Part shown: piece by piece, positions 1-64,000 of the stretch
Layout of the letters: every line of letters begins with the position of its first letter
Numbering within the stretch: the first letter of the stretch is position 1
Origin: a virus
Lineage: Duplodnaviria > Heunggongvirae > Uroviricota > Caudoviricetes
Direction: 5' to 3' (one strand)
Virus record (IMG/VR): IMGVR_UViG_2724679538_000004
Span: 32,001 to 96,000 of that record
DNA length: 64,000 nucleotides
Position numbers and translations under genes: made by a program
The notes under the pieces: model-generated
Databases searched by the model: none
What the model was told of the DNA's origin: nothing
What the model saw: only the letters and a program-made list of their open reading frames with translations

Positions 1-53
1 AGAACGGATACGACGACTTTAAGGCAAAACTACTGACAGTTGGAGATCTGCGC

Positions 54-386
54 ATGGGCGATCTTTATGTCACGGGTGTTTGTAAGAAGGTTAAGGACAA
101 AGAGAAAGACTATACCAAAGACGAGATAGGCCAGTTCACAGACTTTATGCGGGAAGAAATTAATCTTGTACGACCAACCTACATTTTGACGTGTGGTAGT
201 CGTTCAACCGCACTATTTAACAATAAGAGTAAACCATCAGATCTGATTGGTCGTAAGGAGTACTTCCCAGAGCTTGATGCAACCGTCTTCTACGGATTTA
301 ACCCGAATATCCTGTACTTCCGACCGGAAGAAGGAGAGCGACTGGAGGCCATTCTGGCTGATATCGCGGAGACAATAAATAAGTAA
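54..386 (+). CDS. hypothetical protein; reading frame is open back to the window edge so the gene may begin upstream
   Basis: ORF with GGAG 8 nt before the ATG at 54; same frame has no stop between position 3 and 54; followed by hairpin plus T-run. Confidence 0.5.
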   Translation: MGDLYVTGVCKKVKDKEKDYTKDEIGQFTDFMREEINLVRPTYILTCGSRSTALFNNKSKPSDLIGRKEYFPELDATVFYGFNPNILYFRPEEGERLEAILADIAETINK

Positions 387-393
387 TAAAGAA

Positions 394-416
394 AACCCGC
401 CTGTTGGCGGGTTTAT
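394..416 (+). terminator. rho-independent terminator (CCCGCC-TGTT-GGCGGG followed by TTT)
   Basis: GC-rich stem-loop and T-run directly after the stop of 54..386. Confidence 0.6.
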
Positions 417-689
417 AAAGAATTATGGCGCTTGTTGAGGAAGTCACTCCTCTTACGCACTTTGTTTTGCCATGCCGGCAGTTAGCTTCTGCCTTTGACT
501 ATTCATGCGGCAACCCCGCATTTCGCCACAATGGGCAATTCACTTTAATGGAATAAACTGGCCGTTGTGTCGATTTAATTAGCATGGCCTTACCATGCTA
601 ATTTATTCAACTTGTACAATCCTACAAATCTATCCACTCAGGCTTACACCGTCTTCGTTATTGTAGAAATGAGGATCATCAGCGTTGAA

Positions 690-905
690 TCAGCTTAGAG
701 CAACGACATTTGCTGCTGCTGGGCCTTTAGCCCCATTCTCGATAGAGAATTCGACCTGCTGGCCTTCTTCCAAAGTGCGGAAATTATTACTCTGAATTGC
801 CGAAAAATGTACAAAAACATCTTTACTGCCATCAGCAGGAGAAATAAAGCCAAAGCCTTTATCAGAGTTAAACCATTTTACTAAACCAGTCATTTTATTA
901 GACAT
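690..905 (-). CDS. cold-shock protein, CspA family
   Basis: Product [23 protein letters not shown]...VFVHFSAIQ carries the RNP1/RNP2 motifs of the cold-shock domain; ATG at 905 preceded by AAGAAGG; the longer track ORF (to 1001) lacks an RBS. Confidence 0.85.
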
Positions 906-1209
906 AGATATTACCTTCTTAATTTTGTGAGCCACATAGTGCGGCGAGAATTTGATCTGTATAGATTGGGACTTACTTAGGCACTTAAGGAGGAGACTCA
1001 CGAAGAAGGGAAATCAGAAGATAACACTGAACTGAGACTGCTTTACTAAAACTGCTTACATAAGGTCTGTCTTGCAAACCAACGATGCTATTAACGCATA
1101 CCCTTTCTTTTCATGCAACCTTTATTTTTCAAAGATAACTAATTTTTGTCACCGTTGGTTTAGTAAACGTTAACGAACCAGACGATGACAGACACCTTTA
1201 CAGAGAACA

Positions 1210-1233
1210 GATGCCCGCCAATTGGCGGGCATC
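1210..1233. terminator. perfect 24-bp palindrome GATGCCCGCCAATTGGCGGGCATC, probable bidirectional terminator
   Basis: Perfect inverted repeat immediately after the stop of the minus-strand gene 1235..1798. Confidence 0.5.
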
Positions 1234-1234
1234 A

Positions 1235-1798
1235 TTATGCGCATTTCGCAATATCTTTGCGGCGTTTAATCAGTTTCTCAGCAATTTGCTCTATTTCGTT
1301 GAAATCTTTCGAGACGCTGTTTCGAAGCGCCAGATTCCATTTACTCAAAGTTCGGGCATTTTGGACAATCTGATCGCCCTCTTTAAGTCGTCCGTTATTC
1401 ATGAGCCATTCAGCCACATCAGCCCAATCCCACAGAGGCGACTGGCCTTTTATGCGTTGTACAGGGCAAGGGAAGTCGCCGCTTCCGCGCTTACCGTCTT
1501 TGAGCAACGCCACAGCCTGGCGAGACAGGTCTGTCAGTTCCGCGATATCGCTTAAGCCCACAAGAGCCGAGTCGACGGATTCAACAATTGCACCGATACC
1601 GGCTGATTCAATATTGTCGACCGCAGATGCGATAGCTGCATCAAGTGATTGTGCTTCGCGGTCAAATTCTACATAGACGGAGTTTCCATATGCGCAAATT
1701 AGCGCATCGTCACAGCCGTTTTGGTACAGCGCGTCTTCCAGTCCTTCCGTCTCATACGATACGCCTGAGAGCGTCAGAGTGAAGTTATAAAGCGCCAT
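1235..1798 (-). CDS. putative DNA-binding protein, possible antitoxin (C-terminal HTH-like segment SPLWDWADVAEWL)
   Basis: ATG at 1798 preceded by AAGGA; 24 nt downstream of the 74-aa gene on the same strand; HicB-like assignment is tentative. Confidence 0.4.
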   Translation of the reverse strand: MALYNFTLTLSGVSYETEGLEDALYQNGCDDALICAYGNSVYVEFDREAQSLDAAIASAVDNIESAGIGAIVESVDSALVGLSDIAELTDLSRQAVALLKDGKRGSGDFPCPVQRIKGQSPLWDWADVAEWLMNNGRLKEGDQIVQNARTLSKWNLALRNSVSKDFNEIEQIAEKLIKRRKDIAKCA

Positions 1799-1858
1799 AG
1801 TATTCCTTTGAAGATAGTTGGACAGTTTCTGCAAAAGGCGGCTATTGCCGCCTTGAAA

Positions 1859-2083
1859 TCATTTACAACGATCAACCGTTCGTTTGATCTGTTTGGCATG
1901 GTTTTCGGTATTACCCGGAGTCGACCATACGCTCATTTGGTGAGTTTTGTGTTCACCTTCTGGATTACCGCATCGCAGTCTGCAAAAACAATGCGCAGAA
2001 CCACCAGCTGCTACCCAGATCCAGCCTTTACTTAATGCATAGTCAATGGCTGCTTGAATATGCTTATTCGGATGTTGCTTCAT
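1859..2083 (-). CDS. small protein, tentatively HicA-like toxin (GW...GSAH segment)
   Basis: 74-aa ORF with GGAGG RBS, first gene of a two-gene minus-strand unit; similarity to HicA is by motif recollection only. Confidence 0.3.
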   Translation of the reverse strand: MKQHPNKHIQAAIDYALSKGWIWVAAGGSAHCFCRLRCGNPEGEHKTHQMSVWSTPGNTENHAKQIKRTVDRCK

Positions 2084-2114
2084 TCGCCTCCGATAATAGT
2101 ATTCTATTCACAGT

Positions 2115-2130
2115 GTTGACATCTGTCAAC
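2115..2130. promoter_or_regulatory. 16-bp palindrome GTTGACATCTGTCAAC, candidate operator upstream of the 2083..1235 operon
   Basis: Perfect inverted repeat about 30 bp upstream of the minus-strand start at 2083. Confidence 0.4.
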
Positions 2131-2338
2131 GGCGACTGAATTTCATCCGTTCATGCCACACCACCCATCCATCTCATGTATGTGACCTAAAGATGGTCAG
2201 CACAGCTTACCAAAATAAGACAACTACTTACCTTCGCCGATCTCAATATTTTCCCCTGAACAAAGTTGACATCACTCCATAAGCCCGTTCACTGTTTGAT
2301 ATAATTGATACAGATTTCATAAGTAGGAACCTATTAGA

Positions 2339-2770
2339 GTGAACACTGATATTTTTTCTAAAATCATGGCCGATCTGGAGTTCGACCGCGACAATCTTGA
2401 GGAAGTATGGCGTAAGCAGCCACGGCTTTTAATGGAGTATGGGTCAAAGCTAGCGCAGGCAGATCGAGATGTTGCAGAGGCTAAACTCTCACTCGAAGCA
2501 GTAGAAGCAAAGCTATATGACACAGAACGTAAGAACCTGAGTATGAACGGAATTAAATTCAATGAATCCGTTCTTGAGGCAAAGGTAAAGACTAATCCAC
2601 AGTACCTTTCTAAGCGACAAAAACTAGATGACGCCAGATACATTGCCGACATGTACAAACATGCCGTTGCTGCCTTTTCGCATCGTCGAGACATGATAGT
2701 CCAGGCGTCAAAAATGGCGATATCTGAGCTGGAACGCCTTGGCGCTGAACGCTTTATCAGCTCCCGATAA
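2339..2770 (+). CDS. hypothetical protein (possibly a recombination mediator, given position next to SSB and RecA-like genes)
   Basis: 143-aa ORF starting at GTG 2339 (alternative ATG 2366); a TATAAT hexamer lies upstream at about 2300. Confidence 0.5.
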   Translation: MNTDIFSKIMADLEFDRDNLEEVWRKQPRLLMEYGSKLAQADRDVAEAKLSLEAVEAKLYDTERKNLSMNGIKFNESVLEAKVKTNPQYLSKRQKLDDARYIADMYKHAVAAFSHRRDMIVQASKMAISELERLGAERFISSR

Positions 2771-2888
2771 AATAATCTAGATAATAAGTAAGTACTGATC
2801 TATTATTTTCGCGCTCGTGAGAGCCACGATGAAACCAACGCCCAAAGCGCTTAGCGCCATTGGCCAAAATCACAACAAGGAGAAACAC

Positions 2889-3890
2889 ATGTCAAAGTCA
2901 TTGCTTGATTTGCTTAACAAAACTCGTGAAGACATTGCCGCCAAACGTGGCAATAAAGTTGATTTAACTCGTTTAAAAGATGGTAACAACTACATTCGTA
3001 TCTTCCCGAATAAAGACGACCCAAACGGTAAGTTCTTCCAGACTTTCGGTATGCACTACGTTAAGTATCAGAACGAGGAAGGTAAAGAAGCAACCAACGC
3101 TTATATTTGTGAGCAACATACTCACGGTCGCGCTTGTCAGCTATGCGAAATGGTGATGGAAGGTCGCGCTCGTCACAAGGGTAACAAAGCAATGGAAGAA
3201 CGCATCGGTCAAATGCGTGCTACTCCTCGCTACCTGGTAAACGGCATTCTTTCAGCTCGTGAGGATTTCGCCGATGCAGAGAAATGCCAGTTAATCGAAC
3301 TGCCGTCAACTGTATTCGATGATATCTGCAAAGCAATCACCGAAGACATCGCTGACGATATCGGCAATCCACTTAGCAAAGAGGAAGGCTACGCATTCCT
3401 GATTAAGCGTACAGGGTCTAATCGTGACACCAAATATGATGTTTCACCGAAGCGGAAAGTCTTCAAAGGCGACATCGAGGATAAATTCTGGAACACCCAA
3501 CATGATCTGATCGCATACGCAAATCAGGCTGACGAAACTCGCCTTCTGTCGACTGTTCGCACTATGGGACGTCTGATTGGTATCGCAGCACCAGCCACCG
3601 CAGCATCTGCGCCAGCCATTGCATCCACGGCAAAAGCCTCTACTGCTGCATTACCAGGATTCGGCTCTGTAACTGGTCATACGGAAGGATCAGCTACTGT
3701 AGCCACCGCTCACACTCCAAAATCCGAACCTACCAGCCTGGTAGAAGAGGAAGTCATGCGTGCAGCTGAGGCTGAGTTTAAACCAGAAACCAGCGCAGTA
3801 TCTGCGGCCGTAACAGCAAGCGAAGCCGCTGAGTCTGTGCAGGAAGACGAAGGTCTGGATGACCTACTGAGAGAACTGGACTCTCTGTAA
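2889..3890 (+). CDS. single-stranded DNA-binding protein, T4 gp32-like
   Basis: AAGGAG RBS before ATG 2889; segment YIRIFPNKDDPNGKFF and Cys/His cluster CEQHTHGRACQLC resemble the gp32 core and zinc site; acidic C-terminal tail EDEGLDDLLRELDSL. Confidence 0.65.
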   Translation: MSKSLLDLLNKTREDIAAKRGNKVDLTRLKDGNNYIRIFPNKDDPNGKFFQTFGMHYVKYQNEEGKEATNAYICEQHTHGRACQLCEMVMEGRARHKGNKAMEERIGQMRATPRYLVNGILSAREDFADAEKCQLIELPSTVFDDICKAITEDIADDIGNPLSKEEGYAFLIKRTGSNRDTKYDVSPKRKVFKGDIEDKFWNTQHDLIAYANQADETRLLSTVRTMGRLIGIAAPATAASAPAIASTAKASTAALPGFGSVTGHTEGSATVATAHTPKSEPTSLVEEEVMRAAEAEFKPETSAVSAAVTASEAAESVQEDEGLDDLLRELDSL

Positions 3891-3906
3891 TCCCATTACG
3901 TGACCA

Positions 3907-3936
3907 GTAAGGCGTCTACGGACGCCTTACTTTTTG
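3907..3936 (+). terminator. rho-independent terminator (GTAAGGCGTC-TACG-GACGCCTTAC then TTTTT)
   Basis: Hairpin plus T-run after the SSB stop; overlaps the track ORF start at 3900, supporting the later GTG start for the next gene. Confidence 0.65.
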
Positions 3937-3950
3937 GAAGGAGTATACCG

Positions 3951-4895
3951 GTGAATTATCTCTTAGTTGACGGTAACAGTCTGGGCTATTACCACCAGCA
4001 ATCTGACAAGTTACATAACGGGGAAATGGAAGTACAAGCTGCGTTCGGCTTCGTTAAAAACGTTCGTCGCTATGCCTCCATCCTCCATGCCAGACCAATG
4101 ATTCTTTGGGACGGATTTAGCGACAAGCGACGCGACTTTTACCCTGATTACAAAGCAAATCGCGACGACGATCCTGATATGAAAAAGATGAAGGAAGGCT
4201 TTGCTGTCCAGAAGCCATACATCCTCAAAATGATGACCGCGCTTGGTGTTAACCAAATCATTGCAAAAGATGCAGAAGCGGATGATCTGGCTGGGATGCT
4301 GGTATCCCGTATGGCACCGCAGCCAACCGTTGAACACATCTATCTGTTAACAGGCGATAGCGACTGGCTTCAGTTAGTTCGCGAAAACGTAAGCTGGGTA
4401 AGCCTGCGTGAAGACGCCAAAAACAAGCAGGTTAATTTTGAGCAATTTGCGGAGCTGACAGGATTCGCTACACCTCGCGCATTTTTGGAAGCAAAAGCAT
4501 TACAGGGCGATAAATCGGACAACATTAGCGGTGTTGGTGGCATTGGGACTGGCGGCGCGAAAGAGCTGCTGCATGAATGGGGAAGCGTCGCAACGATGGT
4601 ACGCGGCATCAACGACGGCTCAATCGTTGTTGACAAAGGACGCCATAAAACCGCCTTCAACAAACTAGCGAAGAATGCCTTCAACGAGAAAACAGGCTGT
4701 CGAATGCTCGAAGCGTTCAAGAGAAACATCACGCTAATGAACCTGATTGAGACGAAGTTTCCGCCGACCGAAATCGAAACAATCAAAGGCAATCGTGACG
4801 TTAAAGCATTCGAACAACTGTGCTACGAGCTGAATTTTCGTTCGTTCCTTGAAGACCTTGAAGTGTTTGTTCTTCCATTCGAAAGGTATTGCTAA
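3951..4895 (+). CDS. 5'-3' exonuclease / flap endonuclease (T4 RNase H / T5 D15-like)
   Basis: GTG start at 3951 with GGAAGGAG RBS; LLVDGNSLGYY near N-terminus, acidic metal-binding cluster LTGDSDWLQL, and glycine-rich segment DNISGVGGIGTGGAKELL typical of the H3TH region. Confidence 0.8.
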   Translation: MNYLLVDGNSLGYYHQQSDKLHNGEMEVQAAFGFVKNVRRYASILHARPMILWDGFSDKRRDFYPDYKANRDDDPDMKKMKEGFAVQKPYILKMMTALGVNQIIAKDAEADDLAGMLVSRMAPQPTVEHIYLLTGDSDWLQLVRENVSWVSLREDAKNKQVNFEQFAELTGFATPRAFLEAKALQGDKSDNISGVGGIGTGGAKELLHEWGSVATMVRGINDGSIVVDKGRHKTAFNKLAKNAFNEKTGCRMLEAFKRNITLMNLIETKFPPTEIETIKGNRDVKAFEQLCYELNFRSFLEDLEVFVLPFERYC

Positions 4896-5161
4896 TGCTT
4901 AAATCAATTATTAATGGCGCTACAACCACCCCTGCCCAACTGGCAAAAGAGATTGTCTTTTATCATGGTGAGTACGCTGTCATCGCACTGCCATCAATTC
5001 TGGGAGCTGCCGGAATGAAAGCTACAGATCGCGAGTTTGGATTAGTCAGTGAGCAGGTCGTAAAAATCCTCGCTCGTGTATCCAGACTCCTTAACCATGA
5101 TGCGATTTCATTCGACGAATCCGCCGCTTTAAAACGAATCAACGAAACAAAAGGAGCCTGA
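4889..5161 (+). CDS. hypothetical protein
   Basis: 90-aa ORF overlapping the stop of the preceding gene. Confidence 0.45.
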   Translation: MLMLKSIINGATTTPAQLAKEIVFYHGEYAVIALPSILGAAGMKATDREFGLVSEQVVKILARVSRLLNHDAISFDESAALKRINETKGA

Positions 5162-5163
5162 TC

Positions 5164-6237
5164 ATGGCAAAAGGAAAATCCCCACTGGCACTTGCTCTTA
5201 AAAAGAAAATCGGTAGCAACGATGAAATTCAAAAAGTAACCCATTGGATTGATACAGGCTTTCCCCCGTTAAACAAAGCTATTTCTGGTCGTTACGATGG
5301 TGGTTTCCCATGTGGTCGTATCGTCGAAGTATTTGGTCCTCCAAGTGCAGGGAAAACGTTCCTTGCAACAGCAGCGATGATCTCCGCTCAAAAACAAGAT
5401 GGTCTGGCGGTATTCCTCGATCATGAAAACAGTTTTGACGTTGGCCTGGCTGTAGCCAATGGCCTGAACGCAGATGAGGATGACGGTCAGTGGGTATACA
5501 AGCAGCCAGATACCTTCGAAGACTCTGTAGAGTTGATCGGCACTATTCTTAAATTGGTTCGTGATGAAGAGCTTATCCCTGAATCAGCGCCTATCTGTAT
5601 CGTGGCTGACTCCCTTGCGTCTATGGTTCCGAACTCCAAAGCCGAGAAGTTCGAAAAGATGGCAGAAGGCACTGCCAAAGACAAAGATCAGCTAAACATG
5701 AACGACAATACGGCACTGGCTCGTGCGACGAGTGCGAACTTCCCTACTCTGGCTTTGTGGGCACGCAAATACAACGCCTGCATCATCTTCTTGAATCAGG
5801 TTCGCACAAAAATCGGTGTAATGTTTGGCGACCCTACTACGTCACCAGGCGGCGATTCACCGAAGTTCTACGCTTCTGTACGTATCCGTCTTGGTGCATC
5901 GGTGATGAAGGATGGTAAAGAGAAGATCGGCCAGGACGTAGGCGCAGAGTGCATCAAAAACAAAGTCGCACCACCGTATGGCAAATGTACCTGGAAATTC
6001 TACTTCGATCCTACTCGTGGCCTCGACGTTATCGAATCGCTCGTCGAGTACATGCTGGAAGAAGGATACCTGCCAAAGAACGCCAGCGGGCGAGTTGAAA
6101 TTGGTGACAAGAAATACACCAAATCGCAGATCGTCGAGATGTATCGGGAGAAGCCATTAGCAGAAATCATTTCTGCGTTACAGGCGATAGATGACCGACG
6201 AGAGAAGACATCACCAACAGAAGAACTAGAAGATTAA
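5164..6237 (+). CDS. RecA-family recombinase (UvsX/RecA-like)
   Basis: Walker A GPPSAGKT in GRIVEVFGPPSAGKTF; FLNQVRTKIGVMFGDPTTSPGGDSPKFYASVRIRL closely resembles the RecA L2 region. Confidence 0.85.
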   Translation: MAKGKSPLALALKKKIGSNDEIQKVTHWIDTGFPPLNKAISGRYDGGFPCGRIVEVFGPPSAGKTFLATAAMISAQKQDGLAVFLDHENSFDVGLAVANGLNADEDDGQWVYKQPDTFEDSVELIGTILKLVRDEELIPESAPICIVADSLASMVPNSKAEKFEKMAEGTAKDKDQLNMNDNTALARATSANFPTLALWARKYNACIIFLNQVRTKIGVMFGDPTTSPGGDSPKFYASVRIRLGASVMKDGKEKIGQDVGAECIKNKVAPPYGKCTWKFYFDPTRGLDVIESLVEYMLEEGYLPKNASGRVEIGDKKYTKSQIVEMYREKPLAEIISALQAIDDRREKTSPTEELED

Positions 6238-6242
6238 TTATC

Positions 6243-6267
6243 AGGCGTCCAAACGGACGCCTTTTTT
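6243..6267 (+). terminator. rho-independent terminator (AGGCGTCC-AAAC-GGACGCCT then TTTTTT)
   Basis: Hairpin plus T-run after the recombinase stop; same stem sequence as the terminator at 7384. Confidence 0.7.
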
Positions 6268-6330
6268 GTATGTTGAAAATGTATAAGTACTTACTTATTA
6301 TTAGCACACAATAACCACATAGGAAAACAC

Positions 6331-6531
6331 ATGATCAAACTCTATCTTATGGCAGTAGTTACAGGTCTATCTGTAGTTTTCATCTACTGTTTGCTGGTTC
6401 CGTCGCTGATCTCTGCTAAAAGCGACATTGCCGTAATGCTTGGAATCATCGTTGCTTTTGGTGCTCCTGTGATCGGGTTTATTGCAGGTCGTAAGTTTCT
6501 AAAGTCACTCATCAATTCGAAGGAGAAGTAA
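6331..6531 (+). CDS. small membrane protein (two hydrophobic segments)
   Basis: 66-aa hydrophobic ORF with AGGAAAACAC before the ATG; immediately upstream of the SPFH gene. Confidence 0.5.
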   Translation: MIKLYLMAVVTGLSVVFIYCLLVPSLISAKSDIAVMLGIIVAFGAPVIGFIAGRKFLKSLINSKEK

Positions 6532-6534
6532 GTA

Positions 6535-7365
6535 ATGAAGAAAGGTTTACTGGCAGTGATCGTGGCCGCTGTTTGCACAATGGGTCTTACTGGCTGTGAT
6601 CGCGTAGAGCCAGGATACGTTGGCATCAAGGTAAACAAATTAGGTGAAGACAAAGGGATTGGTGAAGTAGTTGGTGTTGGTCGCCAATGGACAGGTCTTA
6701 ACACCGAACTTTACGTATTCCCGACCTTCAAACAAATGAAGACCTACGACGAGCCGTTCACATTCCAGATGAGTGACGGTACTGCTATTGGTCACAAAAT
6801 TGGCGTTGCGTATCTGGTTAATCGTGACAAGGTAACGACGGTGTTCCAGACCTATCGCAAAGGCGTAGACGATATCACCGAATCAGATCTGCGTCAGAAA
6901 ATTGCCGACTCTCTAAACCGTTTGGCCAGCCGTATGACCACTGACGCATTTATCGACGGTGGTAAGGCACAATTGCTGGACAACGCACTGAAAGATATTC
7001 AGAAAGAGATGTCTCCGGTTGGTATTGAGGTACTGAGCCTGTCATGGGTTGGAAAGCCTGATTACCCAAAAACCGTCATAGAATCTATCAACGCCAAAGT
7101 AACGGCTAACCAGCGTACTCTGCAACGTCAGCAGGAAGTAGAACAACGTAAAGCTGAGGCGAATATGCTGCGTGAACAGGCTAATGGTGAAGCTGATGCT
7201 ATCCGTGCTCGTGCGCAGGCAGAAGCAGACGCCATTCGTCTGCGCGGTGAAGCTCTGCGTCAGAACCCTAACGTTATGGAACTGGAAGCCATCAATAAAT
7301 GGAATGGTCAGTTACCGCAGTACATGACTCAAGGCGCTAACACTCCTTTCATTACAGTGAAATAA
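6535..7365 (+). CDS. SPFH/band-7 domain lipoprotein (HflC/prohibitin-like)
   Basis: Signal peptide with lipobox LTGCD; long Ala/Glu/Arg-rich coiled region EQRKAEANMLREQANGEADAIRARAQAEADAIRLRGEALRQNP typical of SPFH proteins. Confidence 0.7.
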   Translation: MKKGLLAVIVAAVCTMGLTGCDRVEPGYVGIKVNKLGEDKGIGEVVGVGRQWTGLNTELYVFPTFKQMKTYDEPFTFQMSDGTAIGHKIGVAYLVNRDKVTTVFQTYRKGVDDITESDLRQKIADSLNRLASRMTTDAFIDGGKAQLLDNALKDIQKEMSPVGIEVLSLSWVGKPDYPKTVIESINAKVTANQRTLQRQQEVEQRKAEANMLREQANGEADAIRARAQAEADAIRLRGEALRQNPNVMELEAINKWNGQLPQYMTQGANTPFITVK

Positions 7366-7383
7366 CTCTACTTAAGAAGATCA

Positions 7384-7409
7384 GGCGTCCAGTTGGACGC
7401 CGTTTTTTT
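7384..7409 (+). terminator. rho-independent terminator (GGCGTCC-AGTT-GGACGCC then TTTTTTT)
   Basis: Hairpin plus T-run after the stop at 7365. Confidence 0.7.
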
Positions 7410-7461
7410 GTTGTTATTATCACCATCAAGAAAACAATTTGTTTAAAAGGAGAAGTAAACC

Positions 7462-7887
7462 GTGACAGCAATTAAGAAACTCTACGATGCCGCAAACGCA
7501 GCTCTGGATGTTATTGATGATGAAGTATCAAAAGGCTTTCCTGAACCTGATTGGGCGCATCAGCTACGAAACGCTATAGCTGAAATGAGTCCTCCAGAGC
7601 CAACGCCTGACGAGGCTGACTGGCAGCGATTCATCCGTATGTACGCTGAGGAAATCGGACCAACGCCAACGGCGGAACAAGCAATGCTACTGAAATACTT
7701 TAAAGAGGCTGGGGAAGATTTGCCAATCGACGAATCGGCACACTGGTTTCACTGCGCATGGCGCAAGTACGACGTGATCTACACCCGTGGAATGGGCAGT
7801 AAAGATATGGTTGTGTGGCATCTTCTACATATAGATAGAGCCGTTGATAACGTAATCGAAAAGTTCTTCCCTAATGAAGAAGATTGA
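7462..7887 (+). CDS. hypothetical protein
   Basis: 141-aa ORF with AAGGAGAAG RBS, GTG start. Confidence 0.55.
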   Translation: MTAIKKLYDAANAALDVIDDEVSKGFPEPDWAHQLRNAIAEMSPPEPTPDEADWQRFIRMYAEEIGPTPTAEQAMLLKYFKEAGEDLPIDESAHWFHCAWRKYDVIYTRGMGSKDMVVWHLLHIDRAVDNVIEKFFPNEED

Positions 7888-7941
7888 TGCCCTTTTTGGC
7901 GAGAAGATAATAAGTAAGTACAAATCACAAAAGGAAAGCAC

Positions 7942-8217
7942 ATGAAAACTCTGGTTCAAATTTCAGCAAGTTTAGGCTGCGCTACTCACCCAATGTTCAT
8001 CTTGAACTGCGAAGGTCTTGATGAAGGAGAGATTGACGCACTTGTCGACCGTATTCTCATTGAATACACGGGGCATGATGCGAGTAATGTTTTTGTTGAT
8101 AGTAACGGTGTCTACAGATGTAACAGTGATTGCTGGTATAGAGAAGACGTTAAAAACATTAGCGATGAAGATGCAGAGCACCTGGAGCGCATTCTTGGCA
8201 TTCCTACATTGAAGTAA
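7942..8217 (+). CDS. hypothetical protein
   Basis: 91-aa ORF with AAGGAAAGCAC before the ATG. Confidence 0.5.
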   Translation: MKTLVQISASLGCATHPMFILNCEGLDEGEIDALVDRILIEYTGHDASNVFVDSNGVYRCNSDCWYREDVKNISDEDAEHLERILGIPTLK

Positions 8218-8256
8218 ATTTACACTACGATATATATAAGTTAGCATTTACCTATC

Positions 8257-8436
8257 ATGAAGATATATTTAGAAGCCATCTTGCTTATATTATCAACAAT
8301 GTTTGTCTTGGATTGTATGTTTACAGGTGTAATCCGCAGCGTTCTTTCCCCTGTCAACGAAGTAGTAATCAATTCGTTGGCCGTTGTACTCCTCTTCAAT
8401 TCTGCTTTTAAGGTGATTTACGAGGTAGCTGCGTGA
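8257..8436 (+). CDS. small hydrophobic protein (about 59 aa; below the ORF-track size cutoff)
   Basis: ATG 8257; product MKIYLEAILLILSTMFVLDCMF... is predicted two-TM; stop overlaps the GTG start of the next gene. Confidence 0.3.
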   Translation: MKIYLEAILLILSTMFVLDCMFTGVIRSVLSPVNEVVINSLAVVLLFNSAFKVIYEVAA

Positions 8437-8768
8437 AGGCGATAACTTTCTCACTAGTGTTTCTATCATCTTTGGTAATGGCGGATACCTCTGTTTATGA
8501 GTGCGATATGTCAGTTGCCAGTATCAACAAAGGCGCGATCACCAACATCACAAAGGCGCCATATGGCGCAATGGTAGTGGACAGCGGTGACCAGTTTTAC
8601 GTCCTTCGTGATGATCGTGTTTTGTCATCTCCTCATCTTTCGGATCGGAATGGCAAACTGACCGGAGTAGGAGAAGACCACTTCACATACAACAAATACC
8701 AGGGCTTTTATGGCATTCACGCTTCTACAAAAAGCTACCTTTTCGATGACTGCAAGGAGATTGGATAA
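8433..8768 (+). CDS. secreted protein with N-terminal signal peptide
   Basis: MKAITFSLVFLSSLVMA signal-like N-terminus. Confidence 0.5.
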   Translation: MKAITFSLVFLSSLVMADTSVYECDMSVASINKGAITNITKAPYGAMVVDSGDQFYVLRDDRVLSSPHLSDRNGKLTGVGEDHFTYNKYQGFYGIHASTKSYLFDDCKEIG

Positions 8769-8980
8769 TGGCGGTGACACTGGCAGGTCTGGAAATCGAG
8801 AAAACAAGCGGATACTGGCGTTCCAAAGGATTCAAAAAAGCCAGCATACAAGATCGGCTAGAGCGTGAAGATGGATACATCATCCACCAGCGCAAGGAGT
8901 GGAGAATGGTTGATCCTGAGACTGGTAAGCTCGCAACGAAGGCTCAGACACTCTGGGGTTTATTGAAGAAAATTCACTGA
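8768..8980 (+). CDS. hypothetical protein
   Basis: 70-aa ORF coupled to the preceding gene (ATAATG overlap). Confidence 0.45.
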   Translation: MAVTLAGLEIEKTSGYWRSKGFKKASIQDRLEREDGYIIHQRKEWRMVDPETGKLATKAQTLWGLLKKIH

Positions 8981-9036
8981 TAACACCAACCACTGCGGTG
9001 AGTAGTCTGCTCACCGCATTCGTATCCAGCTCATTA

Positions 9037-9468
9037 TCCACTGTAGTCAGTAACAAAACCTTCCTACATATCTGCTAACCACTGTAGCGAGTAGACAGCC
9101 TTTCATTCGCATCAAACAACCACTATGGTGAGTATTGGAGTGAGATGTCCAGCGGGTATCCACTATGGTGAGTAAGCCTTTGCTGTTTTCAGTGGATATC
9201 CACTCGCCACAGTGGATACGCTCAAAGATGAGGGCGACAACAACCACTATAGACAGTAAATTTTCCAAGATACCCAGTGACCACTAACCTCGCAGCCCTT
9301 GTTTCATCAGTGTTAGTGATCACTAACATTTAATTCAGTATTTGCATTCTACTGCCTACAGTGGTTATCAACAGATAACGATACTCACTATAGTGGATAG
9401 CGAATTACAGATATAAGTAAGGCTCACTACAGTGGATAGTGAGCCTTACTACTAACTACAGTGGTTGG
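9037..9468. repeat. iteron array (about 10 copies, core CCACT(A/G)TAGTGG) downstream of repA; incA-like copy-control locus
   Basis: Repeated CCACTGTAG / CACTATAGTGGATA / CACTACAGTGGATAG units seen directly in the sequence. Confidence 0.75.
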
Positions 9469-9469
9469 G

Positions 9470-10525
9470 CTATTTGCGAGTCTTTGCCTTGCGCAACTCT
9501 TCGAGAAGCGCCAGTTCTTCTTTACTCAACATGACCATTTTGCCTTCTTTTTCGTCAGGCGCAACGTCGATAATGTCATCTTGATTCTCATCTGGGAGGC
9601 TATATTCCGTCTCATCATTATCGATTTTTGTTGATATTTGTGCCTGGCGTAACTTTGGCCGCCTATAGTGGATGACGAAGTAGACCGAGTTTCCGCGCTT
9701 AACTTCCGTGTAATCGAGATATCCTATCTCTCGCAGCTGTTCCATAGCCTTTCTTACCGTCGCATTCTGAGTAATAGTGCGACTTGTCAGATTAAGTCTG
9801 GCGCGTAAACGGGCTAGTGATATTGGTGCCGGATCAGGCGGCAAACTTTCAATAAAAGTATAAAGCGCCTGAGCGGATTCTTTTCTTGAGAGTTCGTTTA
9901 TAGCCCGGAGTTGCAGAAGAACCTTTTTGTCGAACTGGTAGAGTTCGAAAATCTTGGGATCTGCTTTCAGTTCGACCGTATCGTGCTTGACACTATATTT
10001 TGCCGTTTGCACAAGATGCGTTACGTAAAACTCATCAGAGCCTTTGCTACGGAACGAGATGGTATTTGTGGCAATACGGCTTAGCGAACTGTCCAGGCGT
10101 TTGCGTAACTTCGCTGATGACCTGGCGGTCGGAATGCCACACAGCCTTACAAACTCAACGAACGGCAACGTGACGGTATCGCCAACGACCTTGTGTTTGG
10201 CAAACGCGTGGATTATTCCCACCCACGTTTTAAAGTCGTTATCCATATCAAGCCGAAGGCCAGAGATCCTTATGTCTTCGTACCCTTCTGCTTTTGCCAG
10301 AGACAGCTGTTTGAGTTCAGCAGAGGCATCCATAGAGACCATTTGCCCCTTTCTTCCTCTGGATGTCGATTTCAGCGTCGGAACGAAGAGGCCCAGACGC
10401 ATCAAAGCAACAGGCTGAACAGTGTTATTAGTGTTAGGAACCAACGTAACAACTTCGCCTGTCTTTTTATCTGTTTCTGAAAATGCTTCAACGATCGCTA
10501 TGTTTTTATTGCCGTTTTCGCTCAT
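9470..10525 (-). CDS. repA: plasmid-type replication initiator RepA (iteron-binding, winged-helix)
   Basis: 351-aa protein flanked on both sides by iteron arrays; basic C-terminus; architecture matches P1/F-type replicons. Confidence 0.75.
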
Positions 10526-10570
10526 TCCAAATGTCTCTTGTTATTCGACGGCTTTGGTGGCCTTTGCTGA

Positions 10571-10695
10571 TTACAGTGGATAGTAGCACTCATCACAGCG
10601 GTTATCCTACCGTCTATAGTGGTTTTTCTCCTCTCTATAGTGGTTGCTTTGCTCCCTATAGTGGATTATTTGCTCTCTATAGTGGATATCGATCA
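10571..10695. repeat. iteron array, 4-5 direct repeats of about 21 bp (core CTCTATAGTGG) upstream of repA
   Basis: ctatagtggtttttctcctctctatagtggttgctttgctccctatagtggattatttgctctctatagtggatat. Confidence 0.8.
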
Positions 10696-10699
10696 TGTC

Positions 10700-10955
10700 T
10701 GAAGGCAGATGGCACAACGGTTTGAGGTGGGCGGGGATCTTATTGGGTCTTTATGGGTCTCTTTGGTTCTCTTTGTGATCTGAATTACTGGATCGGGCCT
10801 GTGGATAAAAATCAGAGGATTACAAGAACAGGTAACTCTACTCTTCTGTGGATATTTAAGGACATAAGAATCATGACTAAGAGTAGAGTTTAAAATATAT
10901 CTATGTGTATCAGTATGTTAATGAAGAATTAAGTCATTAAGTTATCCATAAAAGA
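10700..10955. promoter_or_regulatory. AT-rich origin spacer with DnaA-box-like 9-mers (TGTGGATAA at 10800-10808; TGTGGATAT at 10855-10863; TTATCCATA at 10942-10950) and GGGTCT(C)TTT repeats
   Basis: Matches to the DnaA box consensus TTATCCACA on either strand, lying between two iteron arrays. Confidence 0.55.
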
Positions 10956-10961
10956 CAATGT

Positions 10962-11075
10962 GCTCTACTCTCTACAGTGGATATATACAGCTCTCCAGAG
11001 TGGTTGTTTTACTCTTCATAGCGGTTATTCTGCTCTCTACAGAGGTTACTTTGCTCTCCATAGTGGATGGCAACA
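10962..11075. repeat. iteron array, about 5 direct repeats (CTCTACAGTGG / CTCCAGAGTGG / CTCCATAGTGG)
   Basis: Direct repeats at about 22-bp spacing. Confidence 0.75.
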
Positions 11076-11100
11076 CCCTTTCAGACCAGTAACCGCAACG

Positions 11101-11165
11101 CCTGGAGGCGATCGGGGATCTCTTTGGATCTTCTGTTTGATCTTACTTGGGATCTCTTATTTGGA
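11101..11165. promoter_or_regulatory. cluster of GATC (Dam) sites in short direct repeats, typical of oriC/P1 oriR-type origins
   Basis: GGGGATCTCTTTGGATCTTCTGTTTGATCTTACTTGGGATCTCTTATTTGGATCTATCC has five GATC in about 60 bp. Confidence 0.55.
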
Positions 11166-11268
11166 TCTATCCAGTGGATAACTGGGATAAGTAAAACAGG
11201 CAAATGCAGATTAAGGTATGCCTAATGAGTTATCGTAGCATCGGCTAATAACTACTGAAAAAACGATT

Positions 11269-11913
11269 ATGGATCTAAAACGCACGCGCTGGGTTCGTCG
11301 TCTTGAGGACGGCTCCTACACCATCGAATCAAATTCCAACCTGAATAAGCAGAAGTTACTTTGTGATATCTGCGGTATAGCAGCGAAGTGCCCGATCTAC
11401 GAAACCAGAATTAAACTTGATAAGGCTGGTGTGAACTTTCATTTGAATAGTTGTATCAGGTACGTTCCATTGCTCGCATTTCGTAAACCGATCATCGGAT
11501 TGGATGCGCCCTACTTCAACACACTCCGTTCAGGAGTAACGTGGCGAGATCGTTTATCACCAGACAAACTGATTTGCCTTGTATCCGCAGATACAGGAAA
11601 AATCATCCGTTTTGGGAAAGTAGACAAGGTTTACTCAGGCCCAGTTGACGAGATGTTGCGGAAACACAGCCGGTTTAATCACCTCTGCATGGGTGGTGAG
11701 AAAATCGAGAAAGTTGAAGAAGTGATCCGCAAATCCTACGGACACTTCCTGACCAAAGATAGCCTGCTCACTGCAATCTACATCAGACATGTAAAACGTG
11801 AGTTCGACCTTGAATACCATAGCGAAGAAGAACTGAACCTTGTCGATCCACGTCCTAAAGCTGGCGTCATAAACATAAACGCAGCGCGTAAAAAGCCCAC
11901 TGACGCACTGTAA
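11269..11913 (+). CDS. hypothetical protein
   Basis: 214-aa ORF; CDICG...C motif near the N-terminus; no fold recognised. Confidence 0.55.
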   Translation: MDLKRTRWVRRLEDGSYTIESNSNLNKQKLLCDICGIAAKCPIYETRIKLDKAGVNFHLNSCIRYVPLLAFRKPIIGLDAPYFNTLRSGVTWRDRLSPDKLICLVSADTGKIIRFGKVDKVYSGPVDEMLRKHSRFNHLCMGGEKIEKVEEVIRKSYGHFLTKDSLLTAIYIRHVKREFDLEYHSEEELNLVDPRPKAGVININAARKKPTDAL

Positions 11914-12167
11914 CCCTCCAGAACGCATAATGGCGTAGAGTTTAACTACGCCTCATCAAAATCGCTCTCATGACGTTCTACAGTGTCACTGTCTGATTTT
12001 TAGCCACATATAAAAGCAAAGTTACGCCATTTGGAATAGGTATATACTTACTTATAAATCTTGTATATTAAGGCGCTCGTTTCATTCCTAACATACCGTT
12101 ATGCATAGTTGTTTACCTTCTTATTACTCTTAAAATTTGTATCAAAATAACCACAAAGGAAAAACAC

Positions 12168-13253
12168 ATGACTTTGCCATACGGCGTCATTTCTGACTGC
12201 CACTACCACAAATGGGATGCGTTCTCCACGACGAACGCTGAGGGGCTTAACTCCAGACTTGAAATACAGTTGGAAGCAACGAAAGAAGCAGCCATCGCCA
12301 TGAAGAAGGCCGGTTGTAAGTACATGTTGGTTGCCGGTGATACATTTCACGTCCGAGGAACTGTGTCCCCTTCTGTTCTGCATTACGTAACTGAAACGTA
12401 CAAGTGGATTATCAATGAGCTTGATTTGACAGTAGTAATGCTGGCCGGTAATCACGATCTTGAAACTAACGATTCAGTATATAGCGCCAACGCAGCGGCA
12501 TCGCTGAGTTCTATCGGCGTGGTAATCGTATGTGGCAAGCGCCCACACTCAATCAAAATCGGTGATGTCACTGTTCATCTGATTAGCTGGCGTAACAATC
12601 ATGCGGAGCTTATCAGCGATCTGAAAGCATTACGCAAAAGCGTAGAAGGCGACAACCACGACGTGGTTATCCATACATCCATTAACAAAGCCATTCCAAC
12701 AATGCCTGACGTCGGTATCGACGCGCAGGAGCTAAAGGATATCGGTTTTCGTCTTGTACTTAGTGGGCATTACCACAATCACAAAGAAGTCATTCCTGGA
12801 GTTATCAGTGTCGGTGCACTGACTCATCAGAATTGGGGAGATGTTGGATCTCTGGCGGGATATATGATCGTAAACCCAGACGGCAGTTTCAGTCACTACG
12901 AAACCAGTGCGCCTAAATTCATTAACCTGGAAGATGATGTTGCTGATGACCAGATTCGCGGCAACTACGTGCGCTTCCGTGCCGTAATCGAGAACGACGA
13001 GGAAGGCATTAAGTACCAGAATATCCTCAAAACAATGGGTGCGAAAGGTGTTGTGTGCAACTTCATCCGTAAATCATCAATGATGGAAGGTACAGCCAGC
13101 ACAACTGAAACCAGCAAAATTGATAGCCTGGGAGAGTCTGTATCTGCTTACTGCAAAATTGTTCACGATACTGACGGTGGTTTTGAACTAAGCAAGCTGG
13201 ACACCTTGTGTCAGGAGATCCTTACCGAAGCTGAGAGTTCGGAGACCGTATGA
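12168..13253 (+). CDS. SbcD/Mre11-like nuclease (calcineurin-type phosphoesterase; T4 gp47-like)
   Basis: Metallophosphatase motifs GVISDCHYH, VAGDTFH, LAGNHD; AAAGGAAAAACAC before the ATG. Confidence 0.8.
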   Translation: MTLPYGVISDCHYHKWDAFSTTNAEGLNSRLEIQLEATKEAAIAMKKAGCKYMLVAGDTFHVRGTVSPSVLHYVTETYKWIINELDLTVVMLAGNHDLETNDSVYSANAAASLSSIGVVIVCGKRPHSIKIGDVTVHLISWRNNHAELISDLKALRKSVEGDNHDVVIHTSINKAIPTMPDVGIDAQELKDIGFRLVLSGHYHNHKEVIPGVISVGALTHQNWGDVGSLAGYMIVNPDGSFSHYETSAPKFINLEDDVADDQIRGNYVRFRAVIENDEEGIKYQNILKTMGAKGVVCNFIRKSSMMEGTASTTETSKIDSLGESVSAYCKIVHDTDGGFELSKLDTLCQEILTEAESSETV

Positions 13254-13468
13254 CCAGTAAATATTACGGAAGGATCAGATGGTGCACCGGGGCCATGACG
13301 CGTTTGCGCCGCGGCGAAGTCGTAATGGTTCAGAAATCGAACTTCAAAAATGATGCTCGTCTTTTGAAATATCTTAATAGCCTCGCCAGAAAAGGCCTGC
13401 TGGACAGCACTGATTTTCCTTCACACAAAGAATTTCGCATGACCGAAGAGCAAAAAAGTCGTTTCTGA
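13250..13468 (+). CDS. hypothetical protein
   Basis: 72-aa basic ORF between the SbcD-like and SbcC-like genes. Confidence 0.4.
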   Translation: MTSKYYGRIRWCTGAMTRLRRGEVVMVQKSNFKNDARLLKYLNSLARKGLLDSTDFPSHKEFRMTEEQKSRF

Positions 13469-13477
13469 GAGGCGTTA

Positions 13478-15394
13478 ATGAAATTTCTAAAACTCCAGGT
13501 AGAAAATTTTATGGCGCTGGCAAGCGCCGAAGTAGATTTAGACCAACGAGGCTTGGTACTCATTCAGGGTGTTAACAGCGGCGATTCTTCTGCGGCCAGC
13601 AATGGCGCTGGTAAATCTACTTTGATGAACAGCCTGATGTGGTGTCTGTATGGCGAAACTGCGCATGGAGTCAAAGGTGACGACGTGCTGTCTACAGGCT
13701 ACGAGAAAAACTGTCGTGTAATGGTGACTGTTGAGGATGAAGGCAAGAGATACGCGATCATTCGTCACCGTAAACACAAAGAGTTCAAGAACCGGCTGAT
13801 CATCCGCGGTGAAGACGGTGACATGACCAAAGGCAAGGACACGCTGACGCAGGAGTTCGTTGAACGTCTGATTGGTGCATCGAAAGAGGTGTTCATGGCG
13901 TCTATCTACGCCAGTCAGGAAGCAATGCCAGATCTACCTGGGATGTCCGACAAAAACCTCAAAACCATCGTAGAAGAGGCCGCTGGTGTAGACAGACTAA
14001 CACGCGCTTACGCCATCGCTCGTGAACGTGCTAATGCAGCTGCCGCACGAATGGATGTTGTCAAAACCAAAATAGAGTCGGCCATTTCCACTATTGAGTC
14101 CACACAGTCCGAAATTGATTCCGCAAAAGCCTCTTCTGAGTCATGGGAAAAAGAACGTTCTAAGCGCTATGACGATGCCCTGGCTGGGTTGGCCAGTGCC
14201 GAGGTCGAATTAACGGAAGTCGAGCTTGAGATCCGCACTCTTCCCGAGCAAATCCGTGATACCGAGAAGGCAATCGAAAGTGAGCGCAATAAATTGGCAT
14301 CAAAAGAAGAGCATGATGCTAAGTTGCTCAAAGTTCGAGGTGCGATAACTGACATTCGGTCCAGCATCAAAGCTACAGAAAGAAGCCAAAATGACGCGAT
14401 GAATCGTGCCCGTAGTTTCAAAAACAAAGCGGAAGAGGTCAACACTAAAGTTGGCGCTCCATGCCCAACGTGTGGCAAAGCTTACTGCGAGGAAGATTTG
14501 TCAACCGTGAAGGAAAGCTTCATCGAACAAGCGCGGCAGGAGATTGGGCAGGCGAAAACGCTGGCTGAGACTATGGCTAAGCACAAATCGCATCTTGAGA
14601 AAGCATTAGGCATCGAAGCTGCTCTCGTCAAAGCCACACCTGATGTGAGCGCCATCATTACCAGAATCGAAGAGCTTACGAAGCAACTTTCTTCTCTACG
14701 CCATCGGGAGAAAGAGGTTGCTGCTATTGAGTCGCTTGTTGCTCGTGCTCGTGCTGATGTTGAGCGGATCACCAAAGAGATTAACCCGTTTATTGCTCTT
14801 ATCGCGAGACACGAGGAAAGCCTTGCGACACGCAAATCAGCGTACAAGTCATTGAAAGACGAATTGAAGGCCATTCAGGAGCAATCATTGCTGTTAGAGA
14901 AAGCTCGTCAGGTTTATTCGCCAGCAGGGGTACGCTCTCACATTTTGACGTCAGTTACGCCCTTCCTTAATGCACGTACCGCTGAGTATCTCAATACGTT
15001 GTCTGACGGGAATATTACTGCTGAGTGGTCGACGATGGATGTCACTAAAAAAGGTGAGTATCGCGACAAATTCAACATTAGTGTGCAGAAGAAAGGTTCA
15101 AGTAAGTCGTTCCAGACCCTCTCTGGTGGTGAGAAGCGGAAGGTTCGCATTGCGTGTTCTTTGGCATTGCAAGATCTGGTCAGTAACCGGGCGAGTAAAA
15201 ACATCGATTTGTTTATCGGCGACGAAATTGACGATGCACTCGATACAGCCGGTCTTGAGCGCCTCATGGGTATTCTGGAGTCCAAAGCTCGCGAGCGGGG
15301 TACTGTGCTGATTATCTCCCATAAAGAGATGAAGTCATGGTTCCGGGAAACGATCACTGTCGAAGTTAAAGAGGGGCGCAGCTATGTCGTTTAA
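13478..15394 (+). CDS. SbcC/Rad50-like ATPase (T4 gp46-like)
   Basis: Walker A NGAGKST, central coiled coil with zinc-hook CPTCG, ABC signature LSGGEKRKV, Walker B DLFIGDEIDDALD. Confidence 0.85.
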   Translation: MKFLKLQVENFMALASAEVDLDQRGLVLIQGVNSGDSSAASNGAGKSTLMNSLMWCLYGETAHGVKGDDVLSTGYEKNCRVMVTVEDEGKRYAIIRHRKHKEFKNRLIIRGEDGDMTKGKDTLTQEFVERLIGASKEVFMASIYASQEAMPDLPGMSDKNLKTIVEEAAGVDRLTRAYAIARERANAAAARMDVVKTKIESAISTIESTQSEIDSAKASSESWEKERSKRYDDALAGLASAEVELTEVELEIRTLPEQIRDTEKAIESERNKLASKEEHDAKLLKVRGAITDIRSSIKATERSQNDAMNRARSFKNKAEEVNTKVGAPCPTCGKAYCEEDLSTVKESFIEQARQEIGQAKTLAETMAKHKSHLEKALGIEAALVKATPDVSAIITRIEELTKQLSSLRHREKEVAAIESLVARARADVERITKEINPFIALIARHEESLATRKSAYKSLKDELKAIQEQSLLLEKARQVYSPAGVRSHILTSVTPFLNARTAEYLNTLSDGNITAEWSTMDVTKKGEYRDKFNISVQKKGSSKSFQTLSGGEKRKVRIACSLALQDLVSNRASKNIDLFIGDEIDDALDTAGLERLMGILESKARERGTVLIISHKEMKSWFRETITVEVKEGRSYVV

Positions 15395-16112
15395 ATTAAG
15401 CCGCTCGCAGTTTTTGCAGGTGTTTGCGGTGATGCAGTCAATAAAACTGATCAATGAACATACCTACAATGGTGCGGCACCAGGCATTATGTGGGGCAGC
15501 AATAATATCGACAAAGCGCAATTTGCTCAGTTGATTGGCCTAATATCCGAGACACCATTGATGCAAAGTTTGAAATCCCTGCCGTCTGGATGTACTGCCC
15601 CGATCTTGATCAATCCTTTTGTTGAAGGTGGATATATTCCCGACACCGGACCTGGGTTTATTGCAACCCATGAAAATGAAGGTCTTAACATTAAAAGCGA
15701 CGCGTACTTTGGGGCAATGGATGCACATATCTGTATGGCTTTCACGAACCTTATTCGATTTGCCAATAAGCGAGCGGATAGTTTGGCATCGCCAGGTGAT
15801 GGTTTTACCGGTTTCCTTATCGAAAGAAGGGATAAAAAGTACAGTGCGGACAAACTACAGTTCATTGGGAAGTATGGAGAAAATGCAGAAATCGAACTAC
15901 AGCTACCTCATGTTTTAGCAAACAATAGCGCAGACAGTAGGCTGTTGATGGATATCATGCGTCATTTCATTCTGGAAAGCGTTAAACATGTCGACGATAA
16001 GGCCGTCGCGCACAATACCGAATCTTTTGACTTCGCAACATTGCAAACGGCAACAGTGGTCAAATCGTTAGAGACGAGATTATTGGAAAACCCTGTATGG
16101 GGAACATGGTAA
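15384..16112 (+). CDS. hypothetical protein
   Basis: 242-aa ORF overlapping the SbcC-like stop. Confidence 0.55.
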   Translation: MSFKLSRSQFLQVFAVMQSIKLINEHTYNGAAPGIMWGSNNIDKAQFAQLIGLISETPLMQSLKSLPSGCTAPILINPFVEGGYIPDTGPGFIATHENEGLNIKSDAYFGAMDAHICMAFTNLIRFANKRADSLASPGDGFTGFLIERRDKKYSADKLQFIGKYGENAEIELQLPHVLANNSADSRLLMDIMRHFILESVKHVDDKAVAHNTESFDFATLQTATVVKSLETRLLENPVWGTW

Positions 16113-16121
16113 GGAGGCCAT

Positions 16122-16691
16122 ATGAGTAAAAAAATCAGCGTAGTTGGTGTAGACCCTTCAATGAGCAACTTTGGGCTTGCTGTGGGCACTTTAGACCTTG
16201 AAACGGACGAACTTGAGATTCAAGGCCTTACTCTTGTGGAAACTAAAGCGGGAAGCAACAAAAAGACGGTCCGCGTAAACAGCGACGATCTGCGCCGCGC
16301 GAACGAAATCTGGCGTGCAGCCAAGCCCATAATCGAGAAGGCTCAGATGGTGTTTTGCGAATTGCCGGTTGGTAGCCAGTCCAGTCGTGCGCAAACTTCA
16401 TACGGCATCTGCATTGGCGTACTAGCGTGTGTGGACAAGCCATTGATACAGGTCACACCAAACGAAATCAAACATTTTGTCGGTAACAAACTTACTACGT
16501 CGAAAGAAGAAATTATCCAGTGGGCTACGAAAAAACACCCTAAAGCACCGTGGTTGCGTCGTAAGCAATCTGGACAGGATGTGCTCGTGAATAAAAACGA
16601 ACATTTGGCTGATGCTGTGGCAGCCATCCATACCGGTATGCAAACAGATCAGTTCCGTCAGGTACGTGAAATGCTCAAGTCACTTATATAA
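16122..16691 (+). CDS. RuvC-like Holliday-junction resolvase
   Basis: VVGVDPSMSNFGLAV (RuvC motif I-like), FCELPVGSQ, and C-terminal EHLADAVAAIHTG resembling the RuvC catalytic Asp region. Confidence 0.6.
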   Translation: MSKKISVVGVDPSMSNFGLAVGTLDLETDELEIQGLTLVETKAGSNKKTVRVNSDDLRRANEIWRAAKPIIEKAQMVFCELPVGSQSSRAQTSYGICIGVLACVDKPLIQVTPNEIKHFVGNKLTTSKEEIIQWATKKHPKAPWLRRKQSGQDVLVNKNEHLADAVAAIHTGMQTDQFRQVREMLKSLI

Positions 16692-16699
16692 ACCAGATT

Positions 16700-16720
16700 G
16701 ATAGGTAAGTACTTATCTAT
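16700..16720. repeat. intergenic palindrome GATAGGTAAGTACTTATCTAT (family member)
   Basis: Between the RuvC-like gene and nrdA. Confidence 0.75.
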
Positions 16721-16765
16721 TAACATGGGCCACTACATTTAGTGGCCCTTTTTATTTGGTGATAC

Positions 16766-19081
16766 ATGATAAGCATCGTAAAACGTAACGGCCAAACAGA
16801 GCCGTTATCCGAAGAAAAATACAACCGCGTCGTAATGTATGGCGTAGAAGGTATTCGTGGCGTAAGCGCATCAGCTGTAGCAATGGGAGCTGCGGCCAGT
16901 ATTTTTGATGGGATGACCACCAGCCAGTTGCATGAGGCTTTGGTTAAATCTGCTGCGGACCTAATCTCTCCAGAGACACCAAACTACTCACAAGTAGCCG
17001 CACGTCTGAACATTTTCAAAATCCGCAAGCATGCATTCGGTCAATACGACTATCCGAATTTCTATCAACACATTGTTAAAAATGTCAACAAAGGCGTTTA
17101 TGACGCAGATCTACTGAAATACTACTCGGTCGAAGAAATAGAGGAGCTTGGCATATACATTAAGCCTAAGCGTGATGAGCTTTTTGGTTATGCAGCTACT
17201 GTTCAGCTACATAGCAAATACCTTGTCCAGAATCGTGTGACTGGAGAAATCTACGAGGGGCCACAACATATTTATATGCTGGTGGGCATGTGTCTGTTCC
17301 AGAATTGGGAAGACGACTGCGCTGGCAAAACTCGTATGGAGATGGTCAAAGGCTTCTATGACATCACCAGTACGTTCAAATTGTCCTTGCCGACCCCAAT
17401 CATGGCAGGCGTTCGTACTCCTACTCGCCAGTTCTCCAGTTGTGTGCTGATTGAGTCTGGGGATAGTCTGAAAGGGATTAGTGCAGCTTCAGCCGCAATT
17501 ATCGACTACGTTTCACGTCGTGCTGGAATTGGTATTGGTTTTGGCCGCATACGTGCGCTGGGAAGTGAGATCCGCAATGGTGAAGCCACCCATACCGGAG
17601 TTCTTCCATTCCTGAAGCATTTCCAGACTGCTGTTAAATCTTGCTCGCAAGGTGGTGTTCGTGGTGGAGCAGCAACAGCGTTTTACCCGATCTGGCATCT
17701 TGAAGTTGAAAGTCTGCTGGTGGTGAAAAACAACCGAGGTATCGAGGAAAACCGTGTTCGCCATCTTGATTACGGAGTAATGATCAATCGCCTCATGTAT
17801 CGCCGACTTGTTCGAGGCGAGAACATTACTCTGTTCAGTCCGCATGATGTGCCTGATATGTACGAAGCCTTCTTTACAGATCAGGATCTGTTTGAAAAGC
17901 TGTACCATAAATACGAAGCCGATGATTCAATCCGCAAGAAGTCAGTACCTGCCGTTGAGCTGTTTTCATCTCTGATGCAGGAACGAGCGTCCACTGGCCG
18001 CATTTATATTGCGAACGTCGACCATATTAATGAGCATGGTGCTTTTATTCCTGCTCTTGCACCTGTTCGTCAGTCAAACCTGTGCATGGAGATCACCCTA
18101 CCCACTCGTCCACTGACATTTACCGACGATCCGAACGGTGAGATCGCGCTGTGCACTTTATCAGCTTTTAACCTAGGAGCCATCCGTTCACTGGAGTCTC
18201 TTAAAGAGGTTGCGTTCTATGCCGTGGCTGCACTGGATTCGCTACTGGATTATCAAGACTATCCGATGGATGCAGCGAAAGTGCCTGCCAAAGCTCGTCG
18301 TAGCCTGGGGATTGGTGTAACCAACTTTGCTTATTACCTGGCAAAGAATGGCGTTCGTTATTCTGATACCGCTGGCAATAAACTGGTGCATGAAACGTTT
18401 GAAGCTATCCAGTATTACCTTCTTGATGCCAGTTGCCGACTTGCGGAAGCAAAAGGTGAATGTGACTGGTTTGAGCAGACCAGGTACGCAATTGGCCAGT
18501 TGCCGATCGACCACTACCGTTCTTCATTAGACGAAAGTGACGAAACTAACTTTGAATTAAAGATGCCGTGGGAAGAACTGCGTGAACGAATTGCAAAACA
18601 CGGCCTTCGCAATTCCACGCTGACGGCACAAATGCCATGTGAGACTTCCAGCCAGATCACTAACTCCACCAACGGCATTGAACCGCCTCGTGGCCCGGTG
18701 TCAGTGAAATCTTCTAAGGACGGCATCGTCAAGATGGTCGTGCCTGAGTTTGAAAAATTGAAGGAACAGTATGAATACCTGTGGGATATGCCGGACAACC
18801 GCGGCTATCTGACAAAGGTGGCGATCATCCAGAAGTTCTTCGACCAGGCTATTTCAGCCAATACCAACTATGACCCTTCTCGCTTTGAAGGCGATAAAGT
18901 TCCAATGATGACGCTACTGTCAGATTTGCTTCTTGCCTACAAGATGGGAGTTAAAACGCTTTACTACCACAACACCAGAGATGGTGCAGGAAAGCGTGAT
19001 GACGACGAACCGCAGAATCCACTGGCGCAAGCTGTAGCCGTCGAGCCAGAAGATGAGTGCGACGGAGCCTGCAAAATCTGA
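16766..19081 (+). CDS. nrdA: ribonucleoside-diphosphate reductase large subunit (class Ia NrdA)
   Basis: 771 aa; N-terminal ATP-cone-like IVKRNGQTEPLSEEKYNRVV; directly upstream of the NrdB-like gene. Confidence 0.9.
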   Translation: MISIVKRNGQTEPLSEEKYNRVVMYGVEGIRGVSASAVAMGAAASIFDGMTTSQLHEALVKSAADLISPETPNYSQVAARLNIFKIRKHAFGQYDYPNFYQHIVKNVNKGVYDADLLKYYSVEEIEELGIYIKPKRDELFGYAATVQLHSKYLVQNRVTGEIYEGPQHIYMLVGMCLFQNWEDDCAGKTRMEMVKGFYDITSTFKLSLPTPIMAGVRTPTRQFSSCVLIESGDSLKGISAASAAIIDYVSRRAGIGIGFGRIRALGSEIRNGEATHTGVLPFLKHFQTAVKSCSQGGVRGGAATAFYPIWHLEVESLLVVKNNRGIEENRVRHLDYGVMINRLMYRRLVRGENITLFSPHDVPDMYEAFFTDQDLFEKLYHKYEADDSIRKKSVPAVELFSSLMQERASTGRIYIANVDHINEHGAFIPALAPVRQSNLCMEITLPTRPLTFTDDPNGEIALCTLSAFNLGAIRSLESLKEVAFYAVAALDSLLDYQDYPMDAAKVPAKARRSLGIGVTNFAYYLAKNGVRYSDTAGNKLVHETFEAIQYYLLDASCRLAEAKGECDWFEQTRYAIGQLPIDHYRSSLDESDETNFELKMPWEELRERIAKHGLRNSTLTAQMPCETSSQITNSTNGIEPPRGPVSVKSSKDGIVKMVVPEFEKLKEQYEYLWDMPDNRGYLTKVAIIQKFFDQAISANTNYDPSRFEGDKVPMMTLLSDLLLAYKMGVKTLYYHNTRDGAGKRDDDEPQNPLAQAVAVEPEDECDGACKI

Positions 19082-19142
19082 CATATGGTGGGGGATATCC
19101 CCACCTTCTCTTTGATTTGTAAGCCTTGTTTAAACACATAAG

Positions 19143-19160
19143 ATAACAACTTGTTTAAAC
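19143..19160 (+). promoter_or_regulatory. promoter/operator motif ATAACAACTTGTTTAAAC upstream of nrdB
   Basis: AAACAA-N-TTGTTT family member. Confidence 0.45.
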
Positions 19161-19186
19161 ACACCAAAAAGCAAAAGGAAAAACAC

Positions 19187-20329
19187 ATGTCATATTCAAC
19201 GTTCCGTTTGGGTGCTAATGATGCAACCAAAGAGCCTATGTTCCTCGGACAATCTGTCAACGTGGCACGTTACGATCAGCAAAAGTACCGTGATTTTGAA
19301 AAGTTGATTGAACGTCAATTGTCTTTCTTCTGGCGGCCAGAAGAAGTTGATATTTCAAGCGATCGCATCGACTTCAATACGAAGCTGCGGGACCACGAAC
19401 GTCACATTTTCCTGAGTAATCTCCGTTATCAAACGTTACTCGATTCAGTTCAGGGACGTAGCCCAAATGCAACGCTGCTGCCGCTTATCTCTATCCCTGA
19501 ACTGGAAACGTGGATTGAAACGTGGTCTTTCTCTGAGACTATCCATAGCCGCAGCTACACCCACATTATTCGTGGCATGGTGGATGACCCTAGCATTGTT
19601 TTTGACGGTATTGTTACGGATGAAGAAATCATCAACCGAGCGATCAGTATCTCTGCTGAATATGACAGGCTTTATGGGATGACCTGCGATCGCCAGTCGT
19701 TAGGTGAGAAGGAATTTGAGCGTCTGTACGTAAATGAATATGGCTGGGAGCCATACCCTTTGCAACGTCAGCTTTTCCGCACGTTGGTGTCTATTAATGC
19801 GCTTGAGGCGATCCGTTTCTACGTAAGTTTTGCATGTACGTTTGCCTTTGGCGAACGGAAGTTGCTTGAGGGTAACACCAAAATTATGCGCTTTATTGCC
19901 CGTGATGAAGCTCTGCATTGCGAGGGAACAGAACGTATGATCCGCTTCATGCGTACAGGTCGCGAAGGTTTATTGTGGAAAGAGATTGCTGCTGATGAAG
20001 AAAATGTCATTTACGACACCATGAAATCAGTCGCCGAACAAGAAATGAACTGGGCAGACTATCTCTTCAAAGATGGCTCAATGATTGGTTTAAACGCAGA
20101 GATTCTCAAAAGCTACGTAAAGTACCGCACCAATCTGGCTATGAATCGTCTTGGCCTTAAGGCGTTATTCCCAGAAGTTACCAGTGATCCGCTGGTCTGG
20201 ATGAATAAGTGGCTATTGACCGACACACTGCAAATCGCACCACAAGAGGCAGAGCAAAGCACATATCTGGTAGGTCAGATCGATTCTACCGTAGACAAAG
20301 CCTCACTGAGTCAGTTCGCGGACCTGTAA
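19187..20329 (+). CDS. nrdB: ribonucleoside-diphosphate reductase small subunit (NrdB)
   Basis: ATG 19187 with AAAAGGAAAAACAC RBS context; ferritin-like protein of NrdB size immediately downstream of the large-subunit gene. Confidence 0.9.
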
Positions 20330-20407
20330 GCCTATAAATTGCGTTATGTGGCCTGGTAACGCTGGGCCACAATGGAGCACAAGTTCTAATAAAGGAAAGA
20401 AAACGAT

Positions 20408-21283
20408 ATGAATTTTACCAAACTGAAAGACCACCTAAAGATTGCCACGGATCGTCTCGTTGGTTTCAAGGCTGAACCATATGAAATCAATGAAGGTCAC
20501 GTTATGGCGACGGAAGCTATTTACCAAATGGTCGATCAGTTTCATGAACTCTTTCAACACCCGCGTCGTGTGGTGCCAACACCGGAATTACTTCGTCTCC
20601 GTGCCAGATTGATTCATGAGGAAGCTGTAATAGAAGGCATCCCAGCCGCACAAAAAGGAGACATTGAGCAGCTGCTGGATGCAATGGCTGATTTTCTCTA
20701 TGTAGGTGTAGGCACAATGGTCGCAGTTAAAGGTGGTATTTCTACAGGTATGACTTACTACACGCAGGAACAAAGCATTGATCGCTTTATTGAGACATTC
20801 TTTGTGCCTCAGAATACTGTGTTCGATGACATGGCTATTCCATTCAAAGAAGCTCAGCAGGCGGCTGTGATGCTTGAAGAGTTGGCTGACAAACTTGAAA
20901 AGAAAACCATGAGAGATCCTGAACTGATTCAGGAGCTACGCCGTGTAATGAATAAAATTTACGTCGCGTGCATGATGACATATCGACTCGCTGATTTCTT
21001 GGGTGTCGATGTTGTTGAGCTGGTACGTGAGATTCATCGTTCCAACATGACTAAATTATGGCCTGCGGATATGGAAGAGCGCCAAAAGGCTGTAGAGAAC
21101 TGCAAATACGACAAACACGATCTAAGTTTTCGCCATGCGGACGGGACAGACATGATGATAGGCTTTCGTGTTTCAGATGGAAAAATACTCAAATCGCCAA
21201 CATACAGTGACGTTGATCTTACTGCGTTTGTAGCGCAGGCGAAGTCTTCTGCAATATATGATGAAGTTAAAAAATTATTGTAG
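20408..21283 (+). CDS. MazG-like nucleotide pyrophosphohydrolase domain protein (N-terminal), C-terminal part unknown
   Basis: EAIYQMVDQFHE and HEEAVIEGIPAAQKGDIEQLLDAMADFLYV resemble the EExxE...D helices of all-alpha NTP pyrophosphatases. Confidence 0.45.
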   Translation: MNFTKLKDHLKIATDRLVGFKAEPYEINEGHVMATEAIYQMVDQFHELFQHPRRVVPTPELLRLRARLIHEEAVIEGIPAAQKGDIEQLLDAMADFLYVGVGTMVAVKGGISTGMTYYTQEQSIDRFIETFFVPQNTVFDDMAIPFKEAQQAAVMLEELADKLEKKTMRDPELIQELRRVMNKIYVACMMTYRLADFLGVDVVELVREIHRSNMTKLWPADMEERQKAVENCKYDKHDLSFRHADGTDMMIGFRVSDGKILKSPTYSDVDLTAFVAQAKSSAIYDEVKKLL

Positions 21284-21465
21284 GTAGTTACTTATGTGTG
21301 TATATTAATTTTGTGTACTAACTACACCTGGTAAGAGAATCTTCGTATATTTTGGTGGCCATGTGCCACCATTTTTTTTGTCATCTGGTCTTGCCTGGTT
21401 TTCGCGTGTAAACTCTCACTTATGAATAATAGGTATGTACTTATCTATCTTTTTGTGGGGTTTAT

Positions 21466-22569
21466 GTGTCTCTTCTATTGAATGGTGAGCATACGAATGG
21501 CCAGGTGGCTAATACATCGTATGCAAAAGTAATTGAAACGGTACTTAAATCAGGCGTGAAAGCAGGAGATCGGACTGGTACTGGCACTACGAGTGTTTCT
21601 TACGTTCCATCCTACTACTTACTGACTGGCGGCTCTGTTCCGTTGATTTCAGGGAAGGCTGTGAATTTAAAACCGCTTCTGGTTGAGCTGGAGTGGTATC
21701 TCAAAGGAACAGGCAACATCCAGTTCCTGAAAGACAATGGCGTCAAAATTTGGGATGCCTGGGCTGATGAAAATGGCGATTTAGGACCGGTTTATGGCAA
21801 GCAATGGCGTCGGTGGGAAGACACCCGCATCGTTAGCAATAGTGAGTATTTAAAAAAAATCGACACGTTGCGTGAGCGCGGATACAAGGTCGAGGGGTAT
21901 CTGGGCATAAGTGAAGATCGCGTTGTGTTGTCCCGTGAAATCGACCAGCTACAGCGTATCGTCGACACACTGCGTACCAATCCTACCGATCGTCGTATTC
22001 TGCTTAATGCGTGGAATGTTGGCGAGTTGGAAGATATGAAGTTGCCACCTTGTCACTTTGTCTTTTCTCTGTGGAGTCGTGAGCTGGACTTTAAGACCCG
22101 GCTGACGATGGCCACCGACATAGGCATCCAACACAATCGCTACGGCCACGAATCCATTTACACCCAGATGCTGTGTCTTCTGGAACGTGATGGAGGTATT
22201 ACAGAGAACATGCTGGACGAGCTGGGCATCCCGAAACGTATTCTGAACTCCTGTCTTGTGCAGCGTAGCGTCGATACTTTCGTTGGTATGCCTTTCAATA
22301 TCGCTGGTTATGGCATTCTCACTCACTTCCTCGCAAAGATCACCGGCCATATGGCTGGCGCATTCGTACATTTTGGTTTTGACGTTCATTTATACGACAA
22401 CCATATGGAAGGCGTTGAGGAACTGCTGAATCGCGAACCGCCAAAAGAGTCCGACCCTGTTGTCATCTTCCCGCATGAGTGGGCTGAGTTAGATGACTTC
22501 AAGTGGGAAGGTGTTCAGATTCTTGGCTATTCACCACTTCCGTGGATCAAGGTTCCAGTGGCGGTGTGA
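21466..22569 (+). CDS. thyA: thymidylate synthase (ThyA family) with two insertions relative to E. coli ThyA
   Basis: DRTGTGT, IWDAWADENGDLGPVYGKQWR, RRILLNAWNVGELEDMKLPPCHFVF and QRSVDTFVGMPFNIAGY are near-identical to canonical ThyA motifs; GTG start. Confidence 0.9.
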   Translation: MSLLLNGEHTNGQVANTSYAKVIETVLKSGVKAGDRTGTGTTSVSYVPSYYLLTGGSVPLISGKAVNLKPLLVELEWYLKGTGNIQFLKDNGVKIWDAWADENGDLGPVYGKQWRRWEDTRIVSNSEYLKKIDTLRERGYKVEGYLGISEDRVVLSREIDQLQRIVDTLRTNPTDRRILLNAWNVGELEDMKLPPCHFVFSLWSRELDFKTRLTMATDIGIQHNRYGHESIYTQMLCLLERDGGITENMLDELGIPKRILNSCLVQRSVDTFVGMPFNIAGYGILTHFLAKITGHMAGAFVHFGFDVHLYDNHMEGVEELLNREPPKESDPVVIFPHEWAELDDFKWEGVQILGYSPLPWIKVPVAV

Positions 22570-22570
22570 T

Positions 22571-22984
22571 ATGGCCAGAGGGATGTATGTACTGTGTGAA
22601 ATCGATGATGTGCTGGCGAACGTCAGCCATCGTAAGTCGGTGCCTGAATCTGATGCAGGGGCTTTTATTGCAGGTGATGAACTCATCTTTCCAACCAGCC
22701 GCATGTTGCGTGGTTTTGCTCGCTCTGGTGCTGAGATCGTGCTTATCAGCCGTCGCTCCGAGTCTCTTGAAGGCCAGACAAAACGCTGGTTGAAAGACTT
22801 TGGTGTTGATTACGACTGGCTTCACCTTGTTCCTGATGGTGTCAGTTTTGAAAAGCACATCAAACGCACGCTTGCTGAGCACAAGGGTGAGTTGCTGATA
22901 GCTGCGCTGATCCACGATCCGCGATTGCGATCGACTTTAGCCAATTATCACCAACGCCCCATTATTTATGAGGTAAGCCAATGA
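22571..22984 (+). CDS. hypothetical protein (possible HAD-like 5'-nucleotidase; tentative)
   Basis: ATG 22571 overlaps the thyA stop; YVLCEIDDVLAN loosely resembles HAD motif I. Confidence 0.4.
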   Translation: MARGMYVLCEIDDVLANVSHRKSVPESDAGAFIAGDELIFPTSRMLRGFARSGAEIVLISRRSESLEGQTKRWLKDFGVDYDWLHLVPDGVSFEKHIKRTLAEHKGELLIAALIHDPRLRSTLANYHQRPIIYEVSQ

Positions 22985-23457
22985 GGATGATTGCAGCTGT
23001 AGGACGCAACTATGAAATTGGCATAGGAAACGTACTCCCCTGGCGTTGCCCAACAGACATGAAATTGTTCAAGCGGCTAACTCAAAACGCAAGTGTAGTG
23101 ATGGGGCGTAAGACGATGGAAAGTCTGAAACGCCCACTGCCTGAGCGCCACAACCTTGTATTAACGCGCTCACAAGGTCATATGCCGAATGGGTTTTACT
23201 CTGCTTGCGTGGAAGACGTGCTAAAGCTTCCAGAGCCTATCTGGGTAATTGGAGGCGGGCAGATTTATTCAACTCTTATGCCTTACGTAGAAGAAATATG
23301 GCTTTCACATATAGGTGTTGATGTGCCAAACGCAGATGCATTCTTCCCTGTAGAGCTGATGCGCACATTGGGATTTGCTCCAGTGGAGACGGCATATACG
23401 CAACGACAGAGTGAGGAAGAACCTGGATTTTTGCAGATTGTATACAGAAGGGCGTAA
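22981..23457 (+). CDS. dihydrofolate reductase
   Basis: MIAAVGRNYEIGIGNVLPW...VMGRKT...VWVIGGGQIYSTL matches the DHFR fold signature; adjacent to thyA. Confidence 0.8.
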   Translation: MRMIAAVGRNYEIGIGNVLPWRCPTDMKLFKRLTQNASVVMGRKTMESLKRPLPERHNLVLTRSQGHMPNGFYSACVEDVLKLPEPIWVIGGGQIYSTLMPYVEEIWLSHIGVDVPNADAFFPVELMRTLGFAPVETAYTQRQSEEEPGFLQIVYRRA

Positions 23458-24101
23458 TGGATTACCGAATTGGGATCACTGGTGTACAGGGCAGTGGTAA
23501 AACAACCCTGGCAAAATACATCGACAAACACTTTGGCATTCCGTATGTGGATGCCGGGGTTGGCAGACTTATGAGTAGCTTAGGTGTGAAGGTTGGCGCA
23601 AAAATGCCGCTTTACGAGCGTCTTCAAATTCAGATGGAGATTGCAAAGCACATCGAAGTGATTACCCGTGGGGTTGAAGGCTTTGTGATTGATCGAACTC
23701 CTGCTGATGTTATGGCTTACACGCTAGATCTTGTTGGGCAAACCAATGAAGAGAGGTGTATCGAGTTAGCAATCGACATTGAAAGGTTTTGCCACGATAC
23801 GGCAATTTCAAATTTCAATGCCATAGCTGGTTTACGCCCGGGAGTCACATTGACCGACGACGACTTCAAACGTGAACAGAGAGGTTCTCTTGATCGTCTC
23901 TATGTTGCTCGTATAGACGCTCTTATGTGTGGGGAATTAACCAAAATCCACCTGCATCCGCAGAGGGGAGATCTGCAAACATTTATTATTTCAGAGCGGT
24001 ATCGAACAGTCGAAGCAAGAGCCAGATCCGTGTTCAGGATGATTGATAACGCCGTTGAAAAAATTGAAAAAAGATTCAGTGGCCGCGTGACCGTTCATTG
24101 A
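23457..24101 (+). CDS. P-loop nucleotide kinase-like protein (possible dNMP kinase)
   Basis: Walker A GVQGSGKTT at the N-terminus; located in the nucleotide-metabolism cluster. Confidence 0.5.
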   Translation: MDYRIGITGVQGSGKTTLAKYIDKHFGIPYVDAGVGRLMSSLGVKVGAKMPLYERLQIQMEIAKHIEVITRGVEGFVIDRTPADVMAYTLDLVGQTNEERCIELAIDIERFCHDTAISNFNAIAGLRPGVTLTDDDFKREQRGSLDRLYVARIDALMCGELTKIHLHPQRGDLQTFIISERYRTVEARARSVFRMIDNAVEKIEKRFSGRVTVH

Positions 24102-24162
24102 AAATTGTTCGCCTCTCCAATATTGCAACAATAGAACTCTCAAAATGGATTAAGGATAAAAA

Positions 24163-24582
24163 ATGTTTACTGAAACGCTGCTGGAAGATGAGCTTGATCG
24201 GAAAACGACAGAGGCTCTTATTCGCGTGGCAGACGAACATTCCAGGTCGCTTCTAAGTGATCGAGAGGCTCGTTTGGTAATTCGCGCCATATTTGAAACG
24301 GTGCAAGGACTTGTTGGAGCGCAAGTTGGTGAAGCCGTTAATTTTGCAATGAATCAATTCAGTGGCGAAGCCAAGAAGCCACTGTTCCCTATGCATCTGA
24401 AGCTCGCGAATGGAACGGTGTTGTATGTTTCTGTTTGTCTTGATAATAACCAAATAAACGTACTCAATGTGACATCTGGCGAATGGCGCGATCCGGTTGT
24501 TTGCGAAAGTGGTGAAGAAGCATTGAAGAAAGCAGCTCAGTTTGTGCGTAGCGCATTGCTGAAAGGCGCGAAGAAGTTGTAA
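24163..24582 (+). CDS. hypothetical protein
   Basis: 139-aa ORF with AAGGATAAAAA before the ATG. Confidence 0.5.
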   Translation: MFTETLLEDELDRKTTEALIRVADEHSRSLLSDREARLVIRAIFETVQGLVGAQVGEAVNFAMNQFSGEAKKPLFPMHLKLANGTVLYVSVCLDNNQINVLNVTSGEWRDPVVCESGEEALKKAAQFVRSALLKGAKKL

Positions 24583-24591
24583 GGAGTATTA

Positions 24592-25149
24592 ATGGCTACG
24601 TTAGTCGCTGGTATCGATATTGAGTCTACAGGGCTGGATTTCAGATCTGGTCATAAAATCATTGAAATTGCCATTACTCGTTATGAACTGGAGTCGCAAT
24701 CACACATCGATAACCTTGTAATGCGTTTTAATCCGCGTCGCAGCATTGATCCAAAAGCCCAGGCGGTTCATGGCATTTCTCTCGAAGATCTGGCAACCGA
24801 ACCGTTGCTGTCTGACCATGCAAAAAAGATTGCCGATTACATGGGTACATGTAGTGCATGGGTTGCGCATAACGGCGAAGCGTTTGACATTCCATTCATT
24901 CGTCACGAGTTTTCAGGGTATGGGATTGTATTATCGGACATACCACTAATAGACACTATGCTATCAGGTTTATGGGCTACCGAAGATGGCAAGCGTCCTC
25001 GTCTGGAAGAATTGGCGTTTTCACTTGGTTTTATTTATGACCATAAAAAGGCACACAGTGCATTGTATGACACTGATCTGATGATGAAGTGTTTCTTTAA
25101 GGCAAGAGATAAATACGGTTTTTTCAAACTGCCTTTTGAATCAGTATAA
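24592..25149 (+). CDS. DnaQ-like 3'-5' exonuclease (DEDDh family)
   Basis: Exo motifs GIDIESTGLD, HNGEAFDIPFI, HSALYDTD. Confidence 0.7.
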   Translation: MATLVAGIDIESTGLDFRSGHKIIEIAITRYELESQSHIDNLVMRFNPRRSIDPKAQAVHGISLEDLATEPLLSDHAKKIADYMGTCSAWVAHNGEAFDIPFIRHEFSGYGIVLSDIPLIDTMLSGLWATEDGKRPRLEELAFSLGFIYDHKKAHSALYDTDLMMKCFFKARDKYGFFKLPFESV

Positions 25150-25157
25150 CTTTAAAC

Positions 25158-25185
25158 AAAGCCTACTTTTTACGGAGTAGGCTTT
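25158..25185 (+). terminator. hairpin AAAGCCTACT-loop-AGTAGGCTTT after the exonuclease gene
   Basis: 10-bp inverted repeat just after the stop. Confidence 0.5.
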
Positions 25186-25461
25186 GTCAATACTAAAAGT
25201 ATGCAACAAACAGCCTGGCGTATTCTACAACTGCAACAACACATTTAATTATAAAACTGCCTATGTTACCTTTTTGCGACGGGATTCCAAAAATACAGTT
25301 CTTGTGGGCCTGATGGTATATTTACAAGCCAAAAATTGCGAACAGGACCAACAATGCGCCTTCTATTTATTTCCTGCCTGTAATTAACACTTTTCCGCCT
25401 GATAGGTTTCATCAAAATATACACAGTGACGAAACAACTTAACAACTGACAGGAGCACGAA

Positions 25462-26253
25462 ATGAGTGTCGTTGAAAATGCAGTATTGAAAGATGACCTT
25501 GATGAACTGACAGCAATGCTTCAAGCGCTTGATGAACCAGTGCAAAAGGCGTCGCGGGTAGAAAATACAGATGAAATTGACAACTTACTTGAAGGACTGG
25601 ATTCAGGTATTGCAGTAAGTTCCGATGACATTGTAGGGGAAGTGATAGACGCTGAGGTCTCTGGTGATTTTAGCTTTGCGTTAAATGAGTTAGAAATTGA
25701 ACATGAGTCATTAAATGTAAACGATAAAGAAGAAGAGGAAAAAATTGAGTCTGATATATCTCAAAATAAAATAATTTCTGTTTCAGAGGAACAAATTAGC
25801 AGGTCAGATAAAGGAAAAAATAACAACAAAAAAATCCGTTCCACAAGAGGTCCACGCTTTACACTGGACGACAAAGAACAGTCATTTTTTGAAAATGCAG
25901 GCCTCGATAAAGAATCATTCCTTGCAGCTTATGAAAAAGCACCAGTTAAGGCAAAGGATAAGGTTTTGAATTTATTAAACTGGTTTAGTGGTGGTCCAGA
26001 TATTAGTGTTTATACAGTAATATCATTGCGTCACATTATTGAGGCTAATGTGGCTACAAGTAACAGTATTAAAATTGCTTTGATGAGCAATCCTGAAAAA
26101 CCTTATCCACTCAACACAGCATCAACGCAGGCCGGTCAGATGATGGCTGTTTTTCCTGCTACTGGAGTCGCTTTACGAGAAGGTGGAAATCTTACACTGA
26201 ATGTGGAGTCGCCGATCATTAAGAAGTTTAAAGCGGAGTACACTATTGGATGA
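25462..26253 (+). CDS. hypothetical acidic protein
   Basis: 263-aa ORF with CAGGAGCACGAA RBS; highly acidic N-terminal half. Confidence 0.5.
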   Translation: MSVVENAVLKDDLDELTAMLQALDEPVQKASRVENTDEIDNLLEGLDSGIAVSSDDIVGEVIDAEVSGDFSFALNELEIEHESLNVNDKEEEEKIESDISQNKIISVSEEQISRSDKGKNNNKKIRSTRGPRFTLDDKEQSFFENAGLDKESFLAAYEKAPVKAKDKVLNLLNWFSGGPDISVYTVISLRHIIEANVATSNSIKIALMSNPEKPYPLNTASTQAGQMMAVFPATGVALREGGNLTLNVESPIIKKFKAEYTIG

Positions 26254-26405
26254 AGTTCCCCTACTCAAAATAAAGCCCATAGAGAGCATTTTGTTGCTGG
26301 GTAAGCCAATCGCATACCCAGCACTAAAAAAACGCGTCAGAAAGCTTCTCGTGCACGTTCTGACGCGTTTTTTATTGGTTGATATGCATTTGAGGAAATG
26401 AAAAA

Positions 26406-26425
26406 ATAGGTAAGTAGTTACCTAT
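26406..26425. repeat. intergenic palindrome ATAGGTAAGTAGTTACCTAT (family member)
   Basis: Immediately upstream of the Dam-like gene. Confidence 0.75.
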
Positions 26426-26438
26426 ACGGAGTGATTCA

Positions 26439-27032
26439 ATGATAGCGGCTGAGAAAATTAAAAAACGAGAGCGTGACCCTTCTCTTAGAGATCTATGGCG
26501 CACACCTCAATGGTTGTTTAACGCTATCCAGAAATACTTAGGTGTTCAATTCGATGTGGACGTTGCCTGCAACAAAGACAACGCTCTTCTTGCAAATTAC
26601 ATAGGCGTGGAGCGTGATGCTTTGAAAAGCAACTGGGGAGAACCGGGCACTATAGCATTCCTAAACCCGCCCTACTCGAAAATTTCCCCGTGGATCGAGG
26701 CCGCAATACGCGAACAAGCACGAGGTGTCACTACAGTTATGCTTATACCACAATCCCTTGATACAAAATGGTATGAGCGGGCCACTGAGCACGCAAACGA
26801 AACGGTTATTCTGTCTGGAGGTCGTGTGGCTTTCGTGGAACCAGACGTTAATTTGGGATTTGTGGAGGTAAACATTAACCCTGGTGGAAGTATGCTTCTG
26901 ATTTTTAGAGGCTTTTGTCAGGGAGCTGGACACACGATTAGAAAAATTCCTCTGGCGGTGTTGAAACAGCTGGGGGGTTATGATCCTGCCAATGTTTCCA
27001 GAAAGAAAAGAACATACAAGAAGGCAGCTTAA
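26439..27032 (+). CDS. DNA N6-adenine methyltransferase (phage Dam-like)
   Basis: Catalytic motif IV NPPYS within FLNPPYSKISPWIE; small size typical of phage orphan Dam enzymes. Confidence 0.8.
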   Translation: MIAAEKIKKRERDPSLRDLWRTPQWLFNAIQKYLGVQFDVDVACNKDNALLANYIGVERDALKSNWGEPGTIAFLNPPYSKISPWIEAAIREQARGVTTVMLIPQSLDTKWYERATEHANETVILSGGRVAFVEPDVNLGFVEVNINPGGSMLLIFRGFCQGAGHTIRKIPLAVLKQLGGYDPANVSRKKRTYKKAA

Positions 27033-27056
27033 GTTCTGTCTGGGAGTGTTCTTGGA

Positions 27057-27114
27057 CCTGCTTCTGTATAAATAAATACATACTAATATATTAATATACA
27101 GATGCAGGTTTTTT
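27057..27114 (+). terminator. long hairpin CCTGCTTCTGTATA-(AT-rich loop)-TATACAGATGCAGG followed by T6
   Basis: 14-bp inverted repeat plus T-run after the Dam stop; a related element occurs at 56601-56703. Confidence 0.55.
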
Positions 27115-27214
27115 GTAGCAAACGTGCCAGACCTTGACAACATCCCAGAACCCACTAGAAACCCTCCCCAGACGCTCTAGAATCAATTTTGAGTAGCAAA
27201 GTAAGGAAACACAC

Positions 27215-27445
27215 ATGGTCTATCAAACAAACGTTGTAGCGCTCGTTGAGAGCGATTTTCTAGCCCAGGCGCGTGAAATGCTTAAAGATCGCGAGCGGGC
27301 GTTTAATTTGTATGAATGGGCACTCAAATGCCTACATCTTGGCGAGCATAAAGAACTTGTTGAACAGCTGTTAGGTGAGTTGATTAATGAGGTGTTTGCC
27401 TTAAACGTCCAGCTACATGGGCGAGAAAGTAACCAACCCCAATAA
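27215..27445 (+). CDS. hypothetical protein
   Basis: 76-aa ORF with AAGGAAACACAC RBS context. Confidence 0.45.
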   Translation: MVYQTNVVALVESDFLAQAREMLKDRERAFNLYEWALKCLHLGEHKELVEQLLGELINEVFALNVQLHGRESNQPQ

Positions 27446-27469
27446 TAGATAAGTACCTACTATTCATAT

Positions 27470-27990
27470 TATTTATCTTAAGTGATAGGATACTATAGTT
27501 TTCAGTCCATGTACTGGAGACTCGACCTGATGGGTGGAGGGTAGCGTCACTGGCGTCAGGTTTAAAAAAAAGCTCACTACCAGCGTAGAACCGGTGCCGT
27601 TTAGGCGCTGGGGAAGGGGGAACCAGAGTGAGCAGAGACAAGGGTCACTTTATGATTGTCGAGTCTGGGAAGTTCGAGAGGTTGAATCCAGTACTCCCCT
27701 TCATAAAGTGTGGGAAGATCTCGGTTCTGGGATGCTGTCATCCATAACTTCCCAAGCTTAAGCTGGCAGTAGACTTAAGCCATAACTTTTCAGGTTATGA
27801 AACGACCAGGTTGGTGAGGAACTTTTGTACTCACCTCCCTGGGAGGATATTACCTGAAAAGACAACCTCTCACTTCGTTCGAGGTGAACTTCACTCACTT
27901 CGTTCGTTCAGTTCAGATTAATTAAAAACCTCTTCTGGGAAGTAAGGTTTTAAAAAATAAATTTATTATTAATAAGTTATAACACGCACG
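27470..27990 (+). ncRNA. candidate structured non-coding region (consecutive hairpins, short repeats, alternating purine-pyrimidine GC tract)
   Basis: About 520 bp without a convincing ORF; hairpins GCTTAAG...CTTAAGC, CATAAC...GTTATG, GGTGAG...CTCACC; repeats CTGGGAAG x3 and CACTTCGTTCG x2; CACGCACGCGTGTGCGCACGCGCG at 27975-27998. Confidence 0.3.
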
Positions 27991-28044
27991 CGTGTGCGCA
28001 CGCGCGAGGAAAAAATCGGCGCGGCGCTTGATTCAGGAGTTTAT

Positions 28045-28641
28045 ATGACGACGAAGACACCAGCCCGATCGCAAGCAAAAACTCTCAAAAAAGCCAAAAA
28101 CAAAAATTCTCCCCGCACCAATCACACAACGCCTGTCGTAGAGTTCAATCCCCAGCTTAAAACCGTGAAAATCTTTAGTGATGGCTCTTGCCTTAAAAAT
28201 CCGGGTGGTCCTGGCGGTTACGGTATCGTTCTCCAGTATCGTGGTGAGGAACGCGAGTTCTCAGATGGTTTTCATAGCACCACTAATAACCGCATGGAGA
28301 TGATGGGCGCACTCATCGGGCTGGAGCGTTTGAAATATCCATGCAACGTTATTTTGTACTCTGATAGCCAGTATCTGAAAAACGGCATGACACAGTGGAT
28401 GAAATGGTGGAAACGAAATGGATGGATGACTTCTGATAAAAAACCGGTAAAGAATGTTGATCTGTGGAAGCGTCTGGATGAGGCCGCAAGTCGACATAAT
28501 GTTCGCTGGAAGTGGGTTAAAGGCCATGCGGGACATCGTGAAAACGAGATCTGTGATCGTCTTGCTAAGATTGCAGCATTCACTGCCGCTGATACTCCAT
28601 TTAAAAAAGATTTAGGTTTTTTGAATCAAAATAGTAAGTAA
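28045..28641 (+). CDS. rnhA: ribonuclease HI with basic N-terminal extension
   Basis: [71 protein letters not shown] closely match E. coli RNase HI; ATG 28045 with GGAG RBS (track ORF starts at GTG 27994). Confidence 0.9.
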
Positions 28642-28783
28642 GTATTTACCTATTATTTAGATTAAGGTATTCTGATCACCGTCAGGATGACAATGTGTCG
28701 GTGAGACACAGTTCCAGGATGGAACGGGAAAGGCGGCTGGTTAATGCCAGCCGCAACTCTTTCTGACACTGGATGGAGTCCTA

Positions 28784-29281
28784 ATGGCACGTCAAACCTA
28801 TTTCACTTCTGCAACTAAAAGCAAACGCCCACGCTCTTTACGTCAAATTTTGGCCGAGCTATTTAGCGGTCGCGCTTTGTCACGCCTTGATGAACTGGAG
28901 TCTACCGTTCAGTTGCTGACGAAACGTTTAGATGATCAAGCATCAGTCGTTGCGAATATGGGGGCGATTGTTACCTCTCGTTCTTCACGCGAGGCGAAAA
29001 AAGTACGTCCTTTAGTGAAGGAGAAAAATAACAAGGACAGTTCGAATGGAAAATTTTCAAAGAAAGAGGCTGAAACCAATGGCCTACGCTCTCATTTTGC
29101 TTTCACTGGCGACGGTAGCCGTCCCAGCAGGCCAGAGCCTTTTGATGCAGGATTCTTCCACCACACGTCAGCCGACGACAATTTCCACCGCTCCAGTGGA
29201 GCGTCCTGTCTCTCTGGATGGGATGTCGGTGGATGCGATACCTCAAGTTCATCCAGTTACTCTGGATCATGCTGCGATTAA
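28784..29281 (+). CDS. hypothetical protein (C-terminal third is Ser-rich low complexity and overlaps the next ORF; true 3' end uncertain)
   Basis: 165-aa ORF; N-terminal 90 aa look protein-like. Confidence 0.3.
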   Translation: MARQTYFTSATKSKRPRSLRQILAELFSGRALSRLDELESTVQLLTKRLDDQASVVANMGAIVTSRSSREAKKVRPLVKEKNNKDSSNGKFSKKEAETNGLRSHFAFTGDGSRPSRPEPFDAGFFHHTSADDNFHRSSGASCLSGWDVGGCDTSSSSSYSGSCCD

Positions 29282-29294
29282 GGCTGTTGCATGA
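29046..29294 (+). CDS. putative membrane-anchored or secreted small protein
   Basis: Hydrophobic N-terminus MAYALILLSLATVAVPAGQS; overlaps 28784..29281 in another frame. Confidence 0.3.
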   Translation: MENFQRKRLKPMAYALILLSLATVAVPAGQSLLMQDSSTTRQPTTISTAPVERPVSLDGMSVDAIPQVHPVTLDHAAIKAVA

Positions 29295-29479
29295 ACTGGC
29301 TTTCAAATCACTTTGGAAAAATTTGGCTGGTTATTGTGGCTCTCATGGCCGCAGGTTGGGTGTCAAACATTGTAAAACTCGTTTGCTCTGGGGATCTCCA
29401 GTTTCAGGCTGGAATGACTCTGGCTCGTGTAGTTGGGATTTTTATGTTTCCAGTCGGTTCGGTGCTTGGCTATTTCTAA
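29291..29479 (+). CDS. small membrane protein
   Basis: 62-aa ORF with two hydrophobic segments. Confidence 0.4.
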   Translation: MNWLSNHFGKIWLVIVALMAAGWVSNIVKLVCSGDLQFQAGMTLARVVGIFMFPVGSVLGYF

Positions 29480-29580
29480 TGCGTGTCGGAGTTGAGGCTT
29501 TAGAAGCCATAGTTCATGTAATTCTGTTTACTTCACTTAGAAAACAACTTGTTTTGACAAATAACATATAGGAAAAACAC

Positions 29581-30006
29581 ATGTTAGGTTTCTTTAAAAA
29601 GAAAACTCGTAAAGCTGTTATCGAAGTCAAAAAAATGGAGAACCGTGATGCGGTTGAAGCCACTGTGTGGGGCGCGTATATGATCTCCTATTCCGATGGC
29701 ACATGCGATGCAAAAGAAATTTCCATTCTTGAGAAAACAATTGCAGCTCTGCCTGCGTTTTCTCCGTTTGCTGCTGAGATAGCCCAGATGAGTGCCAATA
29801 TCCGCGCTCAATACGAAGCCTCACCACGCCGAGCTAATGCTCAAGCTTTACGTGAACTGGCTGATGTGGCCGGGACTAATGATGCAGTAGATGTTCTGTG
29901 TCTGTGTATTGATATTGCCGATCAGGACGGTATTGGCGAGGAGGAAGAGTTGGTGTTGAAAAAAATCGCTCAGGCGCTCCAGCTTTCACTGGATGCTTAT
30001 CTCTAA
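29581..30006 (+). CDS. hypothetical protein (TerB-like fold suspected)
   Basis: 141-aa ORF with GGAAAAACAC RBS context; acidic C-terminus. Confidence 0.4.
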   Translation: MLGFFKKKTRKAVIEVKKMENRDAVEATVWGAYMISYSDGTCDAKEISILEKTIAALPAFSPFAAEIAQMSANIRAQYEASPRRANAQALRELADVAGTNDAVDVLCLCIDIADQDGIGEEEELVLKKIAQALQLSLDAYL

Positions 30007-30164
30007 TGCTTGAGAGATTCCGGCTTGTGATCGTCATTGCTCTTTTGGTGATGGCGGTGCTGGTGGATTTTACGGGAAAGATCATGTCTGTCATTTCTGA
30101 TGGCGTTCTTGTTGGTCTGGCGATCTACTTCGCTCGCCCTCTAATCCGTAATGCAAAGTGTTAA
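30006..30164 (+). CDS. small hydrophobic protein (about 52 aa; below the ORF-track cutoff)
   Basis: ATG overlaps the preceding stop; product MLERFRLVIVIALLVMAVLVDF...; followed by a terminator. Confidence 0.3.
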   Translation: MLERFRLVIVIALLVMAVLVDFTGKIMSVISDGVLVGLAIYFARPLIRNAKC

Positions 30165-30170
30165 TAACAA

Positions 30171-30190
30171 GGGCCGACTATGGCCCTTTT
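30171..30190 (+). terminator. rho-independent terminator (GGGCC-loop-GGCCC then TTTT)
   Basis: Hairpin plus T-run; overlaps the track ORF start at 30180, supporting ATG 30207 for the next gene. Confidence 0.6.
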
Positions 30191-30206
30191 GTTTCATGGA
30201 GCGCGT

Positions 30207-31022
30207 ATGTTTGAGATTTCAACACTCACTTCTACTACCAAAGGTTTTCACGATAAGCCTTCAATGACCAGTCAGGAGATTGCCGAGTTGGTTGGCAGTC
30301 GTCACGACAGCGTTAAACGCACCATAGAACGGCTGGTAAAAACTGGCGTCATTACTTTTCCACCAATGGTGGAAAAGCCCACCGCAGGTCGCCCTTCGAC
30401 GATGTACCTGTTTGAAGGCGATCAGGGCAAACGAGACAGCATTGTCGTAGTTGCGCAGCTGTCGCCGGAATTTACGGCACGTTTAGTTGATCGCTGGAGA
30501 GAGTTGGAGTCCATATATGGCGCAGCTGTGACTCCAGCGATACCTCGTACCTACAAAGAAGCTCTTGTTCATTTGCTTCATCAGGTTGAAGAAAACGAGC
30601 GCCTTGAAAAGAAAAATGAGGCTTTGGAAGTAGCGCTGTCAAATGCAAAGCCAAAAGCCATTCTGATGGATACGATTTGCGGAACCGCAAATGAACTTTA
30701 CGGGCTTAATGAAGCTGGGCGCATTCTCGGTACATCTGGTGTTGTTATGGGGGAATTTCTGGATTCTCTTGGCGACGTTTATGTAAAGCGCAAATACACA
30801 ACTATCAATCGTCAGTTCTTGAAGGCTTTCATTGACCGTGGCTATGGGAAAAATGTCGTGATCGGAACTGGACGTAACCAGGCAAAATTCACCTTTAAGG
30901 GGCTTTGCTTTGCGGCTGTGAAGCTGATTGCCGCAGGAAAAATAACCGTCAACTCCATCGAATATGAACCGTGCCGGGAACATGTTGAGCGTGAATTGAA
31001 GGGCGCAAAAAGTCTTCATTGA
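30207..31022 (+). CDS. phage antirepressor-like regulatory protein (Rha N-terminal domain plus KilA-C-like C-terminal domain)
   Basis: MTSQEIAELVGSRHDSVKRTIERL matches the Rha family N-terminus; GGAG RBS before ATG 30207. Confidence 0.65.
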   Translation: MFEISTLTSTTKGFHDKPSMTSQEIAELVGSRHDSVKRTIERLVKTGVITFPPMVEKPTAGRPSTMYLFEGDQGKRDSIVVVAQLSPEFTARLVDRWRELESIYGAAVTPAIPRTYKEALVHLLHQVEENERLEKKNEALEVALSNAKPKAILMDTICGTANELYGLNEAGRILGTSGVVMGEFLDSLGDVYVKRKYTTINRQFLKAFIDRGYGKNVVIGTGRNQAKFTFKGLCFAAVKLIAAGKITVNSIEYEPCREHVERELKGAKSLH

Positions 31023-31093
31023 TTTTCAACGTGGACACTCACCTTTTCATTGCGATTGTTCCCCTCTCCTAATCAGACACAATAAAGCCAATA

Positions 31094-31110
31094 AGAAAAC
31101 AACTTGTTTA
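31094..31110 (+). promoter_or_regulatory. promoter/operator motif AGAAAACAACTTGTTTA
   Basis: AAACAA-N-TTGTTT family member upstream of 31129. Confidence 0.45.
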
Positions 31111-31128
31111 ATCATCAAGGAAAAACAC

Positions 31129-31698
31129 ATGTGCGAGAAATGCAAAGCGATAGCTGATGAACAAAATGCCCTATTTGAAGAAATGGGTGCTAATGAGCTG
31201 GTAAAAATGTTAGCCATTCTTCGGGGAATAGAAGACGTTTCCATATTTGAGAGAGTGCTAACAGCACATAGTTTTAAGTCTACCTTTGAAGAGCCAATTC
31301 AGGTTGTCGCTTTGGCGCACCATTTTGGTGTTCATTATCTTGCTGAAAAAGAGCGAGCTAAAAAGTTGCAGGCGACTTTGGATATGGTGAGCGAGCCTCA
31401 ACGAACTCATGACGATAACAAGAGTGAGACGATTATTGCTGACAAAGATCGTGAAATTGCCGGACTCAAATCCTCTCTAACAATGTTGATGTCCGCAATG
31501 AACCTGGTGTCATCTCAGGCTGGCTTAAAAATGCCATCACTAAATAGCTATGATCCGATGGCAGTGCGCCAGCTGCTTGGTGCAATGGCTGATCAGCTTG
31601 ACGACACGAAAAATCGTATTGAAGATATGATGCGGGAACTTAGTCATCGTCATAATCTGACAACTCAGCCACATAAAGCTTTTCAAGTATCACATTAA
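31129..31698 (+). CDS. hypothetical protein
   Basis: 189-aa ORF with AAGGAAAAACAC RBS context. Confidence 0.55.
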   Translation: MCEKCKAIADEQNALFEEMGANELVKMLAILRGIEDVSIFERVLTAHSFKSTFEEPIQVVALAHHFGVHYLAEKERAKKLQATLDMVSEPQRTHDDNKSETIIADKDREIAGLKSSLTMLMSAMNLVSSQAGLKMPSLNSYDPMAVRQLLGAMADQLDDTKNRIEDMMRELSHRHNLTTQPHKAFQVSH

Positions 31699-31700
31699 TA

Positions 31701-31725
31701 AAAGGGGATTCGTCCCCTTTTTCCT
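31701..31725. terminator. hairpin AAAGGGGA-TTCG-TCCCCTTT with T-run, probably bidirectional
   Basis: Lies between convergent genes 31129..31698 (+) and 31769..32212 (-). Confidence 0.6.
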
Positions 31726-31768
31726 TACCTAAGTGAAATTTTAAAAATATTATTCTTTTTATATTATT

Positions 31769-32212
31769 TTAAATACCAGGATTAGATAAATTGTCTATGA
31801 ATGTGCGGGTGGTATTGACAAATCCAGACCCAGAAAAGCGCATAATGAAGCCGTTTTCATCAAAAGTTACGCTCTTTTTATTCATAAATTCATTAAAAAT
31901 ATGATTTGTGCCTGCTCTTGTTGAGGGATACCAATATATTCCCATATCACTGTCGCAGTCCTGATGCATGCGAACCTTTACACCGTTTATTTGCATGGGG
32001 ACTGACTCGCCTGTTGTAGTGCATTTTTGTGATCTGTATGGTGTTAAGTATAAACCAGGTTCATTACCCTTTGATCTGGCAATAAAAATATACCAATTGC
32101 CGTCATCTGACAGTACTGCCGGAAGACTGTTCTTGGCTATATACCATCCTTCGGCGTTTGCCACAGATATTGAGCCGAATGTCAGAAGCATTGCGGCGAT
32201 AAATTTATGCAT
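31769..32212 (-). CDS. secreted protein with signal peptide (isolated reverse-strand gene)
   Basis: MHKFIAAMLLTFGSISVANA signal peptide; AAAGAGG RBS. Confidence 0.55.
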   Translation of the reverse strand: MHKFIAAMLLTFGSISVANAEGWYIAKNSLPAVLSDDGNWYIFIARSKGNEPGLYLTPYRSQKCTTTGESVPMQINGVKVRMHQDCDSDMGIYWYPSTRAGTNHIFNEFMNKKSVTFDENGFIMRFSGSGFVNTTRTFIDNLSNPGI

Positions 32213-32461
32213 CGTTTTACCTCTTTAAAGAAAGGCTATTAATTTAATGGTTAAGGTGCAGTCACAGGCATTCAATTGAAGTGTAGAAAAAATTGAAGGC
32301 GCTAAGCGATAAGCGCTAATCAATGTAGCATAATACGTTGTTGTTGTAACAATAAAACAACATGTAATTTTGACGTCCATCGCCTTAATAACATCTTTAT
32401 CCCCTTTTTAACTTATTCATAATTAAACCAATTAGAAAATAATTTGTTTACTGGTTTGATT

Positions 32462-34147
32462 ATGACAACTGCCCTTTCAATCACTGACACCTTCAAAACA
32501 AGTTCAGAAGTTGACTATCGAAAAGAGCTTAACCTCATCCATAAAATCGTTGCAGAGTGCGAACGCGAGATCGCTTTCATGCGCCAGGTACATGATTACG
32601 TATATGGCGATGAACGCCATAAGATGATTAATCGTTTGTTACGACTTAACTACCGTCCAGATGATGAGAACGCTCGTTTTAATAACATTGTACTGGACAA
32701 GGCTGATCTCGAATGGGTGAAGCAGAACATCTGGGCTGAATACTGGAAAAAGGTCACTGATATGACTAACGTTCTGCTGATCATGCCAGCTTCCCGTCGC
32801 GAGGAGTGGCGTGAGCAATTTATCGAGGGCAAGCAGGAAATCACCAAAACTGACAGAACTGGCTACCAGATGAAGGTTAAGGAGTTCGTTGGAGTACCCG
32901 AGTTCAAGGTAGAAACTGTCATACCAACGATGATTAGCCTTCTAAATGACAGACATAAATATCTTTCTGAGCGCGTGTACGGTTTGTTTAAGGTGCTGAG
33001 TCCTGCACATAAGACCAACAAAACGAACGGCTTTAGCGAACGTTTGATCATTGCCAATTGCATTACTGATTTTTGGCGGGATAGCGTAAGTGTTAATTAT
33101 AAGCTTGAGGACTACATTGACGATCTGCGGGTATTGCTGCATTTCTTCGCGCACAAAGAGTTCATTACTATTAATCGCAGTTCGCAGATGCTATCCCTGG
33201 CATACAGAGCTAATGGCTGCAACACCGGTGAGTGGGTGAGCGTCGACGGCAATTTAATGCGTGTGAAGATGTTCAAGAACGGTAACGTTCACTTCGAAAT
33301 CCACCCTGACGTGGCCTGGAAGTTGAATGAAGTTCTGGCGCACAGTATGCCATCAGCCATACCTGCACCATGTCGTACCGCGCCAAAAACGCGAGCGCCA
33401 AAAGAGTTTGGCACTATTCATAAGATTATTTCAGACCCTGTACGAATCGCTTTGCGAGACGGACGACGTACCCGTAATCAAGAAGCCTGGTACTTTTCTG
33501 ATTCATGTTTGCAGAAAAATCAGGTGGAAGAGTTGGAGCGTACATTAAGTTTTATTGGAGGAGTACGGGAGAACAGTCAGTGGACGTTCCCCTATGATGC
33601 GACACAAACAATAAACAGTATCGTTGATACGGGGCTAGTTCCAGAAGCGAAATCACACCAGTTCTATCCAACACCGCATGTAATCGCTGAGTATGTGGCG
33701 AGAGCGATCGATCATAAGCCTGGAGAAACTCTTTTGGAACCGGAAGCCGGGCGTGGTGATTTGTTGTCCTGTATTGACGCTAACCGGGAAGATATTACCT
33801 GCATAGAATTAGCTCCCCTTTTTGCGGATATCCTCCGTTCAAAGGGGTACGCGAATACGATTTGTTGCGACTTCTTGAAATGGTCAGAGAGTAATGCAGG
33901 CTATCAATTCGACAAAATCGTTATGAATCCCCCCTACTCTTTTAATCGCTATAAAGAGCACACGCTATCTGCTCTTGGGCATCTGAAAGTTGGAGGCAGG
34001 CTGGTGGCCGTGTTGCCGGGAAACTCGCCTTCGCTTAATTGGATGACTTTGGATAATTACGTTTATGCAAAGGGGAAATCTTTCACTGGTGAGTTCGCTG
34101 ATACGGGGGTTACTGTCAGCGTGTATGTCTTCAAACGCGTAAAATAA
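32462..34147 (+). CDS. DNA methyltransferase with large N-terminal domain of unknown function
   Basis: C-terminal region has AdoMet motif I LEPEAGRGDLL followed by catalytic motif IV MNPPYS; ATG at 32462 (track ORF begins at TTG 32444). Confidence 0.75.
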   Translation: MTTALSITDTFKTSSEVDYRKELNLIHKIVAECEREIAFMRQVHDYVYGDERHKMINRLLRLNYRPDDENARFNNIVLDKADLEWVKQNIWAEYWKKVTDMTNVLLIMPASRREEWREQFIEGKQEITKTDRTGYQMKVKEFVGVPEFKVETVIPTMISLLNDRHKYLSERVYGLFKVLSPAHKTNKTNGFSERLIIANCITDFWRDSVSVNYKLEDYIDDLRVLLHFFAHKEFITINRSSQMLSLAYRANGCNTGEWVSVDGNLMRVKMFKNGNVHFEIHPDVAWKLNEVLAHSMPSAIPAPCRTAPKTRAPKEFGTIHKIISDPVRIALRDGRRTRNQEAWYFSDSCLQKNQVEELERTLSFIGGVRENSQWTFPYDATQTINSIVDTGLVPEAKSHQFYPTPHVIAEYVARAIDHKPGETLLEPEAGRGDLLSCIDANREDITCIELAPLFADILRSKGYANTICCDFLKWSESNAGYQFDKIVMNPPYSFNRYKEHTLSALGHLKVGGRLVAVLPGNSPSLNWMTLDNYVYAKGKSFTGEFADTGVTVSVYVFKRVK

Positions 34148-34208
34148 TAGGTAAATACTTACTTAAAATATGTAAGAATGTAGTTAGTTGAAGACGAGAG
34201 AAAAGCAC

Positions 34209-34904
34209 ATGACAAATTACAGATTTACGGCATGGGATGATTCACGGCCCCCCTTCAAATTCTGTATGAGAGGAGAACTTGATCAGCCTGCTGGAGCAAT
34301 CATCATCGATAAAGATGTTGTTAAGTTTGAGGGTGACTTTGATACATCAGCAAAGCTTTTCGTTGAACATGTTGCCAAACGCTGGAGTAAGCAGTGGAAA
34401 AGCCTTGAAAAACGCGCTCTTGGATTTGATGTATTTATGGCTGGCATTGATACAGCAAAAAAGGCTCTGGCTGCCGGAAATCCATTAGATCTTGAATCAC
34501 TTTTCAAAGGTGAAATGGCCTCAGCCATGTTCGCCACTATGTTCGCGGGTGAGTTCGTCCGTAGCGGTGCCAGAAACTATCTGGAGCTGTTGTACAACGT
34601 TCCTGAAATGGGTGATTTTACCGTCACTATTCAACGCAAAGAAGGTAAGACTCCAGGCGAACGTATCGCTGAACTTGAGGCTGTGGTGGACCAGCGTAAC
34701 GGAGAATGTGATCGTTTGGTCAACGAACTTAATGCTCTCCGGGAAGAAAAAATTGGAACGGGTAGCAATACACGCAATGCTGCGGATATCTACTTCCAGT
34801 TAGTCGAGGAATGCCAGATTCCACCAGGCGGATCTCTTGTCGATTACGTCAGACATTTAATGGAGCAAGTGGATTCCAAAGATAAAGATAGTGAGGGACG
34901 CTAA
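34209..34904 (+). CDS. hypothetical protein
   Basis: ATG 34209 after purine-rich GAGAGAAAAGCAC. Confidence 0.5.
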   Translation: MTNYRFTAWDDSRPPFKFCMRGELDQPAGAIIIDKDVVKFEGDFDTSAKLFVEHVAKRWSKQWKSLEKRALGFDVFMAGIDTAKKALAAGNPLDLESLFKGEMASAMFATMFAGEFVRSGARNYLELLYNVPEMGDFTVTIQRKEGKTPGERIAELEAVVDQRNGECDRLVNELNALREEKIGTGSNTRNAADIYFQLVEECQIPPGGSLVDYVRHLMEQVDSKDKDSEGR

Positions 34905-35182
34905 TGTTTGGCGTTGATGCAGGTCGTATTGCTGCTTTTGTACAAAAGCCACTTGAAAACCCACTGTCTCGCAGTGAGCAAATGGAACTTGCAAGGCTGT
35001 TTCTGCATATCAAGGAACAGATGGATTCCTTCAACAGTCTTCCAGAACGGCCTATTTCTGACGTTCATGTTCAGATGGTCATTGATAGCCACGAAAAGGG
35101 TTGGGCGACGATTGTTCCCTGCAAAATCACTTATGAACTTGCAAAAGAAGTAAAGGAATTACGAGGTAGTAAAAATGACTGA
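34904..35182 (+). CDS. hypothetical protein
   Basis: 92-aa ORF, start overlaps preceding stop. Confidence 0.4.
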   Translation: MFGVDAGRIAAFVQKPLENPLSRSEQMELARLFLHIKEQMDSFNSLPERPISDVHVQMVIDSHEKGWATIVPCKITYELAKEVKELRGSKND

Positions 35183-35495
35183 TCGAAAACGATTTGAGGC
35201 ATGGTGTTGTAAGAATTTAAGGAAGTGCAATCTTTTAAAAATTGGCGGATCAAATGGTGAGTACATTTCGCCAACAATGCAGGCTCGTTGGGAGATTTGG
35301 AAGGCAGCCTCGCAGGAAATGCGTCGAGTAGCCTCCGCATTCAAAACAGGTGAAGCTGTGTCCGCTAAAGCTGCAATAGATACGCTTGATCGCATGGGGT
35401 TTACGTGGGAAGGGGGTGTCTACTGGAAGCCTCCGGTTGGATTAATTCCCTCATATCTCATCCAGCAGCTTAATGCCGAGCACAACCCATCGTAA
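35175..35495 (+). CDS. hypothetical protein
   Basis: 106-aa ORF, start overlaps preceding stop. Confidence 0.45.
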   Translation: MTDRKRFEAWCCKNLRKCNLLKIGGSNGEYISPTMQARWEIWKAASQEMRRVASAFKTGEAVSAKAAIDTLDRMGFTWEGGVYWKPPVGLIPSYLIQQLNAEHNPS

Positions 35496-35523
35496 ATAAA
35501 TAAAGGCCATAAGTTATGGCCTT

Positions 35524-35580
35524 AAATAAATTGTTTTCTACCTTTTCTTATTTGTGAAAATAACCACAACTAGAAAACAA
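35524..35580 (+). promoter_or_regulatory. conserved ~55-bp promoter/operator block (AAATAAATTGTTTTCTACCTTTTCTTATTTGTGAAAATAACCACAACTAGAAAACAA); near-identical copy at 41449-41514
   Basis: Two near-identical copies upstream of different genes; related shorter versions at 44260, 45200, 45920, 46745. Confidence 0.5.
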
Positions 35581-35591
35581 TGGAGTTAAGA

Positions 35592-36233
35592 ATGTCTCGC
35601 ATTTCCGAAGCACACATGTTCGCCGCTGGCGCTCATGGTGGCGTTGGCCAGAAAAGAAAATATACCGGTGAAGATTATATCAATCACCCGGTTGCTGTCC
35701 GAGAGATTGTTGCATTGCATGACGGAACCGTGGAGATGCAGATCGCGGCGCTTCTGCATGATGTGGTCGAAGACACCAATGTAACCACAGAGATGGTACG
35801 TGATCACTTCGGTGAGCGCGTAGCTGAAATGGTTCAGGCTCTGACCAATATTGCAAGGCCAGAAGACGGCAATCGAATACAGCGTTTCATCATCAATGTC
35901 CGGGAGCTGGAGCAAAATCTCGACATGCAGACGCGCATGATCAAGCTGGCTGACCTGCTCGACAATACCTCTTCTATCGTGAGTCGCGATCCTGAGTTTT
36001 CAGCTATCTACCTTGCAGAGAAAGAGCTGATGCTGGACGTACTTTTTAACGGGAAGGAGATTGGTACCAACGCTGATGTTGTCGAGTACATGGAGAGGAT
36101 AGGTATAGAACACCCGTTGCTATTAAGCGCAATGGCGAAAGTCACTGAAGGTATTGCGCTTCTGAAACCGGTACTCATCAAACGTTATGAAAAACACAAA
36201 TCGCTGATCTGGAGCGCGTGGGAGGCTGCATGA
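35592..36233 (+). CDS. HD-domain phosphohydrolase, RelA/SpoT hydrolase-like (small alarmone hydrolase-like)
   Basis: AALLHDVVEDT matches the HD motif of (p)ppGpp hydrolase domains; GGAG RBS before ATG 35592. Confidence 0.65.
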   Translation: MSRISEAHMFAAGAHGGVGQKRKYTGEDYINHPVAVREIVALHDGTVEMQIAALLHDVVEDTNVTTEMVRDHFGERVAEMVQALTNIARPEDGNRIQRFIINVRELEQNLDMQTRMIKLADLLDNTSSIVSRDPEFSAIYLAEKELMLDVLFNGKEIGTNADVVEYMERIGIEHPLLLSAMAKVTEGIALLKPVLIKRYEKHKSLIWSAWEAA

Positions 36234-36772
36234 AGGTCGAAAAAATAGATGTTCTTTCCTTTGTGTTGACAGATCTGGAACGTCTCGATCCGGTTCGAGT
36301 GATGATTGAAAACTACGAATCTGGTAAGGGAAGAATCACCATCACCTGCTACGGAAAAGCGTGGACTGCGGCTTGGTTTGCTATGGGCGGTGATGATGTG
36401 CAGACGTTCATCAAGCGAGTCAGCAACGACTATCTAATCGACAATTTCGACCCTCAACTGCCAAGAACGGTCGACGATGACAACGATGCAAATCTGCTTT
36501 TCGTGAAGTCAGAAATAATAAAGTTACGAAGAGAGAGAGAAATCGACGCCGTACTGGCTCGTGAAATGTGGGACGAGGCGGAAAACGCCGATGACGTAAA
36601 AGAAAGCTGCTGTTGTTTCGGCGTCGGTAACAAACTGCTGAATCTCTTTGGCGATGATCCGTGGTATGCCTCCTGGCCAACGATACCAAACCCGAAATAC
36701 CAGTATCTTGAACGCATTGTGAACGCGGTACGTGAAGGGTTGAAAGAGTTAGACAAGTTAGAGGCATCGTAA
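36230..36772 (+). CDS. hypothetical protein
   Basis: GGGAGG RBS before ATG 36230; overlaps preceding stop. Confidence 0.5.
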   Translation: MKVEKIDVLSFVLTDLERLDPVRVMIENYESGKGRITITCYGKAWTAAWFAMGGDDVQTFIKRVSNDYLIDNFDPQLPRTVDDDNDANLLFVKSEIIKLRREREIDAVLAREMWDEAENADDVKESCCCFGVGNKLLNLFGDDPWYASWPTIPNPKYQYLERIVNAVREGLKELDKLEAS

Positions 36773-37266
36773 TGAGAGAGAAAATCAAGAACCCGGTCGT
36801 CGTATTGTATAAACGGGAAAACAGCGATTCTTATGCGGTATCCATCACTGATGGAAGCCAGAACATGCACGATGGCCTGCTAATGGCCTCAGTGTCTCCT
36901 GATGAGTCGGACTATCCCTTCGCCACCTTCGCTATGGTTGGTTACTACATGGCTGCCGAAATTGAGAAGTTACGGGCGCAGAGAGACGCATTGGCGGCGG
37001 AGAATGTGGCATTGAGGTCTAAGGCTGAGGAACTGGCAAATGAAGCGTCAAAAATTTACTCGGCATACAACGCCACTATCACAGAGCCTGACGGGGATTT
37101 TATAGACATGCAGACACTGCATGAAATGCAGTGCATAGAAACTCCAGCTACCGACGCTTTCCTAGTTGAAGTACGAGCGCAGGGCGTAGAGGTGTTTGCT
37201 GAGTGCGCATACACACTTGAACATCATGATCACGCAGTGGCCTTCGCATCAAAGGAGAGTGAGTGA
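36772..37266 (+). CDS. hypothetical protein
   Basis: 164-aa ORF. Confidence 0.5.
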   Translation: MREKIKNPVVVLYKRENSDSYAVSITDGSQNMHDGLLMASVSPDESDYPFATFAMVGYYMAAEIEKLRAQRDALAAENVALRSKAEELANEASKIYSAYNATITEPDGDFIDMQTLHEMQCIETPATDAFLVEVRAQGVEVFAECAYTLEHHDHAVAFASKESE

Positions 37267-37267
37267 T

Positions 37268-37465
37268 ATGGATAAAAATACCCCTGCTTACTGGAGTCTA
37301 TCACTTGATACCGAATGCCCGAAATGCGGTATCAATTTCGATCTACTTTGTGATGCTGATTTCTGGGAGTTTTCTGGAGCAAAACAGGCATGTGAAGAAA
37401 TAACAGGTTACGAAACATGCTGTCCAGAATGCAACCATGAATTTAAAACAGATTTTGTGTATTGA
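37268..37465 (+). CDS. small zinc-ribbon protein
   Basis: CPKCG ... CPECN pair of CxxC motifs; AAGGAGAGTGAG RBS before ATG 37268. Confidence 0.5.
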   Translation: MDKNTPAYWSLSLDTECPKCGINFDLLCDADFWEFSGAKQACEEITGYETCCPECNHEFKTDFVY

Positions 37466-37475
37466 AGCATAGCAA

Positions 37476-38105
37476 ATGACCACCTTTACTAAAGAACAAC
37501 TAATTGATCATATTAATGATCGCAAAGATGTCCGTCAGAGAATGTTGGAAACTGCGACGATTTCTTCTGGATTCAGAGAATATCTTGAAAGAGAGCTTGC
37601 CACCGATCGGATTGCCCTGGCGTCGCTGGAAGCAAAACCAATAGGTGCATTCCACATTGCAGAACAGCAAGTTGAAGGCACAAGTGACTATCTCAAGGAT
37701 GGAGAATGGCCTATTGATAATGGAATTATTGAGGTCTACGCCGCTCCACCCGTTCCAGTAGTACCGGAAGAAAAACCAATGCCTAATCCTCTTAGCATGT
37801 ACGCGGTTGATGCTGTTGCCGCTATTGCAGAGGTGAGAGGATGGAACGCCTGCCGCGCAGCCATACTTCAGAGTCAAGATAGGGGCATTAAGGATGCATG
37901 GATAAGCTGTAGTGAGCGAATGCCAGATGATGGTCAGCACGTAATTATTTTATGTGATGGCGCATTTGTTCTTTATGCGCAATATCGAGACGGTGAGTTT
38001 TTTGATGTCGTCCGTGATGGTGATGAATTTTTCGAAACGCAGAGCCGCAACGTCACACACTGGATGCAGCTACCAGAACCGCCGCAGGAGTCGAAGAGTG
38101 AATAA
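37476..38105 (+). CDS. hypothetical protein
   Basis: 209-aa ORF. Confidence 0.5.
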   Translation: MTTFTKEQLIDHINDRKDVRQRMLETATISSGFREYLERELATDRIALASLEAKPIGAFHIAEQQVEGTSDYLKDGEWPIDNGIIEVYAAPPVPVVPEEKPMPNPLSMYAVDAVAAIAEVRGWNACRAAILQSQDRGIKDAWISCSERMPDDGQHVIILCDGAFVLYAQYRDGEFFDVVRDGDEFFETQSRNVTHWMQLPEPPQESKSE

Positions 38106-38319
38106 AGCAGAGTTATTTCAGAAAATATCGGCTCTCGCGGCTGAATGCCACGCTATAGCATCTGAGCTTGATGTTGGCGACGAACGAACCGAGATGTTCG
38201 AAATATACAGTGTACTGCGCAATCTCTCTCGGCGTGGCTACGCCATTCAGGTAGGGCGAGTGACTAATCCACTACTCACATCATGTGATGAGGATGACCC
38301 GGATGAGGATGACGAATGA
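38098..38319 (+). CDS. hypothetical protein with acidic C-terminus
   Basis: GTG 38098 with GGAG 7 nt upstream; the longer track ORF would overlap the previous gene by 150 nt. Confidence 0.4.
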   Translation: MNKAELFQKISALAAECHAIASELDVGDERTEMFEIYSVLRNLSRRGYAIQVGRVTNPLLTSCDEDDPDEDDE

Positions 38320-38699
38320 TGAATAAATCAGTAGCCGGTGAGTTTCAGAAGGAAGTCGATAATACCACTGTTCTATTGGACGATATTTTAAGCATTCTCG
38401 CGCTGCTTGAGGCTGGAGAATGGTCAGAACATTGCACCAAAACAGAGCTAGGCGGTCGGCTTGAAAGAGAGATTACACGGCTGATTAGCGATGCCCAAAA
38501 TTATTTGTCACCTGAGAACCTCCCTTGCGATGTAGTCCTTGTGCCAGGGATGAGGATACACGAAGGTGTCAGAACGAAAACATTATTGACCGCATTACAG
38601 AGAAGAGCCGAATTAAAGTCGCGGGTTAAGTTGATGCCATCGAAAATGCTTGATGCCATCAAATTTACGCAATCGCAACATACTGAGAGAGATAAATGA
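38316..38699 (+). CDS. hypothetical protein
   Basis: 127-aa ORF, ATGA overlap with previous gene. Confidence 0.5.
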   Translation: MMNKSVAGEFQKEVDNTTVLLDDILSILALLEAGEWSEHCTKTELGGRLEREITRLISDAQNYLSPENLPCDVVLVPGMRIHEGVRTKTLLTALQRRAELKSRVKLMPSKMLDAIKFTQSQHTERDK

Positions 38700-39325
38700 G
38701 CACGGTAGCGAAAGATCTCACAGAAGATATTCTCAATGAAATTATTGCTGGCGCGAATACCTCGCTTGAACAATATCTTGCGTTGGCGCTAAGAGCCGAA
38801 CGTCGAGACAGAAAGCATTTTTATGAGCGATTACCAGGGAAGCGACCAGATAGATCAGATGAAGAAGGTAGCGATATAGACTACATGGAACCTTTAGATG
38901 TTTATCAACTTGGTAAAGATGATGGCTGGAACGCTTATCACGATGCTGTGTTGAAGTTGGATGAAAAAGTGAAACCTCTTTCGCGACCAGTAGATCACGG
39001 TTTTCGCGATAACTGCGAGTGCTCTAGTTGTCAGATCACGGCTCGTATTTGTTCCGAATTAACAGATAAGTCCACCCTAATCTACGAAGTTAATGTAGGC
39101 GGTAATACATGGGTCGAATGCACAAGAGCTGCATACGTAAGAGCAAAAGACAACGGCGAATTGACCAGAGTTGTTACCCATCACCCAAATAATGTGCTTA
39201 AAGATCACCAGATTCGAGAACTAGTGAATGAATTGCGGGATATTGCGGTTACGTATCACGGAACGCAGCAATTGCGGGAGAAGATTGCCAGAGCAGTGAA
39301 CAACTCAATCCGTCCAGAAAAATAA
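38696..39325 (+). CDS. hypothetical protein
   Basis: 209-aa ORF, ATGA overlap with previous gene. Confidence 0.5.
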   Translation: MSTVAKDLTEDILNEIIAGANTSLEQYLALALRAERRDRKHFYERLPGKRPDRSDEEGSDIDYMEPLDVYQLGKDDGWNAYHDAVLKLDEKVKPLSRPVDHGFRDNCECSSCQITARICSELTDKSTLIYEVNVGGNTWVECTRAAYVRAKDNGELTRVVTHHPNNVLKDHQIRELVNELRDIAVTYHGTQQLREKIARAVNNSIRPEK

Positions 39326-39329
39326 GTAA

Positions 39330-39795
39330 TAGTACGATAAAGAGGCCCCATGCTCTTGATGGGGCCTGTAGCAACAAGCGTTATGGACGTTGGTTTACGT
39401 ACTCAATGATCGCTTTGATAATCGCGAACATCGGCGGCACGATTTTGAAAAGTAAGTTAAGCATAACAGGCCTCACTTAGTTTTATCGCGCCTAGCTGCA
39501 AATACCTTTGAGCTTGCCTTTGCAGTTGCAATATCTGTAGTCGCCAGATACTTACGGCACGATTTCGAGTTAAGGTAAGGTTTGAGAGTCACCAAAAACC
39601 TGGACTTAAATCTTCTTTGAGAACAATGATGTTTAGTAAATGGTCATTGTTACTAGGTATGACCACTCTACGTTTCTTGATGAATCCAGTACATTCGGTT
39701 AATCTTAACTCAGTCGCCAGATACTTATGGCTCAGGAACAGAGACGCAAACTCCGTTTCCTTTTAAAAAGCCCGGTCTAGTCAACTGGGCTTTTT
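39330..39795 (+). ncRNA. candidate non-coding RNA locus ending at a rho-independent terminator (hairpin 39769-39791 plus T-run)
   Basis: No ORF of 60 aa or more in any frame; direct repeats AGTCGCCAGATACTTA(C/T)GG at about 39537 and 39712; hairpins at 39341-39367 and 39495-39526. Confidence 0.3.
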
Positions 39796-40090
39796 AATGT
39801 CTGCTTTTTAACCAAACATACCCTCAATACTGCAACATCAGTGTCTTGCGAATCAAGATAGTGTGTATAGATTTTTCATGCAAGTGCATAAGTCTGTGGA
39901 TAACTCAGGAAGGAAAAAGTGACTTCCGCGCACTTTAGGCCGGACAAGGCCTTCGAAAAAGTCAATGGGAAGAAAAAATTTGTTAAAAATAACGTTTGTT
40001 TGAATTGTATATTTTATACCTGTCAATAGTTAGCATCTTATTAACATCTTTTTTAAGAGACAGAGTTTAAAAACATGTCGCTCCAACATA

Positions 40091-40110
40091 TACTGTATGT
40101 ACATACAGTA
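40091..40110 (+). promoter_or_regulatory. LexA operator (SOS box) TACTGTATGTACATACAGTA
   Basis: Perfect CTGT-N8-ACAG palindrome 17 bp upstream of the humD-like start. Confidence 0.85.
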
Positions 40111-40126
40111 TTAAGAGGCGAGTATT

Positions 40127-40516
40127 ATGGGATTCCCATCTCCTGCAGCGGATTATGTTGAAAGCCGTATTTCTCTTGATCGGCAGATAATTAGACATCC
40201 TTCAGCGACCTACTTCCTGCGAGCGGCTGATAGCCATCACCGCGAAGGAATATTGCAGGGGGCGCTGCTGGTGGTCGATTCTTCACTAACTCCGGTTGAT
40301 GGTTCACTGCTTGTATGTGCTATTGATGGGGAATTTCGTGTAAAAAAATACCGTAAGTATCCGCGTCAGTACCTGGAGGATTTAAGAACTGGCAAGAAGG
40401 AAGCATTGCCAAAGGATGACGATGGATGCACTGGCAGTACTGCCGTGTTTGGTGTCATCACTCACATTATCAACGACGCAAGAAGTGGCGAATTTGATGA
40501 TTGTCCTGTGATGTAG
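40127..40516 (+). CDS. humD: UmuD'-like protein (P1 HumD-like; begins at the position equivalent to the UmuD cleavage site)
   Basis: N-terminus MGFPSPAADYVE matches UmuD residues immediately after the Cys24-Gly25 cleavage site; conserved VDGEF(R/T)VKK; preceded by a LexA box; no umuC neighbour. Confidence 0.8.
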   Translation: MGFPSPAADYVESRISLDRQIIRHPSATYFLRAADSHHREGILQGALLVVDSSLTPVDGSLLVCAIDGEFRVKKYRKYPRQYLEDLRTGKKEALPKDDDGCTGSTAVFGVITHIINDARSGEFDDCPVM

Positions 40517-40560
40517 ATAGAAAGCCCTCGTTTGTATGAGGGCTTCTAGGTAAACACAAA

Positions 40561-41304
40561 TCACTGCATGTTGCCGAATTTTTTGTTAAGGCTTTTTCGT
40601 ATTGTCTCTATGGTTTTCTCCCTATCTGAATATAGTTCGCTAACTACATAGTCCATAATCTCAAAAGCACCTTCGATATCTTTGATCCGAACTTCATCAA
40701 ACGTATGACTGCCTGCATTCCCCAAGAACTTTATCGCCAAAAGATTTTGAGCAAGTTTGCTGCCCTCTTCCGGGATTTTTTCGATACGATGGTGCAATCG
40801 GATTGTCTTACCTTTATCATTTTGCGTAGGTATCCCCATAGAGGTAAGGATATTTTCTACAGCGATTCTGATTAGGTTTGCTGCGGCACCTTGCTGCATT
40901 AAAAAAATGGAAAAAGCAGCTTTCAGGGGGCCACTTACTTCATCCGGGCAGTTCTCTGGAATTTGAAAAACATTCAAGGAAGGAACAAAGCAAAGAGGTT
41001 TGTACCATTGATAATATTCGTCTGCCATTTCCTCTGGTTGGTAATCTCTATCCCATCCTGCCTTTCCTACGCAGGCAACCGCTTCGCCACATTTTGCTCG
41101 TGAACATTTGGCCATACAGCTGAAATAGGACTCAGACATATCGTAATCAAACCAATCTTCATTTTGTGCTTTCCTGGTACCTAAAGACTCCTCTTCAACA
41201 AAACTATCTTGCATGATTTCCAGAGTCTTTTGTCCGCAGACCGGACAAGGCCAGTCCACATGTTTATCGCTGTAAAATCGATGGGAAATTTTATGAATAG
41301 CCAT
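40561..41304 (-). CDS. zinc-ribbon protein with C-terminal HEPN/DUF4145-like segment (tentative)
   Basis: N-terminal CPVCG ... CMAKCSRAKCGEAVAC zinc-ribbon pattern; C-terminal LLAIKFLGNAGSHTFDEV resembles the R/K-x-x-G-N-x-x-x-H helix pair of DUF4145-type HEPN domains; only reverse-strand gene in its neighbourhood. Confidence 0.5.
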   Translation of the reverse strand: MAIHKISHRFYSDKHVDWPCPVCGQKTLEIMQDSFVEEESLGTRKAQNEDWFDYDMSESYFSCMAKCSRAKCGEAVACVGKAGWDRDYQPEEMADEYYQWYKPLCFVPSLNVFQIPENCPDEVSGPLKAAFSIFLMQQGAAANLIRIAVENILTSMGIPTQNDKGKTIRLHHRIEKIPEEGSKLAQNLLAIKFLGNAGSHTFDEVRIKDIEGAFEIMDYVVSELYSDREKTIETIRKSLNKKFGNMQ

Positions 41305-41448
41305 TTATTTCGCTCCATGCATATTGGCCGAAATGAGTTCAAACGATACCAATATGAATAATAGATGCGTTACTTTAAGACACTGTGGATTAAATACAAA
41401 GCATGGCTACCAACAGAAGGAACAAAAGATACTGGTTACAAATACCCG

Positions 41449-41514
41449 TAAATAAATTGTTTTCTACCTTTTCTTAATTGTGATAATAAACCACACAAGA
41501 AAACAAATTGTTTA
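41449..41514 (+). promoter_or_regulatory. conserved promoter/operator block (second copy of the 35524-35580 element, ending in AGAAAACAAATTGTTTA)
   Basis: Near-identical to 35524-35580. Confidence 0.5.
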
Positions 41515-41526
41515 GGAGTGGCAAAA

Positions 41527-41826
41527 ATGCTGAACATTACCCAAGCCTACCAGGTGGCATTGATTAGTGCATCTCATACATCAGAGGAAGATGCTCGCCG
41601 ATTCATGATCGCAAGCAATGAGCTGGATTGGGTTTCACAAATTGACGGCGGTTGTATTGTCCACGCCTGGTTACAGGATGATGTCTGGAAAGACAACTTG
41701 CGTCGATATGGTATATCCGAAGGCGCAATTGCTAACATTCAGAAAGTACTTGATGTAGGCTTTGACTCTGTACATTTCGATTGTGGCGCACCGGTCGTTG
41801 AAGGGCTTGAGTGCTGGAACTGGTAA
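41527..41826 (+). CDS. hypothetical protein
   Basis: AGGAG 8 nt before ATG 41527. Confidence 0.5.
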   Translation: MLNITQAYQVALISASHTSEEDARRFMIASNELDWVSQIDGGCIVHAWLQDDVWKDNLRRYGISEGAIANIQKVLDVGFDSVHFDCGAPVVEGLECWNW

Positions 41827-41862
41827 TCCGGCAAACGTTCCATACTATGTAACGGAGAATTT

Positions 41863-42048
41863 ATGCTTAAAGAGGACTCATATCTACTAAAGGCGCTTGA
41901 AATGCGTGGCGTTGAACCTACAGTGAAAAACGCTCACGATATCTACCTTCAGTTTTCACCGGAGCTGAAACGGCTCATAAATCAATACGGGGTTAATGAC
42001 TCAAGTGTTAAAGCAATGATAGATGATGAATTAGACCATCTCATCTAA
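41863..42048 (+). CDS. hypothetical small protein
   Basis: GGAG 6 nt before the ATG; 61 aa. Confidence 0.45.
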   Translation: MLKEDSYLLKALEMRGVEPTVKNAHDIYLQFSPELKRLINQYGVNDSSVKAMIDDELDHLI

Positions 42049-42200
42049 TCGTTTCCTATGATAATGGTTTTCACTTTGAGATTGTTATTTTTCATAGCCA
42101 AAGCTGATGTTTGTGGAAGGTGGATTGATAAACGGATGCGTATTTAGGTTATACAAGTGAGAAAATTGATAATATATAAACGCGATTTTTATGTGATGGA

Positions 42201-42770
42201 ATGGATGTAATGGAAACCCAGAACCAACAAACAAAACCTCTGAATAACATTTATGCGTGGATTCTAGCGTTCATGCCTTTCTTCTTTGCAGTATCGCCGG
42301 AAGAGTATACCAATTACGCTATTATAATTGGGGGTGTAACTACCATCGGTTTGTTAGTAGCTGACAGAATGGCTCTATCGGAGTCTGGCTGTGAACCACC
42401 TTCAATTCTATGGGGGGTATTCCTCCTGCCTGTCTATCTCTGGAAGCGCGCGACTATTACAAAAGGCAGCAGAGTGCCATTTATCATAATCGTTGCGTCG
42501 CTGGCTTGGGTTATCTTCATCGGCATCCCACACAAGGACGAGGTTGCTCTTGAAGAAGCAGCCTGCCCTCTCGTGACAACTATTCTGAAAGAGAATAACG
42601 GTTCGACTGCACCAAAATGTATGAAGGTGACAATAGAGGACAAGGTGACGGATAAGTTCTATAGAGCAACGGCTACACTAGACAATGGTAATGACATTAA
42701 CATTACTCTGGAACTTACCGGCGACAGGAACTTCTACGTCCGTGTTCCAAATGTTTATCTGAACAACTAA
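42201..42770 (+). CDS. integral membrane protein (about 3 TM segments) with C-terminal soluble domain
   Basis: Hydrophobic segments IYAWILAFMPFFFAV, AIIIGGVTTIGLLV, FIIIVASLAWVIFIG. Confidence 0.5.
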   Translation: MDVMETQNQQTKPLNNIYAWILAFMPFFFAVSPEEYTNYAIIIGGVTTIGLLVADRMALSESGCEPPSILWGVFLLPVYLWKRATITKGSRVPFIIIVASLAWVIFIGIPHKDEVALEEAACPLVTTILKENNGSTAPKCMKVTIEDKVTDKFYRATATLDNGNDINITLELTGDRNFYVRVPNVYLNN

Positions 42771-42889
42771 CGGTTGCAACTTATTGATAATGGCGGTCAC
42801 AATTTGATTCTTTTCTATAAGAATCCGTTGATCGCCACTACTCCCCTTCCATACCTGCAACCACATCCTTAAATATCAATTAGTTATAG

Positions 42890-43766
42890 TTGTTTATACC
42901 AATAAGAAAACAACTAAATAACAGATCAACGAAATGTCAATGCTTTCGCCCGATTTGGTCTATAAAATTGACGTTTTCACACATCACTTCTTATACCCGC
43001 AATCCTACGCAGCAGACAGCGCCACAGCGTCCAATTTTCACCACAGATGACCCAACAACTACCAATAAAAACACACGCTCAAAATCGCTCCCGTTGCGTT
43101 ACACAACCATATAAACAACTTGTTTTCAGGCATAACAAAACAACTAAATAACACATATGCCATTCCCCAAAACAACCAACCTCTTTATGGCAGGCTACCG
43201 AAAAGACCCACCTCTTCTTCCCAGGCTACCGGACAACCAACCTAACTTTCACAGGCAATTCGAAACCTCCATACGCGCGATACCCACGACACGCCATTCC
43301 CCAAATAGCGAAGAACCACCGAAACCCCAACGAAGCTTGTAACCGCAAGGATTTCCTCAATCCCAAAAGACACGAAACAGAACATTCGAGGGAAACGCCA
43401 TTACCCAATACACGAATAACTACAAAAGCCTTTCACGCACTCCATACAAGCAACTCAAACACAATAACGAAAGGAATCGCCCACCTGCCATTACTCCATA
43501 CACGGAGAAGAACAATCACCAAAACGTCGAGAACAACCCAGAGAAGAACCACCGCAAAACGAACGAAACCATATAAACCGACAGAGAGAACTACACACCC
43601 AATTCACCAACAGAAATAGTCGCCGTATAGAACGTTCAGGGAGGAGTGAGTATTAACGCCTATAGAGAGCTTGAGACAGATAAAACACGAAGAAAACACA
43701 ACATGTATAACGGAGAAGCCAGGTATGTATAAGTGGGGAGTGGAGGAGGGGTGTCGCCTCCTTTTT
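42890..43766 (+). ncRNA. A+C-rich, G/T-poor tract with ~100-bp-spaced GCCATT(A/C)CCCAA-type repeats; candidate long non-coding RNA(s) ending at hairpin GGAGG-loop-CCTCC plus T5 (43742-43766)
   Basis: Strong strand-asymmetric composition; promoter-like AAAACAACTAAATAACA at about 42913 and 43138; only low-complexity ORFs without RBS. Confidence 0.3.
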
Positions 43767-43830
43767 CGTATTTATTCAACTCCTGATTTTATCCCCCCGT
43801 AAAACCCCTACGGTCAGCCTTCGGTCCATA

Positions 43831-43970
43831 CAGGGAAAAGGTTGCATCCCGCTACAGAAACGGCTGGGTTGCCTTCGGGGAACGGCTGGAGGTTTTCAGG
43901 GAAACGGTCGAGTTGCCTGTGTGGGTTTCGGGAAAAGGCTCGATGCCGGTTCAGGAACGGTGGCGTACCG
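43831..43970 (+). repeat. array of about six ~21-bp direct repeats with core (C)AGGGAAA(A/C)GG / GGGAACGGCT (GGA-rich)
   Basis: cagggaaaaggttgcatccc, cagaaacggctgggttgcc, ggggaacggctggagg, cagggaaacggtcgagttgcc, cgggaaaaggctcgatgcc, caggaacggtggcgtaccgg. Confidence 0.6.
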
Positions 43971-44295
43971 GTATAGCGAGAGGGAGAGTTGCGGCTACCC
44001 ACCTGTAATGTGCGGGAAGAAGGGAGACTCTCACGTATAGGCGAACCTACTTCCCGCTGGATTCCCTCTGAATGCCCAGCTACAGCGTAATTGTGCCAGA
44101 CAGTCCGCGGGTCACAATCGATTTCAGTAGGTTTTCGGGGAGAGGATTATTCTGCCCACCAGCTCCCTGCGGCCAGTAAATCAGAATAATGTAAAAAGTG
44201 CCCACGGTACTGAACCTGAAAAGTCACTACTAAAACTGCATTTACCGGAATAAAACTCTTTTTCACCTATGTGTTATTGCGATAATAACACCAAC

Positions 44296-44313
44296 GAGAA
44301 AACAAGTTGTTTA
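44296..44313 (+). promoter_or_regulatory. promoter/operator motif GAGAAAACAAGTTGTTTA
   Basis: Palindromic AAACAA-N-TTGTTT core immediately upstream of RBS GGAG. Confidence 0.45.
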
Positions 44314-44323
44314 CGGAGTGGTA

Positions 44324-44635
44324 ATGAATACCTCATTGGTTCTTGGTCTTGCAGAAGGTCAGGACAGAAAAGAAAAGCCAACTTTGATGGGACACCTCAC
44401 ATTGTTGGATATCGTAGCGAACGGAACTTCTATTCGACTGTTTCGTGAAAAAGCTATTACCTTCGACAAAGTGAATTTAACGCGCTATGTGATGGTTGTT
44501 CGTCGCCAGCGAGGAAGAGGGTGGATGTCAGTTCAGAAAATGTGGCCAGAGGACCAGCTTGAACTGGCACTGATGGAAGTGAACCGCGTAGCCCAGCAAG
44601 AAATCCAACGAGCTTCTGTTCAGGCAGTGGCTTAA
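44324..44635 (+). CDS. hypothetical protein
   Basis: GGAG 5 nt before ATG 44324. Confidence 0.5.
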   Translation: MNTSLVLGLAEGQDRKEKPTLMGHLTLLDIVANGTSIRLFREKAITFDKVNLTRYVMVVRRQRGRGWMSVQKMWPEDQLELALMEVNRVAQQEIQRASVQAVA

Positions 44636-44761
44636 GCATGTGCAAGCAGTAGTTAGTCGAGTGTACGACAGCCCTGATTCCTTACAGGGCTTTTTTGTAT
44701 TGTAAGTAACTACTTACAATAATAGAATTACCTCGTTCGTTAACTTACATACAGGGAGAGT

Positions 44762-45160
44762 ATGATGAGCGTAAAACGCGAAAACCTGACAATCGATATG
44801 TACTATGCCTCTGAAAAAGCAGAAGACGAAGCGGTTGCAAAAATTACCGTGATGATTCGTGACAATGAATCTGGTGCAGAGGTACAAACAAGCACTCTTG
44901 TACGCACAGGAACAGGCGAAGAGGCGACTTATGCCGTCGGCTATCAGAATATCAACGATGCCACGGACCCGCTGTTACTTAAACTGGAAAACCACTTCCG
45001 CAGTGTCGATAAGGTGCTTTTTGAGAAGCTGATGGAAGCCGTGGATGAGGTGTATACCTCAAACCTCAACAGCAATACTACCTGGATGGGACAGTATGGC
45101 CTGCGAATTACCACCGGCGCTCAAGTAGAAACCGTCATCCCCGAAAGCGTATTCGCTTAA
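44762..45160 (+). CDS. hypothetical protein
   Basis: GGGAGAG RBS; 132 aa. Confidence 0.5.
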   Translation: MMSVKRENLTIDMYYASEKAEDEAVAKITVMIRDNESGAEVQTSTLVRTGTGEEATYAVGYQNINDATDPLLLKLENHFRSVDKVLFEKLMEAVDEVYTSNLNSNTTWMGQYGLRITTGAQVETVIPESVFA

Positions 45161-45277
45161 TCCTCTTTGAATGGCGCGTAAACCGCGCCATTTTCTTATG
45201 CCCGATAACAATTTGTTTTCTGCCTTATCTGATTTGTGAAAATGATTTCACTGAAGCAACTTAATAAGGAAACCATC

Positions 45278-45652
45278 ATGGAACTTGATATCTATATCGA
45301 GACGCAGCCTAAAAACGATCTGAATAACGAGGAATCCAGAAGACAGGTTGCTTACTTCCGCAAGTTCAATGCGCTCGTTGGGTGGATGGAGCGCAACGTA
45401 GGTGAAGTCGAAAATTGTGAGCTTTTAGAATTAACGATGAATGACATTTGTTTTCTGAAAGCTCATTTGATGCACATAAACGAAAGTAATTGCGAAGAGT
45501 ACTTACCTACACAGGAAGGGTTTTTCTTCGGCAGTCAGGAGTACGATGAAGGTTACTGGCATGACGTGGATAAGCTGAAAAAACTGGTGGAAGACCTGAT
45601 TAGGAACCACGACTTCCACAATAACAGACTGACATTTTGCGCCTGGTGGTAA
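45278..45652 (+). CDS. hypothetical acidic protein
   Basis: AAGGAAA RBS before ATG 45278. Confidence 0.5.
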   Translation: MELDIYIETQPKNDLNNEESRRQVAYFRKFNALVGWMERNVGEVENCELLELTMNDICFLKAHLMHINESNCEEYLPTQEGFFFGSQEYDEGYWHDVDKLKKLVEDLIRNHDFHNNRLTFCAWW

Positions 45653-45989
45653 ATATGGGGGATTTTAGAAAGCGTCTTAAGGAAAGAACTGAGCAGGCCA
45701 GGAGGCAAAACGCGTTTTCTGTTATCCGGTACGCGAAACAATTCAGTCGGAACAACAAGTCAGTTGAGGAAAAGATCCTCAGCGTAATAGGACGATAATT
45801 ATTGAGGCTACCAGCATGGATAGCCTCACTGACTTTTCTTATAACCGAAGGTTAGTTTTGAAACCTGGCTAATGACTTCCAGTACCTGTCTTGATAATTC
45901 AGCCTGCATTAACTTCTTTTCTGCCTTATCTACACTGCGATAATTACACCAACAAGAAAACAACATGTTTACGCAGTGAGGATATGCAC

Positions 45990-46271
45990 ATGACTGATTT
46001 CACCATTACTACCAAAGCACAAAATGTATTCCTTGAATCATGGCTGGACTTGCCGGAAACAGAACAGCAAGAAATGGATCATGTGGAATATGACGAGCAG
46101 GTAAGCACGCGATTCTTCCACTTTGAGGGCTGCGTTTACGATATTGCCGACTTCATGCGAGATGACCGCTTCCCTGAATGGCACGCAAGCTATCCACTTA
46201 ACGCCTTCGCCATGCTGATGATCCGTGTGGATGACTCAGGGGATACCATCGATGTCGGTTTGCTCCACTAA
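45990..46271 (+). CDS. hypothetical acidic small protein
   Basis: GAGGA RBS 8 nt before ATG 45990; 93 aa. Confidence 0.5.
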   Translation: MTDFTITTKAQNVFLESWLDLPETEQQEMDHVEYDEQVSTRFFHFEGCVYDIADFMRDDRFPEWHASYPLNAFAMLMIRVDDSGDTIDVGLLH

Positions 46272-46301
46272 ATAATAAGGGACCACCAGCATTGGTGGCT
46301 C

Positions 46302-46574
46302 TTATATCATTTTTGCGAGCTTATTCATTTTGGTGAAGTCAATTGGCAATTCGGCCAAAGGTATCAAATAGTCTTTTTGTGCCCAGAAGTTTGGAGATCT
46401 GCCCACTACATACGAAAGCCGATAAGCGTCTTCATCGGTAATCGGCTTTCTTTGTTCTAGTATAGCTTCAGCATAGTCGATACTAACCGCCATGCTGCGA
46501 GCCAATAATTCAACCCCAATACCGTAATCGTCATAAATGGCATCAAGAAATTTTTTCACATCAAGTTGGGACAT
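46302..46574 (-). CDS. XRE/HigA-like helix-turn-helix regulator (tentative)
   Basis: GRSPNFWAQKDY resembles the G-x-S-P-x-F-W motif of HigA/VapI-type HTH proteins. Confidence 0.45.
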   Translation of the reverse strand: MSQLDVKKFLDAIYDDYGIGVELLARSMAVSIDYAEAILEQRKPITDEDAYRLSYVVGRSPNFWAQKDYLIPLAELPIDFTKMNKLAKMI

Positions 46575-46769
46575 ATGATTATCTCCTCAAATAAGCCAAG
46601 TTTTTATTATATAACGATATTTTTCGATTGTGGGTAATATGATTACACCCGCAGGCTAAAAACACCAACCTCTTACCTCCAGGCTACCGATTAACCCACC
46701 TGTTCCCGTCCGGCTACCGCAACTTTCCACTTTGACGCCTTATTCGTACAACGATAATTAACACCAACA

Positions 46770-46786
46770 AGAAAACAATTTGTTAT
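46770..46786 (+). promoter_or_regulatory. promoter/operator motif AGAAAACAATTTGTTAT
   Basis: Same element family as 44296, 45204, 45954. Confidence 0.45.
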
Positions 46787-46805
46787 TTACGATAAGGAAT
46801 TAATC

Positions 46806-47288
46806 ATGAATTTTATCGTTACTGTAAACGCACCCGCACATGGCAATATCGCTGTAACGTTCTCTGACATTGAAAAACGAGTACTTGGTGCATGGCGCGA
46901 CAATGAGACGGTAGAACTGTCAGCACAAGAAAAATGCATTATTGCACGCGACATCATTGGTAATCGTCGTTACTCGCGGGTATTTGAGAAAGCGTATGTG
47001 GTAAATTCTGGATTCGGAACGTTCGTCTTTCCGGTGCGCTCCGGGCGATTCTGCCAGTCCAAGCTGATTGAGTTCGCTACGCAGATTTCTGTCTGGATTA
47101 AAACTCAATCGTCGTTCAAATTTTCCGACGATGAAGCAGTATCGCAGGGGATGCGGATCGCCAACAATGCGATAAAATGCAAAAACATTACGTATGCCGC
47201 TGGCGTTGACACATGGAAACTGTTTTGCGCTAACTTTATGCTGAATGTATACGCAAGCAACCGCATCCACATCCTTGATGGCGTGTAA
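46806..47288 (+). CDS. hypothetical protein
   Basis: AAGGAAT RBS; 160 aa. Confidence 0.5.
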   Translation: MNFIVTVNAPAHGNIAVTFSDIEKRVLGAWRDNETVELSAQEKCIIARDIIGNRRYSRVFEKAYVVNSGFGTFVFPVRSGRFCQSKLIEFATQISVWIKTQSSFKFSDDEAVSQGMRIANNAIKCKNITYAAGVDTWKLFCANFMLNVYASNRIHILDGV

Positions 47289-47294
47289 CTGAGA

Positions 47295-47320
47295 AGAGGG
47301 CCAGAAACGGCCCTTTCTCT
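47295..47320 (+). terminator. rho-independent terminator (AGAGGGCC-AGAAAC-GGCCCTTT)
   Basis: Hairpin with T-rich tail after the stop at 47288. Confidence 0.6.
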
Positions 47321-47324
47321 ATAG

Positions 47325-47455
47325 CCACCAGCTGCCGCAGGGAAATTTTCAGAAACGGCGAGGAACGCATTCATGAACCGACGGGAAACGGCCAAGATTT
47401 TTTCGGGAAACGGCTGCATTCGCCTTTATGTAGAAAAACATCGGGAAGCTGGTGG
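47325..47455 (+). repeat. second GGA-rich repeat array (GGGAAATTTTC, AGAAACGGCG, GGGAAACGGCC, GGGAAACGGCT) enclosed by 9-bp inverted repeat CCACCAGCT / AGCTGGTGG
   Basis: Same core motif as the 43831-43970 array; flanking inverted repeat about 110 nt apart. Confidence 0.6.
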
Positions 47456-47880
47456 AATCCAACCAGCGGTTGTCGGACAGGTGAGCGCGGAAAATAATGA
47501 TGACTTTCGTCGCCTGAGACATACAGATTTCTTTCATAGCGTAATCACATACGTGATTAAGTAGTGTGATTATGTGAAAAATCACGCGCACATAATACGC
47601 GAGCGGATAAAGAACAACACAAAATGCCGATCCGCGCCGACAAATAAACGCGGATCACATAGCAAGACTAATAACCAATGATTAGCCATACATTATAACG
47701 CAATATAACGCGATTTAAGCGCGTTAATGTGTTAAGTAATGGGTATGTACTGGTAAGGATGTAAAAGCGCGTCTATGGTGTTATTTTGGCGCTTATTTTT
47801 ATGTTGTTGGAGTGAGTCAAAGACAATAAAAAAACGCGCCATTGATGGCGCGTTATTGTGGAAGTATTGGAAACGAAAAA

Positions 47881-47899
47881 AGCGCCCATAGTGGGCGCT
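47881..47899. terminator. hairpin AGCGCCCATAGTGGGCGCT flanked by A-run and T-run (bidirectional)
   Basis: Identical copy at 48151-48168; lies at the 3' end of the minus-strand gene 47904..48134. Confidence 0.6.
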
Positions 47900-47903
47900 C
47901 GAT

Positions 47904-48134
47904 TTATTTATGTAAACTGATTTCAAATCCCATTTCTACAAACGCTTTCAGCATTAAAAATATATCAGCGTCGTTCACCTCAGCTTTTTTGCGCTCCTGG
48001 TCGCTCAATAAGTCAATTTTGCGCGTCGTTTCATCTATAAGCTCGACTGCGCGCCCAGCGTAACCAGCGATCCCAGCGATCCGATTTACATAATATTCAT
48101 TGTGGACGTTAACGCCAGCGATAAGAATAAACAT
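47904..48134 (-). CDS. hypothetical protein
   Basis: 76-aa ORF bracketed by two copies of the same terminator hairpin. Confidence 0.4.
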   Translation of the reverse strand: MFILIAGVNVHNEYYVNRIAGIAGYAGRAVELIDETTRKIDLLSDQERKKAEVNDADIFLMLKAFVEMGFEISLHK

Positions 48135-48150
48135 GATTAAGCTCCTTAAA

Positions 48151-48168
48151 AGCGCCCATAGTGGGCGC
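48151..48168. terminator. hairpin AGCGCCCATAGTGGGCGC (second copy)
   Basis: Between minus-strand genes 48182..48832 and 47904..48134. Confidence 0.55.
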
Positions 48169-48181
48169 CAGATTCCATTAA

Positions 48182-48832
48182 TTACGCTTTGAAAGCATCA
48201 GCCAGATAGTTATAGAAATCATTTTTAATAAAGCGATATTGCTGCGTACCAGCTTTTGCGCTTCCCATTCCTTTGACTTTCTCAACAAGTCCAAGACGTT
48301 CACAAAGATTAATTAGCTGATTAGCTTGAGTATAGCCAGCGTCAAGTTTAATCTCACACGCTTTTTTAGCTTCATTCATTAAATCGAAAACAGCGCCATT
48401 TGTGAACGTCTCGATCTCGTCGTTAATCATATCGATTAAAGCGAATACACGAGATCCTGACATATCAGCGACGGAATATACACATGTTCCAGCTTTAATA
48501 GATTTAACAAGATAAACCAGCTTTTCCAGTGAATAACTATTAGTCATAGCGTCACGGAAAAATACTTCTGGGGCTTGTTTACTTGCTTTAATCGCATAGT
48601 AGAAAACAGAACATAATTTATCGTCTTCTACTGCGTTAACCACGTTGTTGATGAAGTAAGCAAGCTTAGTGGTCGCAGCTTGCATATTTGCTTTGTCTGC
48701 TTTAGTGTGCGTACCATTTTTATAATGTTCGTTATATGTTTGAGTTGCCAGATCTGCTTTTTCGCGCAGCTCATCGGATACAATGGAAGCAGCTTCAATG
48801 ATGGATTTTTTAGAAATGATAATGTTAGCCAT
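48182..48832 (-). CDS. hypothetical protein (AT-rich codon usage)
   Basis: 216-aa ORF with GGAAAATTATC RBS context. Confidence 0.55.
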   Translation of the reverse strand: MANIIISKKSIIEAASIVSDELREKADLATQTYNEHYKNGTHTKADKANMQAATTKLAYFINNVVNAVEDDKLCSVFYYAIKASKQAPEVFFRDAMTNSYSLEKLVYLVKSIKAGTCVYSVADMSGSRVFALIDMINDEIETFTNGAVFDLMNEAKKACEIKLDAGYTQANQLINLCERLGLVEKVKGMGSAKAGTQQYRFIKNDFYNYLADAFKA

Positions 48833-49115
48833 GATAATTTTCCTTATGTAAATTTAAAATTTATTGTCGTTAGCGTCTTCGCTTTCGACGAGTTCAATTA
48901 TCGATACGCGAAAAAAGATTTCAAGTGTTTTTTTAAATTTTTTTGCAGGGACGAAAGTCCTAGAAATAAAAGCGAGATCGTCGAAGGTGTTCCCTAAATA
49001 AATAATCGATTCCGGCTTTTGACCTTATATATATTTAGGTTATTTAATTTATAGAATATAAAGAAGTGACATGAAAAATAATAACCGGACTTAGCCGGTT
49101 ATTAACCTTATAGAT

Positions 49116-49424
49116 TTATTGGACAGACTCTACAGCCTTACGATTGGTGTCAAATAGCGCATCAACGAACTGTGCCGATGACTCGCTAGATTCGCAATCC
49201 AACATTGCCCGTTCTTCATTTGCCACTTTCTTACACAGTTCCACATTCTCACCTATCGCTTTTCCTGCTTTTACGGCTGCCGAAAATTGATACATGCAAA
49301 CTGATACATTCTGAGACGTTGAGCACACGTCATTCATCAGCGACTGAATGACAGGCTTATAGTCCATTGCATTTGCCGCAACTGAGCAAAGTAAAAATAA
49401 TGGTGGTAACAATATCGATTTCAT
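49116..49424 (-). CDS. small secreted Cys-containing protein
   Basis: Signal peptide MKSILLPPLFLLCSVAANA. Confidence 0.5.
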   Translation of the reverse strand: MKSILLPPLFLLCSVAANAMDYKPVIQSLMNDVCSTSQNVSVCMYQFSAAVKAGKAIGENVELCKKVANEERAMLDCESSESSAQFVDALFDTNRKAVESVQ

Positions 49425-49427
49425 AAC

Positions 49428-49952
49428 TCAAAAAGGCAAAATTCGTTCAACCCAATCGAACAAAACAACTATTTTTCTACCGTTCTCGACACGTAGTGTA
49501 ACCTGACAAGCATCTGCGCCTGCTGACACCCCCTCAATTTCACGGCCATCCGCCATGTACACCCTTATAGATTTGTTTGCTTTATGGGCCTGGTTGCAAA
49601 TTGCAAAAAAATCACGGCGTGATGGCCGATTGTCAACATAATCAGGGTGAACTGTTAATCGACCTTTGAAATCGTGAGCGATACCGTCAACCACACCTGA
49701 TTCAATTGTACTAATGCGTTCAAGTGGAAGCCTTATACGATTTTCTTTGTCAAAAGGGGCTGGGCAAAGATCAACTTTGTTACGAGATGGCATGAGACCA
49801 TAAACGTACATGCAAAACGCCTGGCCATCTTCGAGAGTGGCCCTTACAGGAATTTGTTCTCTGCGCCAGAACATCAGGAGGTTTTCAATATTCTTATAAT
49901 CTCGCGGCCAGACCTCCGCTGGCACGCCGTAGGTGATGTCTTTAGTCGTCAT
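49428..49952 (-). CDS. hypothetical protein
   Basis: ATG at 49952, 4 nt after the lipoprotein stop; the longer track ORF would overlap the upstream gene. Confidence 0.5.
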   Translation of the reverse strand: MTTKDITYGVPAEVWPRDYKNIENLLMFWRREQIPVRATLEDGQAFCMYVYGLMPSRNKVDLCPAPFDKENRIRLPLERISTIESGVVDGIAHDFKGRLTVHPDYVDNRPSRRDFFAICNQAHKANKSIRVYMADGREIEGVSAGADACQVTLRVENGRKIVVLFDWVERILPF

Positions 49953-49956
49953 GTCA

Positions 49957-50376
49957 TTATAAAGTTGTTGGCAATATATCCATTGTACCATCCCAGGTTG
50001 TGAAGACCCGATATGTTTTAGCATCGTTTTGTTTTAGCCTTATTTCTCGCTCCATCCGAGAAGGGTTAAATGCGCAAAGCCCTGAGCTTTCAATTGATGT
50101 GCCAACTATCCACTCACCTTCATTAAGAAAGAAGGTGACTTTTTCTCCTGGTTTCAACTTGGCGGATGTCTCACCATTGATAAAAATGGAGGCATAACAG
50201 CCTGAGCCTACAAGACCTTTGTCTCGAACAATCGTTAATGTTGATACATTTGGCGTCTGGTATTTGAAGATTCTTTCTTGAGGCGCAACTTTCGCTTTTG
50301 AAACTGAGATAGAGGAGGATGAACACCCAATTAGAGAGGCCCCAAACATTAAAATAATGAATTTTGTAGCTTTCAT
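49957..50376 (-). CDS. lipoprotein
   Basis: MKATKFIILMFGASLIGCSSS is a signal peptide with lipobox LIGC. Confidence 0.6.
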   Translation of the reverse strand: MKATKFIILMFGASLIGCSSSSISVSKAKVAPQERIFKYQTPNVSTLTIVRDKGLVGSGCYASIFINGETSAKLKPGEKVTFFLNEGEWIVGTSIESSGLCAFNPSRMEREIRLKQNDAKTYRVFTTWDGTMDILPTTL

Positions 50377-50400
50377 AGTACCTAACATATTAATTCATCG

Positions 50401-50943
50401 TTATTTATTGATTAGTGTTCTCTTGTAAATATCTACCAGAAGATCGTCTCTTTTAATATCGGTGCAGATATCATCGAATGTCAATGTTTTCGATAATATG
50501 CTTGCATTGTACTTTTCTATGAAACATTTTAGCGCCAGGTGGTCCTTGAAAATGAATGAAAAACCATATGATGAATCGCTATCATCTATGTATCTTTTGG
50601 CTTTAGGATAACCGTATAAATTTGAATGTAATTCTAATTTACCAGGCGACACACCATCACATGAATTCATAATCGAGAACAAACACGATAAATTGTATGG
50701 GTAAAATACAATACCGCAATTGGTTTTTACCCCCTCAATATCTTTAACATATATATAGTGTTCATAATCGTCTTTATATGAAGCCTTAAGCTTATATCTG
50801 ATTAGTTTATGTTCGCCATTTTGTATTGGAGATAGATATGCCTGTTTTGCTAAACAAGATTTTTTTGACTTATAATATGTATGAATGCATTCTTTAATCT
50901 GCCTTGCACTCAAATAGTTATTGTCAATATTTAGCTTTCCCAT
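50401..50943 (-). CDS. hypothetical protein (Lys/Asn/Tyr/Ile-rich, AT-rich codon usage)
   Basis: 180-aa ORF, first gene of a four-gene reverse-strand cluster. Confidence 0.5.
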   Translation of the reverse strand: MGKLNIDNNYLSARQIKECIHTYYKSKKSCLAKQAYLSPIQNGEHKLIRYKLKASYKDDYEHYIYVKDIEGVKTNCGIVFYPYNLSCLFSIMNSCDGVSPGKLELHSNLYGYPKAKRYIDDSDSSYGFSFIFKDHLALKCFIEKYNASILSKTLTFDDICTDIKRDDLLVDIYKRTLINK

Positions 50944-51043
50944 ATAGCTCTATAAACTGAAACCAAAACGCTTGTTAATAGCCTACAAACCTCGTTCAGC
51001 CAATCAAGTTTTTTTCTCAGCCGGAGGCTTGCGCTTATAAAAA

Positions 51044-51059
51044 TGTGATCAATATCACG
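51044..51059. promoter_or_regulatory. CRP-like site TGTGATCAATATCACG upstream of the reverse-strand cluster
   Basis: Matches TGTGA-N6-TCACA at 9 of 10 positions; about 100 bp upstream of the start at 50943. Confidence 0.35.
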
Positions 51060-51262
51060 CATTGTCGCTCACTACATACACGTGAACTCTCACAATCTTC
51101 TAGTTACGCCTGATTGATTTATAGCCTTTTTGGTGAAAACAAGAGCAAATTGTGAATTTTATTTAATATCAGAGGATAATTACTTCAACAACATCATTGA
51201 TGTGCCTCTTTTGACAAGTAAGCACATCATAATCTTAGTAATTAGAGGAAGAAGATAGAACG

Positions 51263-51559
51263 TTACGGTAGCCTGCTAAGGATTTCGTCCAGATCTTCCT
51301 TAGTCAAATTTGAGTTTTCATAAATCTGCATAATCCTTTCGCGAGCTTTAGCAGAAGCTTTTGCAGTTGCGCCCAAAGAAGAAGCAATTTTGTCAAACTC
51401 GGCCATCGGCATCTTTTCAAGTACAACATTGATGATTTCAGACTTTGACAGTTTTAGGTTTTTGTCTTTCAGTTTGGCTTTAAATTTTGTTAGTTTGTTG
51501 TTCGCCTGTTCAGTTAATGCGACCTGACAATACGTTGTTTTTTTCTCGCTCATAGTCAA
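51263..51559 (-). CDS. hypothetical protein
   Basis: 98-aa ORF immediately downstream of the helicase gene on the same strand. Confidence 0.45.
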   Translation of the reverse strand: MTMSEKKTTYCQVALTEQANNKLTKFKAKLKDKNLKLSKSEIINVVLEKMPMAEFDKIASSLGATAKASAKARERIMQIYENSNLTKEDLDEILSRLP

Positions 51560-53115
51560 TCTCGTTTCAAAATCCCAAAATCAAAAGTACCACCTACTGG
51601 CAAAACGCCTTCCGCAAAACCTGGTGTTGTATCGATAATATGCTTCCGTTCGTAAGAATGAGACAGTAAGTATTTATTACTAACGTCAATAAAATCACTG
51701 ATAAAGCACACATTGGCTTGATTTTTCTTGGCTCGAAGGCCGCGACCAACACGTTGCCTCATCTCAACTTCGGCCTTTCCACCACCAGCCAGAATCACTG
51801 CCCCAACACTCGGTACATCAACACCAACATCCAGAATAGTCGACCCTATTAAAACATCTATTTCGCCGGACGCTAAACTATTCAATTTTGCTTGCCTTGT
51901 CGATTGGTTGGACTCGCCATAAATGAAGTCAACTTTCAGACCGGACTCCTTCATCATTTCCATTAAGATCTGCCCGTGGCGCTTAAGGCGAACTAGAGTC
52001 ATACAGTTCAGAGAATGCTTTTTATACATTAACGCTTCTCGAACTATGGCCTCGTTACGACTTAGATTATATACGATCCCCAACTGATAAGCCTTTTGGT
52101 AGGCGGTACTCATGCCAACCCTAAAATTTAGATGCTTATTAGCGAGTTCAGCCTTGATTCGTGCCTCGTCTGGAATGTAGGCAATTTTATGATAGAGGAA
52201 GTATGGTTTGGCCAAAATACCTTTATCAATTAGATATTTTTCTGTGACCTTGATTTCTATGCGACCAGCCACGGCCATCAGGCGCATGTTGGCTTCGGTA
52301 GAGTCCTTCATGAAAGGGGTTGCAGTCAGCGCAAGACGATAATCTGCGTTCACACAAAGACGGGCGATATCATAGAAGTTGGAGCCGGAAGACTCATGGG
52401 CTTCTTCAAGAATGAGAAGAGAAACGCTAGAAAGAAAGCGCTTTACCAAATCTCGGCGTTTTAGATGGTAGTTTTTCTTATCTGCCGATGCGTCTCGTGG
52501 CGGCTCTTCAAGGAAGCTTGCCAATGTCTGTACCGTGGCGACGTTGATATGACGTGAAACCTGAAACTCACCAGATCCAATTACTCCAACTTTCTGACCT
52601 TTTAGCCATGATTCGCCATTTTCTGCACGGTAATCGATAGATTTCTGAAAGTTTTCTGCCATTTGATACATCAGAACAGAACGAGTGGTTAAAAATAGCG
52701 TCATGCGGCCAATTCTTGCAGCTGCTTTACATGCAACGTTAGATTTCCCGCCACCAGTTGCGATCTGCGCAATCATCATCCCTTCTCGTACTAGAGTTTC
52801 TACCGTCTGATCCTGATATGCATAATCTGGGTTATATGGGAAAGGGTTAACAACTGGGTTTGGTTTCCCAAGTGCAGGGGCTTTGTCCTTTCGAATATGT
52901 AAGCATTTGATGCCTGCTTTATTCAGATTCGAGGCTACAGGCTTCGCGAATCCAGCGGGGAACGAGTTTTTGCTCCAGTTGAACATGGTGCTTGTGCCTT
53001 TCCAATCACCAGCTTCAACTTCATAGCTCAGCATCTCTTGCACGAGTCGTTTTACATTGTCATCAGCGCCAGAAATCAGTGCGTTTACAGCATTAGATAC
53101 AATCCGAACTGTCAT
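51556..53115 (-). CDS. superfamily 2 DNA helicase (DEAD/DEAH-box, type III restriction res-like)
   Basis: Walker A TGGGKS (motif I), motif II LLILEEAHE, C-terminal helicase domain. Confidence 0.75.
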   Translation of the reverse strand: MTVRIVSNAVNALISGADDNVKRLVQEMLSYEVEAGDWKGTSTMFNWSKNSFPAGFAKPVASNLNKAGIKCLHIRKDKAPALGKPNPVVNPFPYNPDYAYQDQTVETLVREGMMIAQIATGGGKSNVACKAAARIGRMTLFLTTRSVLMYQMAENFQKSIDYRAENGESWLKGQKVGVIGSGEFQVSRHINVATVQTLASFLEEPPRDASADKKNYHLKRRDLVKRFLSSVSLLILEEAHESSGSNFYDIARLCVNADYRLALTATPFMKDSTEANMRLMAVAGRIEIKVTEKYLIDKGILAKPYFLYHKIAYIPDEARIKAELANKHLNFRVGMSTAYQKAYQLGIVYNLSRNEAIVREALMYKKHSLNCMTLVRLKRHGQILMEMMKESGLKVDFIYGESNQSTRQAKLNSLASGEIDVLIGSTILDVGVDVPSVGAVILAGGGKAEVEMRQRVGRGLRAKKNQANVCFISDFIDVSNKYLLSHSYERKHIIDTTPGFAEGVLPVGGTFDFGILKRD

Positions 53116-53179
53116 AAATCTCTTTCCTTCGTGCCTTTTGTGTGTTATTTGGCTATCATAATAAGTAAGTGCTTATCTA

Positions 53180-53878
53180 ATGGATTGTATCAGCAAAATG
53201 GATGTGAAAATCACGATTTTGCAGGTTGAAGTGGCCAACCTGCGTCCAAATTCATGGAACACCAACTCAGTAGGTGCTCAAAACTTCGAAAAACTGAAAG
53301 GATCTATCGAAAAATTGGGCTTTTTTAAGCCTATTTTGGCGCGTGAGCTTAATGACGGCATTTATGAAATCCTCGGCGGCGAACATCGCTGGCGTGCGGC
53401 CATTGAACAAGGAATTTCAACGGTTCCAGTGCTATCGGTTGGCAAAATTAGCGACTTAGTAGCGAAACAGATGTCACTCGTGGACAACGAACGCTACGGC
53501 GAAGACGATCAGATTGCTTTGCAGCGCTTTATTGAAGAAATTCAGTCTGAACTCGATTACCAGTTGTCAGAAATTGCCCCTTATGACGATGAAATTTCTA
53601 TGGTTCTTGCAAAAGAGGCTGCAATTGACCTCGAAGCTCTTGAGGCACTGTCGCGTGGGGAGGATGAGCCTGTAGATACTGACAAGCGTGAAAAAATCGA
53701 ACGCGCCGGAACAGATCATCAGACCATGCGTTTCAAAGTTACCTTTGATGCGTCAGATCGTGTTGCCGACACAATAAAAAACATCATCAAAGAACAAGCA
53801 ATTAACACTGGCAATGAAATGGAGAACGCTGGTGAGGCTTTGGTGTGGCTGGTCGACTACTACAAGGAGCGTATGTAA
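53180..53878 (+). CDS. ParB N-terminal domain (ParB/sulfiredoxin-fold) protein
   Basis: ILGGEHRWRAA resembles the ParB box II GxxRxxA motif. Confidence 0.6.
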   Translation: MDCISKMDVKITILQVEVANLRPNSWNTNSVGAQNFEKLKGSIEKLGFFKPILARELNDGIYEILGGEHRWRAAIEQGISTVPVLSVGKISDLVAKQMSLVDNERYGEDDQIALQRFIEEIQSELDYQLSEIAPYDDEISMVLAKEAAIDLEALEALSRGEDEPVDTDKREKIERAGTDHQTMRFKVTFDASDRVADTIKNIIKEQAINTGNEMENAGEALVWLVDYYKERM

Positions 53879-54546
53879 TGACCAAAAAGTTTGAAATCGT
53901 ATATCGCAATCCGGCAGATCTCATTCCTTACGAGATGAATGCCAAAAAGCATGATGAACAGCAGATCCGAGATCTGGCCGCAGCCATTAAAAAGCGCGGA
54001 TTTGACCAGCCAATTACGGTCGATAAGAACGACGTAATTATTACTGGCCACGGCCGCCGTGAGGCTGCAATTTTTGCTGGGCTTGAGCGCGTACCAGTTA
54101 TTGTTCGCGATGATCTGAGTGATGACGAGGTTCGTGCGAAGCGCCTTGAAGATAACCGACTCGCCAGCATTGATTACGATGCAATTAAGCTACAGAAAGA
54201 GCTTGAGTCGCTTGTTCTGGACGATATCGAGGTTTTCGGCTTTGAAGAGCGAGAGTTGAATGTTCTCGTTGGCAGCATGACTGAGGAAATGGATACCGAC
54301 TCGTTAGTTATCGATCTGGGCGAAGAAACCAAACGACAGAAGGATGAGCACACCGAAATCAGTCGTGAAGTTGCAGCGGAAGAAGTGCGCGTTGTCGACG
54401 TATTGGGCTTTAAAACGCTCCCTGCTGGCTCTGCCATTGTTGTTGGTGATTTGCTTGCCCACATGGAAGAAATGACTGGAGAAAGCGGGGTAGACGCATT
54501 TGTGGCATATGCGGAGAAGATCTCTTCCGGGGAGATGACTGCATGA
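53878..54546 (+). CDS. second ParB N-terminal domain protein
   Basis: ITGHGRREAAIFAGL ParB-box-like motif; AGGAG RBS before ATG 53878 (TAATG overlap with previous stop). Confidence 0.6.
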   Translation: MTKKFEIVYRNPADLIPYEMNAKKHDEQQIRDLAAAIKKRGFDQPITVDKNDVIITGHGRREAAIFAGLERVPVIVRDDLSDDEVRAKRLEDNRLASIDYDAIKLQKELESLVLDDIEVFGFEERELNVLVGSMTEEMDTDSLVIDLGEETKRQKDEHTEISREVAAEEVRVVDVLGFKTLPAGSAIVVGDLLAHMEEMTGESGVDAFVAYAEKISSGEMTA

Positions 54547-55181
54547 GCAAATACATCATCAACGTATCGTTTCAGACTCGCGTAAATAAAACCACGCGCA
54601 CGTTGGAAATCGCCGAGTCGTTCGGGCTTGGCCTTGACGAAAAAGAGTGGACGCTTTACGACAATCTGGAGCTGGAAGTTAAGCAGGGCGATGTAGTGTA
54701 CATCACCGGCCAATCCGGTTCAGGCAAATCAGTTGTGCTGCGCGAACTGCAACGCCAGATGAAAGATGAAGGGCTTTCTGTGGCCTCCATCGATGATTTT
54801 ACATTCGACAATGATGTTAACGTCATCGACCAGCTAGGGAAAACAACCAGCGAAGCGCTGGGGCTGCTGTCTATGGCCGGATTGAATGACGCCTATCTCT
54901 TTGTGCGCAAACCTTCCGAAATGTCTGACGGTCAGAAATATCGTCTCAAGATCGCCAAGCTAATTGAGTCAGGCGCAAAAGTGTGGGCTGCGGACGAGTT
55001 CGGTGCTGTTCTTGATCGTGTAACGGCGCAGGTCGTGGCGTCCAATCTACAGCGTGCAGCCCGTAAAGTTGGGGCGACGGTGATGGTTGCGACAACTCAT
55101 GAGGACCTTAAAAACGCTCTTCGTCCTGATATGCAGATCACTAAGCACTATAAAGAGCGAGTGAAGGTGGAATATGCCTGA
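54543..55181 (+). CDS. stand-alone ABC-type ATPase
   Basis: Walker A GQSGSGKS, signature-like MSDGQKYR, Walker B VWAADEFGAVLD, H-loop TTHE. Confidence 0.7.
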   Translation: MSKYIINVSFQTRVNKTTRTLEIAESFGLGLDEKEWTLYDNLELEVKQGDVVYITGQSGSGKSVVLRELQRQMKDEGLSVASIDDFTFDNDVNVIDQLGKTTSEALGLLSMAGLNDAYLFVRKPSEMSDGQKYRLKIAKLIESGAKVWAADEFGAVLDRVTAQVVASNLQRAARKVGATVMVATTHEDLKNALRPDMQITKHYKERVKVEYA

Positions 55182-55428
55182 TTTGAAGATTGTAGAGCTG
55201 AAGCCATCGAAAGAGGATGACAATAACAATGTTGAGGTCATCCGCTTGCTGGAAGAAGCACTCCAGTACGCCAGAGAAGGCAAATCCCAGAGTCTGGCGC
55301 TGCTGATGATCAATAACGACGGCAGTGTCATGGATTGCTGGCATAACGGTGGGCGTCCTTACGTCATGGTTGGGGCGATGGAATCGCTTCGCCTGGACTT
55401 CATCAATGCCAATATAGAGCGCAGGTGA
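55174..55428 (+). CDS. hypothetical small protein
   Basis: 84-aa ORF overlapping both neighbours. Confidence 0.45.
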   Translation: MPDLKIVELKPSKEDDNNNVEVIRLLEEALQYAREGKSQSLALLMINNDGSVMDCWHNGGRPYVMVGAMESLRLDFINANIERR

Positions 55429-56324
55429 TCGACATGACAGACATCATCATCAAACGCTACCGCCTTGAAGAGTTTCCGCGTCATCTGGACTTTCTGGAGC
55501 GAATGACTGTCACAAAGGGGACTGTAGAGGACTGGCACGCTCTTAAGTCGCTTCACTACAAAACTGACGGCAAACCTTTCGCACCAACTTATTATCGCTG
55601 CGAACTGGATGGCCGTCTGGTGGGCGTCGTGGTAATGGCTTACCCGAAACTTTTGCTGGCACCTCGCCATCGCATGTTTCCTAAGTTGAAACCAACCACT
55701 AACACCACCGTGGCGAACCAGTACTGGGGGCGATACGTGAATAACAACTTTGCGGTGATCAGTCGCTCAGTTGTGGATACTCAGTACCGTGGCGTTGGCG
55801 TCTCTTATCGAATGATTAACCTGGTTAGCAGGATGCATGATCGGCCAATAATTGAGATCCAGTCCTCAATGAGCAAATACAATCCCTTCGCCATGAAAGC
55901 AGGGTTCAAGTTCATCCGCCCTGAGCGACCGAAGAGCTATGAAAGTGCACTGCGTGTGTTCCAGCGCCATTTCCGCTCCGACCCGGGAGATAACGAGGCG
56001 ATCGTCAAAGAGTTGTTCGCAATGAGCGAGTCCCGTCGTCGCCGTGCACTGCGTGATCTGGTGGCGGACTACCACAAGAACAGTTCCCTGGCAAAAGCTG
56101 GGCGGAATCGTGGCACGACGATTCAGGACATTGCCGACAGTCTCGTGGACGAGGCCAGCATAGTGAAGCTGCTCAAGGACATTCACAACCTGAGCTTTAC
56201 GTCTCCGTTGTATGGTGTGTACCGAAACCCTGACTTTGGCCGTCGACTGCCTGATTCGCTGCCACTGCTGGCATTCGACAAACAACCTTTGGATAAACCG
56301 TTAGAAATTGCTTTACCGGCATAA
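55425..56324 (+). CDS. GNAT-like acetyltransferase-fold protein with C-terminal extension (tentative)
   Basis: VVDTQYRGVGVSYRMINLV fits GNAT motif A (R-G-x-G); GTG start 55425 or ATG 55434. Confidence 0.45.
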   Translation: MIDMTDIIIKRYRLEEFPRHLDFLERMTVTKGTVEDWHALKSLHYKTDGKPFAPTYYRCELDGRLVGVVVMAYPKLLLAPRHRMFPKLKPTTNTTVANQYWGRYVNNNFAVISRSVVDTQYRGVGVSYRMINLVSRMHDRPIIEIQSSMSKYNPFAMKAGFKFIRPERPKSYESALRVFQRHFRSDPGDNEAIVKELFAMSESRRRRALRDLVADYHKNSSLAKAGRNRGTTIQDIADSLVDEASIVKLLKDIHNLSFTSPLYGVYRNPDFGRRLPDSLPLLAFDKQPLDKPLEIALPA

Positions 56325-56333
56325 GGATTTGCC

Positions 56334-56600
56334 ATGACGTTAACCGATAAACAAAAGGACATTATCAAAACGCTCAATCTCGGTTATGAACGAGGACATC
56401 TACTTGATCTGGACGAATTGCTTGAAGTTTTGCCCTACAAAACATCTAAGCAAAGTATCCAGTTCTCTATTCGCGCACTGATCAAAAAAGGGCTGGTGGA
56501 GAAAGGAAACACTCGCCAGCGCAGTGATACTCGATATCACCGTCGTACTCTTGGGTTAACTACTTTAGGTCGAGCACGAGCCAAATTACTGGTGATGTAA
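56334..56600 (+). CDS. small basic protein, probable winged-helix DNA-binding protein
   Basis: 88-aa ORF with GGAT RBS; basic C-terminus. Confidence 0.4.
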   Translation: MTLTDKQKDIIKTLNLGYERGHLLDLDELLEVLPYKTSKQSIQFSIRALIKKGLVEKGNTRQRSDTRYHRRTLGLTTLGRARAKLLVM

Positions 56601-56703
56601 TAGGTCTGGGGTGCTTATTTAAAGCCTGCGTCTGTATATATAAATAATAAATAACTTATTAAATATATACGGAAGCAGGTTCAATAAGACACGCCCAGAC
56701 CTA
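56601..56703. other. nested inverted-repeat element (outer TAGGTCTGGG / CCCAGACCTA; inner CCTGCGTCTGTATATAT / ATATATACGGAAGCAGG) around an AT-rich core, directly upstream of terS; candidate packaging or terminase-binding site
   Basis: Inverted repeats seen directly; position between the ParB-like operon and the small terminase subunit. Confidence 0.35.
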
Positions 56704-56716
56704 ATTTGACACCCCA

Positions 56717-56758
56717 GAAAACAAGTTGGTTAGTGAATGCAATAAACAAGTTGTTTTA
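56717..56758 (+). promoter_or_regulatory. two copies of the AAACAAGTTG(T/G)TT promoter/operator motif upstream of terS
   Basis: AGAAAACAAGTTGGTTA and AATAAACAAGTTGTTTTA. Confidence 0.45.
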
Positions 56759-56796
56759 GAGCGCATGGACGCGCTCTGTGTGTTTTAGAGGGATCT

Positions 56797-57429
56797 ATGA
56801 CTGTCGAAAAAGACGAGGGAAAAACTCGCCTGACACCAGCGGAGTGGGCCGAAGCAGAAGCCAAATGGACGTCAGGCGAATATACACTCTCAAAGCTGGA
56901 GGAAGAGTACGGCATTCGCCGTGAAACACTCTCCAGACATTTCAAAAAGCGAGGATTGGAGAAAGGCGCAGACTCTGTTGGGAAGATGGTTCGCGAGTCT
57001 CTCAAATCTGACGCAGAGCTTCGTGCTAAAGCCCGTGCAGAAAAGATAGAAGAACGTCGTACACGTTATGACGGCTGGGCATATGCCTTGGGGCAGATGG
57101 TGATGGTCGAAGTCACTACTGCTAAACGTGAGGGAAAACCTTTAGGGGGGATTGAGGATTCTCTTAAGAGCTTACAGAGAGCAAGTAATACCCTTGCAAA
57201 ATGCTTTGAAATTTCGTCCAAAGCGTTGGGCATGGATCATGCGGAAAATGACGAGGAAGAAATTCCTAACCTGGTATTTGGCGAACTTACGCCTTCTCAG
57301 GTGGCGAAATTACGTCAGGAAGACGATGAGCCTGAAATCATCGATGACGAATTGCTTGAGGCACTAGAGGAAGAAGCTCTTAGCGAACTGGACGCCAGTG
57401 AGGAGGAGAGCGAAGGGGGAGATAAGTAA
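56797..57429 (+). CDS. terminase small subunit (putative)
   Basis: N-terminal HTH-like TLSKLEEEYGIRRETLSRHF, acidic C-terminus; immediately upstream of the large terminase. Confidence 0.6.
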   Translation: MTVEKDEGKTRLTPAEWAEAEAKWTSGEYTLSKLEEEYGIRRETLSRHFKKRGLEKGADSVGKMVRESLKSDAELRAKARAEKIEERRTRYDGWAYALGQMVMVEVTTAKREGKPLGGIEDSLKSLQRASNTLAKCFEISSKALGMDHAENDEEEIPNLVFGELTPSQVAKLRQEDDEPEIIDDELLEALEEEALSELDASEEESEGGDK

Positions 57430-58685
57430 TGTCGATCCCGTCTTCTCTGAGTCTTGTGCAGCTGCATTCTGGGCAGATGAAGGTGTTCCAGTCGCCACAT
57501 CGATTTAAGGTGGTATGCGCAGGTCGTCGCTGGGGTAAGTCCAGGTTGTCGATCTCAACCATAATTCGTGCGGCAGCAAAGAGCAAAAAGCAAAGAGTCT
57601 GGTACGTAGCGCCGACCTATCAAATGGCACGCCAGATTCTGTGGGATGACCTACAGGAAGTTCTGCCTCGCAAGTGGGTTCGTAAAAAGAACGACACCAC
57701 GATGACAATCGTGTTGAAGAACGGTTCTGAGATCGCCCTCAAAGGTGCTGATAAACCTGACACTCTGCGCGGCGTAGCGTTGCATTTTGTAGTGCTTGAT
57801 GAATTTCAGGATATGAAGGCTGATACCTGGTACAAGGTATTACGACCTACTCTTTCATCGACACGAGGCGGTGCACTGATCATTGGTACGCCAAAAGGAT
57901 TCTCGGAATTTCACAAACTGTGGACCATCGGCCAGAACATTGAGCTGCAAAGAAAAGGACAGTGGAAGAGTTGGCAGTTTGTTACCGCTGATTCTCCGTT
58001 TGTGCCTACTGCCGAAATCGAAGCGGCAAAGAACGATATGGACCCGAAGTCCTTTGCGCAGGAATACCTGGCCAGCTTCGAAAACATGTCAGGTCGTGTT
58101 TATTACCCGTTTGATCGTAACGTGCATGTGAAGCCACTCCAGTTCAATCCGAAACTACCTATTTGGGTTGGGCAGGATTTCAACATAGACCCGATGTCTT
58201 CTGTAATTTTGCAACCACAGCCAAACGGTGAACTATGGGCAGTTGATGAGTTGGTACTCTTCTCATCAAACACGGCAGAAGTGTGTGACGAACTGGAACG
58301 ACGCTATTGGCGATGGAAATCGCAGGTGACGATTTTTCCTGACCCCGCTGGGGCATATCGTCAGCACGCGCGAGGTGAATCAGATGTCGATATCTTTAAA
58401 GAAAAGGGATTCTTACGTGTTGACTATTCGAAGAAGCACCCGCCGATTGCAGATCGTGTGAATGCTGTAAACCGTATGCTGATGAGCGCATCAGGTGAAG
58501 TTCGTCTCTATGTCGATCCTAAGTGCAAGCACCTCATAGATTCTCTTGAAAAGGTTATCTACAAGCCCGGATCTCGTGACATGGATAAGTCAGGTGGGGT
58601 TGAGCACAGCGCAGACGCATTGGGCTACCCAGTTCATCGTAGGTATCCGGTGAAAAATCGTGTTATTCTTGGTGGATCTAGATAG
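57429..58685 (+). CDS. terminase large subunit
   Basis: Walker A-like VCAGRRWGKS, Walker B VVLDEF, C-terminal nuclease-like region; ATG overlaps terS stop. Confidence 0.8.
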   Translation: MSIPSSLSLVQLHSGQMKVFQSPHRFKVVCAGRRWGKSRLSISTIIRAAAKSKKQRVWYVAPTYQMARQILWDDLQEVLPRKWVRKKNDTTMTIVLKNGSEIALKGADKPDTLRGVALHFVVLDEFQDMKADTWYKVLRPTLSSTRGGALIIGTPKGFSEFHKLWTIGQNIELQRKGQWKSWQFVTADSPFVPTAEIEAAKNDMDPKSFAQEYLASFENMSGRVYYPFDRNVHVKPLQFNPKLPIWVGQDFNIDPMSSVILQPQPNGELWAVDELVLFSSNTAEVCDELERRYWRWKSQVTIFPDPAGAYRQHARGESDVDIFKEKGFLRVDYSKKHPPIADRVNAVNRMLMSASGEVRLYVDPKCKHLIDSLEKVIYKPGSRDMDKSGGVEHSADALGYPVHRRYPVKNRVILGGSR

Positions 58686-58701
58686 GTAAGTACTTACCTA
58701 T
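58682..58701. repeat. intergenic palindrome ATAGGTAAGTACTTACCTAT (perfect copy of a dispersed family)
   Basis: Family members also at about 2785, 6283, 7906, 12035, 16700, 21283, 21425, 26406, 27443, 28631, 34146, 44701, 53161, 62118. Confidence 0.8.
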
Positions 58702-58719
58702 GAATATGGAGAAATTCAA

Positions 58720-60294
58720 ATGGAATTGGATGACAAACAAATTAAAGATTTAGTGGCAAGACGCCACCCTGAATACGAAAAGAAAAAGACACATTGGGAC
58801 TTCCTCGCCAGCACTTACGCTGGTGGGCGTGGTTGGTTCGCTGACAACATCTTTCGTTATTTCAAAGAAGGCGATCAGGAGTTTAAGGAACGTCTTGAGC
58901 GTGCTTACCGCTTCAATCACACCCGTGAAGTAGTAAACCTCATTAATAAATACCTGTTTAAAGAAGATATCCATCGAAACACAGAGGAAGCGCCTGAGCA
59001 GATCCGTAACTTCTGGAAAAGAGCGACACGCCAGAATGCATCTATCGACTCATTTATGGCTGCTATCGATTTGCAATCGTCAATCTATGGCCGTATTTGG
59101 GTTGTTGTAGATAGCACAATGAATGGTGATGTGGAGTCAGTCGCTGATGAGAAGAGGAAGAATGCACGTGCCTATGCCTACTGGATTTCCCCTCAACAAA
59201 TGCTGGATGTGGCATGGGATGATGACGGCAATATGTTATGGGCGTTAATTGTGGAAGTTGCTCGTGATGATGCAGATCCATTTACTTCAACCGGTCAGGA
59301 ATACCAACGTTATCGTCTGTGGACACAAAACGAGTGGTATCTGTTCCGTGAAGAAGTTAAGAAGAGCGCTGGCGGAGCCGGTCGCCGTCAGGCAAAAGTT
59401 ATTTTAGAGGATAGCGGTGAACATAATCTCGGCGTAGTTCCCGTGTTTCCTGTTGATTGTATTGGAGAAAGCGAATCACCGTATTTCAGTCCATCGTTAA
59501 TCGATGACATCGCATATCTTGATCGTGCTGTAGCCAACTATTTGTCTAACCTTGATGCCATTATTCAGGATCAAACTTTCAGTCAGTTGGCTATCCCCGT
59601 GCAGTCGATGATGCCTGGTGATGAAAGCCATAGCAAGGTGCTGGAAATGGGCACAAAACGAGTTTTCACCTACGATTCTGAAGGTGGAAACCAGCCGTTT
59701 TATCTTTCTCCAGATCCAAAACAAGCTCAGATGATCATCACTACGATTAAGACGGTGATTAATGAAATCTACCATTCAGTTGGTGTTGCTGGCGAACGAA
59801 CGAAGCAGGATAACGCACAGGGAATCGATAACTCTTCTGGTGCCGCTAAGATGTATGACTTCCAGCGAGTTAACAGTCTGCTGGTCACAAAAGCAGAGCG
59901 TCTTGAAAGGGCAGAGCGACAAATTATGCAACTTGTCGCTAAATGGATGGGAGTCGAGCTGGATGAAGACCATTCTCTAATTGCTTACCCTGAGAGTTTT
60001 GATATTCGCGGTCTTACTGACGAATTTGCTGTTGCTGAGAAGCTGTCAATGCTTCAAGCGCCTGATTCTGTACGTCGTCGTCAGATGGAAATGCTCATCG
60101 AGAAGATTTTCCCGAATATCACTGAGGCGATGAAAAAGGAATTTGATAAAGATCTCTTGAATTTTCCGCCAAAAAATGATCTAAATACCCTTGAAAATAA
60201 GTCAGTACTTACTTATCATCGAGATACAGCTCAAGAAACCGAGCAAGATCAACCCCGAGGGAGTGGGGACTCATCTACTCAAGAAACCGAGTGA
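58720..60294 (+). CDS. portal protein (putative, by position and size)
   Basis: 524-aa protein between the terminase and scaffold genes. Confidence 0.6.
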   Translation: MELDDKQIKDLVARRHPEYEKKKTHWDFLASTYAGGRGWFADNIFRYFKEGDQEFKERLERAYRFNHTREVVNLINKYLFKEDIHRNTEEAPEQIRNFWKRATRQNASIDSFMAAIDLQSSIYGRIWVVVDSTMNGDVESVADEKRKNARAYAYWISPQQMLDVAWDDDGNMLWALIVEVARDDADPFTSTGQEYQRYRLWTQNEWYLFREEVKKSAGGAGRRQAKVILEDSGEHNLGVVPVFPVDCIGESESPYFSPSLIDDIAYLDRAVANYLSNLDAIIQDQTFSQLAIPVQSMMPGDESHSKVLEMGTKRVFTYDSEGGNQPFYLSPDPKQAQMIITTIKTVINEIYHSVGVAGERTKQDNAQGIDNSSGAAKMYDFQRVNSLLVTKAERLERAERQIMQLVAKWMGVELDEDHSLIAYPESFDIRGLTDEFAVAEKLSMLQAPDSVRRRQMEMLIEKIFPNITEAMKKEFDKDLLNFPPKNDLNTLENKSVLTYHRDTAQETEQDQPRGSGDSSTQETE

Positions 60295-60316
60295 TAAGTA
60301 ACTGAAAGGAATTTTT

Positions 60317-61204
60317 ATGTATCTGTGGCAAATGCTTATGGCCCAACGTGGGCTTATGAATGTGGCCGAAGCGCATGAGCGTGGAGGTGCAGGCGTTGCT
60401 CCTGCTGAGAATGATCAGGGTGCACAAGTCCTTGACAATCAGAATGAGCAAAAAGAGCAGCCGAAGGGCGATGACGAGTTTGCTGGCATGACTCAGGAAG
60501 AGTTGGTGGCCGAGCTTCGTAAGTCCAAAAAAGCTGGTGCTGAACTACTGAAAGAGAACATGAAGCGCAAAGAGAAAGAGCGCACATTGGCCGATCAGCT
60601 TGCTCAGTACGGCGATATTGATCCGGCGCGTGCTCGTCAGCTTTTAGAAGCTGAACAGGCCGCAGAAAACGCACGTCGTGAGGCGGAGCAGGCTGAGCTT
60701 GAGCGTCGTGGTGAGTTCGATGCTGTTAAGAAGCAGATGATCGAAGCACATCAGGCAGAGCTGGCACAACGTGACGAACGCTATGCCGCACTGGAGAGTG
60801 AGAACACCGCACTGAAATCTCAATTAGTTGAGATGACAATAGGCGCTTCTTTCAGCAACTCAACATTCCTACGTGACAAAGTTCTGATGACTCCGGCAAA
60901 AGCTCGCGTTGTCTACGGTTCTCATTTCGAAGTTGGTGAAGACGGTAGTGTTGTGGGCTATGACAAACCGGCAGGTCATAAGGAACGAACTGTTCTGGTT
61001 GACGGTGAAGGTAAACCGTTGCCGTTTGAATCCGCGATTGAACGCATTGTGCGGGCAGATCCGGAAGCTGACGCATTGATGCGCAGCGAAGCCAAGCAGG
61101 GTGCTGGTTCTAATACTAAACCAACCCATAAAGTTACCCAGCCGAAGAATAAGTCAACTATGGATAAGTTGGCGTCAGGTCTGGGGAAAATCGGACTTAA
61201 GTAA
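60317..61204 (+). CDS. head scaffolding protein (putative)
   Basis: Ala/Glu/Arg/Gln-rich predicted coiled coil; immediately upstream of the major capsid gene. Confidence 0.55.
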   Translation: MYLWQMLMAQRGLMNVAEAHERGGAGVAPAENDQGAQVLDNQNEQKEQPKGDDEFAGMTQEELVAELRKSKKAGAELLKENMKRKEKERTLADQLAQYGDIDPARARQLLEAEQAAENARREAEQAELERRGEFDAVKKQMIEAHQAELAQRDERYAALESENTALKSQLVEMTIGASFSNSTFLRDKVLMTPAKARVVYGSHFEVGEDGSVVGYDKPAGHKERTVLVDGEGKPLPFESAIERIVRADPEADALMRSEAKQGAGSNTKPTHKVTQPKNKSTMDKLASGLGKIGLK

Positions 61205-61229
61205 CATCTTAATCAAAGGGAATTGATAG

Positions 61230-62111
61230 ATGCCATTACTGCGTGAAGAAGCTGAAAAGCTGTCTAATAACGAACTTGAACAGGGCGTGATTGAAACCAT
61301 CATCGATCGCGATGACTTGTTCGCAATCCTGCCGTTCATGAAGATTAATTCCAAGGCGTACCTGTACAATCGTGAGGCTACCCTGAGCGAAGCAGAGTTC
61401 ATCGACGTGAACGACACCATCACCGAAGGTGCAGCAACCTTCACTGAACATGTAGCGAAGCTGCGTATTCTGGCGGGTGATGTAGACGTCGACAAATTCC
61501 TGGCAACCACGATGGCAGATACCAACAACCAGCTGGCTATCCAGGTTCGTCAGAAAGTAAAAGGTCTGGCTCGCGCATTCCGTCGTAATCTGATTCTGGG
61601 GGACTCCAGTTCCAACAATAAGGCGTTTGATGGCATTCCTCGCCTGATGCACGCCGATCAGAAGATCGATATCGCAAAAGCCGCTATGACCTTCTCAATG
61701 TTCGACGAACTGGTCGATGCGGTTAAAGATCTTGGTGCTGACTGCATCATGATGCGCTCAGAACATCTGCGTGCATATCGTGCACTGCTGCGTACCGTTA
61801 ACGTTGGTCCGTCTGAAATTATGATGGAGAATTTCGGTCGTCCGATGCTGTGCCATAACGGTGTGCCGTTCATCGTAAACGACTTTATTCCGCTGACCAC
61901 CGAGAAGGATGCAGCAGACATCTACTGCCTGCACCTGTCGGAAGAAAATGGTGTAACTGGTCTGTATGGCGGCGACAACGCAGGTATTGTCGTAGAGAAT
62001 ATTGGTACTGTTCAGAACAAAGACGCTACGCGTACTCGTGTGAAATGGTACTGCTCTCTGGCGAACAAGCACGACAAGGCTATCGCTGCGCTGACCAATG
62101 TAAAAATTTAA
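61230..62111 (+). CDS. major capsid protein (putative)
   Basis: 293-aa protein following the scaffold gene; GGGAATTGATAG RBS region; followed by a strong terminator. Confidence 0.65.
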   Translation: MPLLREEAEKLSNNELEQGVIETIIDRDDLFAILPFMKINSKAYLYNREATLSEAEFIDVNDTITEGAATFTEHVAKLRILAGDVDVDKFLATTMADTNNQLAIQVRQKVKGLARAFRRNLILGDSSSNNKAFDGIPRLMHADQKIDIAKAAMTFSMFDELVDAVKDLGADCIMMRSEHLRAYRALLRTVNVGPSEIMMENFGRPMLCHNGVPFIVNDFIPLTTEKDAADIYCLHLSEENGVTGLYGGDNAGIVVENIGTVQNKDATRTRVKWYCSLANKHDKAIAALTNVKI

Positions 62112-62117
62112 CCTAAA

Positions 62118-62139
62118 TAATAGGTAAGCACTTACCTAT
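62118..62139. repeat. intergenic palindrome AATAGGTAAGCACTTACCTAT (family member)
   Basis: Immediately after the capsid gene stop. Confidence 0.75.
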
Positions 62140-62148
62140 GCTTTCAAG

Positions 62149-62175
62149 GGGTGGGCTTTGCGCCCACCTTTTTTC
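62149..62175 (+). terminator. rho-independent terminator (GGGTGGGC-TTTGC-GCCCACC then TTTTTT)
   Basis: Hairpin plus T-run after the capsid gene. Confidence 0.7.
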
Positions 62176-62200
62176 AAGGTGGAAACGGAGAGAGCGAACG

Positions 62201-62632
62201 ATGAAACCAGCGAAAATACGCCTAATTGAACCATCCTTCATCGGCTATACAGGTGTCTTATGTGGAGTGCAGTTCAAAGACGGTATTTCTGTAAAAGATC
62301 TGCCTTTTATTGATCAGCAACGAATTTGCGCTTCAATGCGTGCCATGACCCTTGAAGGTGAGAACGCATCTCCCTCTGCTGCTTATGGTGCTCGTCACAC
62401 ATTATCTGCCGATAAAGTCGTTGAAAAAGAAGCCCCAGAAATTGTGCCGTTGAAGCGCGGTAAGTCAGAGGAAGAAAAGAAAGTTCAGCATTTTTCTCGT
62501 GAAGAATTGGAGTCAATTGCTGACAGTGAAGGAATTGCAGGTCTTCGTATCATTGGCAATCAGTTTGGCGTGAAAGCGAAAGGTATTGTTGAAATGATCG
62601 AAGGAATCCTGAAAGCGCAAGGCGGTGAGTAA
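62201..62632 (+). CDS. hypothetical head-module protein
   Basis: ATG 62201 with GGAGAGAG RBS; the track ORF start at 62138 would run through the terminator. Confidence 0.5.
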   Translation: MKPAKIRLIEPSFIGYTGVLCGVQFKDGISVKDLPFIDQQRICASMRAMTLEGENASPSAAYGARHTLSADKVVEKEAPEIVPLKRGKSEEEKKVQHFSREELESIADSEGIAGLRIIGNQFGVKAKGIVEMIEGILKAQGGE

Positions 62633-63465
62633 TGGCGCAGATCGACACCTACCGAGGCGGGGAGACGGTTTCCCTGTCATTTGCATTTAATGTGCTGGAT
62701 ATCCAGTCGGCCACATATACAGTTCGAGATGGAGCCGGGACTGCACTCGTTGAAGACGAGCCGATTGATATTACAGAAGGTCAGATGGCAATTCCGGTCG
62801 TCGTGTCGGCTGAACATAACCAACTTGCGGATAAAGAGCGCGATCTGCGTTACGTCATCGTCAAAGCGGTGGCATCAGGACTCACGCATGAAGAGCGTAG
62901 AATGTATGTTCTGCTAAACAGCTTTGAGCTGGCAATACCAGAACAATCATTTGCAACCATCGCTGATGCACAGATGCAGGCCATTGATATGTTGAATGGT
63001 GACACTTTGCTGGCAGATGGTGAAGGTTTGATGCGTAAACGTCTCATAGAAGCCACCAGACGAATAAAAACATTGCCATTCTCAGTTCGTAAAATTCTTC
63101 GAATCGACTTCGACAGATATGACCGTCCTCAGAACATGTTAAACGTGTACGACATCCCGTGGGGTGCTGATGGGGCATATCGACATGATTTGGTCGATTG
63201 GGAGCAAATGACGCATGAGAAGTTTGAAGAATTTCCTGAATACTTCAAAGAAGCGTTAATGCTGGCCGTTATCAACGAAGCGTGCGAAATCGCTAATGGT
63301 AATGATGTAGCAGCAGCTCGCGAAGACGGTATTTTGTCTGAATCAATTGGTGAAACAACCAACATGTACCGAACAGGTAAAGCGGCAAATACCCATGTTG
63401 CTCGTAGCACCTGGAGGCTGCTAGTTAGTTATATCAACAATCGGATGATTATCCGTCGTGCGTAA
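62632..63465 (+). CDS. hypothetical head-module protein
   Basis: 277-aa ORF, TAATG overlap with previous gene. Confidence 0.5.
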   Translation: MAQIDTYRGGETVSLSFAFNVLDIQSATYTVRDGAGTALVEDEPIDITEGQMAIPVVVSAEHNQLADKERDLRYVIVKAVASGLTHEERRMYVLLNSFELAIPEQSFATIADAQMQAIDMLNGDTLLADGEGLMRKRLIEATRRIKTLPFSVRKILRIDFDRYDRPQNMLNVYDIPWGADGAYRHDLVDWEQMTHEKFEEFPEYFKEALMLAVINEACEIANGNDVAAAREDGILSESIGETTNMYRTGKAANTHVARSTWRLLVSYINNRMIIRRA

Positions 63466-63907
63466 CTCTCGTCGCACCATTTACTTCTGGTCGAATGGCT
63501 TAAGACGTGAACACGCGCCTTCGCCTGGTAATGCGTGCGGCGATCTTCACGAGGGAGAGTGGATGAACGTTTCATGGCAAACAGAAATTTCAATATACCG
63601 TTTTGGCGTAAAAAACGTTTACGGTGAGGCTCAGCTGCAATTTGTCAGGAAGACAAATGTTGGTGTTGTTAAGTTCGAGCAGAGCAATGAAAAGTCTTCT
63701 GTTCGTGCAGATAGCTCTGGTAGCCGTGGTAAAGCCAATCTGGAGTTGTTTGACGCGGTATTAGTAATACCACTTGAAGCGGCGGTGCAGCTCGACGATG
63801 TACTGATACTTGAAGGGCAGAAATTAAAAGTCTCAAGTGTGCATCGTAGATGGGGATTGCGTGGTCGACCTGGGCATCTTGAGGTTGGTGCAAATATATG
63901 GGTCTGA
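63458..63907 (+). CDS. hypothetical head-module protein
   Basis: 149-aa ORF overlapping the previous stop. Confidence 0.5.
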   Translation: MRNSRRTIYFWSNGLRREHAPSPGNACGDLHEGEWMNVSWQTEISIYRFGVKNVYGEAQLQFVRKTNVGVVKFEQSNEKSSVRADSSGSRGKANLELFDAVLVIPLEAAVQLDDVLILEGQKLKVSSVHRRWGLRGRPGHLEVGANIWV

Positions 63908-63910
63908 AAT

Positions 63911-64000
63911 ATGATGCGCACCAATTCAAACGTGCAGGAGAGAGACTTAACAACAGTCAGAAAGCCTTTAAGCGCTATCTCATCAGAGATATGGAAAGAC
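63911..64000 (+). CDS. hypothetical protein, 5' fragment running off the window end
   Basis: ATG 63911 opens a frame with no stop before the window end. Confidence 0.3.
   Translation, partial: MMRTNSNVQERDLTTVRKPLSAISSEIWKD

What the first reader, a model, noticed from the sequence alone, without database searches (positions are those of the whole stretch)
49116..51062. Reverse-strand AT-rich island encoding a lipoprotein, a secreted protein and two unknown proteins, with a CRP-like site upstream
Four co-directional minus-strand genes with visibly AT-rich codon usage encode an unknown cytoplasmic protein, a lipoprotein (lipobox LIGC), a 174-aa protein and a small secreted Cys-containing protein. 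Upstream lies TGTGATCAATATCACG, close to the CRP consensus. Lipoproteins and periplasmic proteins on phage genomes are classic superinfection-exclusion or receptor-masking factors (T5 Llp, phi80 Cor); here they are clustered with unknown partners and possibly placed under host catabolite control, which would make a lysogenic-conversion module.
Basis: partly seen in the sequence, partly recalled or inferred. Interest (0 to 1): 0.55.

Follow-up and report, generated by a model that had tools for sequence, protein, structure and literature searches.

The report
Phage-plasmid cargo slot with orphan FljA

Summary
The four minus-strand genes are real: pN is far below pS for all of them. They lie in an SSU5/pHCM2/pMT1-type phage-plasmid, between a DEAD-box helicase plus a 98-aa gene and a conserved 216-aa gene.

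- **The "174-aa protein"** is a full-length FljA-family member (Pfam PF03614, E 1.6e-83; 35% identical to Salmonella FljA). It has no partner flagellin gene. It is the constant gene of this slot and occurs in 831 PLSDB plasmids, 341 of them from Klebsiella.
- **The lipoprotein** is confirmed. It is a divergent DUF2846-type beta-sandwich with no detectable likeness to known exclusion lipoproteins.
- **The secreted protein** is confirmed, with a signal peptide and four conserved cysteines.
- **AT-richness** is only partly true. The low-GC patch is 49957-51559 (GC 0.358), centred on the 180-aa gene (GC 0.313). The FljA-like gene has the window's average GC.
- **The CRP-like palindrome** is no more frequent than chance within the window. 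However, it is kept, with differing spacers, in four diverged copies of the 180-aa gene cassette, so it is probably functional.

Most likely this is a mosaic lysogenic-conversion slot built around an RNA-binding translational repressor. Whether its target is host fliC is unproven. The exclusion idea remains untested.

The parts
49079..49104 (-). Terminator-like hairpin plus T-run, closing the co-directional gene run just after the 102-aa gene
   Evidence: It is the only terminator-like site found in 48700-51700: TAATAACCGGCTAAGTCCGGTTATTA followed by TTTTT.
49116..49424 (-). 102-aa secreted (periplasmic) protein of unknown function. Signal peptide MKSILLPPLFLLCSVAANA|M; four conserved Cys in the mature part.
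   Evidence: phrog_9536 at 5.8e-55, no Pfam match. The cysteines are conserved in relatives, including Klebsiella. Present in 259 PLSDB plasmids. dN/dS is 0.19-0.43. Its ATG lies 3 nt after the FljA-like stop codon.
49428..49952 (-). 174-aa orphan FljA-family protein (putative RNA-binding translational repressor). It is the constant gene of the slot.
   Evidence: Pfam PF03614 at E 1.6e-83, 279 bits, covering profile 1-170/170. There is also a weak Hfq/Sm match over residues 120-162, E 0.0034. It is 35% identical over its full length to Salmonella FljA and to the E. coli FljA-like protein. 27 columns are invariant across both clades. dN/dS is about 0.1. It keeps the same position in every relative examined and occurs in 831 plasmids.
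49957..50376 (-). Outer-membrane lipoprotein (139 aa from M5; an upstream ATG at 50388 gives 143 aa). Lipobox LIGC, Ser at +2, two invariant Cys in the mature part. Beta-sandwich fold, divergent DUF2846 type.
   Evidence: phrog_890 'lipoprotein' at 1.7e-48. Alignment of homologues. AF2 model with pLDDT 76.7. 6 of 14 homologues hit PF11008. No specific fold match. Present in 415 plasmids. dN/dS is 0.06-0.13.
50401..50943 (-). 180-aa cytoplasmic protein of a very small family. It is the AT-rich cargo gene (GC 0.313).
50980..51007 (-). Conserved promoter-like block: TTGATT, 16 nt, TAGGCT
   Evidence: Near-invariant in all four cassette variants, with fixed 36-nt spacing from the palindrome. It falls below the stringency of the promoter scan, so its status as a promoter is inferred.
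51044..51059 (.). CRP-type palindrome (minus strand CGTGA-TATTGA-TCACA) marking the 5' edge of the conserved 180-aa gene cassette
   Evidence: 1 mismatch to the consensus. Orthologous sites are TGTGA-CATTTG-TCACA, TGTGA-CATTCG-TCACG and TGTGA-ACTTGA-TCACA. The half-sites are kept, the spacers differ, and the 5' flanks are unrelated.
50931..51062 (-). 43-aa ORF that sets the reported end of the finding; probably not a gene
   Evidence: It overlaps the palindrome and the promoter-like block. No Pfam match and only a chance-level PHROG match.
49957..51559 (-). The true low-GC, divergent patch: lipoprotein gene, 180-aa gene, 319-nt spacer and 98-aa gene
   Evidence: GC 0.358, in the lowest 0.24% of same-size windows. 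It is 45-81% identical to the nearest relative, against 93-100% for 48700-49900 and 80-85% for the helicase gene.
51263..53115 (-). Context: the DEAD-box (UvsW-like) helicase gene (51556-53115) and the conserved 98-aa gene (51263-51559) that head the co-directional run. They are divergent from the ParB-like genes starting at 53180.
   Evidence: ORFs and annotation of relatives. No terminator-like site lies between them and the cluster.

Best explanation
**What it is (shown).** The region is the accessory-gene tail of the helicase operon of an SSU5-family phage-plasmid. It is a mosaic of three layers.
1. A family-wide core gene encoding an orphan FljA-family protein.
2. Two envelope proteins that come and go between relatives: a DUF2846-like outer-membrane lipoprotein immediately upstream, whose stop codon lies 4 nt before the FljA-like ATG, and a small 4-Cys periplasmic protein immediately downstream.
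3. A recently exchanged, AT-rich cassette carrying a 180-aa gene with its own conserved CRP-type palindrome and promoter-like block.

**How it most likely works (inferred).**
- The FljA-like protein binds the 5' leader of an mRNA and blocks its translation, as FljA does with fliC.
- In E. coli the most likely target is host fliC. The resident plasmid-prophage would then lower flagellin synthesis conditionally rather than constitutively.
- The co-transcribed envelope proteins alter the cell surface.
- Where the 180-aa cassette is present, its CRP-type site could tie transcription of the downstream genes to cAMP-CRP, the same signal that switches on the flagellar regulon.

**Status of each step.** Shown: gene identities, family membership, synteny, mosaicism, conservation of the palindrome, and expression of the orthologue in a lysogen. 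Inferred: RNA binding, fliC as the target, CRP binding, read-through from the cassette promoter, and any phenotype.
For: - **Family membership.** Full-length PF03614 match at 1.6e-83. 35% identity with E 1e-35 to Salmonella FljA, and the same to the E. coli FljA-like protein. 27 invariant columns are shared by the chromosomal and phage-plasmid clades. dN/dS is about 0.1.
- **Core status.** The gene occupies the same position in SSU5, Y. pestis pMT1-type, Kluyvera, Buttiauxella, E. coli and Klebsiella elements, even where it is only 35% identical. It occurs in 831 plasmids.
- **No partner flagellin.** No flagellin gene was found in the window.
- **Precedent.** A plasmid-borne FljA makes motile E. 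coli non-motile and acts post-transcriptionally on fliC (PMC2652032).
- **Expression in a lysogen.** In the SSU5-like phage-plasmid Cyrano of E. coli LF82, the orthologue CYRAN_114 is transcribed while the structural genes are silent. Its log2(fpkm+5) is about 4.2 in overnight LB, about 7.1 in DMEM and about 8.1 in macrophages (PMC9928086 S1 Table).
- **Operon layout.** Intergenic gaps are 3-12 nt and the only terminator-like site follows the last gene.
- **Variable cargo and mosaicism.**
- **Palindrome.** Conserved with variable spacers at a fixed distance from the promoter-like block.
Against: - The largest host group is Klebsiella (341 of 831 records), and 62 records are Y. pestis. From general knowledge these organisms make no flagella, yet the gene is intact and constrained there. 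That fits a target other than flagellin, although the same gene types also occur in motile genera, so selection could act in those hosts.
- From my own knowledge, not tested here: E. coli LF82 (carrying Cyrano) and S. Typhi CT18 (carrying pHCM2) are motile and H-typed. Any flagellin repression therefore cannot be constitutive.
- 35% identity does not guarantee the same RNA target.
- No published functional test of a phage-plasmid FljA was found.
- CRP-like sites are at chance frequency within the window.
- The inferred position of the site relative to the best promoter-like block, about -78.5, is not a canonical CRP activation position, and the transcription start site is unknown.
- In Cyrano, expression is higher in DMEM than in stationary LB. 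If DMEM's glucose lowers cAMP (my inference), that is the opposite of simple CRP activation. Cyrano lacks this cassette, however.
Confidence: 0.45

Rival explanations
1. The FljA-like protein is the phage-plasmid's own post-transcriptional regulator. It would bind a phage-plasmid mRNA, or a target common to all Enterobacteriaceae, to control maintenance, copy number or the lysis-lysogeny balance. Flagellin would be irrelevant, and chromosomal FljA could even be a domesticated offshoot of this family.
For: It is a core, syntenic gene in every lineage examined, next to the helicase and ParB-like genes. It is intact and under purifying selection in Klebsiella and Y. pestis elements. It diverges to 35% identity between lineages while keeping its position, as specificity-determining phage regulators do. 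It never has a flagellin partner. It is expressed from the resident plasmid state.
Against: No candidate target was found, and no fliC-leader-like sequence occurs in the window. All characterised family members act on fliC. The motifs shared with true FljA are strongly conserved. The same gene types move between motile and non-motile genera, which weakens the Klebsiella argument.
Confidence: 0.3
2. One reading: the lipoprotein and the periplasmic protein are superinfection-exclusion or receptor-masking factors of the T5 Llp / phi80 Cor kind, placed under catabolite control.
For: A genuine outer-membrane lipoprotein and a genuine periplasmic protein sit on a temperate element. Their presence varies between relatives, as is typical of morons. 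Another relative carries an unrelated lipoprotein in the same slot, and that gene is expressed in the lysogen (CYRAN_115). The 102-aa protein evolves faster than its neighbours, with dN/dS about 0.43. The CRP-type palindrome is conserved.
Against: No sequence match to any exclusion or defence family in Pfam, NCBIfam, PHROGs annotation or PADLOC. The fold is a generic beta-sandwich with no exclusion protein among the PDB or viral matches. The family is DUF2846-like and also occurs on non-phage plasmids of Xanthomonas, Cupriavidus and Vibrio. The palindrome belongs to the rare 180-aa cassette, not to the envelope genes.
Confidence: 0.2
3. The AT-rich 180-aa gene cassette is an independent defence or counter-defence moron, a DNA-binding or decoy domain related to the recognition module of an HNH nuclease. 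It would be functionally unrelated to the FljA-like gene and merely parked in a recombination hot spot.
Against: No PADLOC match. The model has only moderate confidence (pLDDT 67, from 4 sequences) and the fold matches are weak and heterogeneous. The fusion is a single observation without genomic context.
Confidence: 0.15

Closest known systems
FljA of Salmonella enterica (fljBA operon) and the FljA-like repressors of E. coli flk-type loci and of the S. Typhi linear plasmid pBSSB1 (z66)
   Same: Same Pfam family with a full-length match, same size (174 against 174-179 aa), and shared N-terminal (DI.YG..AE.WPR.Y) and C-terminal (P...DFF.IC ... DWV.RI) motifs. pBSSB1 shows that a plasmid-borne FljA can silence E. 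coli flagellin.
   Different: Only 35% identical. It forms a separate clade confined to phage-plasmids, with no adjacent alternative flagellin gene and no invertase switch. It is paired instead with envelope-protein genes downstream of a helicase, and it also occurs in elements of hosts without flagella.
SSU5_121 of Salmonella phage SSU5, and the pHCM2 and pMT1 orthologues
   Same: Orthologues in the same slot, 60-82% identical. GenBank already labels the SSU5 gene 'putative repressor of phase 1 flagellin' and the S. Typhi (pHCM2-size contig) protein 'repressor of fliC'.
   Different: SSU5 carries only the lipoprotein and FljA-like pair. The window adds the 102-aa gene and the AT-rich 180-aa cassette with its palindrome. 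No functional study was found.
Superinfection-exclusion and conversion lipoproteins of temperate phages (T5 Llp, phi80/N15 Cor, lambda Bor)
   Same: A small outer-membrane lipoprotein encoded in an accessory region of a temperate element.
   Different: About twice the size of Llp and Cor (sizes from memory). No sequence or fold similarity was detected, and the family is DUF2846-like.
Phage morons (autonomously expressed, compositionally foreign cargo genes)
   Same: The 180-aa cassette is AT-rich, patchily distributed and carries its own conserved upstream regulatory block. The orthologous slot is transcribed in a lysogen.
   Different: No dedicated terminator was found after the 180-aa gene, so it may feed transcription into the downstream core gene.

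Membership tests
FljA family (Pfam PF03614, repressor of phase-1 flagellin) | Full-length match to the family profile above the curated threshold | tested here: met
   279.1 bits against a cut-off of 24, E 1.6e-83, residues 5-171 on profile 1-170/170.
FljA family (Pfam PF03614, repressor of phase-1 flagellin) | Recognisable similarity to an experimentally characterised member | tested here: met
   35% identity over 171 aa with E 1e-35 to Salmonella FljA (P0081, named by NCBI). 27 columns are invariant across clades.
FljA family (Pfam PF03614, repressor of phase-1 flagellin) | Operon partner: an alternative flagellin gene (fljB/flkA type), usually with an invertase switch | tested here: not met
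   No flagellin-like sequence in the 64-kb window. The neighbours in all relatives are the helicase, small proteins, lipoproteins and the 216-aa gene.
FljA family (Pfam PF03614, repressor of phase-1 flagellin) | Binds the fliC mRNA leader and blocks FliC translation | not testable with these tools
   Needs motility and FliC assays and RNA-binding experiments. The only indirect hint is a weak Hfq/Sm-like match in the C-terminal half (E 0.0034, below threshold).
Exclusion lipoproteins (T5 Llp / phi80 Cor type) | Lipoprotein signal peptide with a lipobox and outer-membrane sorting | tested here: met
   MKATKFIILMFGASLIG|CS with Ser at +2. The lipobox Cys is invariant in 14 homologues.
Exclusion lipoproteins (T5 Llp / phi80 Cor type) | Sequence or fold relationship to a known exclusion protein | tested here: not met
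   No Pfam, NCBIfam or PADLOC match. The PHROG label is only 'lipoprotein'. The best PDB and BFVD fold matches are generic beta-sandwiches at E >= 7.8e-4.
Exclusion lipoproteins (T5 Llp / phi80 Cor type) | Blocks a phage receptor and gives an exclusion phenotype | not testable with these tools
   Requires plating assays.
DUF2846 (Pfam PF11008) | Match to the family profile | tested here: inconclusive
   The window protein itself does not match (E > 1), but 6 of 14 close homologues do (best E 1.4e-5). The predicted fold is a beta-sandwich.
CRP-dependent promoter | TGTGA-N6-TCACA site | tested here: met
   51044-51059, 1 mismatch at an outermost position.
CRP-dependent promoter | Site more frequent than chance, or conserved in orthologous regions | tested here: met
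   The frequency is at chance within the window: 2 sites against 2.76 expected. However, four diverged cassette variants keep both half-sites, use different spacers, and hold a fixed 36 nt to the promoter-like block.
CRP-dependent promoter | Site centred at a canonical activation position (-41.5, -61.5, -71.5 and so on) relative to a mapped start | tested here: inconclusive
   About -78.5 from the best promoter-like block (TTGATT, 16 nt, TAGGCT). The start site is unmapped.
CRP-dependent promoter | cAMP-CRP binding and crp-dependent transcription | not testable with these tools
   Needs a gel shift and a crp mutant.
SSU5-type phage-plasmid (context) | Synteny and similarity with SSU5/pHCM2/pMT1-type elements | tested here: met
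   DNA matches to SSU5, phage CMS-2020a, Cyrano and 454 plasmids, most of them non-mobilizable and about 110 kb among those listed. The order ABC-ParB-ParB / helicase-98-aa-...-FljA-like-216-aa is conserved.

The most novel reading that the evidence does not exclude
The FljA fold is primarily a phage-plasmid RNA-binding regulator. An orphan FljA-family repressor is a core gene of the whole SSU5 supercommunity, including elements of Klebsiella and Y. pestis, which make no flagella. It would control a non-flagellin RNA, either a phage-plasmid maintenance or lysis-lysogeny transcript or a conserved host transcript. The textbook flagellar phase-variation repressor FljA would then be a domesticated derivative. 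Alternatively, it is a conditional flagellin silencer, induced inside macrophages, that lets lysogens evade flagellin sensing.
Probability: 0.3. Interest if true: 0.65.

Novelty: new variant of a known kind. Interest (0 to 1): 0.4.

Why it matters
SSU5-type phage-plasmids are common in clinical E. coli, Salmonella (pHCM2), Klebsiella and Yersinia pestis (pMT1), yet little is known about what they do for their hosts.

- If their universally conserved FljA relative silences flagellin, a widespread mobile element would be modulating motility, H-antigen expression, flagellin-triggered immunity and sensitivity to flagellum-dependent phages.
- If it has another target, FljA-type proteins would be a broader class of RNA-binding regulators than the single textbook case suggests.

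Either outcome can be tested directly with simple genetics. The other three genes are ordinary uncharacterised cargo.

Tried and rejected
- **fliC-leader mimic in the window.** blastn-short found only chance 9-11-mers. The best one lies inside a 567-aa ORF on the other strand. Rejected.
- **Chromosomal FljA through a genome-contig scan.** The A1 profile returned only phage-plasmid-type loci. I therefore validated a from-memory FljA sequence against the protein database, which gave 97-99% identity to NCBI-named FljA.
- **pBSSB1 lookup.** The accession is not in the plasmid collection.
- **Solved structures by sequence.** Nothing for the FljA-like protein, the 180-aa protein or the lipoprotein profile.
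- **Fold searches of the lipoprotein model.** PDB and BFVD gave only generic beta-sandwiches. The afdb50 library was unavailable.
- **PADLOC.** No match for any of the four proteins.
- **Rfam and tRNA scans.** Nothing in or near the island.
- **Sigma-70 scan.** No strong promoter in the 319-nt spacer.
- **Leader hairpin upstream of the 180-aa gene.** It is predicted in relatives but has no covariation, and the window lacks the 3' arm.
- **Literature.** No paper links a phage-plasmid, SSU5, pHCM2 or pMT1 FljA homologue to a phenotype.
Full report
**Where the region lies**

The window is part of an SSU5-type phage-plasmid.
- The 2.8 kb around the finding matches Salmonella phage SSU5, Escherichia phages CMS-2020a, Cyrano and PhiR41_1.
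- It also matches 454 plasmids of Escherichia, Enterobacter, Yersinia, Salmonella, Citrobacter and others. 436 of them are typed non-mobilizable, and those listed are about 110 kb.
- Annotated relatives share one gene order: ABC-ATPase and two ParB-like genes on one strand; divergently, a DEAD-box helicase and a small conserved gene (98 aa here); then a variable slot; then a conserved 216-aa gene.
- The finding is that variable slot.

**Checking the observation**

The four ORFs exist as described.

| Gene | Coordinates (minus strand) | Notes |
|---|---|---|
| 102 aa | 49116-49424 | signal peptide MKSILLPPLFLLCSVAANA\|M |
| 174 aa | 49428-49952 | an upstream ATG would give 198 aa, but homologues start at MT..DITYG |
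| 143 aa | 49957-50388 | homologues start at M5, position 50376 |
| 180 aa | 50401-50943 | no hydrophobic segment |

- The gaps between them are 3, 4 and 12 nt. The only terminator-like hairpin in 48700-51700 lies just after the last gene, at 49104-49079.
- All four have homologues with pN far below pS. dN/dS is about 0.1 for the 174-aa gene, 0.06-0.13 for the lipoprotein gene, 0.17-0.28 for the 180-aa gene among relatives, and 0.19-0.43 for the 102-aa gene. They are real genes.
- The lipoprotein precursor reads MKATKFIILMFGASLIG|CSSSS, with Ser at +2. By the E. coli +2 rule (general knowledge) that predicts outer-membrane sorting. The lipobox Cys and two further Cys are invariant in 14 homologues.
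- The 102-aa protein has four Cys conserved in relatives, including Klebsiella ones.
- The 174-aa and 180-aa proteins have no hydrophobic segment.

Composition only partly matches the description.

| Feature | GC |
|---|---|
| Whole window | 0.451 |
| 174-aa gene | 0.455 |
| 102-aa gene | 0.427 |
| Lipoprotein gene | 0.400 |
| 180-aa gene | 0.313 (lowest 0.16% of same-size windows) |

- Comparison with the closest relative (CP088541) shows three histories. Positions 48700-49900 (the 216-aa gene's 5' part, spacer, 102-aa gene and FljA-like gene) are 93-100% identical. Positions 50050-51550 (lipoprotein gene, 180-aa gene, spacer and 98-aa gene) are 45-81% identical. The helicase gene is 80-85% identical.
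- The genuinely deviant patch is therefore 49957-51559 (GC 0.358, lowest 0.24%). It is a recombination patch rather than the reported interval.

**The 174-aa protein is an FljA-family member**

- It matches Pfam PF03614 (repressor of phase-1 flagellin) end to end, at E 1.6e-83 and 279 bits against a cut-off of 24. It also has a weak sub-threshold Hfq/Sm-like match in residues 120-162. PHROGs calls the family a transcriptional repressor.
- To compare it with a real FljA, I searched a remembered Salmonella FljA sequence. It proved 97-99% identical to clusters that NCBI names 'phase 1 flagellin gene repressor FljA'.
- The window protein is 35% identical to that protein over 171 residues (E 1e-35), and 35% identical to the E. 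coli chromosomal FljA-like protein.
- A joint alignment has 27 invariant columns. They concentrate in an N-terminal D-I-x-Y-G-x-x-A-E-x-W-P-R-x-Y motif and a C-terminal P-x3-D-F-F-x-I-C ... D-W-V-x-R-I motif.
- It is thus a distinct clade of the family with its core conserved.

**It is the constant gene of the slot**

- Among the loci examined it is always present between the helicase/98-aa pair and the 216-aa gene. These include SSU5, a Y. pestis pMT1-type contig, Kluyvera, Buttiauxella, several E. coli types, two Klebsiella types, metagenomic contigs and Cyrano.
- A Klebsiella element whose copy is only 35% identical still has it in the same place.
- By tblastn it occurs in 831 PLSDB plasmids: Klebsiella 341, Escherichia 229, Enterobacter 92, Yersinia 62 and Salmonella 60. 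In 822 of them the match covers at least 80% of the protein. It also occurs in 13 phage records.
- The other genes are less widespread. The lipoprotein gene is in 415 plasmids, the 102-aa gene in 259 and the 180-aa gene in 88, all Escherichia.
- Other relatives fill the slot with unrelated genes. Cyrano, for example, has a different, oppositely oriented lipoprotein gene.
- No flagellin gene is present in the window or next to the gene in any relative.

**What is known about FljA, and about this clade**

- FljA proteins prevent translation of fliC mRNA. The plasmid pBSSB2, which carries fljA(z66), renders motile E. coli non-motile (PMC2652032).
- All characterised members accompany an alternative flagellin gene.
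- For the phage-plasmid clade I found only database labels: 'putative repressor of phase 1 flagellin' in SSU5, and 'repressor of fliC' for an S. Typhi protein on a pHCM2-size contig. I found no functional paper.
- Useful indirect data come from the LF82 study (PMC9928086). Its S1 Table gives the following for the orthologue CYRAN_114.

| Condition | log2(fpkm+5) |
|---|---|
| Overnight LB | 4.2 |
| DMEM, 1 h | 7.1-7.4 |
| DMEM, 6 h | 6.9-7.1 |
| Macrophages, 1 h and 6 h | 8.0-8.1 |

- In those same samples the structural genes stay near 3-4 in most conditions.
- The gene is therefore transcribed from the resident plasmid-prophage, and condition-dependently. The helicase and the 98-aa orthologues are also expressed.

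**The lipoprotein**

- There is no Pfam or NCBIfam match for the window protein itself, but 6 of its 14 homologues match DUF2846 (best E 1.4e-5).
- The AF2 model (pLDDT 76.7) is a beta-sandwich.
- Foldseek against the PDB and BFVD gives only generic sandwiches: PepT1 extracellular domain, transthyretin-like proteins and TssJ at E >= 7.8e-4. No exclusion protein appears among them.
- PADLOC finds nothing.
- Relatives also occur on Xanthomonas, Cupriavidus and Vibrio plasmids.

**The 180-aa protein**

- An exhaustive HMMER search of 1.84 billion representatives found three relatives.
- One of them (P0148, 348 aa) carries this domain fused to a C-terminal HNH nuclease domain.

**The CRP-like site**

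- Within the window, two sites with at most 1 mismatch are found against 2.76 expected. Taken alone the site is unremarkable.
- However, the 180-aa gene travels with about 110 nt of conserved upstream DNA. In four diverged variants the 5' edge of that block is a CRP-type palindrome:
  - CGTGA-TATTGA-TCACA in the window;
  - TGTGA-CATTTG-TCACA in the CP088541 type, a perfect match;
  - TGTGA-CATTCG-TCACG in the CP126951 type;
  - TGTGA-ACTTGA-TCACA in a metagenomic variant, also a perfect match.
- The half-sites are kept, and the only mismatches fall at the outermost positions. The spacers differ, the sequence 5' of the site is unrelated between variants, and 36 nt always separate the site from a near-invariant TTGATT-16 nt-TAGGCT block.
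- This is the pattern expected of a functional site for CRP or a CRP-like dimer.
- With that block as the promoter, the site would be centred near -78.5. That is not canonical, and the start site is unmapped.
- No terminator-like site separates the cassette from the lipoprotein, FljA-like and 102-aa genes, so read-through is possible but unproven.

**Weighing the mechanisms**

The anatomy is secure. The function is not.

For fliC as the target:
- the only known activity of the family is on fliC;
- the core motifs are strongly conserved;
- pBSSB1 provides a plasmid precedent;
- the orthologue is expressed in lysogeny.

Against fliC as the target:
- the gene is most abundant in Klebsiella elements and is present in Y. 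pestis, organisms that (from general knowledge) make no flagella;
- carriers such as LF82 and S. Typhi CT18 are, to my knowledge, motile, so any effect must be conditional.

The same gene types occur in both motile and non-motile genera, so selection in motile hosts could maintain the gene. I therefore put conditional repression of host flagellin at about 0.45 and a non-flagellin, possibly phage-plasmid, RNA target at about 0.3. A role for the envelope proteins in exclusion (about 0.2) and a defence-related role for the 180-aa cassette (about 0.15) are compatible with either.

**Novelty**

- The sequences and the homology label are already in databases.
- The window's FljA-like, 102-aa and 216-aa genes are 97-100% identical to known plasmids.
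- What is new here: the allele of the 180-aa gene (at most 74% identical to any relative); the recognition that the FljA relative is a core, orphan, syntenic gene of the whole phage-plasmid group, including non-flagellate hosts; the conserved CRP-type operator of the cassette; and the HNH-fusion lead.
- It is a variant of a known kind, of moderate interest and easily testable.

Noticed in passing
window 665-1083 (-): Full-length Rfam cspA thermoregulator (RF01766, 185.7 bits against a gathering score of 78). This implies a cold-shock protein gene with its thermosensing leader on the phage-plasmid.
   Followed up: no
window 42800-43800: An ORF-poor stretch with extreme strand asymmetry (GC skew to -0.45, AT skew to +0.51). 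It contains three tandem, degenerate 31-nt repeats at 43167-43258 and other dispersed direct repeats. This is possibly an iteron-type origin or partition site.
   Followed up: partly
window 48700-53100 compared with L001 (CP088541): Sharp mosaic boundaries. The 216-aa, 102-aa and FljA-like segment is 93-100% identical to this relative, the backbone helicase gene is 80-85%, and the lipoprotein to 98-aa segment is 45-81%. This indicates at least two recent recombination events around the FljA-like gene.
   Followed up: yes
L009 1646-1702 and L019 4832-4888: A 19-codon remnant of the FljA-like 3' end (residues 156-174, 74% identical) lies just downstream of the 102-aa gene homologue. That gene is therefore flanked by two copies of the FljA-like gene's end, which looks like a scar of cassette insertion by recombination.
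   Followed up: no
P0148, a relative of window 50401-50943: A 348-aa protein in which the 180-aa domain is fused to an HNH endonuclease domain (PF01844, above threshold). Its genomic context is unknown.
   Followed up: partly
L001 5148-5232, L009 3534-3618, L020 2915-3000 (upstream of the 180-aa gene homologues): In relatives, a 5' CCTCCGG segment can pair with the CCGGAGG Shine-Dalgarno sequence just before the start codon, a possible anti-SD hairpin. There is no covariation, and the window has lost the 3' arm and the strong SD.
   Followed up: partly
L012 3453-4052 (Klebsiella pneumoniae plasmid NZ_CP097705): A 199-aa gene in the same slot is a distant relative of the 180-aa protein (24.5% identity, E 3e-6). 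The family therefore has remote members in Klebsiella phage-plasmids.
   Followed up: no
L022 3595-4395 (phage-plasmid Cyrano, CYRAN_115): The same slot in Cyrano holds an unrelated 266-aa lipoprotein gene on the opposite strand. It is strongly transcribed in the lysogen, with log2(fpkm+5) up to 9.4. Envelope lipoproteins recur in this hot spot.
   Followed up: partly
window 47300-48180: About 0.8 kb without any long ORF, lying between the 160-aa plus-strand gene and the minus-strand genes downstream of the 216-aa gene. No Rfam family matched.
   Followed up: no

What the first reader, a model, noticed from the sequence alone, without database searches (positions are those of the whole stretch)
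53180..56600. Operon of two ParB-fold proteins, a minimal ABC ATPase, a small protein, a GNAT-like protein and a winged-helix protein just upstream of terS
Six tightly coupled genes (overlapping stops and starts) encode two different ParB N-terminal-domain proteins, a stand-alone ABC ATPase with all canonical motifs but no transporter or coiled-coil partner domain, an 84-aa protein, a GNAT-fold protein and a small basic protein. ParB/sulfiredoxin-fold proteins combined with ATPases occur in DNA-modification and DNA-targeting systems as well as in partition. The combination with a GNAT-like enzyme is not one I recognise as a described system. It may be a packaging-associated module, a partition-like system, or a DNA-modification or defence-related system.
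Basis: partly seen in the sequence, partly recalled or inferred. Interest (0 to 1): 0.6.

Follow-up and report, generated by a model that had tools for sequence, protein, structure and literature searches.

The report
ParB-guided ABC–GNAT module beside terminase
The six genes are real and form a conserved core module of SSU5-type phage-plasmids, in which ParB-fold proteins, a small ATPase and an acyltransferase work as one machine; it most likely marks or prepares phage DNA before packaging rather than partitioning the plasmid, though its function has never been tested.

Summary
Six co-directional, overlapping or abutting genes at 53180-56600 encode two ParB/Srx-fold proteins, a 212-aa stand-alone ABC ATPase with all motifs, an 84-aa protein, a 296-299-aa protein and a small basic winged-helix protein. 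They lie just upstream of terS, TerL and portal. The fifth protein fails Pfam's GNAT cut-off, but its predicted structure has a GNAT fold.

The window is an SSU5/pHCM2-type phage-plasmid. The block helicase(-)|ParB1|ParB2|ABC|GNAT|(wHTH)|terS|TerL|portal is kept in 28 of 28 complete loci from alpha-, beta- and gammaproteobacteria, and in predicted-virulent Nickievirus phages. The 84-aa gene is accessory.

Natural fusions (ABC+GNAT, ParB+ABC+GNAT) show that the core is one machine. In small environmental phages, ParB|ABC|GNAT lies directly before TerL. In sister phages the same ParB domain is instead fused to a DNA methyltransferase at that position. Other ABC-GNAT proteins are fused to PolB, lie next to Pol III alpha, or overlap TerL in an archaeal virus.

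Best reading (confidence about 0.4): a ParB-assisted, ATP-driven acyltransferase acting on phage DNA, analogous to ParB-MTase, ParB-dependent T-dioxygenases and DpdB/DpdA. Partition and defence are unlikely. I found no paper describing the module, and its function is untested.

The parts
53180..53878 (+). ParB1: a 232-aa acidic (pI 4.55) ParB-CTPase-fold protein of the more canonical type, with Box II GEHRWRAA
   Evidence: Pfam ParB_N E=4.5e-14 and phrog_723 E=7e-78. It aligns to Spo0J, ParB and Noc structures. No ParA-binding motif. Orthologue present in 28 of 28 complete loci.
53878..54546 (+). ParB2: a 222-aa acidic (pI 4.56) ParB/Srx-fold protein of the methyltransferase-associated type, with Box II GHGRREAA
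54543..55181 (+). Stand-alone ABC-type ATPase (nucleotide-binding domain only, 212 aa) with Walker A, signature, Walker B and H-loop intact
   Evidence: Pfam ABC_tran 50.2 bits. PHROG hits: phrog_293 E=3e-58 and phrog_11143 (an ABC+GNAT fusion family) E=7e-24. Homologous to the ABC part of natural ABC-GNAT and ParB-ABC-GNAT fusions.
55174..55428 (+). Accessory 84-aa protein (phrog_796) of unknown function, inserted at the ABC/GNAT junction
   Evidence: No Pfam, NCBIfam or PADLOC hit. Present in 38 of 80 close IMG/VR loci and 4 of 30 genome loci, and absent in phage Cyrano. Other lineages carry unrelated small genes at the same junction.
55425..56324 (+). GNAT-fold acyltransferase with a C-terminal helical domain of about 130 aa; basic (pI 9.9); the likely start is the ATG at 55434
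56334..56600 (+). Small basic (pI 10.3) winged-helix DNA-binding protein of 88 aa
   Evidence: phrog_900 E=5e-44. Weak wHTH hits in four libraries. An orthologue was detected in 22 of 28 complete loci.
56601..56703 (.). Imperfect palindrome of about 100 bp with G+C-rich outer arms and an A+T-rich centre; a candidate cis site (loading, operator or packaging site)
   Evidence: 41-nt arms, 71% complementary. An equivalent long palindrome at the same position beats all 30 same-length controls in 10-11 of about 30 related loci, although the sequences differ. The SSU5 and Cyrano records are opened inside it.
56745..56778 (+). AACAAGTTGTT motif followed by a terminator-like hairpin, immediately before the terS ribosome-binding site; it separates the module from the terS-TerL genes
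   Evidence: The motif is enriched about 10-fold in the window and always sits upstream of + strand genes. Hairpin at 56757-56778.
56797..58685 (+). Context: the terS-like gene (56797-57429, phrog_867) and TerL (57429-58685)
   Evidence: Invariant downstream neighbours in 27-28 of 28 complete loci.
51556..53115 (-). Context: divergently transcribed SF2 (DEAD/ResIII, UvsW-like) helicase. It is a conserved neighbour in the SSU5 supergroup but absent next to the minimal module of small phages.
   Evidence: Pfam ResIII, DEAD and Helicase_C. Present in 28 of 28 complete loci. No equivalent next to the module in L092-L112.

Best explanation
The core genes (ParB1, ParB2, ABC ATPase, GNAT, probably with the winged-helix protein) encode one DNA-directed machine. 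It belongs to the phage's lytic programme, not to plasmid maintenance.

Proposed mechanism:
- The basic GNAT subunit uses an acyl-CoA donor to acylate a target on phage DNA, most likely a nucleobase.
- The ABC ATPase, which is fused to the GNAT in many relatives, supplies ATP-driven DNA distortion or clamping.
- The acidic ParB-fold proteins act as NTP-switch activators or adaptors that license the enzyme on double-stranded DNA.
- The winged-helix protein and the adjacent palindrome may provide site recognition.
- The modified DNA is then packaged by the terminase encoded next door and would be protected from host restriction.

Shown here: the gene set, the folds, the functional linkage through fusions, the conserved position and the replacement by a DNA methyltransferase. 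Inferred: the substrate (DNA base), the acyl donor, the role of ATP and the biological benefit.
For: **The parts are one unit.**
- ABC+GNAT fusions of 450-500 aa are numerous.
- ParB+ABC+GNAT triple fusions exist, with all catalytic motifs intact (P0190, P0219, P0224, P0244).
- phrog_11143 spans both halves.

**It is a phage core function.**
- Synteny is invariant with terS, TerL and portal in 28 of 28 complete loci, down to 37-46% identity.
- The block is present in Nickievirus phages, which are predicted to be virulent.

**A methyltransferase takes its place.**
- 17 of 23 small-phage loci have ParB|ABC|GNAT, in most of them just before TerL.
- Six sister loci carry the same ParB domain fused to an N6_N4 DNA methylase, and in three of those TerL follows directly.
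- Between L098 and L100 the ParB domain is 66% identical and TerL 62% identical.
- ParB2's next-best PHROG relatives include the ParB domain of ParB-MTases (phrog_498, E=1.3e-31).

**There is experimental precedent for ParB partners of DNA-modifying enzymes.**
- Phage T-dioxygenases need a co-encoded ParB-like activator on dsDNA. Their gene clusters often contain ParB (27%) and terminase (19%) genes (PMC13229309; 10.1101/2025.08.14.668559).
- DpdB is a ParB-like ATPase needed for DpdA to insert preQ0 into DNA (as summarised in PMC12839542).

**GNATs can act on nucleic acids.**
- Mu Mom is among the structural matches and is the top viral hit.

**Other links to DNA.**
- The GNAT has pI 9.9 and the wHTH protein pI 10.3.
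- ABC-GNAT is fused to PolB, lies next to Pol III alpha, sits in a DnaB/gyrase replication module, and overlaps TerL in a Nitrososphaerota virus.
Against: - There is no direct evidence that SSU5-type virion DNA carries an acyl modification, and I found no report of one.
- The structural similarity is generic to GNATs. The best solved matches are small-molecule and protein N-acetyltransferases, and Mom is not distinguished from them.
- The ABC domain resembles transporter-type nucleotide-binding domains more than the DNA-associated SMC/Rad50 class.
- The ParB proteins are acidic, and no confident DNA-binding domain was resolved. Residues 100-165 of the ParB2 model have low confidence.
- Displacement by a methyltransferase shows equivalence of position, not of chemistry.
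- The element already encodes Dam-type and other methyltransferases.
Confidence: 0.4

Rival explanations
1. The machine is a DNA-tracking protein acetyltransferase. ParB, PolB or terminase delivers ABC-GNAT along viral DNA, where it acetylates DNA-bound proteins. Targets could be host nucleoid proteins such as HU or H-NS (Alba in archaea), or phage proteins. This would clear or remodel the DNA for replication and packaging.
For: Most characterised GNATs, and the closest solved structures (NatA/Naa10, RimI, Gcn5, Pat), act on proteins or small molecules. The module is fused or adjacent to DNA-tracking enzymes. An archaeal fusion carries a TFIIB repeat.
Against: Replacement by a DNA methyltransferase at the same position points to DNA as the substrate. 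From general knowledge, I know of no ATPase-coupled protein GNAT, whereas ATP-coupled nucleic-acid GNATs exist (NAT10/TmcA, cited in PMC8989533). No candidate target protein is conserved across bacterial and archaeal hosts.
Confidence: 0.2
2. The module is a packaging-initiation accessory. The ParB proteins and the wHTH protein assemble on the palindrome next to terS and mark or organise the DNA for the terminase. ABC-GNAT would act as a regulatory or structural partner, for example by acetylating TerS or TerL.
For: The module is invariably adjacent to terS and TerL in three unrelated virus groups. A large palindrome recurs between the wHTH gene and terS. The SSU5 and Cyrano records are opened inside it.
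Against: ABC-GNAT also sits in replication modules, far from any terminase, and is fused to PolB. L004 keeps the module and the palindrome without a terminase next to it. No product resembles a known packaging protein. The point at which the records are opened may be arbitrary; Nican01 is simply opened at the TerL start codon.
Confidence: 0.15
3. The module regulates late genes or counters silencing. The ParB-fold proteins (like VirB or KorB) and the wHTH protein would control transcription of the adjacent late operon.
Against: This does not explain a catalytically intact ABC-GNAT fused to ParB, the PolB fusions or the methyltransferase displacement. The AACAANTTGTT motif occurs before many genes but not before the module itself.
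Confidence: 0.08
4. The two ParB proteins and the ATPase form a plasmid partition system for the prophage-plasmid. This is how two ParB copies have been read in related phage-plasmids.
For: ParB1 resembles chromosomal ParB, Spo0J and Noc N-terminal domains. The element is a low-copy plasmid prophage. Two ParB copies in the related Acinetobacter group were described as partition genes (PMC7969092), and parB is used as an SSU5 marker gene (10.1101/2025.09.12.675607).
Against: The ATPase is an ABC nucleotide-binding domain, not a ParA; the CbiA/ParA Pfam model is below its cut-off. Neither ParB has a ParA-binding motif. SSU5 has a ParA-like gene followed by a small gene about 30 kb away. The block occurs in predicted-virulent phages and in small phages, always with the GNAT.
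Confidence: 0.03
5. It is an accessory defence or anti-defence cassette, unrelated to the phage's own DNA metabolism.
For: ParB/Srx and ABC ATPase domains occur in Dnd, Dpd and other conflict systems (PMC10853773, PMC12839542). The ABC ATPase gives weak PADLOC hits to mad3 and mad8.
Against: There are no specific PADLOC hits for five of the six proteins. The block is a syntenic core kept across three proteobacterial classes, not a variable island. Only the 84-aa gene behaves like an accessory gene.
Confidence: 0.04

Closest known systems
ParB-DNA methyltransferase fusions of phages and prophages (ParB_N + N6_N4_Mtase; phrog_498)
   Same: ParB2 is homologous to their ParB domain (E=1.3e-31). 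In small phages the same ParB clade carries either the methyltransferase or ABC+GNAT at the same position before TerL.
   Different: The enzyme here is an ATPase-coupled GNAT rather than a SAM-dependent methyltransferase. There are two ParB paralogues and they are separate genes.
ParB-dependent phage thymine dioxygenases (5mYOX clade E with a ParB activator; PMC13229309)
   Same: A short ParB-fold protein is co-encoded with a DNA-acting enzyme, often near terminase genes. Those ParBs lack an obvious DNA-binding domain, and none was confidently resolved in the ParB2 model here.
   Different: The partner enzyme has a different fold and chemistry. That system has no ABC ATPase. The dependence of the GNAT on ParB is untested.
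DpdA/DpdB of the 7-deazaguanine (Dpd) DNA-modification system
   Same: A ParB-like NTPase assists an enzyme that modifies bases in double-stranded DNA, with ATP hydrolysis required (as summarised in PMC12839542).
   Different: DpdA is a transglycosylase. Dpd is a cellular restriction-modification-like system. None of the six proteins gave a Dpd-specific hit in PADLOC or NCBIfam; the only hits to defence models were weak, generic P-loop ATPase matches of the ABC protein.
'ABC-type ATPase fused to a predicted acetyltransferase domain' (the MK0520 / COG2401-type annotation; phrog_11143)
   Same: The ABC and GNAT genes here are the two halves of that fusion family.
   Different: Here the halves are split into two genes, with an accessory gene between them, and are embedded with two ParB proteins and a wHTH protein. 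I found no experimental characterisation of the family.
Nucleic-acid GNATs: phage Mu Mom, PaMx11 gp48 (5-NmdU acetyltransferase), TmcA/NAT10
   Different: No sequence-level membership in any of these families was found. The ATPase here is an ABC domain, not a helicase-type domain. The genes I scanned showed no 5-hmdU hypermodification domains, only ordinary ThyA and DHFR genes; I did not scan the whole window.
ParABS partition systems
   Same: ParB1 shares the ParB-CTPase N-terminal domain with the Box II arginine.
   Different: There is no adjacent ParA and no ParA-binding motif. No HTH domain was resolved confidently. The genes also occur in virulent phages.

Membership tests
ParB/Srx (ParB-CTPase fold) superfamily | ParB_N domain detected above the curated cut-off | tested here: met
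   ParB1 scores 52.7 bits and ParB2 35.2 bits against a 26.3-bit cut-off.
ParB/Srx (ParB-CTPase fold) superfamily | Box II GxxRxxA motif with the phosphate-binding arginine, and the ParB/Srx fold | tested here: met
ParB/Srx (ParB-CTPase fold) superfamily | Binding or hydrolysis of CTP or another NTP | not testable with these tools
   This needs biochemistry. Published surveys show that the fold can bind CTP, ATP or GTP (PMC12704722).
ParABS partition system | Adjacent ParA (Walker-type, deviant) ATPase | tested here: not met
   The adjacent ATPase is ABC_tran. The CbiA/ParA model scores 19.7 bits against a 25.4-bit cut-off. SSU5's ParA-like gene is about 30 kb away.
ParABS partition system | N-terminal ParA-binding motif [LFI]G[KR]G[LFI] in ParB | tested here: not met
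   Absent in both ParB proteins (motif as defined in PMC12704722).
ParABS partition system | Restricted to elements that need segregation | tested here: not met
   The block is present in predicted-virulent Nickievirus phages and in small environmental phages.
ABC ATPase superfamily | Walker A, signature (LSGGQ-like), Walker B (DE) and H-loop | tested here: met
   GQSGSGKS, SDGQ, AADEF and TTHE are readable in the translation. ABC_tran scores 50.2 bits.
ABC transporter | Partner transmembrane domain or gene | tested here: not met
   The protein is 212 aa, nucleotide-binding domain only. None of the six operon products matches a membrane-protein family; I ran no transmembrane prediction. The database name 'ABC transporter' looks like a mis-annotation.
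GNAT acyltransferase superfamily | Sequence profile above the curated cut-off | tested here: not met
   Acetyltransf_10 scores 14.4 bits against 23.6. Homologous minimal or fused forms do pass: L095 36.3 bits, L100 40.2 bits, P0236 25.6 bits. They are linked to this protein by hhalign at E=2.3e-5.
GNAT acyltransferase superfamily | GNAT fold and the pyrophosphate-binding motif A (Q/R-x-x-G-x-G/A) | tested here: met
GNAT acyltransferase superfamily | Acyl-CoA-dependent transfer activity | not testable with these tools
   This needs an enzyme assay.
ABC-ATPase+acetyltransferase fusion family (MK0520/COG2401-type label; phrog_11143) | Homology of both halves to the fused proteins | tested here: met
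   In phrog_11143 the ABC protein matches profile positions 2-184 and the GNAT protein positions 205-252. The A1 profile hits the C-terminal halves of proteins that contain ABC_tran.
ParB-assisted DNA-modification modules (ParB-MTase, 5mYOX+ParB, DpdAB) | ParB-fold protein fused or adjacent to the enzyme, as a conserved unit | tested here: met
   Triple fusions and invariant adjacency.
ParB-assisted DNA-modification modules (ParB-MTase, 5mYOX+ParB, DpdAB) | The enzyme modifies DNA, and a modified base is present in the DNA | not testable with these tools
   The only evidence is indirect: positional replacement by a DNA methyltransferase.
Mom family (phage Mu DNA methylcarbamoylase) | Sequence-level family membership | tested here: not met
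Known anti-phage defence systems (PADLOC) | Specific model hits for the components | tested here: not met
   The only hits were the generic ParB N-terminus of MTase_II, weak P-loop ATPase hits and a wHTH.

The most novel reading that the evidence does not exclude
ABC-GNAT would be a new class of ATP-driven nucleic-acid acyltransferase. It would place an acyl mark (for example an N-acetylated base) on viral DNA, delivered by interchangeable DNA-tracking partners: ParB-fold switches before packaging, or PolB/Pol III during replication. Virions of SSU5/pHCM2/pMT1-type phage-plasmids, Nickievirus and many uncultured bacterial and archaeal viruses would then carry a DNA modification that has not been described.
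Probability: 0.3. Interest if true: 0.85.

Novelty: new variant of a known kind. Interest (0 to 1): 0.62.

Why it matters
- **Prevalence.** The module is a conserved core of a very common family of about 110-kb phage-plasmids in Escherichia, Klebsiella, Salmonella, Yersinia and other genera (772 PLSDB records). Relatives occur across the proteobacteria and in archaeal viruses.
- **Annotation.** The genes are routinely mislabelled 'ABC transporter' or 'partition protein'.
- **If it modifies DNA.** It would add an ATPase-coupled acyltransferase to the short list of enzymes that act on DNA bases. It would extend the newly recognised role of ParB-fold proteins as partners of DNA-modifying enzymes. 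It could also help explain how these elements evade restriction.
- **If it acetylates proteins instead.** It would be a virus-encoded, DNA-guided acetyltransferase.
- **Testability.** Either outcome can be tested with cultured phages such as SSU5, Cyrano and nickie.

Tried and rejected
**Literature searches that found nothing on the module**
- 'ABC-type ATPase fused to' and 'COG2401' returned no papers.
- Searches combining ParB, ABC ATPase and GNAT returned only Dnd and BREX comparative papers that do not describe this module.

**Searches that gave no useful hit or no answer**
- The GNAT-family profile against PDB sequences gave nothing significant.
- PADLOC and NCBIfam gave no specific family for the 84-aa, GNAT or wHTH proteins.
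- The afdb50 fold library was unavailable.
- The first IMG/VR scan with the GNAT alignment returned only close relatives. I repeated it with triple-fusion proteins as the query.
- Context look-ups for the triple fusions P0244 and P0190 gave only short contigs. One archaeal member could not be looked up.

**Leads that did not hold up**
- I tried to use the Nican01 record to locate the physical genome ends near the module. The record is simply opened at the TerL start codon, so it says nothing about the ends.
- The sigma-70 promoter scan found no more sites than chance (4 against 5.4 expected) and none in the 64-nt divergent region before ParB1.
- I looked for a 5-hmdU hypermodification pathway that a GNAT could finish. 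The ten genes I scanned showed only ordinary ThyA, DHFR, Dam and HD-domain hits.

**Readings considered and rejected**
- Partition, defence cassette and ABC transporter; the reasons are given under the rival explanations and membership tests.

Full report
**What is there**

The window region 53180-56600 carries six + strand ORFs with overlapping or nearly abutting ends (junctions read).
- ParB1 is at 53180-53878.
- ParB2 is at 53878-54546. Its true ATG overlaps the ParB1 stop as TAATG; the GTG at 53845 given by the ORF lister is an upstream extension.
- The ABC ATPase is at 54543-55181 (ATGA overlap).
- An 84-aa gene is at 55174-55428 (8-nt overlap).
- The GNAT-like gene is at 55425-56324 (GTGA overlap). 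Homologues begin at the ATG at 55434.
- An 88-aa gene is at 56334-56600, after a 9-nt spacer containing AAGGA.

A terS-like gene (56797), TerL (57429) and portal (58720) follow. An SF2 helicase (51556-53115) is transcribed divergently upstream.

**Identity of the element**

The stretch is 85-92% identical in DNA to Salmonella phage SSU5 and to Escherichia phages Cyrano and CMS-2020a. It matches 772 plasmid records, mostly from Klebsiella, Escherichia, Enterobacter, Yersinia and Salmonella. The window is therefore an SSU5/pHCM2-type phage-plasmid. All six products fall in existing PHROG families: 723, 930, 293, 796, 886 and 900.

**Domain checks**

- Both ParB proteins pass Pfam ParB_N. They align to solved ParB, Spo0J and Noc structures through Box II.
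- ParB1 (GEHRWRAA) is close to the chromosomal type. ParB2 (GHGRREAA) lacks the Box II glutamate. After its own family, ParB2 is closest to the ParB domain of ParB-methyltransferase fusions (phrog_620 and phrog_498; PADLOC MTase_II).
- The ATPase is a bare ABC nucleotide-binding domain with all motifs.
- The fifth protein fails Pfam's GNAT cut-off (E=0.038).
- The 88-aa protein gives weak but concordant winged-helix hits in four libraries.
- The GNAT (pI 9.9) and the wHTH protein (pI 10.3) are basic. Both ParB proteins are acidic (pI 4.55 and 4.56) and lack the ParA-binding motif.

**Conservation**

Distant homologues of the GNAT protein (40-46% identity) lie in the same block. Examples are Pseudomonas phage nickie, Rhizobium phage RHEph10 and an Ectothiorhodospira contig.

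A scan of one genome per species gave 30 loci. All 28 that are complete keep helicase(-)|ParB1|ParB2|ABC|GNAT|terS|TerL|portal, and the wHTH gene was detected in 22. They come from alpha-, beta- and gammaproteobacteria, many on contigs of about 100-118 kb.

The 84-aa gene is present in only 4 of these 30 loci and in 38 of 80 close IMG/VR loci, and it is missing in Cyrano. Other lineages carry unrelated small genes at the same ABC/GNAT junction. It is therefore an accessory insertion.

Nickievirus phages are predicted to be virulent (PMC11256456). SSU5 has a ParA-like gene followed by a small gene about 30 kb away. The block is therefore part of the conserved phage backbone, not the plasmid partition system. 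This differs from how two ParB copies have been read in related phage-plasmids (PMC7969092).

**One machine**

A profile of the GNAT family found 993 representative proteins.
- Many are 450-500 aa with the match in the C-terminal half, and Pfam places ABC_tran in the N-terminal half. These correspond to the 'ABC-type ATPase fused to a predicted acetyltransferase' label that annotators already use.
- Four proteins of 660-700 aa are ParB+ABC+GNAT triple fusions with all catalytic motifs intact.
- Other fusions add family B DNA polymerase, a DnaA-like N-terminus or a TFIIB repeat. One has an intein in the ABC domain.

**Where the module sits in other viruses**

With the triple fusions as the query, 23 IMG/VR loci were retrieved.
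- Seventeen have ParB|ABC|GNAT. There the GNAT passes Pfam's cut-off. In most of these loci TerL and portal follow after a short gap.
- Six have the same ParB domain fused to an N6_N4 DNA methylase. In three of them TerL follows directly.
- L098 (ParB-MTase) and L100 (ParB+ABC+GNAT) share 66% identity in the ParB domain and 62% in TerL. ABC+GNAT and a DNA methyltransferase therefore replace one another at the same place in related phages.
- hhalign links the minimal GNAT to the SSU5-type family (E=2.3e-5, shared W-x6-HY and motif A).
- In a Nitrososphaerota virus, an ABC-GNAT fusion overlaps the end of TerL.
- Elsewhere the fusion sits in phage replication modules: beside Pol III alpha, among DnaB and gyrase genes, or fused to PolB between primase-polymerase and RecA-like genes.

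**Interpretation**

The recurrent partners are ParB, DNA polymerases, a DnaA-like domain and terminase. All act on DNA.

Published work shows that phage thymine dioxygenases of one subclass need a co-encoded ParB-like protein to act on dsDNA, and that such clusters often include ParB and terminase genes (PMC13229309; 10.1101/2025.08.14.668559). DpdB is a ParB-like ATPase required by DpdA (as summarised in PMC12839542). ParB fusions to methyltransferases are typical of phages, and a bacterial ParB-acetyltransferase fusion binds GTP (PMC12704722). GNATs can act on nucleic acids: PaMx11 gp48 acts on DNA and NAT10 acts on RNA with ATP (PMC8989533). Mu Mom is among the structural matches.

I therefore favour a ParB-assisted, ATP-driven acyl transfer to phage DNA before packaging (confidence about 0.4). 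This is an inference. No modified base has been shown, the fold similarity is generic, and the ABC domain is of the transporter type.

The rivals are:
- acetylation of DNA-bound proteins (0.2);
- a packaging-initiation accessory role (0.15);
- late-gene regulation (0.08);
- a defence cassette (0.04);
- partition (0.03).

**Cis elements**

A palindrome of about 100 bp with an A+T-rich centre follows the wHTH gene (56601-56703). A comparable palindrome at the same position exceeds all 30 same-length controls in 10-11 of about 30 related loci, although the sequences differ. It is retained in L004, where no terminase follows. The SSU5 and Cyrano records are opened inside it.

Between the palindrome and terS lie an AACAAGTTGTT motif and a terminator-like hairpin. 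No sigma-70-like promoter was found before ParB1.

**Novelty**

The genes are catalogued and abundant, and the ABC-GNAT fusion has long carried a descriptive label. I found no paper that describes the ParB+ABC+GNAT module, its linkage to terminase or its function. I rate it a new variant of a known kind (ParB-assisted DNA-modification modules), with a real chance that the chemistry is new.

Noticed in passing
window 7433, 19145, 29543, 31098, 41502, 43114, 44301, 45207, 46774, 56745: The inverted-repeat motif AACAANTTGTT (extended form A[AT]GAAAACAAnTTGTTTA) occurs at 10 exact sites. All are intergenic, all face the same way, and all lie 6-52 nt upstream of a + strand ORF start. There are 23 matches at one mismatch or fewer against 1.9 expected. 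It looks like a phage-specific promoter or operator element. It precedes terS but not the ParB operon.
   Followed up: partly
window 56601-56703; L006 8133-8213; L003 11175-11289; L004 11176-11261; L130 10157-10262; L133 10070-10181: A long palindrome with an A+T-rich centre recurs between the wHTH gene and terS across the SSU5 supergroup. Its sequence differs between lineages. The SSU5 and Cyrano linear records are opened inside it.
   Followed up: partly
window 56757-56778: A terminator-like G+C-rich hairpin with a T run sits immediately before the terS ribosome-binding site. The stem is conserved in SSU5. It may be an attenuator or a boundary between the module and the packaging genes.
   Followed up: no
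window 55174-55428; L003 8961-9999; L005 5646-5981; L006 6405-6907: The junction between the ABC and GNAT genes is a hot spot for unrelated small inserted genes: the 84-aa gene here; Phage_gp49_66-, unknown- and RyR-domain genes in L003; DUF2829 in RHEph10.
   Followed up: partly
window 43000-44600: An ORF-poor, A/C-rich stretch (AT skew 0.32, GC skew -0.17) contains degenerate dispersed repeats such as GCCATTCCCCAAA x3, plus several AACAANTTGTT sites. Its function is unknown. Tandem Repeats Finder found no arrays.
   Followed up: partly
window 21466-22569: The thymidylate-synthase homologue is unusually long (367 aa), and its Pfam match is split into two stretches, which suggests an insertion.
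   Followed up: no
L150 (Halomonas sulfidaeris chromosome) 5018-13908: The whole block, from the helicase to portal, is present as fragmented ORFs. It looks like a decayed chromosomal copy.
   Followed up: no
L125 10944-13193; L135 11024-13540: The TerL ORFs are about 750-840 aa instead of about 420 aa, which suggests an intein or another insertion.
   Followed up: no
L115/L116 8001-11783; L152 866-6415; L151 6001-8544; P0154; P0214: ABC-GNAT proteins in other viruses are fused to family B DNA polymerase, lie next to Pol III alpha, carry an intein in the ABC domain, carry a C-terminal TFIIB repeat (in a Nitrososphaerota/Thaumarchaeota MAG), or carry a DnaA-like N-terminus.
   Followed up: partly
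SSU5 record 30497-31521 (L120 27498-28522): SSU5 has a ParA-like gene followed by a 96-aa gene. This is probably the real partition locus of the family. It lies outside this window.
   Followed up: no

What the first reader, a model, noticed from the sequence alone, without database searches (positions are those of the whole stretch)
58682..58701. Dispersed family of ~20-bp intergenic palindromes (consensus ATAGGTAAGTACTTACCTAT)
At least 14 copies occur, always between genes (about 2785, 6283, 7906, 12035, 16700, 21283, 21425, 26406, 27443, 28631, 34146, 44701, 53161, 58682, 62118). They could form perfect 8-9-bp RNA hairpins but lack T-runs, so they are not ordinary intrinsic terminators. Candidates are binding sites for a dimeric regulator, RNase III-type processing sites between cistrons, or hairpin promoters for a phage-specific polymerase.
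Basis: seen in the sequence. Interest (0 to 1): 0.55.

Follow-up and report, generated by a model that had tools for sequence, protein, structure and literature searches.

The report
Dispersed repressor-operator palindromes in phage-plasmid
The repeated 20-bp palindrome is real and is most likely a double-stranded DNA binding site, placed between about 14 gene pairs of an SSU5-like phage-plasmid, through which a dimeric phage repressor keeps the lytic genes silent; it is not an RNA hairpin.

Summary
The window is an SSU5-like phage-plasmid, about 89% identical to Escherichia phage Cyrano. ATAGGTAAGTACTTACCTAT occurs 13 times at 4 or fewer mismatches (0.03 expected). Twelve copies are intergenic and one lies inside the portal gene. 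The same sites sit at orthologous junctions in Cyrano, SSU5 and Klebsiella pJN2-26, about 20-25 per genome.

Across 59-65 copies the two halves vary independently. 85.2% of cells pair, against 85.2 +/- 0.6 in shuffles. A:C at pair 4/17 is as common as G:C. RNA folds are weak (0 to -7.8 kcal/mol). This argues against RNase III sites and hairpin promoters. It supports a dsDNA site read by a symmetric dimer.

The likely binder is an XRE-type repressor encoded next to the integrase, outside the window. It is expressed in Cyrano lysogens and is present in about 1000 SSU5-like plasmids. A conserved motif variant lies just downstream of, and overlaps by 2 bp, the predicted -10 of its own promoter. 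Distant relatives carry lineage-specific versions, both dispersed and at the repressor gene: GTAGGTATTTAAATACTTAT in Moellerella and ATCAGTCAGTACTGACTGAT in Acinetobacter.

Some copies fill the 17-bp spacer of good sigma-70 promoters. Others sit in junctions too tight for a promoter, which resembles mycobacteriophage L5 stoperators and P1 C1 operators. Binding and the direction of regulation are inferred, not shown.

The parts
2784..2803 (.). Copy ATAAGTAAGTACTGATCTAT (3 mismatches), between the UvsY-like gene (ends 2770) and the gp32-like ssb gene. TAGATA-17-TATTAT promoter-like.
   Evidence: orthologous copies at Cyrano 52659, SSU5 52175, pJN2 99981
6279..6298 (.). Copy ATGTATAAGTACTTACTTAT (4 mismatches). 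It lies 10 nt after the recA-like gene's terminator (6243-6262). It fills the 17-bp spacer and the first three bases of the -10 of TTGAAA-17-TATTAT (10/12 match).
   Evidence: orthologues at SSU5 55695, Cyrano 57446
8236..8255 (.). It is intergenic after 7942-8217. An ATG follows 1 nt after the motif in all four genomes.
12036..12055 (.). Copy ATAGGTATATACTTACTTAT (3 mismatches), between the ASCH-domain gene and the sbcD-like gene.
16701..16720 (.). Copy ATAGGTAAGTACTTATCTAT (1 mismatch), between the ruvC-like gene and nrdA. TTGATA-17-TAACAT is promoter-like. An intrinsic terminator follows at 16727-16748, and the predicted start site falls in its 5' arm.
21429..21448 (.). Copy ATAGGTATGTACTTATCTAT (2 mismatches), upstream of thyX (GTG at 21466) and 58 nt after terminator 21353-21371.
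26406..26425 (.). Copy ATAGGTAAGTAGTTACCTAT (1 mismatch), 13 nt upstream of the adenine-methyltransferase ATG (26439). Motif-to-ATG spacing is 11-13 nt in all four genomes.
27445..27464 (.). Weak copy ATAGATAAGTACCTACTATT (5 mismatches), intergenic.
28634..28653 (.). Copy GTAAGTAAGTATTTACCTAT (3 mismatches). Motif positions 6-8 are the RNase H gene's TAA stop.
34147..34166 (.). Copy ATAGGTAAATACTTACTTAA (3 mismatches), immediately after the DUF4942 methylase-like gene. TAAAAT is -10-like.
53161..53180 (.). Copy ATAAGTAAGTGCTTATCTAA (4 mismatches), in the divergent region between the UvsW-like helicase operon (-) and the ParB_N gene (+, ATG at 53198). The -10-like TATTAT/TATAAT lies on the minus-strand side. 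Conserved in all four genomes.
58682..58701 (.). The perfect copy. Motif positions 2-4 are terL's TAG stop. The portal gene's Shine-Dalgarno sequence and ATG (58720) follow within 18 nt. The junction site is kept even in a relative with 40-60% amino-acid identity (L039).
60197..60216 (.). Copy ATAAGTCAGTACTTACTTAT (3 mismatches), inside the portal gene about 100 bp before the next gene. A7->C removes a stop codon. It fills the spacer of TTGAAA-17-TATCAT (10/12 match).
62120..62139 (.). Copy ATAGGTAAGCACTTACCTAT (1 mismatch), after the major capsid gene. An intrinsic terminator follows at 62149-62165 plus a T-run.
21280..21299 (.). Doubtful degenerate copy GTAGGTAGTTACTTATGTGT (6 mismatches). 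It overlaps the MazG-like gene's TAG stop.

Best explanation
**What it is.** The palindrome is a double-stranded DNA operator. Its two 10-bp half-sites (ATARGTAAGT) are each read by one subunit of a symmetric dimeric helix-turn-helix protein.

**Likely binder.** The most likely binder is the phage-plasmid's XRE-type immunity repressor (Cyrano CYRAN_45 family, about 128 aa). It is encoded beside the integrase, outside this window.

**Proposed mechanism.** In the plasmid-prophage state the repressor occupies about 14 sites in the window (20-25 per genome).
- At promoter-type sites the operator covers positions -29 to -10. This is the whole spacer and the start of the -10 hexamer, so RNA polymerase is shut out.
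- At junctions too tight for a promoter, such as terL/portal, it may act as a roadblock to read-through, as L5 stoperators do.
- A copy at the repressor's own promoter would give autoregulation.
- Induction, possibly through the Ant-like anti-repressor at 30180-31022, would free all lytic units at once.

**What is shown:** the site family, its conservation, the independence of its halves, and its co-occurrence and co-variation with the repressor locus.

**What is inferred:** who binds, and that binding represses.
For: - **Enrichment.** 13 copies at <=4 mismatches against 0.03 expected.
- **Conservation.** The consensus and the orthologous positions are the same in Cyrano, SSU5 and Klebsiella pJN2-26, at 80-89% DNA identity.
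- **No pairing selection.**
  - 85.2% of cells pair, against 85.2 +/- 0.6 in shuffles. The covariation score is 0.135 against 0.132.
  - Pair 4/17 shows A:C 20, G:C 21, G:T 12 and A:T 7, which is what independence predicts.
  - Symmetry extends through the central GTAC.
- **Link to the repressor gene.**
  - In 54 IMG/VR loci, with alleles 66-100% identical, the promoter TTTACA-16-TAATAT is followed by the conserved variant ATC(G/A)GTAAGCACTTACCA....
  - The variant starts on the last two bases of the -10 hexamer and spans the predicted transcription start.
  - Some alleles also carry a half-site, ATAGATAAGT, over the -35.
- **Co-variation in distant lineages.**
  - The Moellerella plasmid has a dispersed GTAGGTATTTAAATACTTAT and a copy upstream of its repressor, which is 42% identical.
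  - A. baumannii pPB364_1 has ATCAGTCAGTACTGACTGAT, with 12 sites in 40 kb. Three of them cluster in the 600-bp repressor control region.
  - The recognition-helix region differs accordingly: KNANNLSLIKSGK, TAHNNISMIKSGK and KRPNVLSMIKSGE.
- **Expression.** In Cyrano lysogens CYRAN_45 is expressed. Of the other genes expressed there, nine are on the minus strand and the plus-strand ones lie in stretches without strong sites (PMC9928086).
- **SSU5 itself.** It lacks both the repressor and the integrase. That would fit loss of lysogeny, though its lifestyle was not checked here.
- **Promoter overlap.** 6279 and 60197 fill the 17-bp spacer of 10/12-match sigma-70 promoters. The minus-strand UvsW operon has its -10 on the minus side of 53161.
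- **Possible induction partner.** An Ant-like anti-repressor is encoded in the window.
Against: - No binding data exist, and the proposed repressor gene is not in the window.
- Most sites lack a recognisable -35. The upstream flank is only A/T-rich, which is more typical of activator-dependent promoters.
- The flanks are nearly symmetric, so the TATnAT reading may be part of the site rather than a -10.
- At several sites (dam, portal, CYRAN_31) the start codon lies at motif position 31-39. A transcript started from the putative -10 would then lack the Shine-Dalgarno sequence.
- 62120 and its orthologues are followed by a complete terminator.
- The SSU5-group immunity region holds only one full variant site plus a half-site, not a classical operator cluster.
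- Other conserved small DNA-binding proteins could equally be the binder. These include the wHTH at 56334-56600, the CYRAN_37 family, two ParB_N proteins and an FljA-like protein.
Confidence: 0.5

Rival explanations
1. Activator-dependent lytic promoters of the P1 late-promoter type. A phage-made dimer binds the palindrome, centred near -20. It substitutes for the missing -35 and turns on all lytic units. The copy at the repressor promoter would shut the repressor gene off during lytic growth.
For: - P1 late promoters are AAGTnACTT-N4-TAnAAT. The core here is AAGTACTT-N3-TATnAT, which is nearly the same sequence and position.
- Most sites lack a -35.
- -10-like hexamers are more frequent on the gene side (28 against 18 of 65 at >=5/6 matches). 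The same holds for -35 matches (14 against 5).
- In Acinetobacter the gene-side end of the site drifts towards TATAcT.
Against: - No Lpa homologue was found by tblastn in the window, Cyrano or SSU5.
- No activator or sigma-like protein appeared in Pfam or PHROG scans.
- Sites precede early-type DNA-metabolism genes as well as late genes.
- The outer positions (TAGGT) are more conserved than the P1-like core.
- At the repressor promoter the site spans the predicted start site, which is a repressing position.
- 6279 and 60197 already have good -35 elements.
- Three sites cluster in the Acinetobacter immunity region.
Confidence: 0.2
2. Sites for another DNA-level system. One option is a ParB/KorB-like global regulator or centromere network using the two ParB_N proteins at 53198-54546. 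Another is the small wHTH protein at 56334-56600.
For: - Site 53161 lies 18 nt upstream of the first ParB_N gene and is conserved in four genomes.
- RK2 KorB binds 12 dispersed palindromes (own knowledge).
- These proteins are conserved at 84-99% identity across the group.
Against: - Sites track lytic gene junctions rather than the par or rep regions.
- The ParA operon has no site upstream.
- No HTH was detected in the ParB_N proteins.
- The best-conserved regulatory copy is at the XRE repressor promoter in three lineages.
Confidence: 0.1
3. RNA-level element: an intercistronic hairpin in the polycistronic mRNA. It would serve as a processing site, a stabiliser or a translational operator, for example for the FljA-like protein at 49428-50024.
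For: - Nearly all copies are co-oriented with transcription and sit just 5' of Shine-Dalgarno sequences.
- The perfect copy folds at -7.8 kcal/mol.
- The window encodes an FljA-family protein. FljA prevents fliC mRNA translation.
Against: - There is no covariation.
- A:C mismatches are as frequent as expected by chance. Sense G:U is not favoured (55 against 44).
- Several copies fold at 0 to -2 kcal/mol.
- The 'loop' GUAC is itself symmetric, which only makes sense in duplex DNA.
- The stems are too short for RNase III.
- A copy lies upstream of the oppositely oriented repressor gene.
Confidence: 0.06

Closest known systems
Mycobacteriophage L5 (cluster A) gp71 repressor with its operators and 'stoperators'
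   Same: - A single immunity repressor has more than 20 sites spread over the whole genome.
- Sites lie both at promoters and in short intergenic spaces, inside early and late operons.
- It is proposed to block both initiation and elongation (PMC9283540).
   Different: - L5 sites are 13-bp, asymmetric, orientation-dependent and bound by a monomer with two DNA-binding domains.
- Here the site is a 20-bp dyad with independent equivalent halves, implying a dimer.
- The candidate repressor is a small XRE-type protein.
- The host is Gram-negative and the element is a plasmid-prophage.
Phage-plasmid P1 C1 repressor operator network
   Same: It is also a phage-plasmid in which many separate lytic transcription units each carry a copy of the repressor's operator. 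The repressor's own gene carries copies too (annotated in NC_005856).
   Different: - P1 operators are 17-bp asymmetric sites.
- P1 late genes are not under C1 directly but under Lpa.
- Here one motif is found at early-type and late-type genes alike.
- The proteins were not compared here.
P1 Lpa-dependent late promoters (AAGTnACTT-N4-TAnAAT)
   Same: - The palindromic core is nearly identical (AAGTACTT).
- It lies at almost the same distance upstream of a -10-like hexamer.
- The -35 is usually absent.
   Different: - The core has 8 bp, not 9, and lies 3 bp, not 4, from the -10.
- The conserved site is 20 bp, with the strongest conservation outside the P1-like core.
- There is no Lpa homologue.
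- The sites are not restricted to late genes.
RK2/IncP KorB (ParB-family) operator network
   Same: About a dozen copies of one palindrome are dispersed over a plasmid at or near promoters, giving global silencing (own knowledge).
   Different: - KorB sites are 13 bp (TTTAGCSGCTAAA) and are bound by a ParB-family protein.
- Here the link to the ParB_N genes rests on a single adjacent site.

Membership tests
Operator of a dimeric HTH phage repressor | Dyad symmetry with half-sites about 10 bp apart, extending through the centre | tested here: met
   Consensus ATAGGTAAGT|ACTTACCTAT. T2/A19, A3/T18 and T6/A15 are almost invariant.
Operator of a dimeric HTH phage repressor | Half-sites are constrained by sequence, not by pairing, so the halves vary independently | tested here: met
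   85.2% of cells pair, against 85.2 +/- 0.6 in shuffles. Covariation is 0.135 against 0.132. Pair 4/17 counts equal the independence expectation.
Operator of a dimeric HTH phage repressor | Copy or copies at the repressor gene's own promoter | tested here: met
   Met in relatives, because the gene lies outside the window. A conserved variant overlaps the end of the -10 of TTTACA-16-TAATAT in 54 loci. Copies also lie upstream of the Moellerella and Acinetobacter repressor genes.
Operator of a dimeric HTH phage repressor | Overlap with the promoter elements of repressed genes | tested here: inconclusive
   Clear at 6279, 60197, 16701 and 2784. Most other sites lack a -35. Strand bias is weak, and some junctions are too tight for a promoter.
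Operator of a dimeric HTH phage repressor | Demonstrated binding by the repressor | not testable with these tools
   Needs EMSA, footprinting or ChIP.
L5-type stoperators | More than 20 repressor sites genome-wide in short intergenic spaces, including within late operons | tested here: met
   15-22 sites at <=4-5 mismatches per genome, plus weaker intergenic ones. Examples are the terL/portal, post-capsid, tail and lysis junctions.
L5-type stoperators | Asymmetric 13-bp site whose orientation follows transcription, bound by a monomer | tested here: not met
   The site is symmetric. Mismatches are equal in the left and right halves (92 against 97).
P1 Lpa-dependent late promoter | 9-bp inverted repeat AAGTnACTT exactly 4 bp upstream of TAnAAT | tested here: not met
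   The core is the 8-bp AAGTACTT, 3 bp from TATnAT. It resembles the P1 box but is not the same.
P1 Lpa-dependent late promoter | Lpa homologue encoded by the element | tested here: not met
   tblastn of P1 Lpa against the window, Cyrano and SSU5 gave no hit better than E=0.7. No such PHROG was found among about 40 window ORFs.
RNase III / intercistronic RNA hairpin | Stable, extended RNA helix maintained by compensatory changes | tested here: not met
   Folding energies are 0 to -7.8 kcal/mol and stems are at most 8-10 bp. There is no covariation.
Hairpin promoter for a phage RNA polymerase (N4 type) | Phage-encoded RNA polymerase and a structure-dependent promoter | tested here: not met
   No RNA polymerase appears in the annotations of Cyrano, SSU5 or pJN2-26 or in the window scans. 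There is no pairing selection.
Intrinsic terminator | G+C-rich stem followed by a T-run | tested here: not met
   The stem is A/T-rich and has no T-run of its own. The terminators at 16727 and 62149 are separate elements.
ParB/KorB-type centromere or operator | Palindrome bound by a ParB-family protein and associated with par genes | tested here: inconclusive
   One site abuts a ParB_N gene. There is no site at the ParA operon. Binding is not testable here.

The most novel reading that the evidence does not exclude
The whole SSU5 supergroup of phage-plasmids may be governed by one genome-wide silencing network. The supergroup includes Salmonella plasmids of pHCM2 size, Y. pestis plasmids of pMT1 size, and Klebsiella and Acinetobacter AMR carriers.

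In this reading a small symmetric XRE dimer uses 20-25 dispersed palindromes both as promoter operators and as stoperator-like elongation blocks. Repressor helix and palindrome would co-evolve to define immunity groups.

This would be the first stoperator-type system outside actinobacteriophages, and the first that uses a symmetric site.
Probability: 0.3. Interest if true: 0.6.

Novelty: new member of a known kind. Interest (0 to 1): 0.45.

Why it matters
- **Clinical reach.** SSU5-like phage-plasmids are common in clinical Enterobacteriaceae and Acinetobacter and carry resistance genes. About 1000 PLSDB plasmids encode the candidate repressor, including plasmids from Yersinia pestis and Salmonella.
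- **Gap in knowledge.** None of the searches here found a description of their lysis-lysogeny control or of this motif.
- **What the finding gives.** It defines a concrete regulon of about 20-25 sites per genome. It names a candidate repressor and gives lineage-specific operator variants. These can be tested directly.
- **Possible uses.** They could predict immunity groups, support reporters or induction tools, and help annotate transcription units in this family.

Tried and rejected
- **P1 Lpa.** tblastn against the window, Cyrano and SSU5 found no homologue. Pfam and PHROG scans of about 45 window ORFs found no Lpa-like activator, sigma factor or RNA polymerase.
- **RNA reading.** It was rejected on the covariation test and on folding energies. 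Rfam found nothing at the sites.
- **FljA-like protein as an RNA-binding partner.** I considered it. The paper I read gave no operator sequence to compare, and dyad symmetry without pairing selection cannot be read by an RNA-binding dimer.
- **Host LexA.** The only CTGT-N8-ACAG box (40093) sits at the umuD-like gene and is unrelated to the motif.
- **Scans of public collections with TARGTAAGTACTTACYTA.**
  - In IMG/VR, multi-copy loci are all SSU5-like.
  - Most other hits, in both collections, are single copies of a different A/T-rich palindrome, (G)TAAGTAAGTACTTACTTA(C), in unrelated phages and diverse bacteria.
  - They do not inform on this family or on a host regulon.
- **Wider search for repressor relatives.** A profile search added only the Acinetobacter type already held.
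- **The site at 44700.** I rejected it as a member because its half-sites are 4 bp further apart.
- **Unread paper.** A 2026 preprint on an SSU5-like phage-plasmid, which mentions promoters often, could not be opened.
Full report
**What the window is.** The window is a phage-plasmid of the SSU5 group. Megablast gives about 89% identity to Escherichia phage Cyrano (pLF82) over window 1-25000 and about 80% to Salmonella phage SSU5. Gene order follows Cyrano:
- a T4-like recombination and nucleotide-metabolism block (uvsY, gp32, recA-like, sbcCD, ruvC, nrdAB, thyX, frd, dam, rnh);
- an accessory region;
- a minus-strand block that includes a UvsW-like helicase;
- two ParB_N genes;
- terS, terL (57429-58685), portal (58720-60294) and major capsid (61230-62111).

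**Checking the observation.** ATAGGTAAGTACTTACCTAT has 10 matches at <=3 mismatches, against none in 100 shuffles. Counts are 13, 14 and 19 at <=4, <=5 and <=6 mismatches, against 0.03, 0.17 and 1.4 expected.

- eleven are good copies;
- 27445 and 21280 are weak;
- 7909 is only a half-site;
- 44700 has the same half-sites, but 4 bp further apart.

Two good copies, 8236 and 60197, were missed.

Twelve of the 13 good copies lie outside ORFs. At 58682 and 28634 the motif provides the upstream gene's stop codon, and 34147 overlaps a stop codon by one base. 60197 lies inside the portal gene in all four genomes compared. There position 7 is C, which turns an in-frame TAA into TCA.

The motif carries TAG and TAA in two frames on both strands. 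Its absence from coding sequence is therefore partly forced.

**Conservation.** The same consensus, at orthologous junctions, is found in three relatives:
- Cyrano has 15 sites at <=4 mismatches, and about 10 more intergenic sites at 5-6 mismatches.
- SSU5 has 18 sites.
- Klebsiella phage pJN2-26 has 22 sites at <=5 mismatches.

A relative with only 40-60% amino-acid identity (IMG/VR contig 2713896750_000003) has the variant TTAAGTAAGTACTTACTTAA. It keeps the terL/portal junction site and adds others in the tail region.

**RNA or DNA?** Over 65 copies the two halves vary independently. At pair 4/17 the counts are G:C 21, A:C 20, G:T 12 and A:T 7, exactly the product of the column frequencies. 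Sense-strand G:U (55) is not favoured over A:C (44).

The formal test on 59 distinct copies agrees. 85.2% of cells pair, against 85.2 +/- 0.6 in shuffles, and the covariation score is 0.135 against 0.132.

RNA folds are marginal: -7.8 kcal/mol for the perfect copy and 0 to -5 for the others. The central GTAC, which would be the loop, is itself symmetric.

These results argue against a hairpin under selection, whether an RNase III site, a stabiliser or a hairpin promoter. They fit a duplex-DNA site whose two 10-bp halves are each read by one subunit of a symmetric dimer. Position 4 tolerates either A or G.

No RNA polymerase, sigma factor or Lpa-like protein is annotated in three relatives or found in about 45 window ORFs.

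**Relation to promoters and terminators.** The last three bases (TAT) plus the downstream flank often make TATnAT at motif positions 18-23.

Several copies sit in promoter-like settings:
- 6279 and 60197 fill the 17-bp spacer of TTGAAA-17-TATTAT and TTGAAA-17-TATCAT, two of the three best plus-strand sigma-70 matches in the scanned 60 kb.
- 16701, 2784 and the variant at 44700 are also promoter-like.
- 6279, 44700 and 21429 follow intrinsic terminators, as expected at the start of a new transcription unit.
- At 53161, which serves the minus-strand UvsW operon, the -10-like TATTAT/TATAAT lies on the minus side.

The promoter reading is nevertheless not general:
- The -35 is usually absent and the flanks are nearly symmetric.
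- Strand bias is weak. -35 matches of >=4/6 number 14 against 5 of 65, and -10 matches of >=5/6 number 28 against 18.
- At several sites the Shine-Dalgarno sequence and start codon follow so closely that a transcript started there would lack its ribosome-binding site. For dam, the ATG is at motif position 32-34 in all four genomes.
- 16701 and 62120 are followed by terminators.

The sites therefore seem to be of two sorts. Some are operators inside promoters. Others are bare sites in tight junctions.

**Who binds?** In Cyrano a 128-aa HTH protein, CYRAN_45, is encoded next to the integrase. RefSeq records name its homologues XRE-family or HTH regulators. Pfam matches to HTH_19, HTH_3 and HTH_31 are below threshold. 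CYRAN_45 is one of the genes expressed in LF82 lysogens, and Cyrano is induced by ciprofloxacin (PMC9928086).

SSU5 itself lacks both the integrase and this gene. I did not check SSU5's lifestyle here.

Homologues occur in about 1000 PLSDB plasmids from Klebsiella, Escherichia, Enterobacter, Yersinia pestis, Salmonella and Citrobacter, among others. More distant homologues occur in Moellerella and Acinetobacter. They also occur in the closest relatives of this window (L136/L137).

In 54 IMG/VR loci, with alleles 66-100% identical, the promoter TTTACA-16-TAATAT carries a conserved motif variant, ATC(G/A)GTAAGCACTTACCA. The variant starts on the last two bases of the -10 and runs across the predicted transcription start. 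Many alleles also have a half-site, ATAGATAAGT, over the -35.

**Co-variation in distant lineages.**
- *Moellerella wisconsensis plasmid* (repressor 42% identical). The dispersed motif is GTAGGTATTTAAATACTTAT, with the inner AAGT changed to ATTT on both halves. A copy lies 73 bp upstream of the repressor start.
- *A. baumannii pPB364_1* (repressor 38-40% identical). The motif is ATCAGTCAGTACTGACTGAT.
  - It has 12 copies in 40 kb of lytic genes.
  - Three of them cluster in the 600 bp between the repressor gene and its divergent neighbour.
  - In gene orientation the promoter-side end drifts to TATAcT.

The stretch around the recognition helix differs between lineages: KNANNLSLIKSGK, TAHNNISMIKSGK and KRPNVLSMIKSGE. 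In three lineages, then, the dispersed palindrome and the palindrome at the repressor gene change together.

**Best explanation.** The palindromes are operators of the immunity repressor. They hold the lytic transcription units silent in the plasmid state.

Three published or annotated observations fit this:
- Of the other genes expressed in the Cyrano lysogen, nine are on the minus strand, and the plus-strand ones lie in stretches without strong sites.
- The ParA-CYRAN_30 unit is expressed and is bounded downstream by site 31296, after which the replication genes are silent.
- An Ant-like anti-repressor is encoded at 30180-31022.

I put about 0.8 on 'duplex-DNA site for a dimeric protein'. 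I put about 0.5 on the full statement, that the binder is this repressor and acts negatively.

**Rivals.**
- *A P1-Lpa-like activator (0.2).* This is the serious rival. P1 late promoters are AAGTnACTT-N4-TAnAAT, and the core here is AAGTACTT-N3-TATnAT, usually without a -35.
  - Against it, there is no Lpa homologue.
  - Sites occur at early-type genes.
  - The strongest conservation lies outside the P1-like core.
  - The repressor-promoter copy sits in a repressing position.
  - Some sites have good -35 elements.
- *A ParB/KorB-like or other DNA-binding protein (0.1).* This rests mainly on site 53161 next to a ParB_N gene.
- *An RNA role (about 0.06).* It is disfavoured by the pairing statistics.

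**Comparison with known systems.** The closest analogues are the following.
- Mycobacteriophage L5 gp71 operators and stoperators: more than 20 sites at promoters and in short intergenic spaces, blocking initiation and elongation.
- The P1 C1 operator network.

Both of these use asymmetric sites. The site here is symmetric, and the candidate repressor is a small XRE-type protein.

I found no description of this motif or of SSU5-group operators in the searchable literature. One possibly relevant 2026 preprint could not be read.

I rate the finding as a new member of a known kind, of moderate interest.

Noticed in passing
window 665-1083 (-): Full-length match to the Rfam cspA thermoregulator (185.7 bits). 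It lies in a region that matches cold-shock genes (cspB) of other coliphages. The phage-plasmid therefore carries a cold-shock protein gene with its thermosensing 5' UTR.
   Followed up: no
window 40093-40108: Perfect LexA-box core, CTGTATGTACATACAG, 19 nt upstream of a UmuD/HumD-like Peptidase_S24 gene (40127-40516). This is the arrangement annotated for humD in P1. It is the only such box in the window.
   Followed up: partly
window 49428-50024 (-): Protein of the FljA family (Pfam Flag1_repress, E=2.5e-83; weak Hfq-like C-terminus). It is conserved at 75-79% identity in Cyrano, SSU5 and pJN2-26. In Salmonella, FljA blocks translation of fliC mRNA. Its role on a phage-plasmid is unknown.
   Followed up: partly
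window 53198-54546 and 54543-56324: Two tandem ParB_N-domain proteins, about 32% identical to each other, are followed by ABC-type ATPase genes just upstream of the terminase genes. ParA lies far away in relatives. This may not be a partition module.
   Followed up: no
window 30180-31022: Ant-like anti-repressor (phrog_63, E=2e-45). It is a possible induction partner of the XRE-type repressor. The listed ATG lies inside a hairpin (30169-30188), so the true start is uncertain.
   Followed up: no
window 44700-44719: Palindrome TTGTAAGTA-AC-TACTTACAA has the family's half-site, but 4 bp further apart. It lies directly after terminator 44670-44691 and within TTGTAA-17-TAGAAT. It could be a decayed or differently spaced site.
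   Followed up: partly
window 16727-16748 and 62149-62165: Intrinsic terminators lie 6-9 nt downstream of motif copies. At 16701 a start from the overlapping promoter-like element would fall inside the terminator's 5' arm. Only read-through transcripts from upstream would then form the hairpin.
   Followed up: partly
L014, L016, L023, L028 and other IMG/VR loci; L142-L261 genome loci: A different A/T-rich palindrome, (G)TAAGTAAGTACTTACTTA(C), occurs mostly as single copies in unrelated phages and in MAGs of many phyla, such as Terriglobia, Bacteroidota and Bacillota. It is more frequent than I would expect by chance. In one phage group it is flanked by a second inverted repeat (ggagttgtaacctctttac...).
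   Followed up: partly
window 5164-6237 versus Cyrano 55065-57404: The recA-like gene is 357 aa here and in SSU5 but 779 aa in Cyrano. This suggests an insertion, possibly an intein, in Cyrano's copy.
   Followed up: no
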